Part shown: positions 1 to 64,000 of the stretch, in pieces
Numbering within the stretch: the stretch's first letter is position 1
Layout of the letters: each line of letters begins with the position of its first letter
Assembly: GCA_944372505.1 (NCBI GenBank)
Contig: CALVZK010000001.1
Span: 385,185 to 449,184, forward strand
DNA: 64,000 nucleotides
DNA from: an uncultured Clostridia bacterium
GTDB lineage: Bacteria; Bacillota; Clostridia; Christensenellales; UBA1242
Direction of reading: 5' to 3'
Translations under genes and position numbers: made by a program
Notes under the pieces: model-generated
The model's database searches: none
The model's input: the letters and a program-made list of their open reading frames with translations, nothing else
What the model was told of the DNA's origin: nothing

Positions 1-34
1 ATTTTGATTATAATTTGACAAAGGAAGATTAAAA

Positions 35-742
35 ATGCAAAGAATTTTAGGAGCATTAAGAAAAGCTTGTCAAATATATAATTTAATTGATGAAAATGAT
101 AAAATTGCAGTTGGGCTATCAGGAGGAAAAGATAGTCTATTACTTTTATATGCTCTTAAACAATACCAATCTTTTTGTACTAAAAATTTTGAACTCGTAG
201 CAATAAGTGTAGATTTAACTGGCGGTAAAAATGATTATTCAAAATTGACTGAATTTTGTAAAAACATAAATGTTGAATTGCATATAGTCAAATCAGATAT
301 TTTCGAAATAGTATTTGATATAAGAAAAGAAAAAAATCCATGTTCTCTATGTGCAAATATGAGAAGAGGTATTTTAAATAGTAAAGCAAAAGAATTGGGC
401 TGTAATAAAGTAGCCCTTGGGCATCACAAAGATGACCTAATTGAAACATTCATTATTTCACTATTTTTTGAAGGAAGATTGTCAACTTTCAAACCTAAAA
501 CTTATCTTTCAAAAGTTGATATTACTGTTATAAGACCACTTATTTATTGCAACGAAGCAGACATATCAAGGGTTTCAAAAAATTATCCTGTTTTAAAAAA
601 TTCATGCCCTGCTGATAAGCATACTAAACGAGAAGAAGTAAAAAATCTTTTATCCAATTTGGAAAACATATTTCCATCTTGCAAAGAGAAACTTTTTAAT
701 GCTATAATTCATAGCGAAAGATATAATCTTTTTGATAAATAA
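35..742 (+). CDS. ttcA: PP-loop ATPase, TtcA-family tRNA thiolase
   Basis: 235-aa ORF with an SGGKDS PP-loop near the N-terminus and CSLC and SCPAD Cys motifs typical of TtcA-type enzymes. Confidence 0.75.
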   Translation: MQRILGALRKACQIYNLIDENDKIAVGLSGGKDSLLLLYALKQYQSFCTKNFELVAISVDLTGGKNDYSKLTEFCKNINVELHIVKSDIFEIVFDIRKEKNPCSLCANMRRGILNSKAKELGCNKVALGHHKDDLIETFIISLFFEGRLSTFKPKTYLSKVDITVIRPLIYCNEADISRVSKNYPVLKNSCPADKHTKREEVKNLLSNLENIFPSCKEKLFNAIIHSERYNLFDK

Positions 743-923
743 ATTTAAAAAAATAAATAAAAAATAAAATTAAAATAAATTTAAAAAATAAAACAAACAA
801 AAATATTGAAAAAATAATTAATAAACAAAAATATTGAAAAAAAACAAAGAAAATAGTAAAATAATTAAAATAATTACTAAAAAATCAACTTTAAATAATT
901 AAAATTCAAAATAAAATAAATTA

Positions 924-1017
924 AATAATAAAAAATACGATTTTAATAATAAAAAATACGATTTTAATAATAAAAAATATGATTTTAATAATAAAAAATA
1001 TGATTTTAATAATAAAA
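924..1017. repeat. 21-bp tandem repeat, 4 full copies plus a partial one (aataataaaaaataYgatttt)
   Basis: Read directly: copies at 924-944 and 945-965 carry C, copies at 966-986 and 987-1007 carry T, and a partial copy runs to about 1017. It lies in the convergent ttcA/rsmA spacer. Confidence 0.9.
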
Positions 1018-1082
1018 TTTATCTATTAAACAAAAAAAATATGCTTAAATTTTAATCATATTTTTTTTTAATAAACTTTAAA

Positions 1083-1868
1083 TCATATTAAATTTTCTAT
1101 TTTTTTATAATATTTTATAAAATCATTTAATGTTAATTCTTCTCCTCTCTTATTTAAGTCATTTTTAAAAACTTGTAATAATTCATCTTTTATAAGTGGA
1201 TAAGATTTAAACAAATTATTCCGTAATGTCTTCCTCCTCATAGAAAAACATGATTGTATAAAACGATAAAATTTTTCTTTATTTACATTATATTTCTTTT
1301 TAATGTCTATCTTCACAATTGCCGAATCTACATTTGGTACTGGATAGAACATTTTTCGATTAACAAATCTAGTAATTTGAACATCGCCATAAAAGTTTGT
1401 CATAATAGAAAGAATTCCAAAATTTTTCTCCCCACTTTTAGCTATCATTCTTTCTGCAACTTCTTTTTGAACCATAATTGTTAAACTAATAACTTTATCA
1501 GAATTATTTAAAAACTTAAAAATTAAAGGAGTAGTAATATAATATGGTAAATTTGCTACTATCTTATAATTTCCACTAAAATTATTTTCTATTTCTTCTA
1601 TGGGTTCCTCTAATACATCTTTAAAAATAAAGGTTGTATTTTTAAGGTTTAGTCCTTTTAATGCAACTTCTAAATCTTTATCAATTTCATAGCTTATAAC
1701 TTTTTTAGCATTTTTATCTAAAATTTTAGTCAAACTTCCTTCACCAGCCCCAATTTCTAAAACATTATCAATTGAGGTTATTTCTGCATCATTAACTATT
1801 GCTGTTAAAAGATTAATGTCTGATATAAAATTTTGACCGAATTTTTTTTTAAAATTATGGTTAATCAT
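1083..1868 (-). CDS. rsmA: 16S rRNA (adenine1518/1519-N6)-dimethyltransferase
   Basis: KKKFGQNFISD N-terminus and LEIGAGEGSLT SAM-binding motif; 261 aa. Confidence 0.9.
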   Translation of the reverse strand: MINHNFKKKFGQNFISDINLLTAIVNDAEITSIDNVLEIGAGEGSLTKILDKNAKKVISYEIDKDLEVALKGLNLKNTTFIFKDVLEEPIEEIENNFSGNYKIVANLPYYITTPLIFKFLNNSDKVISLTIMVQKEVAERMIAKSGEKNFGILSIMTNFYGDVQITRFVNRKMFYPVPNVDSAIVKIDIKKKYNVNKEKFYRFIQSCFSMRRKTLRNNLFKSYPLIKDELLQVFKNDLNKRGEELTLNDFIKYYKKIENLI

Positions 1869-2632
1869 ATTCCAAATAATCTCCTAGTATTTTCTCTAAC
1901 TAATTTTGATAAATCTTCTACATCAATATCTTTTAGTATTGATAAGTTCTGTGCTATTGTAGGCAAGAAACTTGGCATATTAATTTGTCCCCTATAGGGA
2001 TGAGGTGTTAAATAAGGAGAATCGGTTTCAAATAAAATATTTTCGTTTGGAATTTGCTTTAAGGTTTCCTTTAAAGAATTAGCATTTTTAAAAGTGGATA
2101 CCCCTCCTACTGATATATAAAGACCCATTTTCAATAATTCTTTTGCTATCTCTTTACTGCCGTTAAAACAATGCATTGTTCCACCATATTTTAATAATTG
2201 TCTGTTTTTTTGAAAAATTTCTAATATTGCCCCATAGGCTTCTCTACAATGAAATACCATTGGTTTACGCAATTCATAAGCTATTTGCATCTGTTTTACT
2301 AAAACTTCTTTTTGTCCCTCTTTATCTGGCATATCAGCTGTAAATTGCAACCCTATTTCTCCTATTGCAACAACTTTTTTGTCTTGTGCTAATCTTATCA
2401 ATGTGTCGCATTGTTCTCTATTCCAATCATATATATATTCAGGATATATACCAATACTGGAATAGACATTAGAATAAATTTTAGTAAGATTTACGCAGTC
2501 TTTTGCATTTTCTATGTTTACAGAAGACGTAATAATTTTTTCTACTCCTGACTGATTTGCCTTGTTGACAACCTCTTCAACATTATCTCCATACATTTTG
2601 TCGGTTAAATGAGCATGGGTATCTACAAACAT
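1865..2632 (-). CDS. TatD-family metal-dependent hydrolase (DNase)
   Basis: MFVDTHAHL start, internal HCF and ETDSPYL motifs; 4-bp overlap with rsmA as in the yabD-ksgA arrangement. Confidence 0.9.
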   Translation of the reverse strand: MFVDTHAHLTDKMYGDNVEEVVNKANQSGVEKIITSSVNIENAKDCVNLTKIYSNVYSSIGIYPEYIYDWNREQCDTLIRLAQDKKVVAIGEIGLQFTADMPDKEGQKEVLVKQMQIAYELRKPMVFHCREAYGAILEIFQKNRQLLKYGGTMHCFNGSKEIAKELLKMGLYISVGGVSTFKNANSLKETLKQIPNENILFETDSPYLTPHPYRGQINMPSFLPTIAQNLSILKDIDVEDLSKLVRENTRRLFGI

Positions 2633-2805
2633 AAAATCTCCTTAACATTATTCTAATTACAAAAATTCTTTTTGTCAATTTAATTGTAAATTTAATATAT
2701 ATACTTAAATTTATACTACTTAGATTTTGTCAGAATTTGAATTTGAAATATCAGCAAAATTAAATTTTAATTTCTATCTTTTATTATAAAGGAATATTAT
2801 ACACT

Positions 2806-3375
2806 ATGAATAGAATTTGGTTTATAATGATTGTAGGGTCTCTGTGTTTTTTAATATGGACAGATCCAGCTATAGTTCTTAATTCAATGGTTGATGCTGC
2901 AGGAGAAGCTTTTAAATTAAGCCTAGAGCTATGCGCTGTTTATGCTGTATGGCTTGGAATATTGGAAATAGTTGATGCTAGCGGATTAAGCGATAAATTA
3001 GCGAAACTTTTACGACCTATAATAAAGAAACTTTTTAAAATTGACGACAAAGAACCTGAAAAAATGATAGCACTAAACATGTCAGCAAATATGCTTGGAC
3101 TTGGGAATGCGGCTACTCCCATGGGGATTAAAGCAATGAAAAGATTAGATGATGGTTCTGGCGTCGCAACTCCTGCCATGATAATGCTTATTGTTATAAA
3201 TTCAACCTCAATTCAACTTTTACCTACTACTGTTATTGGTTTAAGAGCAAGTGCAGGCTCCCTAACTCCTTCAGATATTATTTTGCCTACATTATTAGCA
3301 ACAATATGTACTTTTACACTTGGTATTTGTTTAGTAAAATTATGTCATAAAATTTTTAGGAGGAAGAAAAAATGA
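2806..3375 (+). CDS. spmA: Spore maturation protein A (nucleoside-recognition-domain membrane protein)
   Basis: 189-aa multi-TM protein with a GNAATPMG motif, overlapping its paired downstream gene by 4 bp. Confidence 0.75.
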   Translation: MNRIWFIMIVGSLCFLIWTDPAIVLNSMVDAAGEAFKLSLELCAVYAVWLGILEIVDASGLSDKLAKLLRPIIKKLFKIDDKEPEKMIALNMSANMLGLGNAATPMGIKAMKRLDDGSGVATPAMIMLIVINSTSIQLLPTTVIGLRASAGSLTPSDIILPTLLATICTFTLGICLVKLCHKIFRRKKK

Positions 3376-3878
3376 GTGCTTATATTCTTCCAGTTTTATT
3401 TATAGCATTATTTTGCTATGCAAAATATAAAAAAGTTAATTGTTATGATAGTTTTATAAAAGGCGCAAAAAAATCTATTCCTTTAGTAGTCGAGATATTC
3501 CCGTACATTGCTTCAATAATGATAGCAGTAGCTTTATTAAGAGCAAGTGGCATAACCGCTTTACTTGCCCATCTTCTTTCTCCTATTTTTAGCGCATTAG
3601 GGATTCCAACAGAACTAATAGAACTTGTACTTTTAAGACCTTTCACCGGATCAGGAAGTTTTGCTTTATTAAATGATGTACTAACCACATATGGAGCTGA
3701 TTCTTATATCTCCAGATGTGCGTGTGTTATTCTTGGATGTAGTGAAACAATTTTCTATGTTACAACAGTGTATATTTCTCAAACAAAAGTAAAAAAACTC
3801 TTATACGCAATACCTATAGCCCTAATATGTTCTTTAGTTGGTTCAATTATCGCTTGTCTGTTATGTAAAATTATTTAA
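3372..3878 (+). CDS. spmB: Spore maturation protein B
   Basis: 168-aa multi-TM protein coupled to spmA (ATGA overlap); typical spmA-spmB pair. Confidence 0.75.
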   Translation: MSAYILPVLFIALFCYAKYKKVNCYDSFIKGAKKSIPLVVEIFPYIASIMIAVALLRASGITALLAHLLSPIFSALGIPTELIELVLLRPFTGSGSFALLNDVLTTYGADSYISRCACVILGCSETIFYVTTVYISQTKVKKLLYAIPIALICSLVGSIIACLLCKII

Positions 3879-4059
3879 AATCTATACTTTGAATTTCTAT
3901 AATAGTAATATTGGAAGCTACAGATTGAAAAAATAAACGAAGCGTTTTTAAATCTTCTTTACTATATTTTTTTGCCAAACATATTGCCAAACTTCCAGCG
4001 AGAGAAACAAGTTCTTCTCCACTGATATCAAGTTTTTGTTTCTCTTTTTTCATATTCAT
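3871..4059 (-). CDS. Small hypothetical protein (about 62 aa)
   Basis: The ORF-track 5-prime end runs through the gltX terminator hairpin, so the start must be an internal ATG (4059 or 4053). There is no clear RBS. The ELVSLAGSLAICLAK core resembles small Clostridial proteins of unknown function. Confidence 0.3.
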   Translation of the reverse strand: MNMKKEKQKLDISGEELVSLAGSLAICLAKKYSKEDLKTLRLFFQSVASNITIIEIQSIDFK

Positions 4060-4081
4060 ATTTATTCTAAATAAATAAAAA

Positions 4082-4099
4082 AGTGTGCTTTTGCACACT
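4082..4099 (-). terminator. Rho-independent terminator of gltX
   Basis: agtgtgc-tttt-gcacact hairpin overlapping the gltX stop codon, followed by a U-run on the minus strand. Confidence 0.7.
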
Positions 4100-5735
4100 A
4101 AAATTTTATATTTAATCGACTTCTAACTTCATCTTCACCTAAAATATTTATTATATTATAGAGTGTGGGTGAATTTTTTCTGCCGGTAATTGCTACCCTG
4201 ATAAATTCACAAGCTTTTGCTATATTCCCCTTATAATTAAGAGGATTAAGTTTAAAAAGCTTATTATCTATAGCATAACCTAATCTTTCTGCTATAACTT
4301 TGACATCATTAAACCATTCTTCATTACTTTTTGGCATTTTAAAGTTTATTAAATATGACTTAATAAATTCGTTTGCCTTTTCTTTGTCGTCTTCATCTAT
4401 CTCATAATTTAACGGCTTATAAAAAATATAATCAAAATAGTCTTTCATCATTTTGTAGTTGTAAATATCTTTTCTTGGCTTAATTTGCCCATCTCTGTCC
4501 ATCTTGCACAGATTTATAAACTTTTCTTTATCAGATTTTAAAATTATAGATAAAGCACTATCATGCTTTTCTGCAAAATTAACCCAATTATTGTATAATT
4601 GCTCACCGCTTTGTTTAACTATAATATTTTTGGAAATATCATTTAATTTCACGAGATCAAAAATTGGAGCAACGGTGGTAATATCATTCACTTTGAATTT
4701 AAATTCTTTCCAATCTTTTTCAGGATTATTCTTTCTCCATAATTCAAACCCTGAATTTATCATATTCAACAAATATTCCAAAATACTTTCTTTTGGATAA
4801 CCATTCTCATTAAAATAAAGCATGTTAGATTCAGGATCATATCTCTTTGAAATCTTTCTTCTGTTGCCATTTTCATTTAATTTATAAATAAGTGGATTAT
4901 GACAATAAGATATAGGACGAAACCCCAATGCTTCAAAAAGTTCAATATGGGCTGGAGTTGAAGATATATATTCTTCTCCCCTAACTACAATTGTCGTTCC
5001 CATAAGTGTATCATCTATAGCATGAGCAAAAGCATATGGTGGAGTACCATCGCTTTTTAATATTACAAAATCTTTTGCGTTTGCTTTAGCCTCAAGTTCT
5101 CCTTTAATAAGGTCTTTAAACTTTATTCTTTCATCGCCCTTATTTTTTGTTTTTAAACGAATAGCAAATGTTTCGCCGTTATCTATATGATTTTTTACTT
5201 CTTCATAAGTTAAATCTCTACAAGGGTCATATTCTTTTTCGTCATCATAAATAAATTTTTCTTCACGCAGTTTTAGAACATCTTCTTTTCCTTCCGTTTT
5301 TTTGCAAAAACAAGGAAATGCTTTCCCTTCTTCAACTAATTTTTTAGCAAAAACTTTATAGATTTCTTTTCTTTGACTCTGAACGTATGGACCGTAATTC
5401 CCCACATCTTTTCCATCTAAAGTTTGATATTCATCAAATTTAATATCAAAATTATTTAAAACATCATATATAACTTGCTTCGCTGCTTTTATCTCTCTTT
5501 TTTCATCCGTATCTTCAATTCTTAAGAATAATATACCATTTGAATTCTTGGCAAGATTGTAACTAATAAATGCTTGAAAAAAGTTCCCAATATGCATAAA
5601 TCCAGTTGGGCTTGGAGCAAATCTTGTGACAATTTGTCCATCTTCTAAATTCCTTTTAGGATATTTTTTATAAATATCATTTTCTGATAATTTAATATCG
5701 GGAAAAAGCAACTGTGCTATTTTTTTGTATTCCAT
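4098..5735 (-). CDS. gltX: Glutamate--tRNA ligase
   Basis: PSPTGFMHIGN (HIGH) and KISKR (KMSKS) class-I motifs. The start was chosen at MEYKK (5735), which is preceded by a GGGAGA RBS. Confidence 0.9.
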   Translation of the reverse strand: MEYKKIAQLLFPDIKLSENDIYKKYPKRNLEDGQIVTRFAPSPTGFMHIGNFFQAFISYNLAKNSNGILFLRIEDTDEKREIKAAKQVIYDVLNNFDIKFDEYQTLDGKDVGNYGPYVQSQRKEIYKVFAKKLVEEGKAFPCFCKKTEGKEDVLKLREEKFIYDDEKEYDPCRDLTYEEVKNHIDNGETFAIRLKTKNKGDERIKFKDLIKGELEAKANAKDFVILKSDGTPPYAFAHAIDDTLMGTTIVVRGEEYISSTPAHIELFEALGFRPISYCHNPLIYKLNENGNRRKISKRYDPESNMLYFNENGYPKESILEYLLNMINSGFELWRKNNPEKDWKEFKFKVNDITTVAPIFDLVKLNDISKNIIVKQSGEQLYNNWVNFAEKHDSALSIILKSDKEKFINLCKMDRDGQIKPRKDIYNYKMMKDYFDYIFYKPLNYEIDEDDKEKANEFIKSYLINFKMPKSNEEWFNDVKVIAERLGYAIDNKLFKLNPLNYKGNIAKACEFIRVAITGRKNSPTLYNIINILGEDEVRSRLNIKF

Positions 5736-5748
5736 TCCATCTCCCAAT

Positions 5749-6786
5749 TTAAGCAACATAAATATTGGTAGTAATATAATTAATATATAAATCTATAAGG
5801 CAATTTGATTCAGAAAAATATTTTTCTATTTGTCTATAATATGCTTCGCAATATTTATTTTCTTTTTCATAGGAAATTATATTGCTTTCATAAGATGTGA
5901 CGAACTCATAGAAATTTAATTTGTCTAATGCCTTTAATGTTGTTTGTCTTTCTAAATTAAAAGCATCATTAACATTAATTAAGTTTTTAATGTCCTCATT
6001 TGTAAGCGTTTTTTGGGTGCTATTAATAGTTTGAACAAATTTCTTGAAATTTAAAGTTGTGTTTTGGCTTAATTGATCATCTAATTTTTGTCCACAACAA
6101 CTATCTAAATAAAATATTTTAAAATCATTTGCTAACAAAAGATTTTGATAATCTAAATAAAATTCTAATTGCTCTTGAGGAGTAATTGCTAAATTTTCTT
6201 CCTCTTTTTCATCTGTAGTTTCTTCTCCAATTCCTTCTAAATATCCTACTTTATCAACAAGAAAATTTGCTAATGTTAATGCACCATCATAAACTTCATT
6301 GATAAATTCTTTAACTTCCCATTTATATCTAGTGCTATAACCATTATATATTTCATAATCTGCACTTGAATCTATGTTAACTAAATTTTGCCATTCTACC
6401 TTTATTTTCTCATAAGAATTAGTCAAAGATTTGATAGATTTATTTAAACTGCTAAAATTTAATTTATCTAACCCGTCTATTTTTTCATAATATTTTTCTA
6501 TAAAATTAAGCCCGATTGTATTTAAAAATTGATAATTCTGATCTTCATCTATTTTTGTCCCAGAACTATTTTTATAATCAAAATTTTTCAAATAATAGTT
6601 TGACACATATCCTTCAACATTATTTACTTCAAAAAAATTATCCCCTGCCGTAAATGTTGTTATCATCTCTTGATAAGAAGCAAATGTATCTGCACTATTT
6701 CCTTTTTTCTCACATGCAAACATAGATAAAACCCCAAAAGATATTATCAATGCTAAAATTGGCAAAAAGATTATTCTTTTTTTCAT
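5749..6786 (-). CDS. Hypothetical lipoprotein
   Basis: Signal peptide ending in the lipobox-like LSMFAC; N/Y/E-rich, with no recognisable domain. Confidence 0.6.
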   Translation of the reverse strand: MKKRIIFLPILALIISFGVLSMFACEKKGNSADTFASYQEMITTFTAGDNFFEVNNVEGYVSNYYLKNFDYKNSSGTKIDEDQNYQFLNTIGLNFIEKYYEKIDGLDKLNFSSLNKSIKSLTNSYEKIKVEWQNLVNIDSSADYEIYNGYSTRYKWEVKEFINEVYDGALTLANFLVDKVGYLEGIGEETTDEKEEENLAITPQEQLEFYLDYQNLLLANDFKIFYLDSCCGQKLDDQLSQNTTLNFKKFVQTINSTQKTLTNEDIKNLINVNDAFNLERQTTLKALDKLNFYEFVTSYESNIISYEKENKYCEAYYRQIEKYFSESNCLIDLYINYITTNIYVA

Positions 6787-6788
6787 TT

Positions 6789-7754
6789 TTACCCCCTCGC
6801 CTCAATAAATGTTTTAACGACAACCAAAACTCCTTCCGTGTCTTCGACCTCAAAAGTTTTTGTAATATTGCCACTATTATCCATAGATTGAATTAATACT
6901 ATAAAACTTTCTTGTTCAAAATTTTCGTAAAACTTAATGATAGTATCATATTTTGTTTTTATAGAATCATTAAAATAATAATTTGTAATTTCACTATAAT
7001 CAACTATATATTTTTCTACAAAATTACTGAATGATAAAATTTGTCCATTTAAACTATAAGTATACACATTATTAGAATTTCGTAAATCACTTGAAACAAT
7101 ATTATTATAACCATTTATTATACTTGACAAATAGTCGTTTATTGTATCTAAAACAATTTTTGATGCCTTATTATTTGTCAAGGTATTTTCAAAGCAACCT
7201 TCATAACATTTGCTTAAAGCGGAAATAGCATTTGCATTATATTCTAACCAATTTGCATATTCTTCTCTATAATCGATCCATAAATTTTGCAAATAACTAT
7301 CACTATCTTGTTCCAAATTAACTACATTTTTTACAATATTATTTAATTTTTTTTGTTGACTTATTACTTTGTTTAAGTTTTTCTTTATTGCAGAATAATT
7401 ATTTGATAATACTTTATTATCCTTTGCAAAAACTAAATATTCATCATAAAATTCAAGCACTTTATCTATTGTTGAAGAAAGTATTGGAACATTATTGTAT
7501 TCTTCCATATAATAATTTTTAGTACTATTTTGTAACTTTTCACCTATTTTTTCATATGATGTTATTTCTTCTTTGTCTTGCAAATATGAAGTCGAAGTAA
7601 CATTATGCAAAATTACTTTTGCATTTGAAGTGTTGGCTGGTATGAAAATAATGATTAACACAATTATTATAGCAATTAATACTACAATAGCTAAAAGTGT
7701 TAATCCTTTTTTTGGATTACCTACCGAATAATCCTTTGATTTTTTATTTGCCAT
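6789..7754 (-). CDS. Hypothetical membrane-anchored protein
   Basis: Single N-terminal TM (LTLLAIVVLIAIIIVLIIIFI); N/Y-rich ectodomain; tandem with the neighbouring lipoprotein gene. Confidence 0.6.
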   Translation of the reverse strand: MANKKSKDYSVGNPKKGLTLLAIVVLIAIIIVLIIIFIPANTSNAKVILHNVTSTSYLQDKEEITSYEKIGEKLQNSTKNYYMEEYNNVPILSSTIDKVLEFYDEYLVFAKDNKVLSNNYSAIKKNLNKVISQQKKLNNIVKNVVNLEQDSDSYLQNLWIDYREEYANWLEYNANAISALSKCYEGCFENTLTNNKASKIVLDTINDYLSSIINGYNNIVSSDLRNSNNVYTYSLNGQILSFSNFVEKYIVDYSEITNYYFNDSIKTKYDTIIKFYENFEQESFIVLIQSMDNSGNITKTFEVEDTEGVLVVVKTFIEARG

Positions 7755-7762
7755 TTTACCTC

Positions 7763-9202
7763 CTAATCATCAGAAAATACATCAAGTGTTTCGCTATTTT
7801 CAAGCGGAGTTTCTTCTATTGATTTATAATCTACTTTAGCTGTATTTTTTACAATGAATTTTTCATCTAGATTTACAAAAGTCGTGTACTCTCCTATCCA
7901 TCGTAATTTCACTTTTCCCGTACTTCCATTTCTATGCTTTGCTATTATTAGTTCAACCGTTCCCGGTTCATCATCTTGAGCAACATCATTATATTTCTCT
8001 GGATTATATAAAAATAAAACAATATCAGCATCTTGCTCTATAGCACCAGAATCTCTTAAATCTGAAAGCATTGGCCTGTGACCATTTTCTGACCTAGATT
8101 CAACACTTCTTGATAACTGTGACAAAACTATAATTGGGACATTCAATTCTTTTGCGGTTATCTTTAAATTTCTTGATATTTCGCTTACTTCATTTTGTCT
8201 ATTCATATCACGTTTATTATTCCCAGAAGACATTAATTGAATATAGTCAATCATAATTAAATCAACATCTTCTTTTGCCTTAAGTCTTCTACATTTTGTC
8301 AATATATCAGCAGGTGTAGTAAGTGAAGAGTCATCGACATAAAGACCACTTTGTTCGAGTTTTTTTGTTGCAGCCCAAATTCTTTTCCATTCTTCTCCAT
8401 CCATACTGCCATTTAACGCTTTTGCCATACTAACTTTAGCAAGCGAACAAATTGCACGTTGAATAAGTTGTTCTTTGCTCATTTCCAAAGAAAAAACTGC
8501 ACATTTTTTATTTAGAGTTGTAGCTGCATGAACAATAACATTCATTGCAAAAGATGTTTTCCCAACACCAGGTCTAGCAGCAAGCAAAATAAGATCGCTA
8601 TTTTGCAAACCATTTGTAACCCTATCAAATTCTTTAAATCCAGTAGAAATCCCTTTTAATGATGTAGGATCCTTTGCTATAGCGTCAAATTTATCTATTA
8701 CATGTTTAATAGCACCATTAGGCTTCCCAACATGTTCTAATGCACTTCTTTCTTGCTTTTCTGCAATATCAAAAATTTCTTTTTCTGCAAATTGCAAACT
8801 CTTGTCTTTGTCTTCATTTTCATACGCATCTTGTATTATTTTTTGCCCTGATTCAATTAGTTTTCTTCTAGTTGAATCAGATTTAACTATGTCGCAATAA
8901 TATTTAAAATTTACCGCTGAAGGCACAATATTAGTTAAAGTTGTAATATATTCTATACCTCCAACTTTATCTAATATTTTATCTTTTTCTAATTGGTCAA
9001 GCAACGTCACAAAATCTACAGGTATTGATTTTTGATAAATTTTGATCATACTAGAAAAAATATCTCGATGTGCTTGAGAATAAAAATCTTCTTCCTTCAT
9101 AATACCTAAAATATCTGCCTGTGCTTGTACATCAATAAGAATACAGCCAAGTACTGCCTGCTCCGCTTCAATATTATGTGGCATAATCTTATAGTCAGCC
9201 AT
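7763..9202 (-). CDS. dnaB: Replicative DNA helicase
   Basis: PHNIEAEQAVLG N-terminus, Walker A GARPGVGKT, DLIMIDYIQL and IAKHRNG motifs. Confidence 0.95.
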   Translation of the reverse strand: MADYKIMPHNIEAEQAVLGCILIDVQAQADILGIMKEEDFYSQAHRDIFSSMIKIYQKSIPVDFVTLLDQLEKDKILDKVGGIEYITTLTNIVPSAVNFKYYCDIVKSDSTRRKLIESGQKIIQDAYENEDKDKSLQFAEKEIFDIAEKQERSALEHVGKPNGAIKHVIDKFDAIAKDPTSLKGISTGFKEFDRVTNGLQNSDLILLAARPGVGKTSFAMNVIVHAATTLNKKCAVFSLEMSKEQLIQRAICSLAKVSMAKALNGSMDGEEWKRIWAATKKLEQSGLYVDDSSLTTPADILTKCRRLKAKEDVDLIMIDYIQLMSSGNNKRDMNRQNEVSEISRNLKITAKELNVPIIVLSQLSRSVESRSENGHRPMLSDLRDSGAIEQDADIVLFLYNPEKYNDVAQDDEPGTVELIIAKHRNGSTGKVKLRWIGEYTTFVNLDEKFIVKNTAKVDYKSIEETPLENSETLDVFSDD

Positions 9203-9210
9203 ATTCCCTC

Positions 9211-9483
9211 CTAGTCATTAGTAAAAGGATCTTTATTTTTATTCTGTTCTAATTTTCCCTTCTTCTTTTTGTCTATTTTAGCACATATCAAGGAAAAGAG
9301 CAAGTATAAAACTGCAGTTATACATATAACAATAAATCCTGCCAAAATTTTATTAATCGAAGTATATTCAAAAAAGAGAAAACAAACAAATACATCAAAA
9401 ACAAATACACAAGGCAAAAACCATAATAAGCGCTTGTATTTTTTTCGTAAATCTCTACTTTCATTTGGTAAAAGCATTGACAT
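9211..9483 (-). CDS. Small hypothetical membrane protein
   Basis: 90 aa with two predicted TM helices, sitting between typA and dnaB on the same strand. Confidence 0.45.
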   Translation of the reverse strand: MSMLLPNESRDLRKKYKRLLWFLPCVFVFDVFVCFLFFEYTSINKILAGFIVICITAVLYLLFSLICAKIDKKKKGKLEQNKNKDPFTND

Positions 9484-9496
9484 TAATTGTCTCCTT

Positions 9497-11329
9497 TTAT
9501 ATCTCTCCTCTTAAAATTTTTCCTCTTTCTCTTAACCTCATATTGTGGTCTAATATAATTTTTCTGATTCTAAAAGTTTTAGGAGTAACTTCAAGTATTT
9601 CATCATCTGCTAAAAACTCAATTGCCTCTTCCAAACTTAACTTTTTTGGAGGAGTTAATCTTAACGCATCGTCAGAACCTGAAGCTCTACAGTTTGATAA
9701 ATGTTTCTTTTTGCATACGTTAACAACAATATCATCTCCTTTAGGATTTTGACCTACTACCATTCCTCCGTATACTGCGGTACCTGGCTCTATGAAAAGA
9801 TCTCCTCGTTCTTGAGCATTAAAAAGCCCATATACTATTGCTTCTCCACTTTCATGTGCTATTAAAGAACCATAATCTCGTCTTTTAATTTCTCCCTTCC
9901 AAGGTTCATAATCATAAAAAATAGAATTTATAACTCCTTCGCCTTTTGTATCAGTCAGAAGTTCACTCTTAAAACCAAATAATCCTCTAGAAGGTATTAA
10001 AAATTCCATTCTCATACGACTTCCGTGTGGAGTCATTTGAATTAAATCCCCCTTTCTGATGCCCATTTTTTGCATAACAGTCCCCACGCTGTCTTCAGGA
10101 ACATCTAAATAGAGTCTATCAATTGGTTCGCATTTTACTCCATTTATTTCTTTTATTAAAACTTTTGGCATAGAAACCTGAAACTCATAACCATCTCGTC
10201 TCATATTTTCAATCAAGATAGACAAGTGCATTTCACCCCTACCGCAAACCTTAAATTGCTCTGCAGTCTGCCCATCTGTAACTTTCAAAGATAAATCCTT
10301 AACTGCTTCTTTATACAATCGGTCTCGTAAATGCCTAGATGTAACAAATTTTCCCTCTTTTCCTGCAAAAGGACTGTCATTAACCATAAATGTCATTTCT
10401 ACACTTGGCTCTGCAATTTTTACAAATTCAATAGGATTAACATTGTCATTGTCACATATTGTATCTCCAATTTGAACATTCTCAAGTCCCGCTACACAAA
10501 CAATCTCCCCAACAGTTGCACTTTCAACTGGAACTTTTTTTAATCCATCAAAAACAAAAAGACTTACAACTTTAGATTTTGTTTTTTTGCTTTGGTCATG
10601 AAAGTTGCAAAGTGTAACATTTTGACCAACCCTAATAGTTCCATCTGTTATCTTTCCAACAGCAAGTTTTCCAACATAATCATTATGTTCTGCAGAAGAA
10701 ACAAGCATTCTTAAGCCACTTTTTTCATCTCCGCAAGGTGAAGGAATATACTCAATTATTTTTTTAAATAATGGAGTCATATTTTCTCCTTCTATATTTT
10801 TATTATCGCTTGCAATCCCTCTTCTAGCAGAGGCAAAGATAAAAGGTGAAGACAATTGTTCATCATTGGCATCTAATTCTAAAAATAATTCCAAAACTTC
10901 ATCTATAACTTCATTAATTCTTGCATCACTTCTATCAATTTTATTTATAACAACAATAACTTTCAAAGATAAAGAAAGTGCTTTTTCAAGTACGAATCTT
11001 GTTTGAGGCATTGGTCCCTCAAAGGCATCAACGACCAATAGAACACCATCTACCATTTTTAAAACTCTTTCTACCTCTCCACCAAAATCAGCATGTCCCG
11101 GTGTATCGATAATATTTATTTTAACATCATCATAAACGCAAGAACAATTTTTAGATAAAATTGTTATACCTCTTTCTCTTTCTAGCGCATTAGAATCCAT
11201 CACACGATCTTCAATGACTTGATTATCGCGAAAAACGCTCCCCTGTTTCAACAATTCATTAACAAGAGAAGTTTTCCCATGGTCAACATGGGCAATAATT
11301 GCTATATTTCTAATATTTTTATTTTCCAT
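9497..11329 (-). CDS. typA: Translational GTPase TypA/BipA
   Basis: [16 protein letters not shown]1 motif and DTPGHADF. The start was set at MENKN (11329), downstream of an AAGGCGAG RBS-like sequence. Confidence 0.95.
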
Positions 11330-11440
11330 AAACTCGCCTTTTATCCTCAACTTTACAAGAGAACATTTTAACATAAAATAAAAAAAATTACAACCATCAT
11401 TTAAAATAAATATAATTTTTAAAGTATTTTTAGTAAAAAA

Positions 11441-11464
11441 AATTCAAAATCAACGTTTTGAATT
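11441..11464 (-). terminator. Rho-independent terminator of metK
   Basis: aattcaaaa-tcaacg-ttttgaatt hairpin 8 nt beyond the metK stop, followed by a U-run on the minus strand. Confidence 0.6.
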
Positions 11465-11471
11465 TTTTATA

Positions 11472-12569
11472 TTATAGATTTATTTTTTTTATCTTTTCCC
11501 ATGAGAAATCTTCTCGTCCAAAATGTCCATAACAAGCAGTTTGTTTATATATGGGTTTTAAAAGATCAAGTTCTTCAATTATATTTTGAGGACTAAAATC
11601 AAAATTTTTTGCAACAAAATTATAAATATTTTCCATCGGAACTTTTTCTGTGCCAAAACAATCAATATTTATATTTAAAGGCTTTTCTAGTCCTATACCA
11701 TATGAAACTTCTATTTCGCACCTATCTGCCAAATTGTAATATACAATATTTTTTGCGACAAATCTGGCATAGTATGCCCCACTTCTGTCAACTTTGGTTG
11801 CATTTTTTGAGCTGAAACATCCACCTCCCACTTTGGCAGCGCCTCCATAACTATCTACAACAATTTTTCTTCCAACACAACCGCTGTCGCCAAAACTACC
11901 CCAAATGGTAAACCTACCGCTAGGATTAATAATGATTTCAATATCACCTTTATTAAACATTTTATATTCTTTTAAAACTTTATCAATCACTGATTTTTCT
12001 ATATCTTTTTTAATTTTTTTATTTGTAGTCTCAATAGAATGTGATACAGAAACTAAAACAGTCGTTATCTTAATCGGAATATTATCTTCATATAAAACTG
12101 AGACCTGACACTTTGCATCAGCGAAATAATTTTTAGAATTTTTTCTTAAATTCTCATATTCTATCATTAATTTATGTGCTATCATAATTGGAAGAGGCAT
12201 TAGTTCTTTAGTATCATGACAAGCATAACCATAGACCATGCCTTGGTCATTAGCACATAATTTATTTTTTACAACTGCTTGATAAATATCTGGACTTTGA
12301 TGACTAATTTCTTTAATAATTGTAAATTTTTCGGCTTCATATCCAATTTCTTTTAAAATTTCTTTTGCTATTTTATCATAATTAATATCAGCGAGGGTTG
12401 TTGCTTCTCCATAAATAAACAATTTATCATTTTTTATAGAACACTCTACTGCCATTTGACTATTTTTATCAAATTTTAATGCTGCATCAAGAAAAGCATC
12501 ACTTATAACATCACATGTCTTATCTGGGTGACCAACATTAACTGACTCACTAGTAACTATCTTTTGCAT
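11472..12569 (-). CDS. metK: S-adenosylmethionine synthetase
   Basis: SESVNVGHPDKTCD N-terminus and GGGCFSSKNATKVDRSGAY loop (a variant of GGGAFSGKD); 365 aa, which is rather short. Confidence 0.93.
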   Translation of the reverse strand: MQKIVTSESVNVGHPDKTCDVISDAFLDAALKFDKNSQMAVECSIKNDKLFIYGEATTLADINYDKIAKEILKEIGYEAEKFTIIKEISHQSPDIYQAVVKNKLCANDQGMVYGYACHDTKELMPLPIMIAHKLMIEYENLRKNSKNYFADAKCQVSVLYEDNIPIKITTVLVSVSHSIETTNKKIKKDIEKSVIDKVLKEYKMFNKGDIEIIINPSGRFTIWGSFGDSGCVGRKIVVDSYGGAAKVGGGCFSSKNATKVDRSGAYYARFVAKNIVYYNLADRCEIEVSYGIGLEKPLNINIDCFGTEKVPMENIYNFVAKNFDFSPQNIIEELDLLKPIYKQTACYGHFGREDFSWEKIKKINL

Positions 12570-12701
12570 TTTTCCTCCTCATAATAATATCATTTTATTA
12601 TTATTAGATAAATATTGCTATAATAATTATAGCATTTTTGAATATTTAATCAATTAATCGATAGATATTATCGTTATAAATTTGCAAATTAAACCATTAT
12701 A

Positions 12702-13610
12702 TTATTTTTTAAATTTCATTTTTAATCTAATTAAATGAAAAAAATTATATACTTCTTTTCGATATATAAACAATATTAATAAAAACAAAAGAATAGTAAC
12801 AACAATTAAAGCGAGCAAAAACCACCAGCCTCTATTTATTATTGTTAACGTTAATTCAATGTTTGGATTAGATGAAATATTTTCTTCCTTTACAGTCCAA
12901 ATAAAATGCTTATAATCTCCATTTTTAATTTCATAATTTGCATTTGATGTAATTCCATTACCAAGTGTCACATAGTCATATACGAAAACTGGATTATAAT
13001 TTTCACTAATTTTTTGATAATAATCAGTATTATTTGCAGTTGAAATAAAAATATCTTTATATCTTTGAGCTAAAGTTTCAGTTCCTGTTGGTAAAACAAT
13101 ATTCTTACAAAACGGAAAAATACTTTTAGAAACATACTTATTTATAAATATGTTACCATCATTTTTTAAATTTGAACTATTCCCGTTTGAATTATAATAA
13201 TTAAATGCAGAAAAACCATTATAAATTATCTTAAACCCTACGATCGATAATGTTTCATTGTAAACTACCTGACTTAAAACGACTCCTTTATTTAATTTGT
13301 ATTCTTCTATTGGATTTTGAATATATTTTAAAGTCAAATTTAATAAATATTCTGTTCTAATTGTATCCACTTTTTTTATTAAATTATCAACAAAACCAAC
13401 TCTATCATTTTCATTCATACTACACTTATCAAATAAATCATTAGAAATGGAGAATTCTATACTTTGCGTTGGATTTTGTGAAAAATCAAGAGACAAAAGA
13501 ATAAAATCGTCAATAATAGTTGAATTTTTAGCTTCACTATAACTGACATTAAAAGTAAATAAAGGAATTAAAAAAATAGGAATTAAAAAGATTATTAAAT
13601 ATTTTTTCAT
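12702..13610 (-). CDS. Hypothetical secreted / C-terminally membrane-anchored protein
   Basis: N-terminal signal peptide and C-terminal TM (WWFLLALIVVTILLFLLILFIY); immediately downstream of the giant lipoprotein gene. Confidence 0.6.
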   Translation of the reverse strand: MKKYLIIFLIPIFLIPLFTFNVSYSEAKNSTIIDDFILLSLDFSQNPTQSIEFSISNDLFDKCSMNENDRVGFVDNLIKKVDTIRTEYLLNLTLKYIQNPIEEYKLNKGVVLSQVVYNETLSIVGFKIIYNGFSAFNYYNSNGNSSNLKNDGNIFINKYVSKSIFPFCKNIVLPTGTETLAQRYKDIFISTANNTDYYQKISENYNPVFVYDYVTLGNGITSNANYEIKNGDYKHFIWTVKEENISSNPNIELTLTIINRGWWFLLALIVVTILLFLLILFIYRKEVYNFFHLIRLKMKFKK

Positions 13611-13671
13611 AAAGTATATTTATTCTTAATTGACTATTGTTATACCAAAAGAAAATTTTATTAACATTAAA

Positions 13672-13697
13672 AAAGAATATGGCGTGCCATATTCTTT
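13672..13697 (-). terminator. Rho-independent terminator of the giant lipoprotein gene
   Basis: aaagaatatgg-cgtg-ccatattcttt hairpin overlapping the stop codon, followed by UUUUUU on the minus strand. Confidence 0.75.
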
Positions 13698-16600
13698 AAT
13701 TATGTGTTATTTGCGCTAAGAAACCATCTTCAATTGATATAATTGAGAAATAATATTCTTCCCCTGCATTAATAGGATTAAGCACTGAAAGATTAATTGT
13801 ATTGATTGATGCAGAAGTTCCAGAATTTGATACCGCATAATTTTTCCCATGATCAGTTGGAGGTTGTGGAGCATTACTTATTAATGCATAGCCTTGAGTT
13901 TCAGCTAAATAATTAATAGTGCCACCTGTTATTGAATAAGTGATACCAGAACGATATAAACTTCCAACTGAAGAGGATTTTGTCATCAACCCATTATTAT
14001 AACAATATTCAATAGTTCCAAAATTACTTATAATTGTAACTCCTGTTTGATATGAGGTAAATGCAGTTATACTACTAATTGTATACACATCAAAATTACC
14101 ATCATTTCCGCTTCTTACAATATAACCACTGTTGACTAATGTTATCCCAGATAGGTAAGAAACATTATTGTTTTGAGCAACTCTAATAGATTTGTTTCCA
14201 TAATTAAAACTATTTTGAATTTCGCCCGAAGATTGTAAATTTGTGGCATTAAATAAAGTAATACCTGCATATGCGAATCTTAATGAAAGATTTTGCTTCA
14301 TTTCGAAAGTGAATGTTGAATTGTTCTCGCAATTTTTTATTAAGCCATAGTTTACGCAAGCTATGCCTCCAACAAAAACAGCATTTGATCCACTACCAGA
14401 CAAATTATCAAATGTTACATTTTGAACATTGACATTTTGTATTGTTCCTGCATTGTATAGTGCCAAAGGACTTATTAATAAGTTTGTATTATTTAATGAA
14501 TTAATAGATATATTCAAATCAATGTTTAAATTTTTAATTATTGCACTTGAGTCAATGTTTTCAAACAAAGCAAAGAAATTATTAAAATCAGCATTATAAC
14601 CATTTAATGATACACTATATGGTTCTTCTGTAACTAAATAATCACTAACATTAAGTGTCAATGTATATGTAGTACTATTATTTTTCCCATCTAGAACACC
14701 ATAGAAAGTAAATTTTCTAAAATCTATTTCCTCTTTCTCTAATTGAATTAAGAAATTGTCACCTAAAATTATATCTGATATTAACTTGTAATATATTGTT
14801 GTGCCTTCTCTATTTCTCTTATATATTTCCAAAAATTGTTCTGCATTAGAAATAAGATACGGAGAGCTTTCCGTTCCTTTTCCCCCAGCAAATAGTGTAT
14901 AATTAATAGGTCCTTGATCTAGATTATAATTGATTTGTTCACTAAAAATATAAATTTTATTTTCTAACTGATTTGAAATCAATCTTGCTCTAACTGAAAA
15001 ACTTTGAATATTTATATTCCCGCCTTGTTGAGGCATATAATAATTATTTGTAGTAATTTCATTAATAATATTTCCACCTTGATTTATTGAAACATAATAT
15101 TGATAAGAATTGTTATTTAAATCATTATGATCTTCGTCCCATTGCCATGTAAAAATACAATATTGTGAATCCCAACTAATTTTGAGCCATTCATTATTTT
15201 CATCTTTAACTTCAGTATTTTCAATTTCAAATATTTTAATATCACTGCTTAAAATTAGTTTTCTATTTCCCTGTGTTGAAGACTGATTGTCAACAACTTG
15301 AACTTTTATAAGAGAATACTCCTCTGACAATTCAAATAATTTGCTTTCATTTGACGAAGTAAATTCAAAAGTTAATATTTCTTCGCTGATTTTGTTTTGA
15401 GCTTCAATAATTAATTTGTAACAAGTATTGTCTCTCGATACTGAAACCTGATTAAAATAATTAGAAAAATCTATATAAGTTTTATATTGATTGCCATCTT
15501 TCTGCAACACAATAGAATAATAATTTTCTGAAATATTAGTTAACTTATAAACATTGTTAATTATAAGAGGATTAGACATCAACAATGAATTTTCTTCACT
15601 ATATATATAATTTCTTATCTCTATCGAAATAGCATAAGGAATTTCTAATTGACCTTCATCTAATGTAAATGTAACTTTAACATATCCTATTGCATCTATA
15701 CCAGTATACTCTGAAAAATTAAATGAACCTGAAAGAATTTCTGTATGCTCTACTAATTTTTCATCTACATATTTGCTTATAATTTCTATTCTTGAACTTG
15801 TACTTAAATTTTTTTCTAATTCTAGTATTGTATTATTATCATTTGGATTGTTGTTATATACACTAGCTTTTATCAAAAATTCAATAGAATTACCACTTAT
15901 TCCTGTCATATTTTCTGTGAGAATTGCCGGATCTGTCCTTGTAACAAAACCGTTTTCTTTTTCTTCCCCAACAGAAACAACTTGTCCCCTAAGCACATTA
16001 CTTCCATTTTCATAGAATACAGAATTGGTAATATTATAATAATTTTCTTCGATTGTTTTAACTTTGTTAGTTGCTTGTTCATTAGTTATCGTTCCAGCGA
16101 GTGCAGTTACAGAAATAATATAATAATTATATGTATTATCAATATAAGAATAATTTAATGTTGTAGAAGTTGTATAATAAGTCTCTGACAATATGAATTC
16201 ATATCTTCTTGAACTGCCATCTTGTACTAAATCGTAATACTTTATATCTACTTGATATAAAAGCTGTGTCCCTTCTTTCAAGTTATCAATACTTGAAGAC
16301 TCCCACATAATATTACCATTATAAACAATTGGATTTTTTTGTAAATCTTTCAACATTTCAGCATTTATTATAGATTCATTTGAAGATAAAATAGGATAAC
16401 TTTCTTTATTTCCATTAAAAATCAATAAATTATCTGAACCACTTATATTTTCTTCTTTTATAGATGTGAATTTGCCTGTATTACCAAGTAAATAAACATA
16501 AAATTGTTGAGCTTCATTTTCATAATATTCTTCACTATATCCAAATTGATGCAATAAATAAGTTGTCGTTATTTGTGGACTAGTATAATAATATCCATTT

Positions 16601-19600
16601 TCTTCATCAATGGTTAAATTATTAGCAAGTTTGTATGTTAATAAATCTGATTTAGATATATCAGTACTTGTTAATGCAACATACAAATTGTTTTGTGATG
16701 TCGAAAGCAATGGCGTTGACAATTTATAAGTATTTAGTATCGCATATGATTGACTTTCCACTCTCATAGTATTGTTTGAAATAGTGCCGTTGATAGATAA
16801 AACGATGTACTTATATTCACCTGAATAATCAAAATCCAAATACACAGTAGAGTTTGTCCCTATTTGAACAATTTTGTTTTGTTCACCACTAGCCGTAGTA
16901 AAATATTTGACTAAAATCGAATCTGAATTATTTTCTCCTGAATCAAAATTAATACCAAGATTACCTTCTTCAATAAAAATATTATTATCATTTAAATCTA
17001 AGAAAGTAAGATTAATTGAAGTATTCTTTCCATTTATTGAGCCATAAATTATTTGACCACTTTGTGAAGAAACATTTGTAATCAAGTTACCTTCATCATT
17101 TGTAAAAGCATATAAGTCTACTCTAATCGATTTATTAGTAATATTATCAAAGCCATAATTTAACAAATAATCTCTAAGATTTGTAAAATTAATTGTAAAA
17201 TTATTTATAGTGGAATCATGAATAATATCGTTAATTTCTTCATTATCATAGAATATTGCCCAATTGCCGGAGATATATCTTATATCAAATTCAATATACT
17301 CGTTATCTTCATACTTATGAATATCGGATTCATAATTAAATCTCATAATTAACTTAAATTCAGTCGCAAGCTCTTGTATATATGAAGATGATTCTTCGTT
17401 ATACAAATATAATGGAATGTTGGTAACTTTTACTTCATAATAATTTTTATTTCCTAAAGAGCCTTCTTCTGTTCTATTGTTTTTTTGAAGTTCCACGCTT
17501 GGTGAAGGATTTACATACATTATAATAGACTCAGAAACCTTGGAATCTATTACATTAAGAGAATTTGGTGAAGTTTGATAAACACTAACAGAATATTCTC
17601 CTGCTGGAATAGACACACCAAAATCATTAAACAAAATACTATCCCCACTTATACCTCTAGAAGATTTCATAAGTGTATTTATTAATGATTTAGTATTTTC
17701 TGCGGAATTTCCTGATACATTTGACAAGTTAAGATTTAAATAAGTTTTAAGTAGATCAAAATATGATATTTCTTTATTTATTTGGGCATAATCACTATCC
17801 ATATTATATATTGTAACATCAGGGAATAAATGATAAGCTGGGATAATATCTGTTTGATAAACAACTGATGTATCACTTCCATCTTTTCTTAATGTAAATT
17901 TTATTTTAATGTATTGACTTGATAAATTGCTTGAAGTAAATGTAATAGGATTTATAAAATTATTATTTGTGCCTAATAATTCATATAATACTGGTTTATT
18001 CTCTGAATTTTTTGTAACTCCAAAGTAATCATTTAAATAATTAATAAATTCGTTGTTTGTTTTAAATTTATCAGCATCAAAAGTAATTTTTCCTTCTGTA
18101 ATTTGCAAAGAAGATGGCGTTTCAAATTTATATATTAATCCTGTATATGCAACTTCATTTGAAGCTAAAACCAAAGTTTCAGTTATAGAAGGCAAGGCTA
18201 TTATTGAAATGTTATATTGTTTGCCAGGTATAATATCTAAAACATTTCTTAAATCAATAGATTCTGTATTTACTTGCAATTTTGTAACAAGTTTATTTTC
18301 TTCGCCTTCAATTATTTCTCTAATTACAACATAATAAGAATAAGGTGTAAAGGTTGTTTCATCAACAAAATCTTCAGGTTTAATCCATGACCAAGAAAGA
18401 ATATTATTCTTAAAAGAAACATCTAATTGAACAGTATTTAATTTTTTAATAACAAAATTATATTCGGTAAATTGATAGTAATTTTCATTCGTAGAATCAT
18501 AACCTATTCTTGAAATATTTATTTGAATTATTCCATAATCTATATTAGATAAAAGTTCTTTTAAATTAATTGCGTAACAAGCAGAATATAAAATTTCTTC
18601 ACTTTGATCATCTCCTAAAGTTGTCACAAATGTCCCTTTATCATTTTGAGAAGTAGTCTTCCAGTAACCGCGCGTAGCCACTGCAGTCTTATATTCCCTT
18701 ATCATTTGATCTTGATATATTATTTCTATAGAGAATGTAACAGTAATATCATTTAAAACATTTTCATTTAAAATATCAAAAATTATATAATCTTGACTAA
18801 AATCACTAGATCTCTTAATTATAGCCGAATTATCTGTTTTATAATTAAAATCAAAATTTGCCCAATCCGCAGTAACAGAATTATTTTTCCCTACGGTGAT
18901 TTCAAACTCATAATTATTTTCTTTAAGGTAATTTAAAGTTAGATCTTTCTCATTATAAAATATTTGAAGAAAATCTATCATAGATATTTCAAAAATATTG
19001 GTTTGCTCTGATTGTAAATTAGGAACAAATTCTTTAACAACTTCTTCTCCGTTAATGATAGCTTTAGCATAGAAAATTATATTTGTTAAATCTTCGTTGA
19101 AAACAGTAATAATTATATTGCCACTATCGTTAATGTGTAAATTTTCTACTCCTTGAAGTTTTCTCCCAGTTAAATTGAAACTATTATAAGAAGGCAAAAT
19201 GTTTTCTGTTCCATCTTCATCAACTAATAAAATTTTAATGGAATATTCTCCATATCTGCCTTTTAATAAATTATCATAATCATTTAAATTTAAAGGTAAT
19301 TGATCTGCAGTAAATACATAATCTGTAGTATATGTTCCGCCTATAGTTAATTGAAAATATATGTCTGAATTGTTCGCAATAGAATTTTCAAAATTTATAT
19401 TTAATAAACCATTGTTATCTATAGAAGCATCTATAATAGTTTGGTACCTGTTTAAAATTATTTCTGCACTTTCAGATGAAATGCTACCCAAACTAATCAC
19501 CTTAATTGAAACATTTGAGATTTCTGAAGTAAGTAAAGATTTTTTTAGAGTTAAATTATATGTGTTTTTATCCAAAATTAAAGAATAATTTTCGCTTTCC

Positions 19601-22600
19601 CCTTGCCCTGTCGTAAATGTCAAAACTTCACTTTGTTTAGAGGTTATTGTGATTTCAAATTTTATATCTACTAAATCAGTCCAAATATCTTGCCAACTTA
19701 CAATCGCATACGAATTTAAATACTTATCTATTTGTGACACACTTTTTTCATCTTGTAAGATTTTATATGATAAATCATTTATAGCATCAATTTTTTTGAT
19801 TGAAATTTCATTACTAATTATTTCACCATAATAGCCTTTAGCAAAGTCGTTTTGTGTGGTAAGACTATAATCAATTGTACTTGCCTTAACATAAATTTTT
19901 ACTTCACTAGATAAAACAATTCCTATTTGTTCTTCTATTTCCTGAATTGAAAATTCATTACCATTGACTGAAATATTATAAGTTTTATCTTCATTCATTA
20001 TATATAACATATAATTAACTGGATATTTGGATTGCCCTTCGCAATCTACTGCAAGTCTATCCCATGATAAGATATCACCAACTTGAGTCAGCATGAATGT
20101 TTCATTCGCTAAATTACTCAAATTATAAGTTACTTTATTAGAGTCTAAATAATAATTATTCCCATTATCTTTAGCAATAACTTGAATTTCAAAATCATTA
20201 ACAATATAATCTTCGATAAAGAAATAGCCAGAATTTGAACCTGCAGTATAACTAACATTATCTGTTGAACCATTAACAAAAACATTTTCTATATTTGAAA
20301 TATCATTAATAAAATTAAATGAAACAATGTATTTATCTTGATATTTCCCAACGTTAACAGATGAAACTGGAGCAATTTGTTTAATAAAAAGAACATTTGA
20401 ATCTTGAGAGTCCAAATAATTTGGATTTACACTCCGAACAAATACTTCTTTTTGTAAACTCCAATCTACACTTTTAATTTTATCTAATGAAATACTACAT
20501 TCAGTATAATTTTCTAATACTGCAATATTATCAATATAAATATCGTATTTGGTTTCATCTGCTACTTGATTCCATTGTAGAATTTTTGTATCACTATTAA
20601 ATGTTAATAATGGTGATTGTAATTGTGTTAATATTATTTCATCTTTCCCCGTCGTAGTTTTACCATACAAAGAAGAAATATTAAATTCCCCTCCACCTAA
20701 ATCATTATCTTGTACAAAAGAATAGATCTTTACATTCACACTTTCTGCAATTCTATAATGAGTTGCAAAAGAAATATCATTAATTAAAAGATCGTTAACT
20801 AATTCCTGTAAATTAAAGTAATTTTGTGTATTATTGCTCCAAAAAGAAGAATAATAATTACCATTTTGTGAATTCGTTAAAATTATTGTTATATAATAAT
20901 TTTCAATATTAGCATCTTGAACATTCCAACTGACTATGCCATCATAAAATTGCATATTGCTAGGTGCTTCTACACGATTAATATTAACTGTCCTAATTAA
21001 ACTATTTAAATAATATTGATTTTCTTCATTTGCCTTAGAAATAAATTGCAAGGAAATATTGAAATCATTATCATAAGAATAAATATCTATTTTATTTTGA
21101 TCGTCTAAAGCTACCAATTGTTGATCTATTTTAACTATAATTTCTTCGATGTTTTCAATATTCTGTACCTGAAGCCATTCATGATTTTTGATTCCTAAAC
21201 TATCAAAACTTTCTTGTACAACAAATCTTGGCATAGCTAATCTTTCTATAAACATTTCATAAGGTGTGGAGTCTAGATGAATTTGTCCATCATATTTAGA
21301 ACCGCTAGTAGCAACGATTTTAATATTATAATTTTTAGATTGTTCAAAGCCATTAGCAAATCTATAAGTGGCTTTTGCACTATCATTATTTACTTCAATA
21401 CTTCCATCCAAATTATCATCTATATAAACGTTATAACCGCCACCATATTCAACAGTAGAAATTTCAAGATAAAAATTGTCATTTTCTTTAATTAGTACTG
21501 CAGAAGGAGTATCATTTTGTATAGTTACGAAAAAATTGCCAATTAAACAATTATTATTGTCATGAAAATTACAATTTAGAAATTTGTTAGTTAAATTAGA
21601 AATTGAGTATACTTTAATTACATAATAACCAAAATCCAGTTTATTTTCAATTACTCCATCCATAGTATAACCAGATTGAATTACGTCTGAATTTATAAAA
21701 TAATTTTTATCTGCTTTAAATATTTCATAATATATTTGATAAAAACCATTGTATTTTTCTTCTAAATTCTCCCAAGAATAGTAACCATTTTCTTGTTGAC
21801 TACTTTGTAAAACTACAGGTAAAATTTCTAAAGTTTTGTACTTTTGAGATAAAATGGCATGTTCAACTTTAAATTCATCTCTATTTCCTGCTATAATTTT
21901 TATATTGTAAATATTATCCTGTGGAATAAAGTCTTTTAAGTTATAAATAGTAATATATACAACCGAATTTTGAATTAATATTTCTGCATCTTCAACTAAA
22001 TCCTCATTTACATAAATTTCATAATAATTAGCATTTGCAATTTCAAGAATGGTAAATACTGATCTATTTTCTTGTTCATAATAATTATGATCAACCTCGG
22101 ATAATTCGTCCAACACGAAAAATTGAAAGTTAAATGGATTAGAATTCAAAATATTTTCATATTGAACTTCTTCATAAATAAAAGGTCTATCTTCAACTGG
22201 AAGAGCTATAATTGAAAGATTATACTCACCAACTTCAAGCCCTGATAAATCTATTTCAAATTCATTTTTATCAAAATATAATACTTTATCTGAGAATGAA
22301 ACTTTATAATTTGTGTTATAAAAATCTTCAACAATATTTATTATTGCTTTGTTTCCGTCAAACACAACTTTAGCATTTGGCGTATTTAATTTTGCAAAGT
22401 CATAAACCCCAGATGAATGGCTTGTAAGATATAAATTATTACCACTTACTCCACCCAAAGAATTTACAACCAAAGTATAACCTCCACTAGGTAGGCCGTC
22501 AAAAACTTCAAAATTATAGTTTTCTTTATTTTTAACTAAATTAAACTCTTCACCAGTAGAATTATCTATGAAAGTAAATAAATATCTTTCTGCATTATCA

Positions 22601-23559
22601 ATATTATCCCATGATATATATCCATCTTTATTTTGTTCTTCTACACTATTGTAGACAGGAATAATATTGTCGAGTACAGTTAAAGAAAAATATGTACTTG
22701 TAGACAATTTTTCATTATTCAAATCAAAAGCAATAACTTCAACAGAAACACTATCCTCATTATTTATAGAAGAAAAATTATAAGAAAACTGATTACCAAC
22801 TAAATTTTCATAAATTAAAAACCCTTCAATAAAAACATTATAATAAGCATTTTCTTTGTCTTGCCAAGTTATAGTAGCATTGAAATCATCTCTCTTCTCA
22901 ACAGGAATAACAGTTAGATTTTCCAATTTACCCATCACTCCATAATTAATAACTTGTCCATCTGTCAAAGAAGAAGCATCAATATATTTTTTTTCATCTT
23001 CTAATGCTTGTAATTTAACGTAATAGCAACCTTTTTCACTTAACTGATAATAGTCTTGTACTATTATTTCTTCAAAAATTAAATTATCATAATCAATTTC
23101 CAGCAAATCTGTAATATTTGCAATTAAAATCTTGTAATTAGTTGATGAAATTTCTTCGCCTTTTACTATCGCCCTTGAAATATCCCATGAAAGCAACCCT
23201 TCTTCATCAACTCTTATATTTGTTGGCAAAGAAAATTGATATTTTATAATTAATTTACAACTAGCAAAATTTTTGTTGTTATATCTAGCGAAAACAATAG
23301 TTTCTCCACTACTTTTTGCTACAAAATTTTTATTATCTTCAGAGGATACTAGTTCTTTATTAGAAAAAACAATTTCAACAGAATTTTTATCTCCAATTTT
23401 TAAATTTAATTCATCATAAAAATTTATACTTTCTGAAATAGAAAGCACATATGTATCATTTTTAAATTCACCACTGACACTAGGTTTACTAGAACAAGCG
23501 ACTAAAGAAATCAAAGATAAAACCATCAATGCCAAAACAGTTAGAATTTTTTTCTTCAT
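13696..23559 (-). CDS. Giant surface lipoprotein (3287 aa) with FN3/Ig-like repeats and a C-terminal beta-helix-like domain
   Basis: Uninterrupted 9.86-kb ORF; signal peptide with LVAC lipobox; at least 11 recurring xSW(D/E/Q/N)...Y-x-V/I strand motifs; C-terminal GTESSPYLISNAEQF followed by NxGxIxN turns; AGAAGAGG RBS. Confidence 0.85.
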   Translation of the reverse strand: MKKKILTVLALMVLSLISLVACSSKPSVSGEFKNDTYVLSISESINFYDELNLKIGDKNSVEIVFSNKELVSSEDNKNFVAKSSGETIVFARYNNKNFASCKLIIKYQFSLPTNIRVDEEGLLSWDISRAIVKGEEISSTNYKILIANITDLLEIDYDNLIFEEIIVQDYYQLSEKGCYYVKLQALEDEKKYIDASSLTDGQVINYGVMGKLENLTVIPVEKRDDFNATITWQDKENAYYNVFIEGFLIYENLVGNQFSYNFSSINNEDSVSVEVIAFDLNNEKLSTSTYFSLTVLDNIIPVYNSVEEQNKDGYISWDNIDNAERYLFTFIDNSTGEEFNLVKNKENYNFEVFDGLPSGGYTLVVNSLGGVSGNNLYLTSHSSGVYDFAKLNTPNAKVVFDGNKAIINIVEDFYNTNYKVSFSDKVLYFDKNEFEIDLSGLEVGEYNLSIIALPVEDRPFIYEEVQYENILNSNPFNFQFFVLDELSEVDHNYYEQENRSVFTILEIANANYYEIYVNEDLVEDAEILIQNSVVYITIYNLKDFIPQDNIYNIKIIAGNRDEFKVEHAILSQKYKTLEILPVVLQSSQQENGYYSWENLEEKYNGFYQIYYEIFKADKNYFINSDVIQSGYTMDGVIENKLDFGYYVIKVYSISNLTNKFLNCNFHDNNNCLIGNFFVTIQNDTPSAVLIKENDNFYLEISTVEYGGGYNVYIDDNLDGSIEVNNDSAKATYRFANGFEQSKNYNIKIVATSGSKYDGQIHLDSTPYEMFIERLAMPRFVVQESFDSLGIKNHEWLQVQNIENIEEIIVKIDQQLVALDDQNKIDIYSYDNDFNISLQFISKANEENQYYLNSLIRTVNINRVEAPSNMQFYDGIVSWNVQDANIENYYITIILTNSQNGNYYSSFWSNNTQNYFNLQELVNDLLINDISFATHYRIAESVNVKIYSFVQDNDLGGGEFNISSLYGKTTTGKDEIILTQLQSPLLTFNSDTKILQWNQVADETKYDIYIDNIAVLENYTECSISLDKIKSVDWSLQKEVFVRSVNPNYLDSQDSNVLFIKQIAPVSSVNVGKYQDKYIVSFNFINDISNIENVFVNGSTDNVSYTAGSNSGYFFIEDYIVNDFEIQVIAKDNGNNYYLDSNKVTYNLSNLANETFMLTQVGDILSWDRLAVDCEGQSKYPVNYMLYIMNEDKTYNISVNGNEFSIQEIEEQIGIVLSSEVKIYVKASTIDYSLTTQNDFAKGYYGEIISNEISIKKIDAINDLSYKILQDEKSVSQIDKYLNSYAIVSWQDIWTDLVDIKFEITITSKQSEVLTFTTGQGESENYSLILDKNTYNLTLKKSLLTSEISNVSIKVISLGSISSESAEIILNRYQTIIDASIDNNGLLNINFENSIANNSDIYFQLTIGGTYTTDYVFTADQLPLNLNDYDNLLKGRYGEYSIKILLVDEDGTENILPSYNSFNLTGRKLQGVENLHINDSGNIIITVFNEDLTNIIFYAKAIINGEEVVKEFVPNLQSEQTNIFEISMIDFLQIFYNEKDLTLNYLKENNYEFEITVGKNNSVTADWANFDFNYKTDNSAIIKRSSDFSQDYIIFDILNENVLNDITVTFSIEIIYQDQMIREYKTAVATRGYWKTTSQNDKGTFVTTLGDDQSEEILYSACYAINLKELLSNIDYGIIQINISRIGYDSTNENYYQFTEYNFVIKKLNTVQLDVSFKNNILSWSWIKPEDFVDETTFTPYSYYVVIREIIEGEENKLVTKLQVNTESIDLRNVLDIIPGKQYNISIIALPSITETLVLASNEVAYTGLIYKFETPSSLQITEGKITFDADKFKTNNEFINYLNDYFGVTKNSENKPVLYELLGTNNNFINPITFTSSNLSSQYIKIKFTLRKDGSDTSVVYQTDIIPAYHLFPDVTIYNMDSDYAQINKEISYFDLLKTYLNLNLSNVSGNSAENTKSLINTLMKSSRGISGDSILFNDFGVSIPAGEYSVSVYQTSPNSLNVIDSKVSESIIMYVNPSPSVELQKNNRTEEGSLGNKNYYEVKVTNIPLYLYNEESSSYIQELATEFKLIMRFNYESDIHKYEDNEYIEFDIRYISGNWAIFYDNEEINDIIHDSTINNFTINFTNLRDYLLNYGFDNITNKSIRVDLYAFTNDEGNLITNVSSQSGQIIYGSINGKNTSINLTFLDLNDNNIFIEEGNLGINFDSGENNSDSILVKYFTTASGEQNKIVQIGTNSTVYLDFDYSGEYKYIVLSINGTISNNTMRVESQSYAILNTYKLSTPLLSTSQNNLYVALTSTDISKSDLLTYKLANNLTIDEENGYYYTSPQITTTYLLHQFGYSEEYYENEAQQFYVYLLGNTGKFTSIKEENISGSDNLLIFNGNKESYPILSSNESIINAEMLKDLQKNPIVYNGNIMWESSSIDNLKEGTQLLYQVDIKYYDLVQDGSSRRYEFILSETYYTTSTTLNYSYIDNTYNYYIISVTALAGTITNEQATNKVKTIEENYYNITNSVFYENGSNVLRGQVVSVGEEKENGFVTRTDPAILTENMTGISGNSIEFLIKASVYNNNPNDNNTILELEKNLSTSSRIEIISKYVDEKLVEHTEILSGSFNFSEYTGIDAIGYVKVTFTLDEGQLEIPYAISIEIRNYIYSEENSLLMSNPLIINNVYKLTNISENYYSIVLQKDGNQYKTYIDFSNYFNQVSVSRDNTCYKLIIEAQNKISEEILTFEFTSSNESKLFELSEEYSLIKVQVVDNQSSTQGNRKLILSSDIKIFEIENTEVKDENNEWLKISWDSQYCIFTWQWDEDHNDLNNNSYQYYVSINQGGNIINEITTNNYYMPQQGGNINIQSFSVRARLISNQLENKIYIFSEQINYNLDQGPINYTLFAGGKGTESSPYLISNAEQFLEIYKRNREGTTIYYKLISDIILGDNFLIQLEKEEIDFRKFTFYGVLDGKNNSTTYTLTLNVSDYLVTEEPYSVSLNGYNADFNNFFALFENIDSSAIIKNLNIDLNISINSLNNTNLLISPLALYNAGTIQNVNVQNVTFDNLSGSGSNAVFVGGIACVNYGLIKNCENNSTFTFEMKQNLSLRFAYAGITLFNATNLQSSGEIQNSFNYGNKSIRVAQNNNVSYLSGITLVNSGYIVRSGNDGNFDVYTISSITAFTSYQTGVTIISNFGTIEYCYNNGLMTKSSSVGSLYRSGITYSITGGTINYLAETQGYALISNAPQPPTDHGKNYAVSNSGTSASINTINLSVLNPINAGEEYYFSIISIEDGFLAQITHN

Positions 23560-23714
23560 TTAGACCTCTTCTTTAGTATTTTCATAATAACACTTTTTTA
23601 GTCTATAAAGCAAATGATTTGACGAATTTTGAATTATATAGTTATAAATATAAATAATATACAAATATGAAACACAAAAAAAACACTTGTTCAAAACAAT
23701 ATTAAAAATAAAAT

Positions 23715-23743
23715 AAAAAGCATGGTAAGTTTCAATGCTTTTT
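23715..23743 (-). terminator. Hairpin terminator after the yabP-yabQ-divIC-like unit
   Basis: aaaaagcat-(11 nt)-atgcttttt; symmetric A/U flanks, so it could act in both directions. Confidence 0.55.
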
Positions 23744-23767
23744 ATTTAAAATAAATTTTATTAACTT

Positions 23768-23944
23768 CTAAATGACTTTCGATTGAATTATAGTATCTGT
23801 TTTATTTTGTAAATCATTTAAATCCTGCTTCTTTTTATTAATTACAACACTTGTAATAATTACAAAAATAATTAGAACAATTAATCCTATTATTAATGAA
23901 ATATCGATTATTTTTCTTTTTTTATTTTTATTTTTTTCTTCCAT
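23768..23944 (-). CDS. Small DivIC/FtsB-like septum-formation-initiator candidate (58 aa)
   Basis: Not in the ORF track because it is under 60 aa. I translated it by hand: MEEKNKNKKRKIIDISLIIGLIVLIIFVIITSVVINKKKQDLNDLQNKTDTIIQSKVI. It has a basic N-terminus, one TM and a short polar tail, and sits where divIC follows yabQ in Bacillus. Confidence 0.45.
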   Translation of the reverse strand: MEEKNKNKKRKIIDISLIIGLIVLIIFVIITSVVINKKKQDLNDLQNKTDTIIQSKVI

Positions 23945-23969
23945 TGTTAATATTTTATCAGTATTTTAA

Positions 23970-24293
23970 TCATTTTTCAATCTTTTTTTTATTTTTTAAA
24001 GATTTTATAACTTTAAACATAAATTTTGATAAATATCTTTGAAAAATAAACGCGAGCAAAAATATTAATAAAACATAGAATCTAAATTGTCCGAAATTTA
24101 CCAACAAATTTGTTCCCCATAAGATTACAAATGAAAATACAACTCCTAAAAAATCAAAAAATATGTTCACAAATTTAATTTTTTCACAACAAAAAGAAAG
24201 GGCTTTAAATAAATCAAAAACAAATCCTGCTAAAAGCCCCGCTAAAAACATAAATAAAATAATAATTGGTTGATTTAAAGTTGGATATAACAT
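23970..24293 (-). CDS. yabQ: Spore cortex biosynthesis protein YabQ
   Basis: 107-aa polytopic membrane protein directly downstream of yabP. Confidence 0.7.
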   Translation of the reverse strand: MLYPTLNQPIIILFMFLAGLLAGFVFDLFKALSFCCEKIKFVNIFFDFLGVVFSFVILWGTNLLVNFGQFRFYVLLIFLLAFIFQRYLSKFMFKVIKSLKNKKKIEK

Positions 24294-24299
24294 ATATCT

Positions 24300-24554
24300 T
24301 TATTTGAAAATTCTTTTTAAGAATGGAACTTTGTTAGCTGCAGAAGCAAATTTAAGTTGACTAAAATTACCTTGTAAACAAACTTCTTTTTCTTCTAAAT
24401 TCAATTTTTTTACCTCAATATTCTGTCCTGAAATAACTATTGTTTTTTCTTCGGTTTCGACAACTGCTTGATTGTTTACAGAAGAAACAACTTTTGTAGC
24501 CCCTTTAATAAGAAGAACATCTCCTTCTAAATGCAAAATGCTATTCATATTCAC
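24300..24554 (-). CDS. yabP: Sporulation protein YabP
   Basis: 84 aa; the pattern LxGxxxLxIxG...ISGxNIEVKKLNLEE...LxGNF is typical of YabP. Confidence 0.8.
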   Translation of the reverse strand: MNMNSILHLEGDVLLIKGATKVVSSVNNQAVVETEEKTIVISGQNIEVKKLNLEEKEVCLQGNFSQLKFASAANKVPFLKRIFK

Positions 24555-24627
24555 CTCTTTTTAAATATATTCTATAAAAAATACAAAAATGATAGATTTT
24601 GACACAAATTTATAGTAAAATTAAATT

Positions 24628-25452
24628 ATGGAAAAATTAGTTTTTAAGGTAAGTAAAGAAGAAAAATTAGCAAATATTTTATTAAAAGAAGGCTTTTCAT
24701 ATAATACTTTTTGCAAATTATTAAGAGAAAAAGATATCAAAGTTAATAATATTAAAGTTTCTTCAAACATTATTGTTCAACCAAATAGTGAAATATGTGT
24801 CTATTTTAATAATAAGAACCATTTACCCAATATAGAGATTGTTTATGAAGATGAAGATTTATTAATTATAAACAAGCCCCAAGGTTTAGAAGTCGAAGGA
24901 GAAGATAGTTTGTGCTCTATATTAAATGCATATGCGGTACATAGGCTTGATAGAAACACAACAGGATTAATGATTTTAGCAAAAAATTTAAAAGCTAAAA
25001 ATGATTTGACTAGGGCAATAAAGTTACGACAAATAGTAAAAAAATATATTGCTGAAGTTGTTGGAGATTTTCAAGTTAAAAACAAGGTTTTTGAAGCATA
25101 CTTAACAAAAGATAATAAAAACAGTTTGGTAAAGATTTATCCAAATAAAGTTAATGGTTCTGTCAAAATAATGACTAAATTTAATACTTTAAAACACTCC
25201 CCTTCTTCCAGCACAATAGAATGTACTTTGATTACAGGAAAAACTCATCAGATTAGAGCCCATCTTTCATTTTTAAATCATCCTATAATTGGTGATGGCA
25301 AATATGGTAAAAATGAATACAATAAAGTATTTAAAGCGAAATTTCAACATCTACATTGTTATAGTCTATCTTTTAATTGCGATAATAACTTAAATTATTT
25401 AAATGAAAAGACATTTATAAATTATCCTAAATTTTATAAAAATGACGTTTAA
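24628..25452 (+). CDS. RluA-family pseudouridine synthase with N-terminal S4-like domain
   Basis: HRLDRNTTGL catalytic motif and GKTHQIRAH motif. Confidence 0.9.
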   Translation: MEKLVFKVSKEEKLANILLKEGFSYNTFCKLLREKDIKVNNIKVSSNIIVQPNSEICVYFNNKNHLPNIEIVYEDEDLLIINKPQGLEVEGEDSLCSILNAYAVHRLDRNTTGLMILAKNLKAKNDLTRAIKLRQIVKKYIAEVVGDFQVKNKVFEAYLTKDNKNSLVKIYPNKVNGSVKIMTKFNTLKHSPSSSTIECTLITGKTHQIRAHLSFLNHPIIGDGKYGKNEYNKVFKAKFQHLHCYSLSFNCDNNLNYLNEKTFINYPKFYKNDV

Positions 25453-25473
25453 ACTTTTTTAATAAGAGGGAAT

Positions 25474-25971
25474 ATGTATTATTCTATTTACAACTCAAAA
25501 TTAGGTAAAATGTATATGTTGAGTAATGGTAAACAACTATTCAGATTATATTTTGAAAATCAGAAAAACGGTTTACCTATACCTATTTCATTTATAAAAA
25601 ATGATAAAATTGATATTTTTATAAAAACAAAAAAATACTTAAAAAATTATTTTAATGGTAAAATAGAAAATTTTAATTCTAAACTATTACAACTTGAAGG
25701 AACCGAATTTCAAAAAATGGTTTGGAACATTCTATTAGATATAAATTATGGTACTACAACAACATATAAAAATATTGCTGATAAAATTTCGATAATTAAA
25801 GATAAAACCAAAATGTCTTCACAAGCAGTTGCTCATGCTATTAGTCAAAATCCTATAATAATTATTATTCCATGTCACCGAGTTATAGGAATTAATGGAA
25901 AAATCAAAGGATATAGTGCTGGTATTTCAAAACAAAAAGAATTACTTAAATTGGAAAAAATTATAAAATAA
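25474..25971 (+). CDS. ogt: Methylated-DNA--protein-cysteine methyltransferase
   Basis: IPCHRV active-site motif and GTEFQKMVW helix; 165 aa. Confidence 0.9.
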   Translation: MYYSIYNSKLGKMYMLSNGKQLFRLYFENQKNGLPIPISFIKNDKIDIFIKTKKYLKNYFNGKIENFNSKLLQLEGTEFQKMVWNILLDINYGTTTTYKNIADKISIIKDKTKMSSQAVAHAISQNPIIIIIPCHRVIGINGKIKGYSAGISKQKELLKLEKIIK

Positions 25972-26011
25972 ATGAAATTTTCTTATTTCACTTTTTTATT
26001 ATATTTTAAAT

Positions 26012-26020
26012 TGATATAAT
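26012..26020 (+). promoter_or_regulatory. Extended -10 promoter (TGaTATAAT) for tRNA-Pro
   Basis: TGATATAAT ends 8 nt before the mature tRNA 5-prime end; there is no good -35. Confidence 0.4.
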
Positions 26021-26028
26021 ATATTTTA

Positions 26029-26104
26029 CGAGGTGTAGCGCAGTTGGTAGCGCGTGCGGTTCGGGACCGTAAGGTCATGGGTTCGAATCCCATCTCCTCG
26101 ACCA
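26029..26104 (+). tRNA. tRNA-Pro (anticodon CGG)
   Basis: Hand-folded cloverleaf: acceptor cgaggtg/ctcctcg (one U-U mismatch), D arm gcgc/gcgc, anticodon stem tgcgg/ccgta with loop ttCGGga, T arm atggg-ttcgaat-cccat, encoded CCA. Confidence 0.9.
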
Positions 26105-26143
26105 AAATAAAGACAATATCTTATTTCTCATGTATAAAACTTA

Positions 26144-26166
26144 ATAGAATATTTCTATGTTTTTTT
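26144..26166 (+). terminator. Weak hairpin plus T-run after tRNA-Pro
   Basis: atagaa-tat-ttctat followed by gttttttt. Confidence 0.4.
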
Positions 26167-26206
26167 GTATGATAAAATAGGTTAAAATCTATTTAAAAAT
26201 TAAAAG

Positions 26207-26235
26207 TTGACTTGTAAAAGATTTAATGTTATAAT
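26207..26235 (+). promoter_or_regulatory. Near-consensus sigma-A promoter (TTGACT-N17-TATAAT with TG extension)
   Basis: Read directly: -35 at 26207-26212, a 17-nt spacer ending in TGT, and -10 at 26230-26235, 27 nt upstream of the 836-aa ORF start. Confidence 0.75.
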
Positions 26236-26262
26236 AAAATAGATTTAAACAAAGGAATAAAT

Positions 26263-28773
26263 ATGGACAAAGAAGAAAAATCATTAAGACAACTTTTAAA
26301 AGAAAATGGTTATAACCTCGATAACCTTTTTACTTCAGGAGTTGCAAATAGTGAAGAAACTAAGGAACAACTAGTAGGAATTTTAAGTGATATTATCAAA
26401 AATCAGACTAATAATTCAAGCAAAATTAATAAAGTTGAAGGCAAAATCGATGGAGCAGATTTTTATTTAGGAATAATATCTGACGCTCATTCCAAATTAT
26501 ATTTACTTGAAAATTATCTAAGTCAATTAAATACTTTAGGAGGTAAATGTGTCGTTACGGGTGATATAAGTAATGGCTCAAATCACTTTAAAGGACATGA
26601 TAATTCTTTAAAAGAATCCTTAAATTTAACTAACGATGTAATTTCCATTGCAGATATCATGAAAAGGTATCCTGAAATGTTTATTGGTTATGTAGAAGGT
26701 AACCACGACCAATGGATATCCGAAGGAACTAGTCTACTACTTGGCCATTTAGCATGTAAAATTGCTGGCGTAGATAGCATTTATGCTAAAAATGTACAAC
26801 TTATAACTCAAAATACAAAAATTAATGGGAAAGATATTCCGTTCAATTTCTTAATTGTTCATGGCGAAGGTATGCCAAGCAATATTATTAACGCATTAAA
26901 AAATGCACTTTCCACTGCTTGTAGCAAAAATGTAGATGCTATTATTTTTGGTCACACCCATAAAATGGGCAGTGCTTCAACAACAATTCTAAAAAGAATT
27001 GCCAATGGAACTTGGCAAGAAAGACAAGTTACAGCATACAATCCAGGATCTATTTTGGAAACAAGCGATTATGCTGACAAAGCAAATTATCCCCCGCTTA
27101 CTCCATTTGATGGAACGGTGCTACATTGCAGTGTTGTAAAAGGCAAAAGCGGAGAATACAAAAAATGTATAGATTTAGAAAATGTAATGAACATAATCAA
27201 CAAAAATGATAATTCCGTGTTAAATTCACTGGAAAGCACTTTAAATCGTTTAGAATCAAAAAAATTTAAAACAAAACAAGACATAAAAGATGCATATATA
27301 AAAATTTATGAACAATTTTTATCAAAAAAATGTGATTTTGACAAACCTCAAAATGGTCAATATCTTGTTAGTTTGAGCGGTATTAGTGATATGTATTGTC
27401 CAGATACACCTCAAGAGATCAGAAAAAAAATCAAAAAAGATTTATCTTACATAGTATCAGTTATTCAAGAAATACCAAACATTTCAATTGTCCTTAATGG
27501 TGATTTAATTTATGATTATAATAAAGGTTATATAGAAAAGAAAGATTATTGTTCTGACACCATAGCCGCCTTGCAAGACTTATGCGAAATATTAGCCCCA
27601 GTATCTAATAAAATTTGTGCTATAAACAATGGGAAAATGGAAGAAAGCATAATGAAAGTAGAACGAGATAAAGGAAATGGTAGGATAGGTAGTGGCAAAA
27701 GAAAACTTAAGGAACTTGCAAATTATGCTTCCCAAATATTACAACTAGATGAAAAACTTGCTTATGCCCCATATGATAAACAAAAAATGTACGAGGCACA
27801 ATTAGCAATACAAAATGACTCTGTAAATCAAGCAAATCAAAAAGTTTTAGATAAAGCTTATGAAAATTTTAAAAAAGCAATCACGCAAAAGCCAGAAATC
27901 TATGAACAAATATTTAAAGATGAAAAAAATATACCTAAATCACCTGCTTTATTTGAAAAGAAAGTTAAAGAATTTTTATTGGACAAATTGAGAAGAGAAC
28001 ACAAGGTTCTAGATATTTCAAATCCTGAAGATAAGAAAATTATTGATAAAAGATATCCTCTGTCAGAAATAGATTTAAGAATGCCTAATGAAAACTTAAT
28101 AGGAAATATCATTTGTAAAATGTTAAATTTACCAATAAAAACCACAAAAGTAAATTCAATTATTAATTCAATGTCATCTTTTAACATTTATAGTTCCGAT
28201 GGTAAAAATAAAACAATATCTACATGCTATTGCACTTCCCTTTCTAAATTTATGAGAGAATTACCATCTAGATTAAATAATATGGGAGAACCACCTGATG
28301 TTGTTTTATTAAATAATTATGTCACAAAATCTGGAACAGATTTACAAGAATTCACTACTCAAATAAGAATAAGTTACTTTAACGCAAATGGAGAGAAAAA
28401 AATTAAAGATGTTCTTATTATTGATAGTGGAAGTTTTGCATACAGTAAATATTTAACAAATGGCAAAATCCCTACAAACTTAATTTATAAAATAATTGAT
28501 GTTGACCCGATATTTAAAACATTGATACCGAAAAATAGTATTAATTATATGGACCCGGAATCTAAAAGACCAGCAATTGAAAAATTTAATTATGAAAGTA
28601 TAAAAAATCAAAATAATCAACAATTAGATAAAACTATCAGAGAAAAAATTAAAAAAAGTGCTATAAAATGTTTAAATAATTTTGATAAATTAAAATATTT
28701 AAAAGAAAACGATAAATTGGGCAAAATTATCAGTGAGCAATTAGATGAAATTTTTGAATGGAGTGAAGAATGA
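26263..28773 (+). CDS. 836-aa protein with an intact calcineurin-like metallophosphoesterase domain and a second, degenerate copy
   Basis: Motifs DAH (aa 74-76), GD (100-101), GNHD (146-149), H200 and GHTH (230-233). The second half aligns to the first (DVVLLNNYVTKSGT against DAIIFGHTHKMGSA; DSGSF against NPGSI) but has lost the metal-binding and catalytic His residues. Confidence 0.7.
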   Translation: MDKEEKSLRQLLKENGYNLDNLFTSGVANSEETKEQLVGILSDIIKNQTNNSSKINKVEGKIDGADFYLGIISDAHSKLYLLENYLSQLNTLGGKCVVTGDISNGSNHFKGHDNSLKESLNLTNDVISIADIMKRYPEMFIGYVEGNHDQWISEGTSLLLGHLACKIAGVDSIYAKNVQLITQNTKINGKDIPFNFLIVHGEGMPSNIINALKNALSTACSKNVDAIIFGHTHKMGSASTTILKRIANGTWQERQVTAYNPGSILETSDYADKANYPPLTPFDGTVLHCSVVKGKSGEYKKCIDLENVMNIINKNDNSVLNSLESTLNRLESKKFKTKQDIKDAYIKIYEQFLSKKCDFDKPQNGQYLVSLSGISDMYCPDTPQEIRKKIKKDLSYIVSVIQEIPNISIVLNGDLIYDYNKGYIEKKDYCSDTIAALQDLCEILAPVSNKICAINNGKMEESIMKVERDKGNGRIGSGKRKLKELANYASQILQLDEKLAYAPYDKQKMYEAQLAIQNDSVNQANQKVLDKAYENFKKAITQKPEIYEQIFKDEKNIPKSPALFEKKVKEFLLDKLRREHKVLDISNPEDKKIIDKRYPLSEIDLRMPNENLIGNIICKMLNLPIKTTKVNSIINSMSSFNIYSSDGKNKTISTCYCTSLSKFMRELPSRLNNMGEPPDVVLLNNYVTKSGTDLQEFTTQIRISYFNANGEKKIKDVLIIDSGSFAYSKYLTNGKIPTNLIYKIIDVDPIFKTLIPKNSINYMDPESKRPAIEKFNYESIKNQNNQQLDKTIREKIKKSAIKCLNNFDKLKYLKENDKLGKIISEQLDEIFEWSEE

Positions 28774-29027
28774 AATACGGAATTGAACAGCAAGGATTTT
28801 TATTAAAATGTTCTAATTGTCAGAACATTGTATCAAAAAACGGAGATCTTCAAAAAAATTTTTGTGAAGAATGTGGTGCCCCGTTATCTGTTACAGCAAT
28901 AGCAGATTATGAGCAACAAAAAGAAGAAACTAAAAAACTATTATTAAACACAATGAAAGATATTGCAATTAAAAACAATACTGATTCTTTCACAAAAATA
29001 ATAAAAATTATGATAGAAGAATATTAA
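28770..29027 (+). CDS. Zinc-ribbon protein (85 aa)
   Basis: CSNC-(17 aa)-CEEC ribbon followed by a helical tail; ATGA start/stop overlap with the upstream gene. Confidence 0.6.
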   Translation: MKYGIEQQGFLLKCSNCQNIVSKNGDLQKNFCEECGAPLSVTAIADYEQQKEETKKLLLNTMKDIAIKNNTDSFTKIIKIMIEEY

Positions 29028-29052
29028 TTTATAATTTTTATAATAAATATAA

Positions 29053-29610
29053 TTAATAATTAGTTCTTAACTCCCAAATAATAATATTTTCTTTTTTAAT
29101 TCCAACTGGTATATCAAAAAAACTAAATTCAACTATAATATCAAACAAATTATTATTAAAAATAAAATCTATAATTTTATCTATATAAGGAATAACTTTA
29201 ACTCTTTTATCGAAAATATTTGTACATATACTATAATCAGGATTGTTAGAGGCATCTCTGGTAGTGAATGCACTATTCATCGTAATACTTAAATTAATTT
29301 GCATATCTGTATAAATTAAAATTTCACCAGTTATTTTTTTGTGATTTTTATAATTTAATCCACTTAAAGTAATTAACACATTTTTTGTTTTTTTTAAATA
29401 ATAAACAACTTGTTCTAGCGACAAGTTGTTTTTAAATTTCTTTGACATCAGACTATAACTATCCCTTATAGCAAATTTTAAATTACGATATTTGCTCAAA
29501 AAATTTTCTACTTCATCAAAATTATCGCCAGTAAATGCTATATATGGAAAATGATTTAAATTTAACATTTTAATTTTTTGCATACTTTCTAATTTATTTA
29601 AAATAATCAT
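29053..29610 (-). CDS. Hypothetical protein (185 aa), partner of the radical-SAM-like gene
   Basis: The start was chosen at the ATG forming an ATGA overlap with the upstream stop (29607-29610). No domain was recognised. Confidence 0.55.
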   Translation of the reverse strand: MIILNKLESMQKIKMLNLNHFPYIAFTGDNFDEVENFLSKYRNLKFAIRDSYSLMSKKFKNNLSLEQVVYYLKKTKNVLITLSGLNYKNHKKITGEILIYTDMQINLSITMNSAFTTRDASNNPDYSICTNIFDKRVKVIPYIDKIIDFIFNNNLFDIIVEFSFFDIPVGIKKENIIIWELRTNY

Positions 29611-30704
29611 TTTGCCCACCAAAAAGAACTTATTTGAGGACTTTCATAAAATTCGGCATCAACGGTCATTCCTGTCAACCACTTTATAAGTCTAACATCA
29701 GAAGTCGTCAAAATTTGATCAGTTTTAATTATTTTTCCACTTATCTTACTGCAATCACTTGTAGGAAATTCACAAATCCCCTTTTTCTTTAAAATACATT
29801 CGTGATTCTGTTTTGTTATTATTTCAAAATCAAAAGGGAGCAAATTTTTACTCACAATAGGGATATTATTTTTAAATCTTTTGCATTTTTCTTCCATAGG
29901 ACATCCACAACAACCAACTTCATTCGGTCGATAATAATGGGCATTATAATCTCGTTCTAAATTGTGAACGTATGAAAACAAACAAGATGTCTTTTTAAAA
30001 ATTGGAACATTATATTTTTTTGCAATATCACAAAATAATTTTTCTTTTTCTTGAGAAATTATTTTTTTATGGCCAAACTTGTAACCTGGGTAAGGATTTA
30101 AATTAATATTATTTTTTTCCCAAAACTCAACACTTTCTTTTTTACCTTGTAGCCCGCTGTAACCAACTGCTAATTTATATTTTTTAGCCATCCTTAAAAC
30201 AAATTTAAAGCTCTTTTTATCATCATTGATATTATAACAAATTGGTCTGAATTCAATTGAATATTTGTAATTATATTTTCTTTTTTTTATTTGTTTTAAA
30301 TTGTTTTTAAACATTTTTATATTTGAACCATCAAATTTGCTATTTTTACCAAATGTAGAAAATGCTATATGTAAATCTAAATCAAAACTTCTGTCTGGAA
30401 ATTTTGAAAAATCTCCTTTAGTTATAATTATTACAGGTCCTGAATGTTTCACCTTCTCAAGTTTTTCAAGAAGTTTTATTGTATTTTCTGTTTGCAAAAA
30501 AGGATCTCCATAAAATAAATTTACAGCAACTGGTATTTTATTAAATTGAGGATTAATTTCGGTAGGTAATACAAAAAAAGATTGTTTTTTTACTTTATCA
30601 CACAAAACTCTACAATAACTGCAATCATAACAATATTCTAAAGATTGACCTAATAACATAAAAGACTTAGCAAATAATGCTTCTTGGATTAAATTATTGT
30701 TCAT
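29607..30704 (-). CDS. Cys-rich SplB/COG1533-like radical-SAM-family protein with a non-canonical CX2CX2CX3C motif
   Basis: EYCYDCSYCRVLC cluster motif, GDPFLQTE...PVIIITKG resembling the DPYQP.E...ITK signature of COG1533, and extra C-terminal Cys clusters (CCGCPMEEKC, CEFPTSDC). The start is at 30704, behind a GAGGAG RBS; the ORF track extends to 30728. Confidence 0.4.
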   Translation of the reverse strand: MNNNLIQEALFAKSFMLLGQSLEYCYDCSYCRVLCDKVKKQSFFVLPTEINPQFNKIPVAVNLFYGDPFLQTENTIKLLEKLEKVKHSGPVIIITKGDFSKFPDRSFDLDLHIAFSTFGKNSKFDGSNIKMFKNNLKQIKKRKYNYKYSIEFRPICYNINDDKKSFKFVLRMAKKYKLAVGYSGLQGKKESVEFWEKNNINLNPYPGYKFGHKKIISQEKEKLFCDIAKKYNVPIFKKTSCLFSYVHNLERDYNAHYYRPNEVGCCGCPMEEKCKRFKNNIPIVSKNLLPFDFEIITKQNHECILKKKGICEFPTSDCSKISGKIIKTDQILTTSDVRLIKWLTGMTVDAEFYESPQISSFWWAK

Positions 30705-30764
30705 ATATATTAGCTCCTCGTTAAGCATTATAAATCAATTTTTAGAGTTTGTAAAATACATTTA

Positions 30765-30784
30765 TTGTTAGAATATCATAACAA
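30765..30784. promoter_or_regulatory. Perfect inverted repeat TTGTTA-N8-TAACAA (candidate LysR operator)
   Basis: Read directly. It lies between the LysR stop (30796) and the radical-SAM-like start. Confidence 0.35.
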
Positions 30785-30795
30785 AAAAGATATAG

Positions 30796-31701
30796 TTATA
30801 AATCTATATTTAAATAAGTCTCGATGAAAAATCTAGATATTTTGCTTAAATTATTATTTTCATACGCCAAACATATTTCTGTTAAAGGTAAATTATCTTT
30901 AATAGGTAAAACCATTAATTCTCCTCTTTTTACATCATCTTTTATTAAATCTTCTATTACATATCCGATTCCTGCGCCTTTCTTAACAGCTCCTATAATC
31001 ATCTCGCTAGTATGAATATTTAAAATATTTTTTAAACTTATATTTTTAGTATGTAATAATTCATTTAACATTTTACGATTTGCTGTATCTGGAACTGGAA
31101 GAATAATAGGAAAATTCTCTAATTCATTTAAATTAGTGATTTTTTTTATAGAAGGGATAGCAAATTGATTAGAGACAAAAAAACAATTTTTATACTCTTG
31201 TATTTTTTTTATTGTTAAATTCTTCAAACTTGTATTTATTGGAGCAGTATCTATTATAAAATCTATTTCATGTTGATTTAACAAATTAATAAGCTGTGAT
31301 GTTGATTTACTAACTATAAGTATATCTATAGTTGGGTATATTTTATGAAATTTTGCAATTTCATCAAATAATTTTAAAATGCCTATTTGACTTGGTACAC
31401 CAATATAAAGTCTTCCTCTTTTTAAATTATCCGACTCCCCTATTTTTATTTCTGTACTATTTAAAATTTCAAAAATATTACTCACACTTTCGTATAAAAT
31501 AAGCCCTTTTTCAGTTAACTCTACACCATTTAACGAACGATAAAATAATTGAGAATTATAAATGTTTTCTAGTTGCTTTATAGCTCTGCTAATAGATGGT
31601 TGAGACGTATAATACTTTTCTGCAGTTTTAGTAATACTTTTTTCTCTTGCTACGTTATAAAAAGTCTTTAATAAATTTAAATTCATCTCGTCTGTTTTCA
31701 C
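30796..31701 (-). CDS. LysR-family transcriptional regulator
   Basis: N-terminal wHTH (LLKTFYNVAREKSITKTAEKYYTSQPSISRAIKQLE) and a C-terminal substrate-binding domain. The start is GTG behind AAGGAG, or an ATG 5 codons downstream. Confidence 0.9.
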   Translation of the reverse strand: MKTDEMNLNLLKTFYNVAREKSITKTAEKYYTSQPSISRAIKQLENIYNSQLFYRSLNGVELTEKGLILYESVSNIFEILNSTEIKIGESDNLKRGRLYIGVPSQIGILKLFDEIAKFHKIYPTIDILIVSKSTSQLINLLNQHEIDFIIDTAPINTSLKNLTIKKIQEYKNCFFVSNQFAIPSIKKITNLNELENFPIILPVPDTANRKMLNELLHTKNISLKNILNIHTSEMIIGAVKKGAGIGYVIEDLIKDDVKRGELMVLPIKDNLPLTEICLAYENNNLSKISRFFIETYLNIDL

Positions 31702-31735
31702 ATTTTCTCCTTATTTTTAAAAATTCATATTCATT

Positions 31736-32443
31736 TTAAAAAGAATTCTCTTCATCTGTTAATGATGTAATAAATATTTTTTTAAAAACGGGAATTAAAT
31801 CCTCTAAATCATTTAAATTCCTAAAGACGATATTCCATTTCAATTTATTATTTACATCAACATTGTCTGGATTTACGCATATAGTTTTGCAACCCGATAA
31901 ATATGCCCATTCATCATTGTCTCCATTCCCAATAAAACATATATCTTCACCTTTTAAACAATTTCTTTCTTTTAATTTTTCAATAAATGTCGCTTTATGC
32001 TCGTAATCAAATTCTGTACCTCTTATATAATCTAAATAATTTTCATTATTAAAAACAAAAACATTTGCGTTTATTGAATCAAAATATTTTGTATTCTCAC
32101 CTAAAACATCTTCTATAACGGATTTTATTCCTCCGCTTACTAAATGTAAAGAAACTCCTTTCTTTTTTAAAAATTCTAAAAGATTTTTAATGCCTGGCAA
32201 TAATCTAATTTTTGTAGAAATATTATCAATAAATTTTTTATTTAAATTAAATTTTTTAAAAGCTTGACATGTCAAATCACACCATTGCTGGTAATTGATT
32301 TCTTTTCTAATAAATTTAGAATATAAGTTTGAATATAAAGATCCGGCAGACACATCATAGCCTAGCCCCTCCCAAATACTTCTCCAAATATTAGAATTTT
32401 TATAAGTCAATGTTCCATCAAAATCAAAAATAATTGCTTTCAT
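31736..32443 (-). CDS. HAD-IB (SerB-like) family phosphatase
   Basis: IIFDFDGTLT motif I, VSGG motif II and GNGDNDE motif IV. The start was set at MKAII (32443), behind an AGGAGA RBS. Confidence 0.85.
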   Translation of the reverse strand: MKAIIFDFDGTLTYKNSNIWRSIWEGLGYDVSAGSLYSNLYSKFIRKEINYQQWCDLTCQAFKKFNLNKKFIDNISTKIRLLPGIKNLLEFLKKKGVSLHLVSGGIKSVIEDVLGENTKYFDSINANVFVFNNENYLDYIRGTEFDYEHKATFIEKLKERNCLKGEDICFIGNGDNDEWAYLSGCKTICVNPDNVDVNNKLKWNIVFRNLNDLEDLIPVFKKIFITSLTDEENSF

Positions 32444-32602
32444 GTTTTCTCCTAAAAAATTATAACACACATAAAATAATATTTCAATAAGCATTTTTTC
32501 TAGAATTGTTTACAAGTTTATTTTGTTGAACTATTCCACTGTTTAAATAATTATTTAATGATTAGACTAAATAAAATTTATTCTGCTAATTTGATTAAAT
32601 AT

Positions 32603-32631
32603 TTGAAATACCTGTTTTTATCCGCTATAAT
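32603..32631 (+). promoter_or_regulatory. Sigma-A promoter TTGAAA-N17-TATAAT
   Basis: Read directly; 19 nt upstream of the ATAGGAGA RBS and the ATG at 32651. Confidence 0.65.
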
Positions 32632-32650
32632 GAAAAAATAGGAGAAAATT

Positions 32651-33679
32651 ATGGCACTTAAATATTATGAAGATAATATTATTGATAAAAATAGAAAATC
32701 AATTTTTCTTGCAGGCCCTACTCCACGAACTAAAGATATTAAAAGTTGGAGACCTTTAGCAATCAAAATCTTAAGAAAATTAAAATTCGATGGCGATATT
32801 TACATTCCTGAATCTAAATCTGGTATGTATGGAAAAGATCTCAAATTAGACTTTAAATATATTTTTGATTGGGAATTAGAACATTTATCTAGAGCAGATG
32901 CAATTTGTTTTTGGATTCCTCGCGAATTAAATACAATGCCGGCTTTTACTACGAATGTAGAATTTGGATATCATATCAAATCAAGAAAGATAATTTACGG
33001 AAGACCAGAAAATACACCAGAAACTCGTTATTTAGATTGTTTATATGAAAAAGAGTATGAACAACGTCCTTGCAAATCTCTTGAAGAAACATTAAAAAAA
33101 TGTGTAAATAATTTAACAAATAACTCTAAAAAAACATTTTTTACGTCGGATACTCATTTTAGTCAAATAAGGACACTAAAATATTTTAGACGTCCTTTTA
33201 AAAATGTTCAAGAGATGAATCAAACAATTGTATGTAATTGGAATAAAATCGTAAATAAAAATGATTTAATATACCATCTTGGTGACTTTGGAGATTTAAA
33301 ATTTGTAGAAAAGTTAAACGGAAATATAATTTTAATTCTTGGCAATTATGAAATTAAAGATATGAAAGAAAACTTTAATAATAATTTTAAAGAATATAAA
33401 AAATATTTAATTTCATTAGGTTTTAAAGATGTTATAAAAAAAGGTAAAATAATTACACTTTCAAATCCAAAAGAAAAAATTTATTTAACACATAGACCGA
33501 CCGATTGTAATGAAACATTATTTAATTTATTTGGTCATATACATAATTTATGTAAGGTTAAAAAATTCGGATTAAATGTAGGAACAGATTGTTTTAATTA
33601 TCTCCCTGTCTCAATAGAAGAAGTACTTTTTTTTAAACAAGCAATTGAAAAGTATTATGATCAAGATGTTTTTGTTTAA
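32651..33679 (+). CDS. Fusion of a nucleoside 2-deoxyribosyltransferase-like domain and a COG4186-type metallophosphoesterase
   Basis: N-terminal half: IFLAGP...WELEHLSRADAICFWIPR...TTNVEFGY. C-terminal half: FFTSDTHF, NWN, HLGDFGD, GNYE (His to Tyr in motif III) and GHIHN. Confidence 0.7.
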   Translation: MALKYYEDNIIDKNRKSIFLAGPTPRTKDIKSWRPLAIKILRKLKFDGDIYIPESKSGMYGKDLKLDFKYIFDWELEHLSRADAICFWIPRELNTMPAFTTNVEFGYHIKSRKIIYGRPENTPETRYLDCLYEKEYEQRPCKSLEETLKKCVNNLTNNSKKTFFTSDTHFSQIRTLKYFRRPFKNVQEMNQTIVCNWNKIVNKNDLIYHLGDFGDLKFVEKLNGNIILILGNYEIKDMKENFNNNFKEYKKYLISLGFKDVIKKGKIITLSNPKEKIYLTHRPTDCNETLFNLFGHIHNLCKVKKFGLNVGTDCFNYLPVSIEEVLFFKQAIEKYYDQDVFV

Positions 33680-33842
33680 TTAACTCATGAAACATAAATT
33701 AATCCAATTTACAAAAAATAATTTTATATAAAAATAAATATTTATTTTAAATTATGATAAAAAATAAAAAACATTAACTCGTAAGACTACACATAAAATT
33801 GAAAATTTATAAATAAAAAATTATAAAACTTATAATACTTTT

Positions 33843-33917
33843 TGGTGCGTCTAGAAGGACTCGAACCCTCGATAATCGATCCGAAGTCGATTGTGATATC
33901 CACTTCACCATAGACGC
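33843..33917 (-). tRNA. tRNA-Arg (anticodon UCG)
   Basis: Hand-folded: acceptor gcgtcta/tagacgc (perfect), D arm gtga/tcac, anticodon stem atcga/tcgat with loop ctTCGga, T arm gaggg-ttcgagt-ccttc, encoded CCA. Confidence 0.88.
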
Positions 33918-33949
33918 ATATTAGATTTTGCTTTTCGCAAAATCTCTTT

Positions 33950-34822
33950 TTATATTATTTGAAAACAATTATTTTTAAATATTATTGCTCCACTTCTTTT
34001 ATTTTCTTTGATAATTCCAACAGCTTTTTTTGCAAAATTTTTAGCATAAAATAATTCTTTTGCAGTTGGTTTTGTTCCTCTTTGTAAATATCCAACTATT
34101 ACTCCCCTGATCTCTACATTTGATGTATATTTTTTAAGATTTATTATAAATTGATTTATATCTATAATACGTTCTTTAATAATAATTGATGTTGCCTTTT
34201 CTTTCTTGTAATTTTCGTTTATTATTTCAGCAAATTTTTTATAATTTATATCATTTTCATTTGAAATAATCAAATCGCAACTAACATATTTTTGAACCTC
34301 TTTTGCAATTTTATCACAATTTCTTCCCATTACCTCAAAGATACAGCATCTTTTAAAAGCTTCTATTGTTGGCATAGTATTCTTTATATAAGACACACAA
34401 GCATTAACTGCAGTGTCAAATCCTTGACTATAATCGCTTATTTCAACATCATTATCAATTGTAGAAGGAATAAATACCGTTTTTACTCCATTTTGAGTTA
34501 AATCATTACAGCCTTTAAAAGAACCATTTCCTCCTAAAACAACTACATAATCAAACTGTTTTGCATTTTCGAGTGCTTTGTTAAAATATTTTTTTGTTTT
34601 AAATTCAGGACATCTAGAACATTTAATACAACTGCCTGCTTCATTCTCGTACCTTTTAGGTTCAAATACTTCTACTTTACAAATTTCATTGTTTATTAAT
34701 CCTTTAAATCCCTCTTTGCAAGCATAAAGATTTTCTTTGAATTTTTTATATAATACAGATATTACTTTATTCATGCCAGGGGCATCGCCACCGCTTGTCA
34801 AAATCAAAACTTTCATTTTCAT
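33950..34822 (-). CDS. pfkA: ATP-dependent 6-phosphofructokinase
   Basis: LTSGGDAPGMN, GGNGS, PSTIDND and EVMGR motifs; 290 aa, which is short. Confidence 0.9.
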   Translation of the reverse strand: MKMKVLILTSGGDAPGMNKVISVLYKKFKENLYACKEGFKGLINNEICKVEVFEPKRYENEAGSCIKCSRCPEFKTKKYFNKALENAKQFDYVVVLGGNGSFKGCNDLTQNGVKTVFIPSTIDNDVEISDYSQGFDTAVNACVSYIKNTMPTIEAFKRCCIFEVMGRNCDKIAKEVQKYVSCDLIISNENDINYKKFAEIINENYKKEKATSIIIKERIIDINQFIINLKKYTSNVEIRGVIVGYLQRGTKPTAKELFYAKNFAKKAVGIIKENKRSGAIIFKNNCFQII

Positions 34823-34837
34823 TCCTTTATTTTATAA

Positions 34838-37800
34838 TTATATTTTTATTATAACATTTTCTTCGCCTAAAAGTCCAATTAATTCGTTTTTTAAATAATT
34901 ATTCACATCGACTTTTGTGTTGAATGAAAAAGCCTTGTTAGAAGAAGTACATTTTATAATTATAGATGATTTGCCTGGATAATAAGATATAACTTTTTTA
35001 ATTTTTTCATATAAATCGATATCTTTTGTATCAAATCTTAAATAAACTGTCTGGTTTTCATTTGCTTGTTCTAATTTTTCCCATTCTTTAATATTTTCCG
35101 CTATTACGACTGGGGATTTTCCATCTCTTATAGAAAGCTTACCTTTAATGGTTACAAGATTATCTTCAAATATTAAATCTTTATATTTTGCGAACAATTT
35201 ATTAAATAACATTACATCATATGTCCCATAAATGTCTTCTATTGTTATAAATGCCATATTCCCACTTTTTGTATTTATTTTTTTGACATTTGTAATAATT
35301 CCTCCACCTAAAACTGGTTGCCCATCTTGAACTTCACTTTGCTGTTCTAAATCTTCTTCATTATTATAAAAAGAATTGTCAAAATTTGAAGTTGATCCAT
35401 CTTCATCAGTGCTCATTTCATCATCTTGATCAACTTGTAAAGCTGCTATCATATCACTTGTAAAATTAAATTCATCATATTTATGTAAATAATCATCTAG
35501 AGGATGTCCTGAAAGATAGATCCCGACATATTCTTTTTCAAAATGCAATAAAGAGTCTTTATTATATTCCTTAATATTAGGCAAAGATACTTTGGATGCA
35601 GATTTTGTTTCTTCCTCAAAAGAATCAAACATCGAAAATTGACCAGTGGCTTTATATTTTCTGTCATTATTTACCATATCCATATACGTTTGGTATACGT
35701 CCATAAGCTGTGATCGAAAAACTTTGAAACAAGTAAAGGCACCACTAAGAATTAAACTTTCCATTGATTTTTTATTTAACGAATTATTATTTATTCTTCT
35801 AATAAAATCTTCAATATCTTTAAACTCGCCATTTTTTAATCTTTCCTCCACAATACAATCAATTAATCCCGTTCCTACGTGTTTTAGCGCACCAAGACCA
35901 AATCTAATTCCATTACCTTCTACTTTAAATTCAGTAAAAGATTTATTTATATCCGGAGGTAAAATTTCAAAGCCCTCTTTTCTAGCATAATTAGTATATT
36001 TTTTTATAGCATCGGCATTAGTAATTCTATTATTTAAAACTGCAGTGAGATATTCTTTTTCATAATGTGCTTTAAGATATCCCGTTTGATAAGATACATA
36101 AGCATAGGCTGCCGCATGTGATTTATTAAAAGCATAACCCGCAAATTTAGCCATTTGATCAAAAACCTTTTCAGATACTTTTTCATCATGCCCTAATGCT
36201 AGAGCCCCTGGTATAGGATTTTTTTTGCCAGAAGGATCTATTTGCCCATAAATAAATTTTTTCTTTTCTGGTGGCAATTTTTCAGGTTTTTTCTTGGACA
36301 TAATTCTTCTAACATTATCTGCTCCACCCAAACTAAATCCTGCCATAACTTGAAATATCTTCATAACTTGTTCTTGATAAACAATGCACCCATAAGTATT
36401 TCTTAAAATTGGTTCAAGACATGGATCTTCATATACTATGCTTTCAGGTTCTTTCTTCCCTTTAATAAACCTTGGAATGAAATCCATCGGCCCAGGTCGG
36501 TACAATGATATTCCAGCTATGATATCTTCTAAACAAGTAGGTTGAAGTTCCATCATGAACTTTTTCATACCACCACTTTCTAATTGAAAGACTGCTTCAG
36601 TATTGCCAGAACTAATCAATTCAAATACGGCTGGATCATCGTAAGACATTTTTGAAAAATCAATGTCAACTCCATAATCTTCTTTAATATATTTTATAGC
36701 TTTATGAATATCGGTAAGTGTTCTAAGCCCTAAAAAGTCAAATTTAAGTAACCCTAATTGCTCTAACTCTGTCATGTCAAATTGAGTTATTTCATCTTCT
36801 CCACTTTTTGCCATAGGGACATGATCATAAACTGGATCCGGAGCAATTAAGACACCGGCCGCATGCATTGAAATATTTCGAGGGACTCCCTCAAGTTTAA
36901 TTGCCATATCAATGATCTTTTTCACCTGTGGATCTTCATCATAAATAGCACGTAACTCAGGAATAATAAATTGTTTATCTTCATCTTTATTAGTTGTCCC
37001 AAAATAATATTTTAAAACTGGAGGTTTTTTAACAGGTTTATTAGGAATTTCTTTAGTTATTTTATCTACCTCTGAATAAGGGAACCTTAAAACTCGTGCA
37101 ACATCTTTAATCGCATTTTTTGCCTGCATATTCCCATAAGTTACAATATTAGAAACATGATCTTGCCCATAACGACGTTTAGCATACTCTATAACTTCTC
37201 TTCTCCTATCCATACAAAAATCGACGTCAAAGTCCGGCATAGAAACACGCTCAGGATTAATAAATCTATCAAAGAATAATTCATATTTCATCGGATCAAC
37301 TTCAGTAATACCTGTACAATAGGCTACTAAACTTCCTGCTCCAGAGCCTCTGCCCGGTCCAACAGGAATATCATTTTGTTTTGCAAAATTTATATAATCC
37401 CAAACAATTAAGAAATATTCAACATACCCTAACTTTTTTATAGTTTCAAGTTCCATTTTCATTCTATCTTCAAACTCTTGAGGAATTTGTTTATACTTTT
37501 TTTTCAATCCCTCCCATGCAAGTCTTGATAAAAATTCATATGAACTTTCACCAGTGTCTGGTATATACTTCGGAATGAAATTTTCAGTAGCACCTAATTT
37601 ATCTTCATCAGGAATTAAATTATTCCCGTTTTCTGCTGCCTCTCTTAAAGACTTCGTTTTTATGGACACATGACATTTATTGGCGATTTCTAATGTCCTA
37701 TCTAATGCTTCTTCATATCCAGGCAATGCTTCTAACATTTCTTCATAAGTTTTAAGATAAAGCTCTTGCGTTTCGAATTTCATTCTATCGGGATCATCAT

Positions 37801-38476
37801 AAGTTTTCCCCATTTGAACACACATTAAAACATCTTGAAGTTCAGCATCTTCCTTATTTAGATAATGTACATCATTTGTTGCAACAAGAGGTATATCTAA
37901 TCTTTTACTCATTTCGGTGAGTTTAATTATAACTTCTTTATCTTCAATAAGATTATGATTTTGTATTTCTAGATAAAAATCATCTTTAAATAAATTTTTA
38001 AACCACAAAGCTAGTTTATCCGCTTCGTCATATTGTCTTTTTAAAATATATTGTGCAATATGACCTGCCAAACAAGCAGATAAACAAATCAGCCCTTCAC
38101 TATATTTTTCAAGGAGTTTATAATCTATTCTTGGTTTATAATACATTCCATCTAAATAAGAAAGAGATGAAAGTTTTAATAAATTATGATAACCTACATT
38201 ATTTTTGGCAATTAATATTAAATGCCCCGTATCATCTCTATTTGACCTAGACTTCATGTCATGACAAATATAAAATTCTTCACCAATAATAGGCTTGATT
38301 CCTTTTTGAATACAGGCTTCAAAAAATTTTATAGCACCATGCATATTGCCATGATCTGTTATAGCAACCGCACTCCAACCCCTTTCTTTAACTATATCAA
38401 CAAGTTTATTAATTCTAGCAAGTCCATCAAGTAAACTATATTCAGTGTGTAAGTGCAAGTGCACAAAATCTTTCAT
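34838..38476 (-). CDS. dnaE: DNA polymerase III alpha subunit (DnaE type)
   Basis: N-terminal PHP domain (FVHLHLHTEYSLLDG), PDFDVDF catalytic motif and C-terminal OB region; 1212 aa. Confidence 0.95.
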   Translation of the reverse strand: MKDFVHLHLHTEYSLLDGLARINKLVDIVKERGWSAVAITDHGNMHGAIKFFEACIQKGIKPIIGEEFYICHDMKSRSNRDDTGHLILIAKNNVGYHNLLKLSSLSYLDGMYYKPRIDYKLLEKYSEGLICLSACLAGHIAQYILKRQYDEADKLALWFKNLFKDDFYLEIQNHNLIEDKEVIIKLTEMSKRLDIPLVATNDVHYLNKEDAELQDVLMCVQMGKTYDDPDRMKFETQELYLKTYEEMLEALPGYEEALDRTLEIANKCHVSIKTKSLREAAENGNNLIPDEDKLGATENFIPKYIPDTGESSYEFLSRLAWEGLKKKYKQIPQEFEDRMKMELETIKKLGYVEYFLIVWDYINFAKQNDIPVGPGRGSGAGSLVAYCTGITEVDPMKYELFFDRFINPERVSMPDFDVDFCMDRRREVIEYAKRRYGQDHVSNIVTYGNMQAKNAIKDVARVLRFPYSEVDKITKEIPNKPVKKPPVLKYYFGTTNKDEDKQFIIPELRAIYDEDPQVKKIIDMAIKLEGVPRNISMHAAGVLIAPDPVYDHVPMAKSGEDEITQFDMTELEQLGLLKFDFLGLRTLTDIHKAIKYIKEDYGVDIDFSKMSYDDPAVFELISSGNTEAVFQLESGGMKKFMMELQPTCLEDIIAGISLYRPGPMDFIPRFIKGKKEPESIVYEDPCLEPILRNTYGCIVYQEQVMKIFQVMAGFSLGGADNVRRIMSKKKPEKLPPEKKKFIYGQIDPSGKKNPIPGALALGHDEKVSEKVFDQMAKFAGYAFNKSHAAAYAYVSYQTGYLKAHYEKEYLTAVLNNRITNADAIKKYTNYARKEGFEILPPDINKSFTEFKVEGNGIRFGLGALKHVGTGLIDCIVEERLKNGEFKDIEDFIRRINNNSLNKKSMESLILSGAFTCFKVFRSQLMDVYQTYMDMVNNDRKYKATGQFSMFDSFEEETKSASKVSLPNIKEYNKDSLLHFEKEYVGIYLSGHPLDDYLHKYDEFNFTSDMIAALQVDQDDEMSTDEDGSTSNFDNSFYNNEEDLEQQSEVQDGQPVLGGGIITNVKKINTKSGNMAFITIEDIYGTYDVMLFNKLFAKYKDLIFEDNLVTIKGKLSIRDGKSPVVIAENIKEWEKLEQANENQTVYLRFDTKDIDLYEKIKKVISYYPGKSSIIIKCTSSNKAFSFNTKVDVNNYLKNELIGLLGEENVIIKI

Positions 38477-38488
38477 AAAGCCCCCTAA

Positions 38489-39454
38489 TTATTTTTCTTT
38501 AAGTAAATCAGCAATCTTTAAAATACGACGAAATCTGTGGTTTAATCCACTCTTTGTTAATTTTATAGTTGATAATTTTAAAAGTTCTTCCATGCTTTCT
38601 TGAGGATTTGCAATACGAAGAACAGCAACCTCTTGAAGATCTTCTGGTAAACTATCTAATCCAATTTTTTTGTTAATATAATTAATAGCTTGTATTTGTT
38701 TCATACTTGCATCAATAGTTTTGTTAATATTAGCATTAATACAATTAACTTGACGATTAACAGTATTTCTGAGACCTCTTTTTGCCATTTCATCTACAAG
38801 AGCAAGAACACTTTCAGTTGCCCCAACTAAAGCCAATAAATCTTTGATTGCTTCGCTATCTTTTAAATATAAAACAAATATTTTTCTTCTGACTGCTAGT
38901 TTACTAGAAATATTAAAATGTAATAAAAGTTTCTGTAAATCTTCTAGAAATAATTGTTTGTGTGATGCAAATTCTAAATGATAGCCAGTAGTTGGTAATT
39001 GTGAACCTAAAGTAGATAATTTAATACTAGAAGTAGCACAACCAATATAAGCTCCTTTAATAAAACTTTGTTTTGTATCATCATCTGCAACTATATTATT
39101 ATCTATACCTTCTATTAAAACCAATTCTCCAGTTTGAGAAATCAATCCACAATCTTTTAGAATTTGCAAAGAGATTGATGTTGGAAATTTAATTCTATAA
39201 TAAATTGTCTTATTAATGATATAATCATCTGAAATTTCTAAAGAAAGGTTTTCTCCATATAGATTGTGCACAAGTTTATTTAAATAATCAAAAATTTCTT
39301 TAAAATCTGTCACTAAATCACAATTAATCCCTTCGCTATTCTTTGTAATGTTACCACAAGCATGAAATAAACCAGACAAAAATGCTTGACCACAAATAGC
39401 GTCGTCAATGATACTTTCAATAATTTCTAATTTACTATCTTTTGCAAAACTCAA
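38489..39454 (-). CDS. whiA: DNA-binding protein WhiA
   Basis: 321 aa with a degenerate LAGLIDADG-like N-terminal region and a C-terminal HTH (LTKSGLNHRFRRI). Confidence 0.88.
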   Translation of the reverse strand: MSFAKDSKLEIIESIIDDAICGQAFLSGLFHACGNITKNSEGINCDLVTDFKEIFDYLNKLVHNLYGENLSLEISDDYIINKTIYYRIKFPTSISLQILKDCGLISQTGELVLIEGIDNNIVADDDTKQSFIKGAYIGCATSSIKLSTLGSQLPTTGYHLEFASHKQLFLEDLQKLLLHFNISSKLAVRRKIFVLYLKDSEAIKDLLALVGATESVLALVDEMAKRGLRNTVNRQVNCINANINKTIDASMKQIQAINYINKKIGLDSLPEDLQEVAVLRIANPQESMEELLKLSTIKLTKSGLNHRFRRILKIADLLKEK

Positions 39455-40218
39455 TTTAACCCTCTTTTCGAAGAAAATTTTGGAATCTTATTAATATTTA
39501 CTATTTGTGAAAGTGGTAAATTTAATCTAAAAACAATATCTAACCCATTATTACACTCTCCAACACTTTCGGGAGAATGAGCATCTGAATCAATAATAAA
39601 TTTAACCCCTTCTTCTGCCATTGTTAAAATTTCTCTATCTGAAAAATTAATTCTTTTTCCATTTAATTCTATAAAAGTTCCTTTTTCTTTCGCCATTTTG
39701 GCAACAGCTAATGTATCAGTTGGACACCCATCATTTAAGTGAGTTATAATATCAATAGGATATTTATCTAAAGCCTTCAAATACGCTGTAGTATTTCTAT
39801 TTAATCTATCTTTGCTAGGAGCAAAAGGGGTTCCAAATAAATTTGCAAAAATAAGTTTGTTTCTGTCGTTTGAAGAATCCGCTTTGACAAATTTATGAAA
39901 TCCCATAAGCAAAATATCCAAAAATTCAAAATCCTCTTCGTTAACATCAATTTTTCCATCTAAAGATATTAAATTTGCTTCAACACCAAGCAAAATGTCA
40001 ATACCTGTAACCTCTTTAGCGTTCAAAATATCCTCTTTGATAGAAGGAATATCTCGTCTTCTAACACCATAAAAAACATGATTAAATCCATGGTCTGTAA
40101 TCGCTATTTGTTTAAGTCCTTTGTTTAATGCAACAGAGGCATTTTCTAAAATAGTCCCTTTTCCATGGTTATTTTTTGAATACTTTGTATGTGTATGGTA
40201 ATCACCAAACAAAATCAT
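39451..40218 (-). CDS. PHP-domain phosphoesterase
   Basis: GDYHTHTKYS N-terminal motif, ITDHG and DSDAH motifs; 4-bp overlap with whiA. Confidence 0.8.
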   Translation of the reverse strand: MILFGDYHTHTKYSKNNHGKGTILENASVALNKGLKQIAITDHGFNHVFYGVRRRDIPSIKEDILNAKEVTGIDILLGVEANLISLDGKIDVNEEDFEFLDILLMGFHKFVKADSSNDRNKLIFANLFGTPFAPSKDRLNRNTTAYLKALDKYPIDIITHLNDGCPTDTLAVAKMAKEKGTFIELNGKRINFSDREILTMAEEGVKFIIDSDAHSPESVGECNNGLDIVFRLNLPLSQIVNINKIPKFSSKRGLN

Positions 40219-40321
40219 AAGTCCCTCCTAAAAATACACATACTTTGATTATATAACATTTAAAAAAAAAGTCAATCAAATTGACTTTTATGGATTTTAA
40301 AATTATAGATCAATAATTCTT

Positions 40322-40771
40322 TTATTTTAAATTTTGTGAATCTAATATAATTGTAACAGGTCCATCATTCATAACATTTATTTTCATATCAACTCCAAAA
40401 ATACCCGTTTTTACTTGTAAATTTTCGTTTATAAGACTATCTTTAAACATTAAATATAAGCGATTGGCTTCGTTCGGTTCTTTGGCACCTGTAAAACTTG
40501 GCCTATTTCCATTGTAACAATCTGCATATAAAGTAAATTGACTTACTAATAAAATTTCTCCACCATAATCTTTAATATTTAAATTCATCTTATTATTTGT
40601 ATCTTCATAAATTCTTAACTTTACTATTTTGCTAGAAAGTTTTATTACATCTTCCTCTTTATCTTCAGCTCCAATACCTAAAAAAATTATACAGCCTTTG
40701 TTAATACATGAGATTTCTTCTTCGTCCACATATAATTGAGCATTTAGAACTCTTTGTATAATTGCTCTCAT
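40322..40771 (-). CDS. dtd: D-aminoacyl-tRNA deacylase
   Basis: MRAIIQRV start, SQFTLYAD and GPVTI motifs; 149 aa. Confidence 0.95.
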   Translation of the reverse strand: MRAIIQRVLNAQLYVDEEEISCINKGCIIFLGIGAEDKEEDVIKLSSKIVKLRIYEDTNNKMNLNIKDYGGEILLVSQFTLYADCYNGNRPSFTGAKEPNEANRLYLMFKDSLINENLQVKTGIFGVDMKINVMNDGPVTIILDSQNLK

Positions 40772-41217
40772 TATTTTTTATCTCCACCCTTATTAAATAT
40801 CGGAACAACTTCTTTTAAAATTAAACTATTAGCAATAGTTATTCCAACAAATACAAATAGATGAAAAGCAATAGATATTCCCAAAGTAAAAGAAGATGGC
40901 ATATTATTAATTGCAAAAACTATAATAAGAATAACGTTCATTAAAAAATTACAAGTCAAAGTAAATATTAATAAAAATTTTTTAGATAAAAATTTTTCAT
41001 CATCTTGTTTCCATAATTTCATTATTATGAAATTTAAAACTATAGTAGTTAGCATAAATAAGACTCCTAATATAGAAAATATTAATGCTAATATTGATGT
41101 TGATGAAGAGTTAATTTCCATTATTGAAGATACCATTATAGCTCCCATAAGAATTAAATAACTTATTAAACATATAACAGATATTAATAACCCAATAAAA
41201 TAATCTTTACGCTCCAT
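40771..41217 (-). CDS. Hypothetical polytopic membrane protein
   Basis: 148 aa with about four TM helices; its stop overlaps the dtd start. Confidence 0.55.
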   Translation of the reverse strand: MERKDYFIGLLISVICLISYLILMGAIMVSSIMEINSSSTSILALIFSILGVLFMLTTIVLNFIIMKLWKQDDEKFLSKKFLLIFTLTCNFLMNVILIIVFAINNMPSSFTLGISIAFHLFVFVGITIANSLILKEVVPIFNKGGDKK

Positions 41218-41540
41218 AATAACCTCTTTATTTATTAAGTATAGTCCAATGCCTCAATTTTGTCAACATTTAAATATATTATAATTATTTTAATATATTT
41301 TAAAAAAAATATATTCTTTTGAATTAAAATAATTTTTAATAAATTTAAAAAATATTTATTAATTTAATTATTTAAATAATTATATATATTTTTTTTATTT
41401 TAAATTTATTATTAAAATAATAACAAAATGCTATTATTTAAAATATTTATTTCCCTTTATTATCAAGATAAAAAAATATTTTTAAAAAATATTTAAATCA
41501 TTATTTTAAATTAAATATATTTGTATTAAATATTTAATTA

Positions 41541-41570
41541 AAAAAAGCAACTATTAATAATTGCTTTTTT
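41541..41570 (-). terminator. Terminator hairpin after rplQ
   Basis: aaaaaagcaa-(ctattaataa)-ttgctttttt, 17 nt beyond the rplQ stop; the G+C core is weak. Confidence 0.5.
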
Positions 41571-41586
41571 TAAAATTATTTTAAAA

Positions 41587-42096
41587 TTAAATTAATTCAA
41601 CAATTGCCATTTCGGCACTGTCTCCTCTTCTTTGACCCATTTTTATTATCCTAGTATATCCTCCACCTTGTCCAACTTCCTTAATGCGTGTTGCATATTT
41701 TGGAGCATAAAGGTTAAACATTTTTTCAAGTAATGGATGATTGATACCTTGAGTTCTTGCCTCAAATGCTTCAATAGATTCTTTAGGCTTTCTTTGTTCT
41801 TGTCTATCCATAAGATAAGCCATCATTTTTCTACGTGCTTGTAACTTTTTAGGTCCATCATTAGAAACTGTCGTTTTAACTTTAACACCTTTATCATTTT
41901 TTATTTCTTTGGTAGTTTTAACAATATCTTCATATGAATTTATAGCAAGTGTTAATAATTTTTCTGCTTGACTTCTTACAGATTTCGCTCTAGCCAATGT
42001 TGTTTCAACTTTTCCAAACCATAACAAGTCTGATACAAGTCCGCGAAGCATAGAATTTTTTTCTTTACTTGGTCTACCTAATTTTGCGTTAGCCAT
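41587..42096 (-). CDS. rplQ: 50S ribosomal protein L17 (with internal insertion)
   Basis: LGRPSKEKNSMLRGL N-terminus and GGYTRIIKMGQRRGD C-terminus; follows rpoA. Confidence 0.93.
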   Translation of the reverse strand: MANAKLGRPSKEKNSMLRGLVSDLLWFGKVETTLARAKSVRSQAEKLLTLAINSYEDIVKTTKEIKNDKGVKVKTTVSNDGPKKLQARRKMMAYLMDRQEQRKPKESIEAFEARTQGINHPLLEKMFNLYAPKYATRIKEVGQGGGYTRIIKMGQRRGDSAEMAIVELI

Positions 42097-42117
42097 GTTA
42101 TATCTCCTTTATTAAGA

Positions 42118-43068
42118 TTAGTCTTCTTCTCTGCGAAGTGAAAGTCCATAACTTTCAAGCTTTGCAATAACCTCATCAATAGATTTGATACCAAGATTTT
42201 TAACCTTAAGCATGTCTCCTCTTGATTTTTTGATAAGGTCTTCGACTGTATTAATTCCTGCTCTCTTTAAGCAGTTGTAAGAACGAACAGAAAGATCCAT
42301 TTCTTCTATAGGAAGTTCCATAAGTTTAATTTGTTTATCTTCTTCCCTAGAGACTAAAATATCTGTACTTGCCATTTGGGCACAAAGTTCAACGAAAAGA
42401 TTTACATGTTCCATAATAATTTTACCAGCAAGTGAAACAATTTCTCTTGCAGAAGTAGTTCCGTTAGTTTCTACTTCAAGTGTAAGTTTATCGTAATTAA
42501 CGCTTTGACCTACACGTGTATTCTCTACAGTAAAGTTAACCTTTTTCACTGGAGAGAAAAGAGAATCAATTGCTATATAATCTATATTATCAAATTTAGA
42601 TTTATTAACATTGTTAGGAACATATCCTCTACCATTACCAATCATTAAATCCATGTCAAGTATAGCACCTTCATCCATTGTGCAAATATAAAGATCAGGA
42701 TTTAAAATTTCAACATCACTATTCTCTTCAAAATCTTTTGCAGTAATAACTCCTGCTCCTGTTTTTCTTAAATGCAAATAAGTGATGAAATCTTTACTTG
42801 TATCTCTACATTTTACTGCAAGTTCCTTAATGTTAAGAATAATTTCTACAACATCTTCAGTTACTCCTCTAATAGTAGAAAATTCATGAGCAACTCCTGC
42901 AATTCTTACAGCTATAGCAGCAGAGCCCGGTAAAGATGAAAGAAGTGTTCTTCTCATTGCATTACCAAGAGTAATTCCATATCCCTTTTCAAGTGGTTCA
43001 ACGACAAATCTAGCAAAAGCGCCATTATCTGTCTCTTCACAACTAATTTTAGGTCTTTCCATTTCCAT
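42118..43068 (-). CDS. rpoA: DNA-directed RNA polymerase alpha subunit
   Basis: GYGITLGNAMRRTLLSSLPG N-terminal domain and C-terminal LSVRSYNCLKRAGI helix-hairpin-helix. Confidence 0.95.
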   Translation of the reverse strand: MEMERPKISCEETDNGAFARFVVEPLEKGYGITLGNAMRRTLLSSLPGSAAIAVRIAGVAHEFSTIRGVTEDVVEIILNIKELAVKCRDTSKDFITYLHLRKTGAGVITAKDFEENSDVEILNPDLYICTMDEGAILDMDLMIGNGRGYVPNNVNKSKFDNIDYIAIDSLFSPVKKVNFTVENTRVGQSVNYDKLTLEVETNGTTSAREIVSLAGKIIMEHVNLFVELCAQMASTDILVSREEDKQIKLMELPIEEMDLSVRSYNCLKRAGINTVEDLIKKSRGDMLKVKNLGIKSIDEVIAKLESYGLSLRREED

Positions 43069-43089
43069 AATTTTTGTTCCTCCCTCTTA

Positions 43090-43716
43090 TTATCTTGAAT
43101 ACAATTCAACAATAAGTTGTTCTTTAATATCAGCATCAATATCTTCCCTGCTAGGAAGTGCTAAAATTTTCCCAGAGAGAGTGTTTGTATCAAACTCAAC
43201 CCATTTAGGCATAACAATTTTACTGCCTTTAAGGTCTTTAAATTGTTCATTGCTTTGTTTGCTTTCTTTAATAGCGATAATATCGCCAGCCTTAACTATA
43301 TAAGAAGGGATGTTAACTCTTTTTCCATTAACAGTAATAAGACCATGGTTTACAATTTGTCTAGCCTGTTTTCTACTCATGCCAATTCCCATTCTATAAA
43401 CAACATTATCAAGTCTTCTTTCAATTAAAGTGAGCATAACTGAACCAGTTGCTCCTTCCATTTTACGAGCCTTTTCATAATATTCTCTAAATTGTCTTTC
43501 TAAAATTCCATACATTCTCTTAACTTTTTGTTTTTCACGAAGTTGAGTGCCGTATTCAGAAAAAGCAACTTTTCTTTTACTATTGCCATGTTGTCCAGGA
43601 ATAACAGGTCTTCTTTCCATAGCACATTTTTTAGTAGTACATCTTTCTCCCTTAAGGAAAAGTTTGCATCCTTCTCGTCTACATTGACGGCAGTCAGGTT
43701 CAATAGTTCTTGCCAT
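43090..43716 (-). CDS. rpsD: 30S ribosomal protein S4 (Cys-containing zinc-finger form)
   Basis: CRQCRREGCKLFLKGERC N-terminus and S4 RNA-binding domain. Confidence 0.95.
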   Translation of the reverse strand: MARTIEPDCRQCRREGCKLFLKGERCTTKKCAMERRPVIPGQHGNSKRKVAFSEYGTQLREKQKVKRMYGILERQFREYYEKARKMEGATGSVMLTLIERRLDNVVYRMGIGMSRKQARQIVNHGLITVNGKRVNIPSYIVKAGDIIAIKESKQSNEQFKDLKGSKIVMPKWVEFDTNTLSGKILALPSREDIDADIKEQLIVELYSR

Positions 43717-43730
43717 TTTAGCCTCTCCTT

Positions 43731-44129
43731 TTAAACTCTTCTAACTTTAGGAGGTCTGCAACCGTTATGAGCGATTGGAGAAACATCCTTAATCATGGTT
43801 ACATTAATGTCACAGTTTGCTAAAGTACGGATAGCAAGTTCTCTACCACTACCAGGTCCTTTAACGAAAACTTCAACAGATTGAATACCATGTTCTTTTG
43901 CGACTTTTGCAGCATCTTCTACGCAAGATTGTGCAGCAAATGGAGTGCTTTTCTTTGAACCTTTAAGTCCAAGTTTTCCACTGCTACACCAAGAAAGGAC
44001 ATTGCCATTTGAATCAGTAAAGGTAACAATTGTATTGTTAAAAGAAGTTTTAATATGAACTTGACCTTGACTGATATTTTTACTAACTCTTCTTTTAGTA
44101 GTCTTTTTTGCAGTTGTTTTCTTTGCCAT
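43731..44129 (-). CDS. rpsK: 30S ribosomal protein S11
   Basis: [18 protein letters not shown] and [12 protein letters not shown]. Confidence 0.95.
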
Positions 44130-44140
44130 ATTATATCTCC

Positions 44141-44518
44141 TTATTTACCTTTCTTCGAACTACCAGCGACAACCTTCTTAGGTCCTTTTCTAGTTCTAGC
44201 ATTGTTACGAGTATTTTGTCCTCTAACAGGAAGTCCTTTACGATGACGAATACCTCTATAACAACCTATTTCGCTGAGTTTTTTGATGTCCATATCGACT
44301 TTTTTACGAAGTTCACCTTCAACAATTATATTGTGTTCAATATAATTACGAAGTTTAGCAACTTGATCGTCAGTTAAATCTTTAACCCTAATATCTGCAC
44401 TAACGCCTGTTGCTTCACAAATTTTATTGGAAGTAACTCTACCTATACCGTAAATATAAGTAAGTCCAAGTTCCAATCTTTTTTCTCTGGGTAAATCTAC
44501 ACCAGCAATTCTTGCCAT
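44141..44518 (-). CDS. rpsM: 30S ribosomal protein S13
   Basis: [10 protein letters not shown] start and [18 protein letters not shown]. Confidence 0.95.
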
Positions 44519-44545
44519 TTAATTATCCTCCAATTTTTTAATTAT

Positions 44546-44662
44546 TTAGCCTTGTACTTGTTTGTGTTTTGCACTTTTAGAGCAGATAACCATTACTTTG
44601 CCATCTCTCTTGATTACTCTACACTTATCACAAATAGGCTTAACTGATGCTCTAACTTTCAT
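44546..44662 (-). CDS. rpmJ: 50S ribosomal protein L36 (Cys-containing zinc form)
   Basis: Not in the ORF track. Hand translation: [38 protein letters not shown]. Confidence 0.93.
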
Positions 44663-44674
44663 AATGTCTCCTTT

Positions 44675-44896
44675 TTAACCCTTTTCTCTCCAAGTTATTC
44701 GACCCTTGGTAAGATCATATGGGCTCATTTCAACTTTGACTTTATCCCCTTCCAACACTTTGATGTAATTTTTTCTTAATTTGCCAGAAAGGTAAGTAAG
44801 GATTTCATGACCATTAGATAGACGAACCTTAAAAGTAGTATTTGGTAATACTTCTTCAACTACTCCTTCAAATTCAATAACATCTTCTTTAGACAT
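44675..44896 (-). CDS. infA: Translation initiation factor IF-1
   Basis: [13 protein letters not shown]...; the ORF-track start at 44902 is a GTG two codons upstream of this ATG. Confidence 0.93.
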
Positions 44897-45149
44897 GTTC
44901 ACTCCTTATTTTAGATAAAAATTTTCTTATTAAAGCGTTTGCTCTCTCATTTTTATCAAGAACTTCGCTTTCATTTAAAGAAAGGTTTGTAAACTTTTGA
45001 ATATGTTTAAAACTTTTCTTCTTAGGCTTATAAGTTTTAAGCCTTTTCCCATCCGATAAATAAGCGTATTTATCATCAAGTGCGACAATTACGAATAACT
45101 GTCCTTTTTCTTTGCCCGCTTTAGAGAGCACTACATCTCCTATTTTCAT
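44889..45149 (-). CDS. KOW-domain RNA-binding protein
   Basis: 86 aa with the [22 protein letters not shown] motif, in the map-infA slot typical of Clostridia. Confidence 0.75.
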
Positions 45150-45160
45150 TTTTCACCTCA

Positions 45161-45904
45161 TTACAGAGTCAAAATTTCGACTCCGTCTTTAGTAACATGG
45201 ACAGTGTTTTCATAATGGGCAGAACATTTTCCGTCACGAGTAACAACTCCCCAGCCATCTTCAATTAACCAAACTTCTTTTTTCCCCTCGTTAATCATAG
45301 GTTCAATAGCAAGACAAGCATTCTCAGTAATTAATGGTCCATCAGTGTCTTTGCCATAGTTTGGAACATTTGGTGGCTCATGCATTTTTAGACCTATACC
45401 ATGTCCTACAAGTTCTCTTACAACGCTAAATCCATTGCTTTCAGCATATTGCTGAATTGCATGACTTACTTCTCCTAGCCTATGCCCAACTTTTAACTTC
45501 TTTATTCCTTCAAAGAAACATTGTTTAGTAACTTCTATTAGCTTTTGTCTTTGAGGAGATATTTTACCTACAGGAAAAGTCCTCGTTGCATCACCATGTA
45601 AACCTTTATATCGAACTACTAGGTCAATACTTACAATATCCCCTTCTTTCAAGATTACATTTTCACTTGGAATACCATGAACTACCATCTCATTGACGGA
45701 AATACAAGTAGCAGCAGGATATCCTTCATAACCTTTACATGCGGGATAAGCACCATTATCAATTATAAACTTTTCTATTTCCTTGTCAAGGTCTTTAGTA
45801 GAAATACCCGGTCTTATTAAAGTTTCACAGTACTTTAATGCTTCCTTTGTAATAAGACAAGCCTTTCTCATTAAAACCATTTGTGCTGGAGTTAAATTAT
45901 TCAA
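45161..45904 (-). CDS. map: Type I methionine aminopeptidase
   Basis: The DIVSIDL, GLHGD, GHGIG, AIEPM and HYENT metal-ligand contexts are all present. Confidence 0.95.
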   Translation of the reverse strand: MNNLTPAQMVLMRKACLITKEALKYCETLIRPGISTKDLDKEIEKFIIDNGAYPACKGYEGYPAATCISVNEMVVHGIPSENVILKEGDIVSIDLVVRYKGLHGDATRTFPVGKISPQRQKLIEVTKQCFFEGIKKLKVGHRLGEVSHAIQQYAESNGFSVVRELVGHGIGLKMHEPPNVPNYGKDTDGPLITENACLAIEPMINEGKKEVWLIEDGWGVVTRDGKCSAHYENTVHVTKDGVEILTL

Positions 45905-46529
45905 TATTTGCCTCCAATTTTTTTAGAAAAGATTTTACAGGTCTGTAAGTTTCTTCAACAGTACCTTTGCTTGAAAACTTAACAACCTTATCACCGTAGA
46001 AGTCTATAAGTGGTGCAGTGTTCTTCTCATAAACTTCCAGACGATTTTGTATAGTCAGCGGTTTATCGTCATCACGCTGAATAAGTTCTTCATTACAATT
46101 TAAACATTTCCCATTTGGAACATCTTTAAAATTGTAAGTTGAACCACATTTAAGACAAGTTCTTCTAGCAGAAAGACGTTCTATGATAATCTCTTTAGAA
46201 AGATCTACTAAAATAACTGTGTCTATATGAGAAATTTTTTCGAGTTCTTTTGCTTGATTAATTGTTCTAGGGAAACCATCTAGTATAAATCCATTTTTGC
46301 AATCATCTTTATCAAGCCTTTCTTTCACAATTTCAATGGTTACTTCATCTGGAACTAAAGCACCGCTTTCAATTATACTTTTTAATTTTTCGCCAAGTTC
46401 GCTTCCGCTTTTTATACATTCGCGAAACAAATCTCCTGTTGAAATATGTGCTAAAGAAAAATCTTTAATAATGTTTTTTGCAAGCGTACCTTTACCACTT
46501 CCGGGTGCCCCTAAAAGAATAATCTTCAT
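45897..46529 (-). CDS. adk: Adenylate kinase (zinc-lid form)
   Basis: GAPGSGKGT P-loop; lid with CLKC...CLNC. Confidence 0.95.
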   Translation of the reverse strand: MKIILLGAPGSGKGTLAKNIIKDFSLAHISTGDLFRECIKSGSELGEKLKSIIESGALVPDEVTIEIVKERLDKDDCKNGFILDGFPRTINQAKELEKISHIDTVILVDLSKEIIIERLSARRTCLKCGSTYNFKDVPNGKCLNCNEELIQRDDDKPLTIQNRLEVYEKNTAPLIDFYGDKVVKFSSKGTVEETYRPVKSFLKKLEANIE

Positions 46530-46594
46530 ATTTTCTCCTTTAAACTTCTCTTATGCTTTGCAGTGGAGAATTTCTTCTCCACTGGAAATGCCTT

Positions 46595-47884
46595 TTAACT
46601 TAAGAAACCTTTGTGATTTCTGACAAACATTTGTGCCGATAATTGTTTTTCAAATTCAAGTGCTACAGAAACAACAATCATTAATCCTGTCGTTGAGAAC
46701 GCGTTAATTAAAACGGAAGCACCAGAATTATCTCCAATAGCCTTAAATGCAAGAGATGGTATAAGTGCAATAACTGCTAAGAATATTGCTCCGAATAGAG
46801 TAATTCTTTTTGATATTTTCCCTAAATATTCACTAGTAAGTTTTCCTGCTCTTATTCCAGGGATTGTTCCTCCTTGCTGTTGAATTCTCTTTGCAATATC
46901 ATCTGGATCAAAAGATATTTTTGAATAGAAGAAAGAGAATACTAAAATTAACAATGCTGTAAGAACAATATATAACCATGAATTAGTTCCCAGCCAATCG
47001 CTATACCAAGTAACATTTGGCCAGAAAATTGAAATAATCATTTGAGGGAAAGTCAAAAGTGCACTAGCAAATATTATAGGCATAACACCTGTAGCGTTTA
47101 CCTTAATAGGAATATAATTACTTTGTCCACCATACATTCTTCTTCCTTTAATTTGTTTTGCGTATTGAACATGAACTCTTCTTTCAGCCCCATCAATAAA
47201 TACAATTAAAGCAAAGATAGCTATTATTGAAACAATAAATATAACAAGATACCATATATAAGTGATGTCTACTGTACATTGTTGAATGATAGCAGATATA
47301 CTTGAGCCAGCTGATGAGAGAATACCAACAAATATAAGCATACTAGTTCCATTACCAATACCTAAATCTGTAATTCTTTCACCAAGCCAAACAGTGAACA
47401 TTGCTCCAGCAACCATAATCAAAACAACACCACAACCAACTAGCCAAGCAGGAATACCGCCAAGAAGATTAGTATCGAGACTAGAAGAGTATGCAACAAC
47501 AATACCTATTGCTTGAGCAAATGCTAAAACAAGTGCTGCAATTCTAGTATATAGGTTAATTTTACGTCTTCCATCTTCTCCACTTTTAGATAATCTTTCA
47601 AGTGAAGGGATGGCAACTGTCAAAAGTTGAATTACGATTGATGCAGTAATGTAAGGAGATACCCCAAGCGCTAAAACAGAACAATTCGCAAGAGCACCAC
47701 CACTTACCATATTCATAAGATCAAAGAAACCGAATCCTGTGCTATTTTCAAACATTGCTGTTGTATCAAATCCTACACAAGGAATCCAACATCCTATTCT
47801 ATAAATAAAAAGAAGAAGGAGTGTGATTAATATCTTATTCCTTATTTCTTTTACTTTAAATGCGTCAATAATCGTTCTAAACAT
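46595..47884 (-). CDS. secY: Preprotein translocase subunit SecY
   Basis: 429-aa protein with 10 TM helices, in the spc-operon position between rplO and adk. Confidence 0.95.
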   Translation of the reverse strand: MFRTIIDAFKVKEIRNKILITLLLLFIYRIGCWIPCVGFDTTAMFENSTGFGFFDLMNMVSGGALANCSVLALGVSPYITASIVIQLLTVAIPSLERLSKSGEDGRRKINLYTRIAALVLAFAQAIGIVVAYSSSLDTNLLGGIPAWLVGCGVVLIMVAGAMFTVWLGERITDLGIGNGTSMLIFVGILSSAGSSISAIIQQCTVDITYIWYLVIFIVSIIAIFALIVFIDGAERRVHVQYAKQIKGRRMYGGQSNYIPIKVNATGVMPIIFASALLTFPQMIISIFWPNVTWYSDWLGTNSWLYIVLTALLILVFSFFYSKISFDPDDIAKRIQQQGGTIPGIRAGKLTSEYLGKISKRITLFGAIFLAVIALIPSLAFKAIGDNSGASVLINAFSTTGLMIVVSVALEFEKQLSAQMFVRNHKGFLS

Positions 47885-48330
47885 TATAACTCCTCTATTT
47901 TTCCACCAACTTTTTCAATTTTTTCTTTGGCTTGTTTAGTCGCTTTTGCACATCTTATAGTTAAAGGTTTTGTAATTTCTCCATTTCCTAAAACTTTAAG
48001 ACCATATTCAGAACGCTTGCCAATAAATCTAGTTTGATATAAAAGTTCTTGATCAATAACAGCATTTGCCTCAAATGCCTCTAAATCACCAACATTTACA
48101 CAAGCATATCTTTTAGCAAAATTCTTATTGTTAAATCCTCTCATAGGGATTTTTCTGATCATAGGGATATTTCCACCCTCAAATCCTGGTCGAACACCAC
48201 CGCCACTTCTAGCGTTTTGTCCTTTATGACCTTTACCACTTGTTTTGCCGATACCACTACCGATACCACGTCCAATACGAACTTTTTTTGTAGTAGCACC
48301 TTCAGCAGGTTTTAAATTTTCAAGTTTCAT
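47884..48330 (-). CDS. rplO: 50S ribosomal protein L15
   Basis: GRGIGSGIGKTSGKGHKGQ motif. Confidence 0.95.
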   Translation of the reverse strand: MKLENLKPAEGATTKKVRIGRGIGSGIGKTSGKGHKGQNARSGGGVRPGFEGGNIPMIRKIPMRGFNNKNFAKRYACVNVGDLEAFEANAVIDQELLYQTRFIGKRSEYGLKVLGNGEITKPLTIRCAKATKQAKEKIEKVGGKIEEL

Positions 48331-48339
48331 TGCTCCCTC

Positions 48340-48534
48340 CTACTTTGCCTCTTCCACTTTAACAAGGTGAGCAACATGATGTAAACTACCTCTAATGGAA
48401 TCATTATCAGGAAGAAGTCTAGTTTGATTTAATTTTTTAAAGCCTAAAGCTTCGATAATTTTAGCCTGGTTAGCATTATATCCAATGCAACTTTTAACCC
48501 AAGTTACTTTAAGCATTTTTTCTTTTTTTGCCAT
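48340..48534 (-). CDS. rpmD: 50S ribosomal protein L30
   Basis: 64 aa, LKVTWVKSCIG...; operon position. Confidence 0.9.
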   Translation of the reverse strand: MAKKEKMLKVTWVKSCIGYNANQAKIIEALGFKKLNQTRLLPDNDSIRGSLHHVAHLVKVEEAK

Positions 48535-48545
48535 AACTTCCTCCC

Positions 48546-49160
48546 TTAAATTTCTTCTACGCTTTTGCCACGACGTCTTGCTATTTCTTCTTTAGTCTTA
48601 AGATTTAATAAACCTTCCATTGTAGCCTTAACGCAGTTAATTTTGTTTGAAGAACCATGTCTTTTTGTAACAATGTTCTTAATTCCAGCAAGTTCAATAA
48701 CAGCACGAGCAGAACCTCCGGCAATAACTCCTGTACCTTCTGGAGCAGGTAACATTAAAATAGATGTTGCAGAGAATTTACCGATAGTTTCGTGTGGAAT
48801 ACTATTATTTACTATAGGAATATTTTTCATATTTTTCTTTGCAATAGTAGTTGCTTTTTCAATAGCAGAACTTACTTCTTTACTTTTGCCTATTCCAAGT
48901 CCAACTCTACCTTTTCCGTCTCCAACAACTACAAGTGCTGAAAAACGTAAAGTTCTACCACCTTTAACAACCTTTGTAACTCTTCTAACAGAAACAACCT
49001 TTTTTTCGAATTCGCTTGCTTCTTTTTTTGGAGTTCTATCTTTTCTGTCAGGTCTTTTTGCTGATGCGCTTGGTCTTTTAGATTTTGGAGCTTCGCCATT
49101 TTTAACAGAAGCATCTTCTGCAACAGCGTTCTCTACCATAACTTCTTCGTTTTCTGCCAT
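48546..49160 (-). CDS. rpsE: 30S ribosomal protein S5 (with an N-terminal extension of about 40 aa)
   Basis: [24 protein letters not shown] core; acidic/basic extension before it. Confidence 0.93.
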
Positions 49161-49169
49161 GTTTTCCTC

Positions 49170-49538
49170 CTAAAATTTAAGTCCAGCTTCTCTGGCACCA
49201 TCAGCCAAAGCCTGAACACGCCCTATATAGATATAACCGCCTCTATCAAAAACAACTTCACTAATTTTTTTCTTAAGAGCACGTTTTGCAATTTCTTGTC
49301 CTACAATCTTTGCTTGTTCACTCTTAGATTTGCCTTTGCAAAGTTTTTGAATATCGCTTTCAATAGTAGAAGCAGATACAATTGTAGTTCCTTTAGTGTC
49401 ATCAATAATTTGAGCGTAAATTTGACTTAAACTTCTGTAAACACAAAGACGAGGTCTTTCTGTTGTTCCAGAAATTTTTCTTCTAACTCTTTTATGACGA
49501 ACTTGTCTTTCTTGATTTTTGTCAATTTTGTTAATCAT
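49170..49538 (-). CDS. rplR: 50S ribosomal protein L18
   Basis: [20 protein letters not shown] and [26 protein letters not shown]. Confidence 0.95.
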
Positions 49539-49549
49539 ATGAGCCTCTC

Positions 49550-50098
49550 CTATTTTTTACCTTTACCGGCTGTTTTTCCGACTTTTCTTATTACTACCTG
49601 ATCTGAATATCTTATTCCATATCCATGATATGGTTCAACAGGTCTAATGTCTTTAATATTTGATGCAAATTGTCCAACTTTTTGTCTATCAATACCAGAA
49701 ATTCTAATTTCTGTAACACTTGGACAAACAACTTCAATATCACTAGGAATTTCAACATCTACAAGATGAGAAAAACCAAGGTTCATGGTAAGCTTTTTAC
49801 CGCTAACACTTGCTTTATAACCTACACCAGAGATAAGCAATGTTTTTGTAAAGCCTTCGCTAACTCCTTTAACCATATTATTAGCAAGTGCTCTATAAAG
49901 ACCATGTTTAGCGTTTGATGATGGTGTTTCTTTAGCTATAATAAATGCTAAATTTTGTCCATCAATTTTAGGTTCTATTACACTATCGATAACTTGTGAT
50001 AAAGTACCTTTAGGTCCTGAAATAGTTAAAACTTGATTTTCAAATTTTGCTGATACGCCGTTAGGCATAACAATTAACTCTTTACCTATTCTAGACAT
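49550..50098 (-). CDS. rplF: 50S ribosomal protein L6
   Basis: The true start is MSRIGKELI at 50098; the ORF track over-extends into rpsH. Confidence 0.93.
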
Positions 50099-50108
50099 AA
50101 TCCCCTCC

Positions 50109-50507
50109 TTACCATACATAAGCGAGAACTTCGCCACCAACACCAAGTTTTCTTGCTTCTTTATCAGTAACAATACCCTTGTTAGTTGAAATGATAGCAA
50201 TTCCAAGTCCGCTTATAACTTTTGGAAGTTTATCTTTTTGTGCGTAAATACGAAGCCCAGGTTTAGAAACTCTTTTAAGACCTTGTATAACACTATCGCC
50301 ACTTTCGTCATATTTTAAAGAAACAATAATATTTTTATGTCCACCATTTTCAACTTCTTCAAAATTAGATATATAGCCTTCATCAAGAAGGATTTTAGCA
50401 ATAGCTCTTTTCTCGTTTGAAGCAGGGATGCTTACACTGTCATGCTTAACTTTAGTAGCATTACGAATTCTTGTGAGCATATCTGCAATTGGATCTGTAA
50501 CTAACAT
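50109..50507 (-). CDS. rpsH: 30S ribosomal protein S8
   Basis: [14 protein letters not shown]-terminus. Confidence 0.95.
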
Positions 50508-50522
50508 AATTTTCCTCCTATT

Positions 50523-50708
50523 TTACCAGCTAGATTTTCTAACACCAGGGATTTCACCTTTGTTAGCAAGTTCACGGAAGCAAACTCTGCAGATACCATA
50601 TTTTCTTAAAACTGCATGAGGTCTTCCACAAAGTGAACATCTTGTGTACTCACGGGTTTTATACTTTTGTGTTCTTTTTTGTTTTTCAACTAATGCTTTT
50701 CTTGCCAT
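50523..50708 (-). CDS. rpsN: 30S ribosomal protein S14 type Z
   Basis: 61 aa with CSLCGRP...CRVC zinc motif. Confidence 0.95.
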
Positions 50709-50719
50709 AATTATATCTC

Positions 50720-51259
50720 CTATTTAGCGAAAGGCAAACCAAGTGCCTTGAGTAGTGATTTTGCTTCTTCATCAGTCTTAGCGCTAGTAACAAAAGTAAT
50801 ATCAAAACCTCTGATTTTTTCGACTTTTTCATAAACAATTTCAGGGAAAATAAGTTGTTCTTTAATTCCCATAGAATAATTGCCTCGTCCATCAAAAGAC
50901 TTTTCATTTATTCCTCTAAAGTCTCTAACTTTAGGAAGAGCAATAGCAGTAAGTTTATCAAAGAACTCATACATTCTTTCTCCTCTTAAAGTAACTTTAG
51001 CACCAATTTTTTGTCCTTCTCTTAAAGCGAAGTTAGAAATTGATTTTTTAGCAGTAGTTACAACTGGTTTTTGTCCAGATATAACAGCAAGTTCTTCAAC
51101 AGCGATGTTGAAACTTTTAGAATTTCCTTTTACTTCGCCAAGTCCCATATTGAGAACAATTTTTTCAAGTTTAGGAACTTCATTAATATTTTTATAACCA
51201 AATTCTTTAATAAGAGCAGGAACAACTTCTGTTTTGTATTTTTCCAAAATTCTATTCAT
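50720..51259 (-). CDS. rplE: 50S ribosomal protein L5
   Basis: [14 protein letters not shown] and [19 protein letters not shown]. Confidence 0.95.
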
Positions 51260-51267
51260 AATTACTC

Positions 51268-51933
51268 CTATTTAGTTTCTTTCTTTGCTGTTGTCGACTT
51301 TTTTGTAGTTTTTGGAGCTGTTGCTCCTTCTTTTGTTGATTTTGTAGTAGCAGTTTTTGTAGTAGAAGATTTCTTTGCAGTTGAAGTTTTAGTCCCTTCT
51401 GCTTTTGCTGTTGTAGATTTTGAAGTTGTTTTCTTTTCGCCTTCTACTTTAGTTGATTTAGCAGTTGTTTTAACAGGTGCTTTTTTAACTTCTTCTTTTA
51501 CTTCAGTTTTCTCTACTTTTTCTTCTGCTGAAGTTTTTTTGCTAGCAACTTTAAAAGATGAACCTTTAATATCTGCAGCTTTAATTGCTTTTTTTGCTTC
51601 TTTTTTAGTTTGTTTTACGAATTCTTTATCAAGAGAAGCTCCACACTTTTTGCAAATTCTAACTTTTTTGCCATTTACTTCACCATGTGCCACTCTTGTT
51701 GCTTTTCCACAAACTGGACAAACAACCATTACATTTGATGCTTCAATAGGAGCATTTTTTCTAATAATTCCGCCCTTATCATTTTGTGATTTAGGTTTTT
51801 GATGTTTTGATACCATATTGATATTTTCAACAAGAACTTTGCCGTCAACAATTCCAGTAACTTTTCCAGTTTTGCCTTTATCTTTTCCAGCAATAATCAA
51901 TACTGTATCTCCGCTTTTAACTGTCATTTTCAT
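51268..51933 (-). CDS. rplX: 50S ribosomal protein L24 with zinc ribbon and a long K/T/A/S-rich C-terminal tail
   Basis: The KOW core ([19 protein letters not shown]) ends near aa 103; CPVC...CKKC at aa 72-97; 221 aa in total against roughly 103 aa in Bacillus subtilis. Confidence 0.9.
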
Positions 51934-51947
51934 AAGTATCGCTCCTT

Positions 51948-52316
51948 TTAAACAACATCTGGTGCAAGAGATATGATTTTCATATATCCCTTATCACGAA
52001 GTTCTCTTGCTATAGGTCCAAATACACGAGTTCCTTTTGGTTGTTTTTGGTTATCAATAATAACAGCAGCGTTATCGTCAAATCTTATATGAGAACCATC
52101 TTGTCTGCGAAGTCCTTTAGAAGAACGAACAATAACTGCTTTAACAACATCACCTTTTTTAACAGTTCCGCCAGGGATAGCCTTTTTAACAGAAGCAACT
52201 ATAACATCACCGATATTACCACTTCTTCTGAAAGAACCACCAAGAACTCTAATACACATAATTTCTTTAGCGCCTGTATTATCGGCAACTTTTAATCTTG
52301 TTTGAGGTTGTATCAT
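51948..52316 (-). CDS. rplN: 50S ribosomal protein L14
   Basis: [18 protein letters not shown] start. Confidence 0.95.
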
Positions 52317-52327
52317 ATCTTTCCTCC

Positions 52328-52591
52328 TTACTTCGCTTTCTCAACGATTTCAACAACACGGAAGTGCTTGTCTTTACTTAATGGTCTAGTTTCCATTATG
52401 CGAACAGTATCGCCAATTCCACATTGATTGAGTTCGTCATGAGCCTTGAACTTCTTGGATCTTTGTACGACTTTTTTATAAATTGGACTTTTAACTCTGG
52501 AAACGACTTTAACAACAACTGTTTTGTCCATTTTTCCAGCACTAACAACCACGCCTTGACGAGTGATTCTTGAGTTTCTACTTGTTTCCAT
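52328..52591 (-). CDS. rpsQ: 30S ribosomal protein S17
   Basis: [17 protein letters not shown] and KFKAHDE motifs. Confidence 0.93.
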
Positions 52592-52796
52592 CGTTTCCTC
52601 CTTTTGCTTCTAATTCTTTTTCTCTAAGAATTGTCTTAACCCTTGCAATATCTTTTTTAACATTATGAAGTGCCATAGGATTTGCAAGTGATCTAGTAGC
52701 ATGAGAGAAACGAAGATTGAATAATTCACTATTAAGTTCCTTGAGTTTAGCATTCAACTCAGCAACTGATAGATATTTAATTTCACTAATTTTCAT
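52578..52796 (-). CDS. rpmC: 50S ribosomal protein L29
   Basis: 72 aa, ELFNLRF motif; operon position. Confidence 0.9.
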
Positions 52797-53226
52797 CTTT
52801 CACACCACCTTTTGCTAAATCTTCTTTCTTTACAAATTTAACTTTGCAAGGAAGTTTGTGTCCAGCAAGTCTGAATGCTTCTTTTGCAACTTCTTCACTT
52901 ACCCCTTCAAGTTCAAAAAGCACTCTGCCTGGCTTAACAACAGCAACCCAGAATTCAGGAGAACCTTTACCAGAACCCATACGAGTTTCAGCAGGTTTCT
53001 TTGTAACAGGTTTATCAGGGAATATTTTAATCCAAACTTTACCATAACGCTTTGTATATCTAGTTAAAGCAATTCTGGCAGCTTCGATTTGATTAGATTT
53101 AATCCAGCAAGGCTCTGTAGCAATCATGCCATAAGAACCATAAGTAATTGTGTTCCCTCTTGTAGCTTTTCCTGTCATTCTGCCTCTAAAAACTTTTCTT
53201 CTTTTAACTCTTTTAGGCATTAACAT
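52786..53226 (-). CDS. rplP: 50S ribosomal protein L16
   Basis: [17 protein letters not shown] start. Confidence 0.95.
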
Positions 53227-53897
53227 TACTTTGCTCCTCCTTTTGTATCTGCTGACTTGCTTGTGAGGATTTCACCTTTATAAATCCAGCATTTTACACC
53301 AATTTTACCAATAAGTGTGTATGCTGCGGATTCACCATAATCAATATCTGCTCTTAAAGTATGAAGAGGAACTGAACCTCTAAATTGTTTTTCAGTTTGA
53401 GCCTTCTCGTTAGCTTTAGCAAGCACTCCGCTAACTTGAACTTTACAGCCTTTTGCTCCAGCCTTCATAACTTTTTCAACTGCTTGTTTTAATGCTCTTT
53501 TAGCAGCAACACGTTTTTCAAGTTGTGCTGCAATCGAGTCAGCAACAAGTTGAGCATCAAGATCAGGTTTTTTAATTTCTTTAACATTTACGATTAAAAG
53601 TTTAACAGGTCTTGAAAGAGATTGTATATCTTTCTTAACAGCTTCAATACCAGCACCTTTAGTTCCAATAATCATACCAGGTTTAGAAGTGAAAATATTA
53701 ACAACTAATTTACCTTCTGTTCTTTCAATAGTAATGTTAGAAATTGAACATGCTTTGTATTTTTTGTGCAACATATTTTTGATGTCTTGGTCTTCTTTGA
53801 GGTTCGCTGCAAAAGTTTTCTTATCAGCATACCAAGTAGAATTCCAATCTTTATTGATGCCTATTCTAAGTCCTATTGGACTAACTTTTTGTCCCAT
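53226..53897 (-). CDS. rpsC: 30S ribosomal protein S3
   Basis: [13 protein letters not shown] start and KH domain. Confidence 0.95.
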
Positions 53898-53898
53898 C

Positions 53899-54288
53899 TT
53901 AACCTCCTACCACTTCATCAAGCACAATTGTAATATGTGTAGTCTTTTTTTGTATAACGTTGCCAGAACCTTTAGCACGGCAAGACAATCTTTTAAATTG
54001 TGGACCGCTAGTAGCATATGCTTCGCTTACAAAAAGAGTATCAACATTTTTGCCCATATTGTTTTCAGCATTTGCTATAGCGCTTTTAAGAACTTTTAAA
54101 CTTTCAAAAGCACCTTTATTAGGCATACTTTCAAGTATAGCAACAGCCTCTTCTGCTTTCTTTCCACGAACAAGGTCTAAAATAGGTGAAACTTTAGATG
54201 AACTCATTCTAATGTATTTAGCAATAGCATAAGGTTTCTTAACTTTACTTGCTCTTTTTTCTGCTTTTTGTCTAATTCTTGTAGCCAT
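53899..54288 (-). CDS. rplV: 50S ribosomal protein L22
   Basis: KYIRMSSSKVSPILDLVRGK motif. Confidence 0.93.
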   Translation of the reverse strand: MATRIRQKAEKRASKVKKPYAIAKYIRMSSSKVSPILDLVRGKKAEEAVAILESMPNKGAFESLKVLKSAIANAENNMGKNVDTLFVSEAYATSGPQFKRLSCRAKGSGNVIQKKTTHITIVLDEVVGG

Positions 54289-54300
54289 CTCTTACCTCTC

Positions 54301-54588
54301 TTACTTTTTCTGTTTAGCAACATTAGCCGACTTTTTAGTATGTCCCTTATAAGTTCTAGTTGGAGAGAATTCTCCAAGTTTATGTCCTACCATATCTGCT
54401 GTACAGTAAACAGGGACATGTTTTTTACCATTATGCACAGCGAATGTAAATCCTACAAAATCAGGATAGATAGTAGACGCTCTTGACCAAGTCTTAATAG
54501 GTCTTTTAACACCAGACTCTTGCATCTGTGCAACTTTTTTAACTAAACTTGGATGAACGTAAGGCTTTTTCTTTGATGATCTGCTCAT
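54301..54588 (-). CDS. rpsS: 30S ribosomal protein S19
   Basis: [11 protein letters not shown] and [11 protein letters not shown] motifs. Confidence 0.95.
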
Positions 54589-54599
54589 ATTCTTCTCTC

Positions 54600-55427
54600 C
54601 TAATTAATTCTCTTAACCATTAAACGGTTAGAACGATTTTTCTTCTTTCTTGTCTTGTATCCAAGAGCTGGTTTGTTCCATGGAGTTACAGGACTAGCCA
54701 TTCCTATTGGGCTCTTACCTTCACCACCACCGTGTTTGTGGTCGTTAGGGTTCATAGCAACACCTCTTACTGAAGGTCTAACACCCATATGTCTTTTTCT
54801 TCCTGCTTTACCAAGAGAAACAAGTTCATGATCAATGTTACCAACAGTTCCGATAGTTGCTCTGCAAGTTAATAATACTTTTCTCATTTCTCCACTTGGA
54901 AGACGTAAAGTTGCATACTTGCCTTCTTTAGCCATTAATTGAACTTCTGATCCAGCAGATCTTGCCATTTGACCACCTTTTTTAGGTTGAAGTTCAATAT
55001 TGTGAATAAGTGAACCTACAGGAATTGATGAAAGTGGAAGAGCGTTGCCGACTTTGATTTCAACATCACTACCACTCATAACTATATCGCCATCTTTGAG
55101 TCCATTAGGCGCAATGATATATCTCTTTTCTCCATCTGCATATGAAAGTAAAGCAATATAAGCACTTCTATTTGGATCATATTCAATACCAACAACTTTT
55201 GCAGGGATATTATCTTTATTACGCTTAAAGTCAATTACACGATATTTTTGTCTGTTCCCGCCACCTTGATGACGAACAGTAATTTTACCTTGAGCATTTC
55301 TTCCAGCATTTTTCTTTTTCTTTGCAAGAAGAGATTTCTCTGGAGTAAACTTTGTTACTTCTTCATAGGAAGAGGTTGTATAGAATCTTCTTCCAGCCGA
55401 AGTAGGTCTATGAATTTTGATTGCCAT
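54600..55427 (-). CDS. rplB: 50S ribosomal protein L2
   Basis: [15 protein letters not shown] and [12 protein letters not shown] motifs. Confidence 0.95.
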
Positions 55428-55444
55428 TGTTATCCCCTCCCTAA

Positions 55445-55747
55445 TTATGATAAGCTATCGAAGAATGCTATTGATTTTGAATCAGCGGTTAAGGTAACTA
55501 TTGCCTTTTTATAATCGCTAGTTTTCCCAACAGTTCTTCCAGCCTTTGTATTTTGAGTTTTTGTGTGGCCTTTAACAATACAAGTGTTAACTTTTGCAAC
55601 TTTAACGTTGAAAAGTTTTTCAACGGCCTTTTTAATTTCAATTTTGCCAGCATTGATATCTACAATGAAAGAGTAGATTTTATTCTGAATACCAGCATAA
55701 CTTTTCTCTGTGAGAAGTGGCTTTATAATGATTTTTTCTGCTTCCAT
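55445..55747 (-). CDS. rplW: 50S ribosomal protein L23
   Basis: [10 protein letters not shown] motif; operon position. Confidence 0.93.
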
Positions 55748-56373
55748 TATTCTTCGTACGCCTCCTCTATTTCTTTTATTGCTGATTGTGATAACACAAC
55801 AGTTTTATTTGCAACAACTTCATAAACATTTAAACTTGAAACTTCTTCAATATTAAATTTAGGAAGGTTTGCACTAGCAAGTTTGATATTTTTATCGTTT
55901 TTGTCATTAACAACTAAAACTGAACCATTAAATTTGAATGCATCTACGAATGCTTTAGCTTCTTTAGTTTTAGGAGAAGCAAATTCAAATTTATCAATCA
56001 CAACAACTTCACCATTTTTAAGTTTTGTGCTAAGAGCTGAAAGAAGTGCATATCTCTTCTTTTGCTTGTTAACTTTTTTAGAGAAATCTCTAGGCTTTGG
56101 AGCAAAAACAATTCCGCCACCCTTCCATTGTGGACCTTTTGTAGAACCTTGTCTAGCTCTGCCAGTACCTTTTTGACGCCAAGGTTTTTTAGCATGCCCC
56201 CTTACTTCACTTCTAGTCAAAGCAGATTTAGTTCCCTGTCTTTGATTTGCATTGTAAGCAACAATAACTTCATGAATTAAAGGTTCGTTGTATTCTACTG
56301 CAAAAAGGTCGTCATTTAAATTGATTTGACCAACTTCTTTGGCCTGCATATTGTAAACTTTAACTTTTGCCAT
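55747..56373 (-). CDS. rplD: 50S ribosomal protein L4
   Basis: [16 protein letters not shown] motif. Confidence 0.95.
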
Positions 56374-56384
56374 ATTAGTCTCCT

Positions 56385-57020
56385 TTAGTTGCCTTTAACT
56401 GCTTCACGGATTGTGATAACTGAACCTTTAGGACCAGGAATACAACCTTTAACTAGAAGAATATTTCTAGCAGCATCGACCTTAACGATTTCAAGATTTT
56501 GAATAGTAACTCTCTCTACACCATAATGTCCAGGCATATGTTTATTTTTGAAAACTCTTGAAGGAGTAGAGTTAGCACCCATAGAGCCGACTTCTCTATG
56601 AACAGGGCCTGTACCGTGAGTCATCTTAAGTCTGTGTTGATTCCATCTTTGGATAACACCAGTGAAACCACGACCACGAGTGGTGCCTGTTACATCCACT
56701 TTGTCTCCTTCGGTAAAGATATCAGCTTTGATTTCTCCACCAAGAGAATATTCGTTTGCATTTTCAAGTTTTAACTCTTTTAAAACCTTGTAGCAATCAG
56801 TTCCGGCTTTTTTGAACGCGCCACTTAAAGGTTTGTTAACTCTTTGAGCCTTTTGTTTTTCAAATGCAACAACAACTGCACTATAGCCGTCTTTTTCGTC
56901 ATTCTTAATTTGAACGACAGGGCAAGGACCAGCCTCAACAACTGTAACTGGGATAACCGTGCCTTCTGGAGTGAAGACTTGAGTCATTCCAAGTTTTTTG
57001 CCTAAAATTGCTTTTTTCAT
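56385..57020 (-). CDS. rplC: 50S ribosomal protein L3
   Basis: ILGKKLGMTQVF and GRGFTGVIQRWN motifs. Confidence 0.95.
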   Translation of the reverse strand: MKKAILGKKLGMTQVFTPEGTVIPVTVVEAGPCPVVQIKNDEKDGYSAVVVAFEKQKAQRVNKPLSGAFKKAGTDCYKVLKELKLENANEYSLGGEIKADIFTEGDKVDVTGTTRGRGFTGVIQRWNQHRLKMTHGTGPVHREVGSMGANSTPSRVFKNKHMPGHYGVERVTIQNLEIVKVDAARNILLVKGCIPGPKGSVITIREAVKGN

Positions 57021-57039
57021 GATAATGTCTTCCTCCTAA

Positions 57040-57348
57040 TTAAAGTTTAATTTTGATATCAACTCCTGCAGGCAAATCAATTTTCATAAGAGCGTCAACT
57101 GCCTTTGCTGATGGAGAGTAAATATCAATAAGTCTTTTGTGAGTTCTAGACTCGAATTGTTCACGACTATCCTTATATATATGTGGTGAACGAATAACTG
57201 TAACCACTTCTTTATCAGTAGGAAGTGGAATAGGCCCAGCGACTTTAGCGCCGAACTTTTCAGCCGTATCGATGATTTTAGCGCAAGCTTCGTCGATAAG
57301 GCGATGTTCGAAGGCCTTCAATTTAATTCTAATAACTTGTGTTGCCAT
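57040..57348 (-). CDS. rpsJ: 30S ribosomal protein S10
   Basis: [14 protein letters not shown] start; first gene of the S10 operon. Confidence 0.95.
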
Positions 57349-57583
57349 TAATTAATACCTCCTGTAATAGCAATTCTAACCATCACAAATTCCCTATTAA
57401 TAACACTAACAATGGAAATGTTCCTCACGGTACACCTGCCCATGTGTGTCACGCTGTAAGAGATTAAAAAATGTGATTTTATGGTTAGTCGCTCGCGGTC
57501 TAGTGCCACGAACTTGTCCGTGTAAATTCTCTTTGATTGCCGGTAACCAAAGTAACCTTACACTTCAACCCAAATTTCACAGC
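57349..57583 (-). promoter_or_regulatory. Long, GC-enriched structured 5-prime leader of the S10 operon
   Basis: About 235 nt between the predicted -10 and the rpsJ ATG. It is visibly richer in G+C than any other intergenic region here. Two helices were verified by hand (see findings). Confidence 0.55.
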
Positions 57584-57589
57584 TAAGTA

Positions 57590-57618
57590 ATAATACCACA
57601 ACAAAATCAATAAGTCAA
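57590..57618 (-). promoter_or_regulatory. S10-operon promoter TTGACT-N17-TATTAT with TG extension
   Basis: The reverse complement of 57581-57620 reads tgTTGACTtattgattttgttgTGgTATTATtact. Confidence 0.7.
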
Positions 57619-57702
57619 CAATAATTTAATATTTTAAAAATTTTTTTTCTGCTTAAATAAAAAATGAAAAAAATTAAATTTGAACTATAAAATTAATTAA
57701 AA

Positions 57703-57725
57703 AATAGCCATTGTAAATGACTATT
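57703..57725 (-). terminator. Terminator hairpin after the 285-aa gene
   Basis: aatagccat-tgtaa-atgactatt (one mismatch) followed by a U-run on the minus strand. Confidence 0.5.
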
Positions 57726-57757
57726 CTTTATTTTTGATTCATATAAAATATCAATTA

Positions 57758-58615
57758 TTATTCTATTTCGCCTTCTGTCTCACTACTAGCATTGTTAATA
57801 ATGTTTGTATATTGTGGCACACTTTCTTTTGTTATTGTTTCTATTCTTTCATACACTTCCCACTTTGCACGTCTTGCTTTCGCACCCCCAAGCAGCTCTA
57901 AATCATCACGAAGAGTATTCCCTACATTAGTAATTTGTCCATTTTCACCAAAACGCCAATCAACTTTAAAATATTTCTTTATAGTATCATATAGGTCTTT
58001 ATCTATTTTATAGCCGGCTGTAAAAATATATGGTTTATTATTATCATTGTATAAAGTACCAGCAATTTCAACAAAATAATCATCTCCTTCTTTAACTGGT
58101 ATTATAGCTGTATGTGTGAATTTTTGTCCATCTATACCTTGCTCAACATTTTGCTCTATACTTACTATATTCTTATTATATTGCATATTTTCAATTGGAG
58201 GTCTAACTAAATGATGTAAACCACCCAATACTCCAACAGCAATAGTGATAACTAAAGCCCCTACACCTATTCTAAACCAATTGTCTCCGTCAAACAAAAT
58301 ATCTTTAGCATTTTCTATCTTTTGATTAAAAATTTCTTTCTTTATATTTTTATATAATTCATCGTTTAAATCTTTTGGTAAATTAAACTTGTTAATAATT
58401 TGTTTAACCTCTGACATCTTAGGGTTTTGTTTTAATATTATATCTTTTACAAAACTTTCTTTTTCTTCTTCATTAGCATCAATAATTTGCCACATATCTT
58501 TACCTAATCCTAATTTAAAACATGTATATTTTAAAGATGTTGATAATTCATGATTTTTAAATTTGTTATCATTTGGAAAAATATCTTTGAAAAATTTCCT
58601 TAATTTCATAATCAT
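57758..58615 (-). CDS. Hypothetical single-pass membrane protein (285 aa)
   Basis: Central TM (WFRIGVGALVITIAVGVLGGL) and acidic C-terminus; no domain recognised. Confidence 0.6.
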   Translation of the reverse strand: MIMKLRKFFKDIFPNDNKFKNHELSTSLKYTCFKLGLGKDMWQIIDANEEEKESFVKDIILKQNPKMSEVKQIINKFNLPKDLNDELYKNIKKEIFNQKIENAKDILFDGDNWFRIGVGALVITIAVGVLGGLHHLVRPPIENMQYNKNIVSIEQNVEQGIDGQKFTHTAIIPVKEGDDYFVEIAGTLYNDNNKPYIFTAGYKIDKDLYDTIKKYFKVDWRFGENGQITNVGNTLRDDLELLGGAKARRAKWEVYERIETITKESVPQYTNIINNASSETEGEIE

Positions 58616-58742
58616 CTCTTAAACATCCATTGGTTATTATTGATTTAATGATTATAGTTGCATTATTTTTATTTTCAGATTCGTTAAGTAATTTATCTAA
58701 AATATCAGTTAAATGGCTAAAATTATAAGTTTGATTTATCAT
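58569..58742 (-). CDS. Possible small ORF (57 aa)
   Basis: Hand-translated MINQTYNFSHLTDILDKLLNESENKNNATIIIKSIITNGCLRDDYEIKEIFQRYFSK. The RBS is weak and it overlaps the 285-aa ORF start by 47 nt in another frame. Confidence 0.2.
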   Translation of the reverse strand: MINQTYNFSHLTDILDKLLNESENKNNATIIIKSIITNGCLRDDYEIKEIFQRYFSK

Positions 58743-58778
58743 ACCCTTTTGTAGAAATTTAACAATTAATTTCTTTCT

Positions 58779-58949
58779 TTAATTAACGTCTTTAACTAAT
58801 TTATCATTTAACAAGTATCTTTTAATTAACTCAACATTCTCTTCAGTTGTTAAAGAATAAAAATTTTCCTCCACATGCAACCAACCATATTTTTTTAAAG
58901 TTTTTATTCTATTCAAAAATATTTCTTCGGATTTAGCATCTATAGTCAT
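58779..58949 (-). CDS. Small hypothetical protein (56 aa)
   Basis: Hand-translated MTIDAKSEEIFLNRIKTLKKYGWLHVEENFYSLTTEENVELIKRYLLNDKLVKDVN. It has a GGAAGGAG RBS and a consensus promoter upstream. Confidence 0.5.
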   Translation of the reverse strand: MTIDAKSEEIFLNRIKTLKKYGWLHVEENFYSLTTEENVELIKRYLLNDKLVKDVN

Positions 58950-59000
58950 ACAACTCCTTCCAATTTAATTTTTTTAATTTATACCCCTTTCTCAATTGTT

Positions 59001-59029
59001 ATTATATAACTATTTAATGCCACTTTCAA
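59001..59029 (-). promoter_or_regulatory. Consensus sigma-A promoter TTGAAA-N17-TATAAT
   Basis: The reverse complement of 58991-59040 reads gatgttatataTTGAAAgtggcattaaatagttaTATAATaacaattgag. Confidence 0.7.
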
Positions 59030-59053
59030 TATATAACATCGCCATTTTTTAAT

Positions 59054-59083
59054 AAAAAAAGCCTCGAAATTCTGGCTTTTTTT
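59054..59083 (-). terminator. Terminator after ypeB
   Basis: aaaaaaagcc-(10 nt)-ggcttttttt; symmetric, so possibly bidirectional. Confidence 0.6.
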
Positions 59084-59261
59084 ACTTTGTATTTTTTAGT
59101 TTTTGAAATATTTATTTACAATAAGATGAAATGTTAAAATTTCTCATATTTTATCACAAGTGCTACTTTTATTCTAAGTTGAAATATTATTTCATAAATT
59201 ATTTATTTTTATTAGGATCAACAATAAAATCTTAATTAACTAATTCTTTTAAATACATTGG

Positions 59262-60689
59262 TTACATCAACAGACTACCGTCATCAGTTTGAATAACTTT
59301 TAAAACATTTTCCAAAATTCCATTATTGACGTTATAATAAAAATAATAAGTACTTCCCTCTCCTGTTGCTTCGACTTCGACACATACAACTTCTCTATTA
59401 TAATCTAGAGGAGAAAGTACATATCTGGCATTTACTATTGCAAATTTTGAAGGAACTTGTGCTTTTGCTTTTTCAAGTGATAAACTTCCTTTAGATAAAG
59501 TCCTATTGGTATGATTAGTAAAATATGAAGTTGCATCATAGCCTACTACCGTACCACTAACTAAATTCACTTTTACTTTAACTAAATCTGGATATAAAAT
59601 AATACCATTTTGTTTAGGAGCTATGTTTAAATATACATCTTCTTTAATAGTATCATTCCATACTACTTCCCCATCTTCCACGCCATTTAGAGAGGCAAAC
59701 TCTAAAGCAATATTTTTAGCATTTTCATAATCTATGCTCTCATTTCCTGTTTTCCCTGCACCTGAAATTGTTAAAATATGCCCTTCTGTTTGAGTCATTT
59801 GAACATATAATTCTTCTTCGTTTGAATTTGTGACTCTATAATTATAAGTGCTAAAATTCCCATTGGTTTCGCCTTGATAATCAATTTTTACAGCATTTTT
59901 ATATTGAAGTTCCAGTTTTTCTTGAGCATCTTCTTTTGTTATCTTTTCACCGCTTAAGCCTTTTATCTCGCTATTGACTACAGAGTCCGAAAAAGGTCCG
60001 TCATAAATCATTGTAGGATATTCAACATTGTTATTTTTTAATGAAGATATAGCTCTAGAAAAACTATTTGAATCGGCATCTAACCTAAGAGACGCATCTA
60101 AAATTGAATAGCCTCTTTCCATTTTTCTTGCAAATTCATTTAATTGGTTTTGTAAATCAACAACACTTTGATGAACCTTTATCAAAGTAGATATCTCATC
60201 ATCACTTAATTTCCCCCCGTTCGCCAAATTGTCTGCAAGTGTGGTTGTGTAACCAGAAATTTGATTTACCATTCTAACAGTATCTTGAATGTCATTTTGG
60301 CTTAATGGTAATGAAGCAATAGAAATTTCTGCTTCGCTAGCATTTTGTGATGCTTCTAAAAGTGTTTTTCTTTGATAAGTAGTTCCTGTAGCGGAAATTG
60401 TTTTTGATAATTTGTTCTCCAAATTATTAACACTATCAATAAGGCTATAAAAATTGCTTTGATAAACATTTTCAAGTTTAGTATGATATTCCATAGCTTT
60501 GCTATCTGCTATTCCAAAACCAATGCCAAGAGCAGTAGTAGACAGCGCAAGAATACCAGTAGTGATTGCAAGTCCAGTTATAATTTTATTCTTTTTCTTA
60601 ATTTTTTTATCTTTTGGTGAAATATCTTCGTTATTAGATGATAATGAAGAAGTTTTTGTATCTAAAATATCATTATTTATTTTTTTCAT
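59262..60689 (-). CDS. ypeB: Germination protein YpeB
   Basis: N-terminal TM and a long ectodomain with PepSY-like C-terminal repeats, directly downstream of sleB. The start is at MKKIN, behind an AAGGAGG RBS. Confidence 0.8.
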   Translation of the reverse strand: MKKINNDILDTKTSSLSSNNEDISPKDKKIKKKNKIITGLAITTGILALSTTALGIGFGIADSKAMEYHTKLENVYQSNFYSLIDSVNNLENKLSKTISATGTTYQRKTLLEASQNASEAEISIASLPLSQNDIQDTVRMVNQISGYTTTLADNLANGGKLSDDEISTLIKVHQSVVDLQNQLNEFARKMERGYSILDASLRLDADSNSFSRAISSLKNNNVEYPTMIYDGPFSDSVVNSEIKGLSGEKITKEDAQEKLELQYKNAVKIDYQGETNGNFSTYNYRVTNSNEEELYVQMTQTEGHILTISGAGKTGNESIDYENAKNIALEFASLNGVEDGEVVWNDTIKEDVYLNIAPKQNGIILYPDLVKVKVNLVSGTVVGYDATSYFTNHTNRTLSKGSLSLEKAKAQVPSKFAIVNARYVLSPLDYNREVVCVEVEATGEGSTYYFYYNVNNGILENVLKVIQTDDGSLLM

Positions 60690-60699
60690 TACTACCTCC

Positions 60700-61401
60700 T
60701 TAAACTGCAAATACATGGTTGCCAATGGTTACCGTCGTTTTCCTTGACCAAATCCAAGAACTTGTTGCTGTCGCCGGATTATAATAATAAATCGCACCAT
60801 ATGTAGGATCCCAACCATTTAAAGCATCTTGTGCTGCTTTATATGCAGTACTATCTGGAGTTAAATTTATTTGCCCATCATTTACTGCAGTAAACGCATA
60901 TGGTTGATATATAACTCCCGCAATTGTATTAGGAAAAGAAGCACTTTCAACTCTATTTAATACAACCGCAGCAATGGCAACTTGTCCAACATAAGATTCA
61001 CCTCTTGCTTCAGCGTATACACATCTTGCAAGCAAATTTAAATCGCTCGAAGAAATGCTAGAACTTGATGAAGATGAAGAAGATAAGGTCATACCAAGTG
61101 CAGCAGCAGTTTTAGGACCAACAATGCCATCTACTGTCAAACCATTTTTTCTTTGAAAATATTTAACAGCTGCCGTGGTCAAAGGACCATAAATACCATC
61201 AACGTTACCAGTATAGTATCCCCATCTTTTCAACTTGGTTTGAATTGTTTTATTTTCTGCTGTTGTAGTGGCAGCATCAGCAGAAATTTCATCTTGTTTA
61301 AAAATATCATCATTGTCGTTTTTCATAAAAGTAAATATACCAGCAAAAATAAATGTAATTACAAAAACAAAAGAGACAATGCTTAAAAGTGTTTTCTTCA
61401 T
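60700..61401 (-). CDS. sleB: Spore cortex-lytic enzyme SleB
   Basis: PG-binding repeat (LKRWGYYTGNVDGIYGPLTTAAVKYFQ), poly-Ser linker and Hydrolase_2 core (ARCVYAEARGE...VVLNRV). Confidence 0.88.
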   Translation of the reverse strand: MKKTLLSIVSFVFVITFIFAGIFTFMKNDNDDIFKQDEISADAATTTAENKTIQTKLKRWGYYTGNVDGIYGPLTTAAVKYFQRKNGLTVDGIVGPKTAAALGMTLSSSSSSSSSISSSDLNLLARCVYAEARGESYVGQVAIAAVVLNRVESASFPNTIAGVIYQPYAFTAVNDGQINLTPDSTAYKAAQDALNGWDPTYGAIYYYNPATATSSWIWSRKTTVTIGNHVFAV

Positions 61402-61409
61402 TTTTCCTC

Positions 61410-61931
61410 CTATATTACACTTTTAATTATGTCCCAAATGCGCGAAATATATACAATATTGTCACTATTTTGAGTTTTAGTAAAACAAAATGCAGGAAAA
61501 ACTATGCACCACCAGTTATCACCTGTTCCGCTACCAAGCTCAACAATTAAAGCATCATAATTCCCTTCTTTTAATGTTATTTGTTGATAACTTCTAGTTG
61601 GAAAATATTCATTATCTATTTTAGCTCTAGAAGAATAATTAAATCCCTCTTGCTTTAAAACATTGTCTGCAACCGATGTAATTAAACTAAAATTATTTGA
61701 AATAACACTTTTTGCCTCTTCAAAAGTTTCTACTTCGCTTAAAACTGGGATAAGCGCCTCCACTATCTCATCTTTTACCTTGTATTTAACATTTTGATCT
61801 TCAATAGAATTTGAATTAGCCCTAATATGTATTCTTAAATATTCAACTTCAACATTATTATTTGCCAAAGGGGCAAATATAAAAATTAAAGTGATTGCTA
61901 TAATAGAAGCAACTATAATAAAATATTTCAT
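61410..61931 (-). CDS. spoIIR: Stage II sporulation protein R
   Basis: LRIHIRANSNS and GTGDNWWCIVFPAFCF motifs. Confidence 0.88.
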   Translation of the reverse strand: MKYFIIVASIIAITLIFIFAPLANNNVEVEYLRIHIRANSNSIEDQNVKYKVKDEIVEALIPVLSEVETFEEAKSVISNNFSLITSVADNVLKQEGFNYSSRAKIDNEYFPTRSYQQITLKEGNYDALIVELGSGTGDNWWCIVFPAFCFTKTQNSDNIVYISRIWDIIKSVI

Positions 61932-62012
61932 AAAAACCTCTGCAAGAAAATAATTGACAAAGATTTTTACTTAATACATAAAAAAATAGGCAATTTTTTG
62001 CCTATTTTGTCT

Positions 62013-63527
62013 TTAACTGACTTTTTGATAAAAAAGAATAAGTGTAGTATCTTCATTTAAAGGAAAAACAATATCTGGATTTTGTTCAGTAATTTGACTT
62101 TCTTTTATCTTTGCTTTTTTTGCTATATCCCACAACTGATCACCTTGTTTTGCAAAAATAACTTCCATTGCATAATCTTTTTCTTGATATTCATCTAAAC
62201 AAGTAGCTTCTGAAATAACACCACAAATAATATCACTACAATAATTTATACAAGCTTTTATTTTGGCATCATAGAATAATTCTCTGCCCCTCTTTACTGC
62301 AACATCACTATCATAAATAACGGCAGCGGCAAAAATCTTGCCCGCTTCATTTCCGTCAAATTTGTCGCTAATGCTAAAAGGAACTTCTAACTGAACACTA
62401 TTTATACTATTAGTTTCATCATTAAGATAAACAACAAAAGTTTTAGCAATTCCTTCTACAAAAATTTCTCCATCTTTAACATATTTATTTGTAATGATAG
62501 CATTATTTCCTGCACTAAATAATATTTTGTCAACTCTAGGCTTATCATCTTCTAATGCCATATTACCTTCAATTTTTCCTTCAATTGTATCCATTTTGCA
62601 AACATTTGTCATACTGAATGATTGTGTTATTACATTTATATCACATTTCGTGCTATACAAATCTTGTACAACCTCAACTTTTTCTTCATTGTAGGCACAG
62701 GCTTTAAAATTAATGTTTGAAGATACAACTATTTTAACGCCCCTATCATCTTCGACTATTTCACTGGTCACTTGGTCAGGTCGAACTAATGCTTCAGCCT
62801 CTACAAGGCTGTCTCTAGTTGTTCCTTCAAGTTCAATTTCTTCTTTAAAAGTTTCATAAACATAACCACTTTCGAATTTTTCATCTTCATTTAAATATAA
62901 AACTCGATTTACAACTTCTCCACTTATTGTCACAAAATTTACACCTGCTTCTACAGATTTAACAAATGCTTTACTTTCTGTCAGGAGGATTTTTACTATT
63001 TTATTACGGCTATTTATTTCAGTTTTAACTTCGCTTTTTGAACTAGCACAACCAATAAATTTTATTATGCTAATCTCATCATTTTTACAACAGATATCTT
63101 CGTCATCACTTTTGATTGAATCTGTTTGTCTGCTTTCAATAATAAAGCCAGATTGTTCTACAATAGCAGTTAATTTAATTGTATCACCATTTAAAGAATC
63201 AATATTATAATCAATTATGTTTAAACTGATATTCGCTGTCTGTCCATTGGAAATAATTTCATCTTCAAATTTTGAAGATAAAGGACAGCTAGAACATACC
63301 GTATTTATTTCGCCTTCATCATTCAAAAAGATTATCTTACTATCAATATAGCCGGAATAATTGATAACTCCATTTAATGTTTCATAATTTTCAACACAAC
63401 CTTCCAAACTTACAGATAAAATTTTTGCAACAGAAGAACCTGCTGAAATATTACATTCAACATTAAACTCACTTTTTGCAAGATTTTCCTTTTTCGCAAC
63501 ATTAAAATTATTAGATTCAAATGCCAT
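62013..63527 (-). CDS. SipL/SpoVID-like spore-coat morphogenetic protein (DUF3794/SPOCS repeats with a C-terminal LysM)
   Basis: 504 aa; C-terminal LysM-like segment (AKQGDQLWDIAKKAKIKESQITEQNP); the architecture matches Clostridial SipL as I remember it. Confidence 0.55.
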   Translation of the reverse strand: MAFESNNFNVAKKENLAKSEFNVECNISAGSSVAKILSVSLEGCVENYETLNGVINYSGYIDSKIIFLNDEGEINTVCSSCPLSSKFEDEIISNGQTANISLNIIDYNIDSLNGDTIKLTAIVEQSGFIIESRQTDSIKSDDEDICCKNDEISIIKFIGCASSKSEVKTEINSRNKIVKILLTESKAFVKSVEAGVNFVTISGEVVNRVLYLNEDEKFESGYVYETFKEEIELEGTTRDSLVEAEALVRPDQVTSEIVEDDRGVKIVVSSNINFKACAYNEEKVEVVQDLYSTKCDINVITQSFSMTNVCKMDTIEGKIEGNMALEDDKPRVDKILFSAGNNAIITNKYVKDGEIFVEGIAKTFVVYLNDETNSINSVQLEVPFSISDKFDGNEAGKIFAAAVIYDSDVAVKRGRELFYDAKIKACINYCSDIICGVISEATCLDEYQEKDYAMEVIFAKQGDQLWDIAKKAKIKESQITEQNPDIVFPLNEDTTLILFYQKVS

Positions 63528-63647
63528 ATACCCTCCACATTTTACGAGATATACTTACGCAAATGATGAATAAAATATGACAAAAAAGTTTAAAAAAATA
63601 AAATCATGTCAATAATAGAAATAGATTTTAAATTAGGAGAAATAAAA

Positions 63648-63878
63648 ATGAGAAAAATAAATTGTAATGTAGATGAAATAAAAGAGAAAATATTATCTTT
63701 GAAGGGAAGCGAAGTTGAAATGAATGTTAATCGTGGACGCAAAAAATACGATATTATAAATGGAACAATCAAAGACGTCTACCCGAGTGTTTTTACAGTT
63801 ATCGTAAAAGATAATAATTCTGCAATTCAAACTTTTTCATATTATGATGTACTTTGTGGAAGGGTTACTTTTTTATAA
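63648..63878 (+). CDS. veg: Veg protein
   Basis: The VNRGRKKYDIINGTIKDVYPSVFTV core matches the Veg family. The start was chosen at MRKIN, behind an AGGAGA RBS; the ORF track starts at 63606. Confidence 0.8.
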   Translation: MRKINCNVDEIKEKILSLKGSEVEMNVNRGRKKYDIINGTIKDVYPSVFTVIVKDNNSAIQTFSYYDVLCGRVTFL

Positions 63879-63880
63879 AA

Positions 63881-63902
63881 AATAACGGAAATTTCCGTTA
63901 TT
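63881..63902. terminator. Bidirectional terminator palindrome
   Basis: aataacggaaatttccgttatt is a perfect palindrome between the convergent veg and SHOCT-like genes, flanked by A/T runs. Confidence 0.7.
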
Positions 63903-64000
63903 TTATTTAAATGAATCTTCAATTATTTTTGCTCTTATTTTCTTAAATTCCTCTTCTCCGATTAACCCTTTTTCTTTCATTCTATTCAATTTTTCTAATT
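63903..64000 (-). CDS. C-terminal fragment of a SHOCT-domain protein (truncated by the window edge)
   Basis: Hand translation ...LEKLNRMKEKGLIGEEEFKKIRAKIIEDSFK* fits the SHOCT consensus. Confidence 0.45.
   Translation of the reverse strand, partial: LEKLNRMKEKGLIGEEEFKKIRAKIIEDSFK

Follow-up and report, generated by a model that had tools for sequence, protein, structure and literature searches.

A conserved two-gene operon pairing a metallophosphoesterase with a small zinc-ribbon protein in uncultured gut and rumen Clostridia

Calcineurin-like metallophosphoesterases (MPPs) are recognised by the motifs DxH, GD, GNH[DE], H and GHxH on a beta-alpha-beta-alpha-beta plus sandwich fold, which is also used by hydrolases of nucleotides, NAD+, lipids and protein phosphates; MPPs acting on small molecules are usually single-domain proteins of 150-400 aa. 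In SbcCD/Mre11-Rad50, the nuclease is encoded with an SMC-like ABC ATPase (Rad50/SbcC) that carries a coiled coil and a zinc hook. In eukaryotic polymerase B-subunits and in PolD DP1, the MPP fold docks a Cys4 zinc module of a partner polypeptide, the fold being inactive in the eukaryotic B-subunits and active in archaeal PolD DP1. That MPP domains can serve as defence effectors on NAD+ is shown by Metis, in which MisA joins a PUA-like sensor to a calcineurin-like NAD+-cleaving phosphatase, MisB is a HAD phosphatase, and NAD+ is cleaved to NMN and AMP upon ligand triggering (10.1101/2025.11.05.686725). Kiwa combines a membrane sensor, KwaA, with an effector, KwaB (PMC11785009).

Here we describe a gene pair that matches no described system. 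Neither protein matched the defence models of PADLOC-DB v2.0.0, which is dated 2023 and covers systems up to then (the best values, E 0.006 for RT and 0.011 for TniQ, are noise), and NCBIfam and PDB sequence searches matched no named system. These searches agree with the initial annotation, which had recognised no named defence or repair system in the pair; a match to a characterised housekeeping enzyme family was likewise not found.

The operon, its promoter and its gene junction

The pair lies in a window of 64,000 nucleotides from an uncultured Clostridia bacterium (GenBank assembly GCA_944372505.1, contig CALVZK010000001.1, positions 385,185 to 449,184), and all positions below are those of the window. 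The features of the locus are:

26029-26104, + strand: tRNA-Pro(CGG), outside the operon (ARAGORN and Rfam)
26105-31769, no strand: strain-variable segment, with the promoter, the pair, orf189, orf373 and LysR
26207-26235, + strand: SigA-type (sigma-70) promoter, TTGACT at 26207-26212, N17, extended -10 TGtTATAAT at 26227-26235
26263-28773, + strand: large-subunit gene, 836 aa (ORF; AlphaFold model pTM 0.74)
26263-26439, + strand: N-terminal leader, ~59 aa, helical, with an NNS[ST]K segment (alignment and model)
26440-27192, + strand: MPP (calcineurin-like) domain, aa ~60-310 (Pfam, phrog_7339, invariant ligands, fold matches)
27193-27339, + strand: helical linker, aa ~311-359 (model helices 314-332 and 338-353)
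27340-28602, + strand: degenerate MPP-like domain, aa ~360-780 (topology and PDB fold matches)
27703-28137, + strand: helical insertion within the degenerate domain, ~140-145 aa, aa ~481-625 (model helices 485-620)
28603-28770, + strand: long C-terminal helix and tail, aa ~781-836 (model helix 787-835)
28760-28773, + strand: coupling junction, GGAG Shine-Dalgarno at 28760-28763, ATG 28770-28772 overlapping TGA 28771-28773
28770-29027, + strand: small-subunit gene, 85 aa (ORF; homologs only beside the large gene)
29053-29622, - strand: orf189, in the strain-variable segment
29607-30728, - strand: orf373, in the strain-variable segment
30796-31701, - strand: LysR gene, in the strain-variable segment

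The two overlapping reading frames (ATGA) of 836 and 85 codons and the TTGACT-N17-(TG)TATAAT promoter described in the initial annotation are all present. The promoter is the best site of the region, with 11 of the 12 consensus letters and a TG at 26227-26228. Promoter-like sites are not in excess in this AT-rich DNA (26 observed against 24.3 in shuffles). However, a TTGAC[TAG] -35 element, a 17-18-nt spacer and an A/T-rich -10 element lie upstream of the large gene in 14 of 14 other lineages examined, near consensus in most of them, and it is this recurrence that makes the window promoter credible. The GGAG Shine-Dalgarno of the small gene lies within the 3' end of the large gene. The ATGA overlap itself holds for the window but is not kept as such elsewhere, since orthologs have junctions of between -8 and +55 nt, with 20 nt or less in all lineages but one.

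Wherever a lineage allowed the check, down to relatives at 16-30% identity, the large gene is followed directly by the small one, so that what had been proposed as a candidate two-gene system is a conserved unit whose genes co-occur. Homologs of the small protein were found nowhere but adjacent to the large gene, and the divergences of the two proteins track each other (r=0.81). The pair is a genuine conserved, tightly linked two-gene operon with a conserved, strong SigA-type promoter.

One complete active site beside a degenerate second module

The leader of the large protein has three invariant residues in the close-homolog alignment (E32, N51 and S52) and is modelled by AlphaFold as helices 3-14 and 30-47, with low pLDDT at 44-55. 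The five MPP motifs that had been placed in the first third of the protein, DAH (74-76), GD (100-101), GNHD (146-149), H200 and GHTH (230-233), lie inside the Metallophos_2 match and are invariant in homologs; the predicted metal ligands are D74/H76, D101, N147/H148, H200 and H231/H233. Even in the broad family (16-29% identity), D74, H76, D101, G146, N147, H148, H200, H233 and N260 do not vary. Metallophos_2 (PF12850, aa 69-269, E 4.5e-9) is the best Pfam model for this domain; PF00149 also scores above its cut-off (E 4.8e-5), phrog_7339 matches with E 2.9e-14, and the NCBIfam YfcE model gives a weak match (16.7 bits, cut-off 56.25). By fold, the domain matches MPPs, Mre11 structures among them, its best match to phage MPPs having E 2e-11 and viral matches reaching TM 0.6, and the top ranks among the whole-chain PDB matches go to SMPDL3A/B, purple acid phosphatase and Vps29 rather than to nucleases. 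By both motifs and fold, the N-terminal domain belongs to the calcineurin-like MPP superfamily, and its invariant motifs show the large subunit to carry one complete predicted di-metal active site, at aa ~60-310.

The same cannot be said of the second half. At the positions equivalent to the motifs, it reads SDMY, NGD, NNGKME and GSFA, so that the metal ligands have been lost; G413, N455, G457 and E460 are conserved. The topology of the model (beta-alpha-beta-alpha-beta and sandwich) mirrors that of the N-domain, and with Foldseek the top PDB matches of the C-terminal model are mostly Mre11, followed by other MPPs (prob 0.8-0.94, E~1e-2, TM~0.36-0.41). At the sequence level, an MPP signal was found neither by Pfam, nor by PDB sequence search, nor by hhalign of the N- against the C-module. 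The second MPP-like module of the initial annotation is supported by fold and topology only, with no sequence support and its metal-ligand positions lost, and the term double-MPP applies only if it is taken to mean one active MPP and one degenerate unit of MPP-like fold. As modelled, the large subunit is an active MPP joined through helices to what is probably an MPP/Mre11-like fold that has lost the metal ligands. Since this second module is about as conserved as the catalytic domain, it is probably functional though non-catalytic. The linker (aa ~311-359) is the least conserved internal region, and the helical insertion is the most conserved region of the broad family (0.47 mean column identity), with an LA..A...LQ(L/M) helix and the motifs Q..V..YN and FPL/P..NL. 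The C-terminal helix and tail are variable in alignments (mean identity 0.39); the acidic end EIFEWSEE, noted at first sight, is there in the window protein but is allele-specific and not conserved.

The small protein consists of an MKYG start, a four-Cys zinc ribbon, a conserved PL..AI stretch and a C-terminal helix with TDSF. The ribbon (nt 28809-28874) is formed by C14xxC17 and C32xxC35 separated by 14 residues, and not by the 17 first reported. M1, Y3, G4, C14, N16, C17, C32, C35, P38, L39, A43 and I44 are invariant in 14 lineages, and the length varies from 83 to 91 aa across loci. With the generic Zn_ribbon_3 model, 11 of 14 small proteins match; the NOB1-type zinc ribbon PF08772 gives 25.7 bits in the window protein (cut-off 24.9) and reaches E<0.01 in no more than 7 of the 14. 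The small protein shows no recognisable DNA-binding autoregulator domain. The net charge of the small protein lies between -6 and +2, the window copy being mildly acidic, and neither subunit is basic.

Could the substrate be a small molecule? The operon might encode a phosphoesterase of metabolism or signalling, regulated or localised by its C-terminal half and the zinc ribbon, with a nucleotide, a cyclic or dinucleotide messenger, NAD+, or a lipid or teichoic-acid precursor as its substrate. Metallophos_2, a YfcE/MJ0936/Vps29-type model, as best Pfam match, the weak YfcE match, the leading whole-chain fold matches and the lack of a basic subunit are all in line with such an enzyme, as are the nucleotide-metabolism genes among its neighbours (NUDIX, HAD, HD, PRPP synthetase and tmk). 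We consider it decidedly unlikely, however: the large conserved Mre11-like second domain with its helical insertion suggests a macromolecular substrate, the closest family of the N-domain is annotated as exonuclease (a label itself homology-based), and gene neighbourhoods are inconsistent across lineages.

Distribution, neighbourhood and loss of the operon

The family is rare, with ~20 full-length clusters among 1.84 billion representatives; 29 full-length close clusters and ~17 distant full-length clusters of large-protein homologs were collected. All members with a name or title are MAGs of uncultured Clostridia/Firmicutes, and the operon turned up only in a small set of uncultured Clostridia from gut and rumen. 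Phage, plasmid and viral collections held no copies of the full-length family; the ~250-aa proteins that come just below it in the exhaustive search are phrog_7339. One MAG carries two loci, whose copies are 94% identical and may reflect a strain mixture.

Genes of core functions or of metabolism surround the pair across lineages (rpoBC, gyrBA, uvrC, trmE-gidAB/parAB and cca), and in the lineages examined we found no mobile-element genes near the pair and no defence islands around it, the lone PADLOC neighbour being a KwaA-like gene. In a single sublineage (L001/L002/L009/L010/L013), this gene, whose four-TM product matches PADLOC at E 7.5e-15, immediately precedes the pair, which retains its own promoter there; the KwaA-like gene is found neither in the window nor in any other lineage, and represents a single evolutionary event. 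HAD genes are directly upstream of the pair in two loci (L007 and L008), and in the window a HAD gene lies outside the operon on the opposite strand, at 31736-32494. The dnaA region of one locus (L021) has an SMC_N-type gene on the other strand, ~4.4 kb upstream of the pair. The layout next to a tRNA gene, which the initial annotation had taken as typical of phage defence, fails as a general argument because tRNA adjacency is not conserved at orthologous loci and is specific to this species, the neighbours being core or metabolic. The pair evolves faster than neighbouring genes: one subclade keeps synteny (DEAD helicase, a trmA-like gene and rpoB) while rpoB is 90% and the MPP protein 54% identical. 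In the window's subclade, flanks differ even between orthologs at 85% protein identity. Confinement to one clade, deep divergence and subclade synteny together point to long vertical inheritance rather than horizontal spread.

A closely related strain, represented by two near-identical contigs (L025/L026), has lost the pair. In this haplotype both genes are stop-riddled, and the strain-variable segment is replaced by ~2.2 kb with only decayed remnants of them. Identity to L025 is 100% through 26104 and falls immediately to 53-74%, so that the 3' end of tRNA-Pro is the exact left edge of the diverged segment. The dead allele, in which both genes decayed together, is ~25-33% diverged, whereas 4-fold sites of most flanking genes differ by 0-3%. 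The pair is thereby shown to be dispensable in at least one strain lineage. A tRNA-integrated genomic island was rejected as an explanation, as the segment's genes include no integrase and the tRNA 3' end is not repeated (no second copy of its 3' 25-mer within 3 mismatches); no convincing flanking (att-like) repeat was found at the segment either.

Live/dead allele dimorphism of this kind is common at conflict loci, and the finding that strains of near-identical background hold either a live or a long-dead allele sustains the idea of an unrecognised anti-phage or abortive-infection system. In such a system the MPP protein would be the effector, either a nuclease or, as in MisA, an NAD+/nucleotide hydrolase, and the zinc ribbon a sensor or restraint releasing it on infection. 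Several observations are consistent with it: the pair is dispensable and fast-evolving, the dead allele is far more diverged than its flanks, the variable segment starts exactly at a tRNA 3' end, the flanks shift between 85%-identical orthologs, the nearest relatives of the N-domain are phage MPPs, a KwaA-like membrane protein is encoded directly upstream in one sublineage, the operon is a compact two-gene unit with its own promoter, and calcineurin-like effectors are documented in Metis (10.1101/2025.11.05.686725). Against these stand the lack of PADLOC matches for either protein, of integrases and att-like repeats and of phage, plasmid or viral copies, the core or metabolic neighbours in place of defence islands in the lineages examined, the vertical inheritance suggested by a one-clade family with deep divergence and subclade synteny, and a tRNA adjacency that is not conserved; moreover, the KwaA-like link is a single event in which the pair keeps its own promoter. 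On balance we think a defence function possible, if on the unlikely side. We give similarly limited credence to a combined form, a chromosomal immune or conflict module of one Clostridia clade: a pseudo-dimeric MPP resembling Mre11 but independent of an ATPase would act as the effector (nuclease or NAD+/nucleotide hydrolase), the zinc ribbon would hold it in check or trigger it, and the live/dead polymorphism would reflect its cost when phage pressure is lacking.

The joint decay of both genes is also consistent with a toxin-immunity (toxin-antitoxin-like) module, in which the MPP enzyme, toxic alone, would be neutralised by direct binding of the acidic zinc-ribbon protein. Obligate adjacency with tight translational linkage, a small partner of acidic to neutral charge, co-divergence of the two proteins and a small protein never seen without the large one fit this possibility, which we nevertheless regard as very improbable. 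A toxin of 836 aa with a conserved non-catalytic half would be atypical, selfish modules are seldom retained vertically for so long at fixed positions, no mobile-element association, multi-copy spread or DNA-binding autoregulator domain in the small protein was detected, and the one MAG with two loci may be a strain mixture.

Proposed function and comparison with known systems

The reading we favour, tentatively and at somewhat less than even confidence, is that of a clade-specific, non-essential, chromosomally inherited two-subunit Mre11-like phosphodiesterase or nuclease. The large and small proteins would form a complex in which the dead MPP domain stands in for the second Mre11/SbcD protomer, possibly as a substrate-binding platform beside the single active site, so that the large subunit could be an intramolecular pseudo-dimer working without a Rad50/SbcC ATPase. 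The acidic zinc-ribbon subunit would serve as adaptor or regulator and would not be the chief binder of nucleic acid. As chemistry, Mn2+/Fe-dependent hydrolysis of phosphodiesters in nucleic acid, for the processing of ends or structures, would be most likely, and as role a non-essential, lineage-specific function in genome or RNA maintenance. The invariant MPP ligands, the exonuclease-annotated phage relatives, the Mre11-like C-module, the pairing and the conserved promoter count for this reading; core neighbours, subclade synteny, the lack of viral, phage or plasmid copies and the lack of a PADLOC match count for chromosomal vertical inheritance. Its weak points are that the MPP fold serves varied hydrolases, that the Mre11 likeness is weak and that neither subunit is basic, unlike the usual dedicated DNA binder. 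Also, pseudogenes, fast evolution and shifting flanks are explained by an accessory or conflict role at least as well as by maintenance.

If this architecture is correct, the operon would reproduce the two-lobed Mre11/SbcD dimer within a single chain, with one live and one dead active site and an 85-aa zinc ribbon in place of the Rad50/SbcC ATPase, and would be a minimal system to ask what a second protomer and an ATPase give to Mre11-type nucleases. Since some 500 residues of the large protein, like the small protein in its entirety, are without a family assignment, their characterisation would define new domains. The family is tiny, its hosts have not been cultured, and the role given here is a candidate one; near-identical strains with a live and a dead allele provide, in the gut populations of humans and animals, a naturally occurring knockout that could be tracked in metagenomes to learn the purpose of the system.

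How does the pair compare with the systems closest to it? With Mre11/SbcD it shares an MPP di-metal site with a GNHD-type motif III and, probably, two MPP-fold units side by side, a homodimer there and a fusion of an active and a dead unit here. The dead unit here carries the ~140-145-aa helical insertion, the partner is the 85-aa zinc ribbon in place of a Rad50-type ATPase, and fold similarity is weak (E~1e-2), with no sequence similarity detected. SbcCD/Mre11-Rad50 was rejected by sequence, as neither the whole protein nor the C-terminal profile matched a PDB sequence and no Mre11/SbcD model was hit in Pfam or NCBIfam. No ATPase gene is adjacent to the pair in any locus, and the early view that it is not SbcCD-like holds because no SMC/ATPase partner is present at any of them.

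The nearest sequence relatives of the catalytic domain are the phage MPPs of phrog_7339 (~256 aa), which are single-domain proteins without the leader, the degenerate second domain or the zinc-ribbon partner, and whose label 'DNA repair exonuclease' was given by homology, not experiment. YfcE/MJ0936 enzymes share Metallophos_2 as the best Pfam model of the catalytic domain but are single-domain proteins of ~150-190 aa. Metis resembles the pair as a two-gene operon whose large protein has a calcineurin-like metallophosphatase domain; it differs in that Pfam gives no PUA hit in our large protein, whose residues 1-59 are two model helices, in that the partner is a zinc ribbon in all lineages instead of a HAD-family phosphatase (PF13419), and in the second MPP-like domain, which MisA, compared by its description, does not have. 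The likeness to Kiwa is limited to the KwaA-like gene directly upstream in one sublineage; KwaB/DUF4868 is lacking, the KwaA-like gene is missing from the window, and Kiwa was rejected since KwaA and KwaB were not found together at any locus. Finally, two weak fold matches, to Pol delta subunit B and to a phage 'DNA polymerase II small subunit', are found low in the ranking, below generic MPPs. The polymerase B-subunits and DP1 differ from our pair, which has no OB fold and no polymerase gene nearby; we claim no relatedness to them and regard them as a precedent for an MPP-zinc-module interface.

A translationally coupled gene pair and its promoter

The pair lies in a chromosome segment that is very AT-rich (GC 22–36%) and whose gene content includes ribosomal-protein genes, dnaE, pfk and the sporulation genes yabP and yabQ. 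The two overlapping ORFs proposed in the initial annotation are present and share an ATGA junction:

26029–26104, tRNA-Pro(CGG)
26207–26235, promoter TTGACT-17-TGtTATAAT, the top-scoring site of the region
26263–28773, plus strand, large ORF, 836 aa
28760–28763, GGAG Shine-Dalgarno sequence preceding the small ORF
28770–29027, plus strand, small ORF, 85 aa

The promoter described as a textbook one is also there, and it recurs elsewhere: in 14 of 14 other lineages examined, the large gene is preceded by a TTGAC[TAG] -35 box, a 17–18-nt spacer and an A/T-rich -10 box, near-consensus in most of them and usually TG-extended. Because promoter-like sites are as common in the window as in shuffled sequence of the same composition (26 versus 24.3), it is this conservation across lineages, and not the rarity of the motif, that makes the window promoter credible. 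At the homologous locus L001 (8001–8048), the start codon of the database protein P0005 sits within the conserved promoter (TTGACA-N17-TGtTATACT). The 16-residue N-terminal extension of P0005 is thus an annotation artefact, and the true start is probably the Met of MTKMDEEE or MDEEE, about 40–50 nt further downstream.

The view that the two genes form a unit held up when conservation of the gene neighbourhood was checked. Wherever the available sequence was long enough, also in the distant lineages L017, L018, L019 and L021, the large gene is followed by a small one (83–91 aa; 78 aa in one lineage). The junction runs from an overlap of 8 nt to a gap of 55 nt, and only one lineage exceeds 20 nt; no small-protein homologs were found away from the large gene. 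Pairwise identities of the large protein correlate with those of its small partner (r=0.81, 91 non-independent pairs). The pair is a conserved two-gene operon, autonomously and probably strongly expressed.

The small protein is a generic zinc ribbon with a net charge of -6 to +2 and a spacing of 14 residues between its cysteine pairs, not the 17 originally counted. Its 12 invariant positions (14 lineages) go along with the common motifs M[KNR]YG, C[AS]NC, [FY]CxxC[GS]xPL, AI and T[DN][SA]. A NOB1-type identity does not hold for the family as a whole, the match being present in only 7 of 14 members. The best-conserved part is the [FY]CxxCGxPL..AI stretch, and here aa 27–50 (window 28848–28919) match the yeast Sgf73 zinc finger (CEKCGKPLALTAI, PDB 2LO3, E 0.006); this short match, limited to CxxCGxPL..AI, is probably convergent.

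The large protein and its family

The large protein is a member of the calcineurin-like metallophosphoesterase (MPP) superfamily. Pfam recognises a single MPP domain (Metallophos_2, aa 69–269, E 4.5e-9) and PHROGs returns phrog_7339, a 'DNA repair exonuclease' (E 2.9e-14), while neither PADLOC nor NCBIfam nor the PDB sequences yielded a meaningful match. An AlphaFold model of the whole protein (pTM 0.74) predicts the following order of elements:

aa 1–59, helical leader
aa ~60–310, MPP domain (N-domain)
between the MPP domain and the second unit, two linker helices
aa 366–472, second beta-alpha-beta-alpha-beta unit
aa ~485–620, helical insertion
aa 629–775, beta sandwich
C-terminal end, terminal helix of 49 residues

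The protein had been read as a double MPP. Pfam and the motifs uphold the first module as an active MPP, but the second (C-module, aa ~360–780) can be retained only as a degenerate MPP-like fold: the equivalents of motifs I, II, III and V are SDMY, NGD, NNGKME and GSFA, and hence the metal ligands are lost. Sequence methods lend it no support, since hhalign detected no similarity between N-domain and C-module (probability ~1%) and the C-terminal 480 aa have neither a Pfam match (12 members) nor a PDB relative in a profile search. At the level of structure, Foldseek led to MPPs. For a separate model of aa 355–836 (pTM 0.71), 10 of the 17 top fold matches in the PDB are Mre11 structures (prob 0.63–0.94), followed by CD73, YfkN, LpxH and TM1076, all of them MPPs, with weak scores (E~1e-2, TM~0.36–0.41); the whole chain gave generic MPP matches to the N-domain only (E at least 1.6e-3). 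With modest confidence, the models describe an active MPP followed by a degenerate MPP-like fold.

Conservation extends over nearly the full length of the large protein (mean column identity 62% across 25 aligned close homologs). Both the C-module and the helical insertion within it are as well conserved as the catalytic domain, in the close as in the broad family, and must therefore be functional. No canonical Walker A motif (GxxxxGK[ST]) was seen by eye; a GSGKR stretch considered as an ATPase motif was discarded, being variable or deleted in distant members.

A word-index search found 29 clusters, 48–66% identical and all from metagenomes or MAGs, of 815–858 aa except for one truncated cluster of 691 aa; a third such search with a broad alignment returned the close family without its distant members. 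Searched exhaustively with an HMM, 1.84 billion representatives gave 68 matches, about 20 of them full-length clusters (68–1338 bits) and the others fragments. Below the family came only MPPs of ~250 aa (E>1e-8), and all six of those checked fall in phrog_7339. Distant full-length members (16–29% identity) keep D74, H76, D101, G146, N147, H148, H200, H233 and N260 invariant, as they do G413 and E460 in the C-module, where N455 and G457 are nearly so. In a survey of 185,579 species (one genome each) there were 10 loci in 9 MAGs, all from uncultured Clostridia/Firmicutes of human gut, reindeer, sheep and cattle rumen, and a metagenome scan added 5 loci, each intact and paired. Source records name the members just 'hypothetical protein' or 'metallophosphoesterase [Clostridia bacterium]'. 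A phage or plasmid origin was rejected, as tblastn gave no match in 50,697 phage (GenBank) or 72,556 plasmid (PLSDB) records and three queries found no copy in IMG/VR. This absence from mobile elements and the restriction of the family to one clade argue against a role of the pair in defence or abortive infection, whereas the phage-related ancestry of the MPP domain argues for it.

Live and decayed haplotypes

Among contigs that code for an MGMT protein identical to that of the window, the intact haplotype occurs at six places (L023, L024, L027 and, partially, L028–L030) and a decayed one on two contigs of a closely related strain, L025 and L026, which come from different projects and show 1 mismatch over 13.8 kb. 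Upstream, they share 98.7% identity with the window over 7.8 kb. The agreement is 100% as far as the final tRNA-Pro base, falls immediately to 53–74% and recovers to 98% at the HAD gene's 3′ end. Both pair genes are remnants there, with stops in all frames, deletions of window 27214–28000 and 28406–28642, and a GC content of 19% compared with 28% in the intact pair; orf189, orf373 and LysR (window 29051–31769) are missing. The remnant is ~25–33% diverged from the live allele, compared with 0–3% at 4-fold sites in most flanking genes and 5.7% in the HAD gene. The alleles are consequently much older than their genomic backgrounds, which points to recombinational allele exchange in a mosaic population. 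The pair is non-essential and behaves as an accessory locus in the window species. Both its dispensability and the age of the live and dead haplotypes count in favour of defence.

Neither an att repeat, a tRNA 3′ repeat nor an integrase was found at the variable segment; the tRNA-Pro is therefore a haplotype boundary and not an integration site, and a classical tRNA island was rejected. A short yabP patch (window 24300–24554, L025 5826–6074) stands out with 14.8% divergence between the two haplotypes at 4-fold sites, against 0–3% in adjacent genes, and points to mosaic recombination involving a diverged lineage. At the window tRNA-Arg (33843–33917; L025 ~11921), identity is 100% to the middle of the tRNA (window 33886) and then ends. 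An intact tRNA-Arg is missing from L025 at this place, and different genes follow (GATase/GGACT protein); this second strain-variable tRNA junction looks like an element inserted into the tRNA gene or a breakpoint inside it.

Other genes of the window include:

13696–23559, minus strand, ORF of 3287 aa, giant uncharacterised protein, ~99% conserved between haplotypes, no precomputed Pfam family on record
29053–29622, minus strand, orf189, overlapping orf373 by 16 nt
29607–30728, minus strand, orf373, cysteine-rich, CxxCxxC close to the N-terminus
30796–31701, minus strand, LysR, forming with orf373 and orf189 a three-gene unit (29053–31701)
31736–32494, HAD_2 phosphatase, weak PADLOC match to PDC-S34 (E 6e-8)
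32651–33679, nucleoside 2-deoxyribosyltransferase-like domain fused to a second Metallophos_2 domain

Neither orf373 nor orf189 has a match in Pfam, NCBIfam, PHROGs or PADLOC, and a look-up of the orf373 protein (373 aa, with the chosen start codon) gave no database record. The last two genes, a divergently transcribed pair (31736–33679) of Metis-like domain composition retained in both haplotypes, could be a nucleotide-sensing conflict module.

Neighbourhoods, possible function and comparison with known systems

Genes neighbouring the pair in the window and at homologous loci
Window: yabP/yabQ, rluA-like, MGMT, LysR, HAD
L001: gyrB/gyrA
L003–L006, L012, L016: DEAD helicase, joined by trmA-like and rpoB/rpoC on contigs that reach far enough
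L007, L008, L015: epimerase, NUDIX, HAD, HD, PRPP synthetase
L017: cca/degV/lepB
L018: uvrC/tmk/dtd/AP endonuclease
L021: trmE-gidA-gidB and parA-parB on opposite sides, dnaA nearby

The tRNA-adjacent layout, first taken as typical, is not general: 7 of 10 loci lack a tRNA. Among the neighbours at the examined loci there was no integrase, transposase or phage gene. Gene order is preserved across the rpoB-linked subclade while the genes have diverged to different extents (L003 versus L005: rpoB 90%, DEAD helicase 65%, trmA-like 65%, large protein 54%, small protein 62% identity), a pattern that points to vertical inheritance with an above-average rate of divergence; in the window subclade the flanks differ even from those of the 85%-identical L007 ortholog.

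PADLOC matched two of 17 neighbour proteins, one KwaA-like (E 7.5e-15, upstream in the L001 sublineage) and one at HAD level to PDC-S34, the latter being the only hint of a defence neighbourhood in the window. The KwaA-like membrane protein (L001 7276–7854; also L002, L009, L010 and L013) is encoded 147 nt upstream of the pair, without KwaB. Between L001 and L013 it is 59% identical, the adjoining MPP protein 94%, so that the KwaA-like gene is diverging far faster or has been exchanged. MAG CASDQU01 (contigs L010, L013) holds two such loci with 94% identical large proteins, either because the bin mixes strains or through a recent duplication. A third conserved upstream gene was rejected, the small upstream ORFs of L003/L006, L018 and L019 being mutually unrelated. 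In two lineages of the window's subclade, L007 (5232–5840) and L008 (5063–5860), the gene immediately upstream of the pair, on its strand, encodes a HAD-family hydrolase. The two hydrolases belong to different subfamilies with no mutual similarity; the arrangement, noticed post hoc, may be a coincidence, but it is of interest in view of the Metis MisA/MisB precedent.

Further points in favour of defence or abortive infection are the faster evolution of the pair, its KwaA-like neighbour and Metis MisA as a precedent (10.1101/2025.11.05.686725), but the core-gene neighbourhoods, vertical inheritance and lack of a PADLOC signal for the pair tell against it, and on balance we consider this function unlikely. 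Our leading reading, held tentatively and at somewhat less than even confidence, is an Mre11-like one with a non-essential maintenance role. What is established is that the large protein has a single intact di-metal site and a second, MPP-like domain that is non-catalytic yet conserved and bears a helical insertion, that its zinc-ribbon partner is obligate, and that the two genes share a strong promoter and are coupled. The two proteins would form a complex, the dead domain taking the place that the other protomer occupies in an Mre11/SbcD-type dimer; it would work without an ATPase, and the acidic zinc-ribbon subunit would be an adaptor or regulator. The substrate would most likely be a nucleic-acid phosphodiester, as the thin combination of phage-exonuclease-annotated relatives of the N-domain and an Mre11-like fold of the C-module suggests. 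That the large protein is instead a small-molecule phosphoesterase seems quite improbable, and a toxin-immunity pair very much so.

The combination of leader, active MPP, dead MPP with helical insertion and zinc-ribbon subunit is not described in the libraries and literature searched. The family-level architecture is clearly new, with no new principle demonstrated; a putative pseudo-dimer together with a natural live/dead polymorphism makes it a tractable curiosity, in a tiny family of uncultured hosts. As initially annotated, it corresponds to no named system. The pair is not SbcCD, because the ATPase partner is absent, and it is distinct from Kiwa, whose KwaA-like relative accompanies one sublineage without KwaB. 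Nor is it Metis, since the PUA domain and HAD partner that are features of that system as described are both lacking here.
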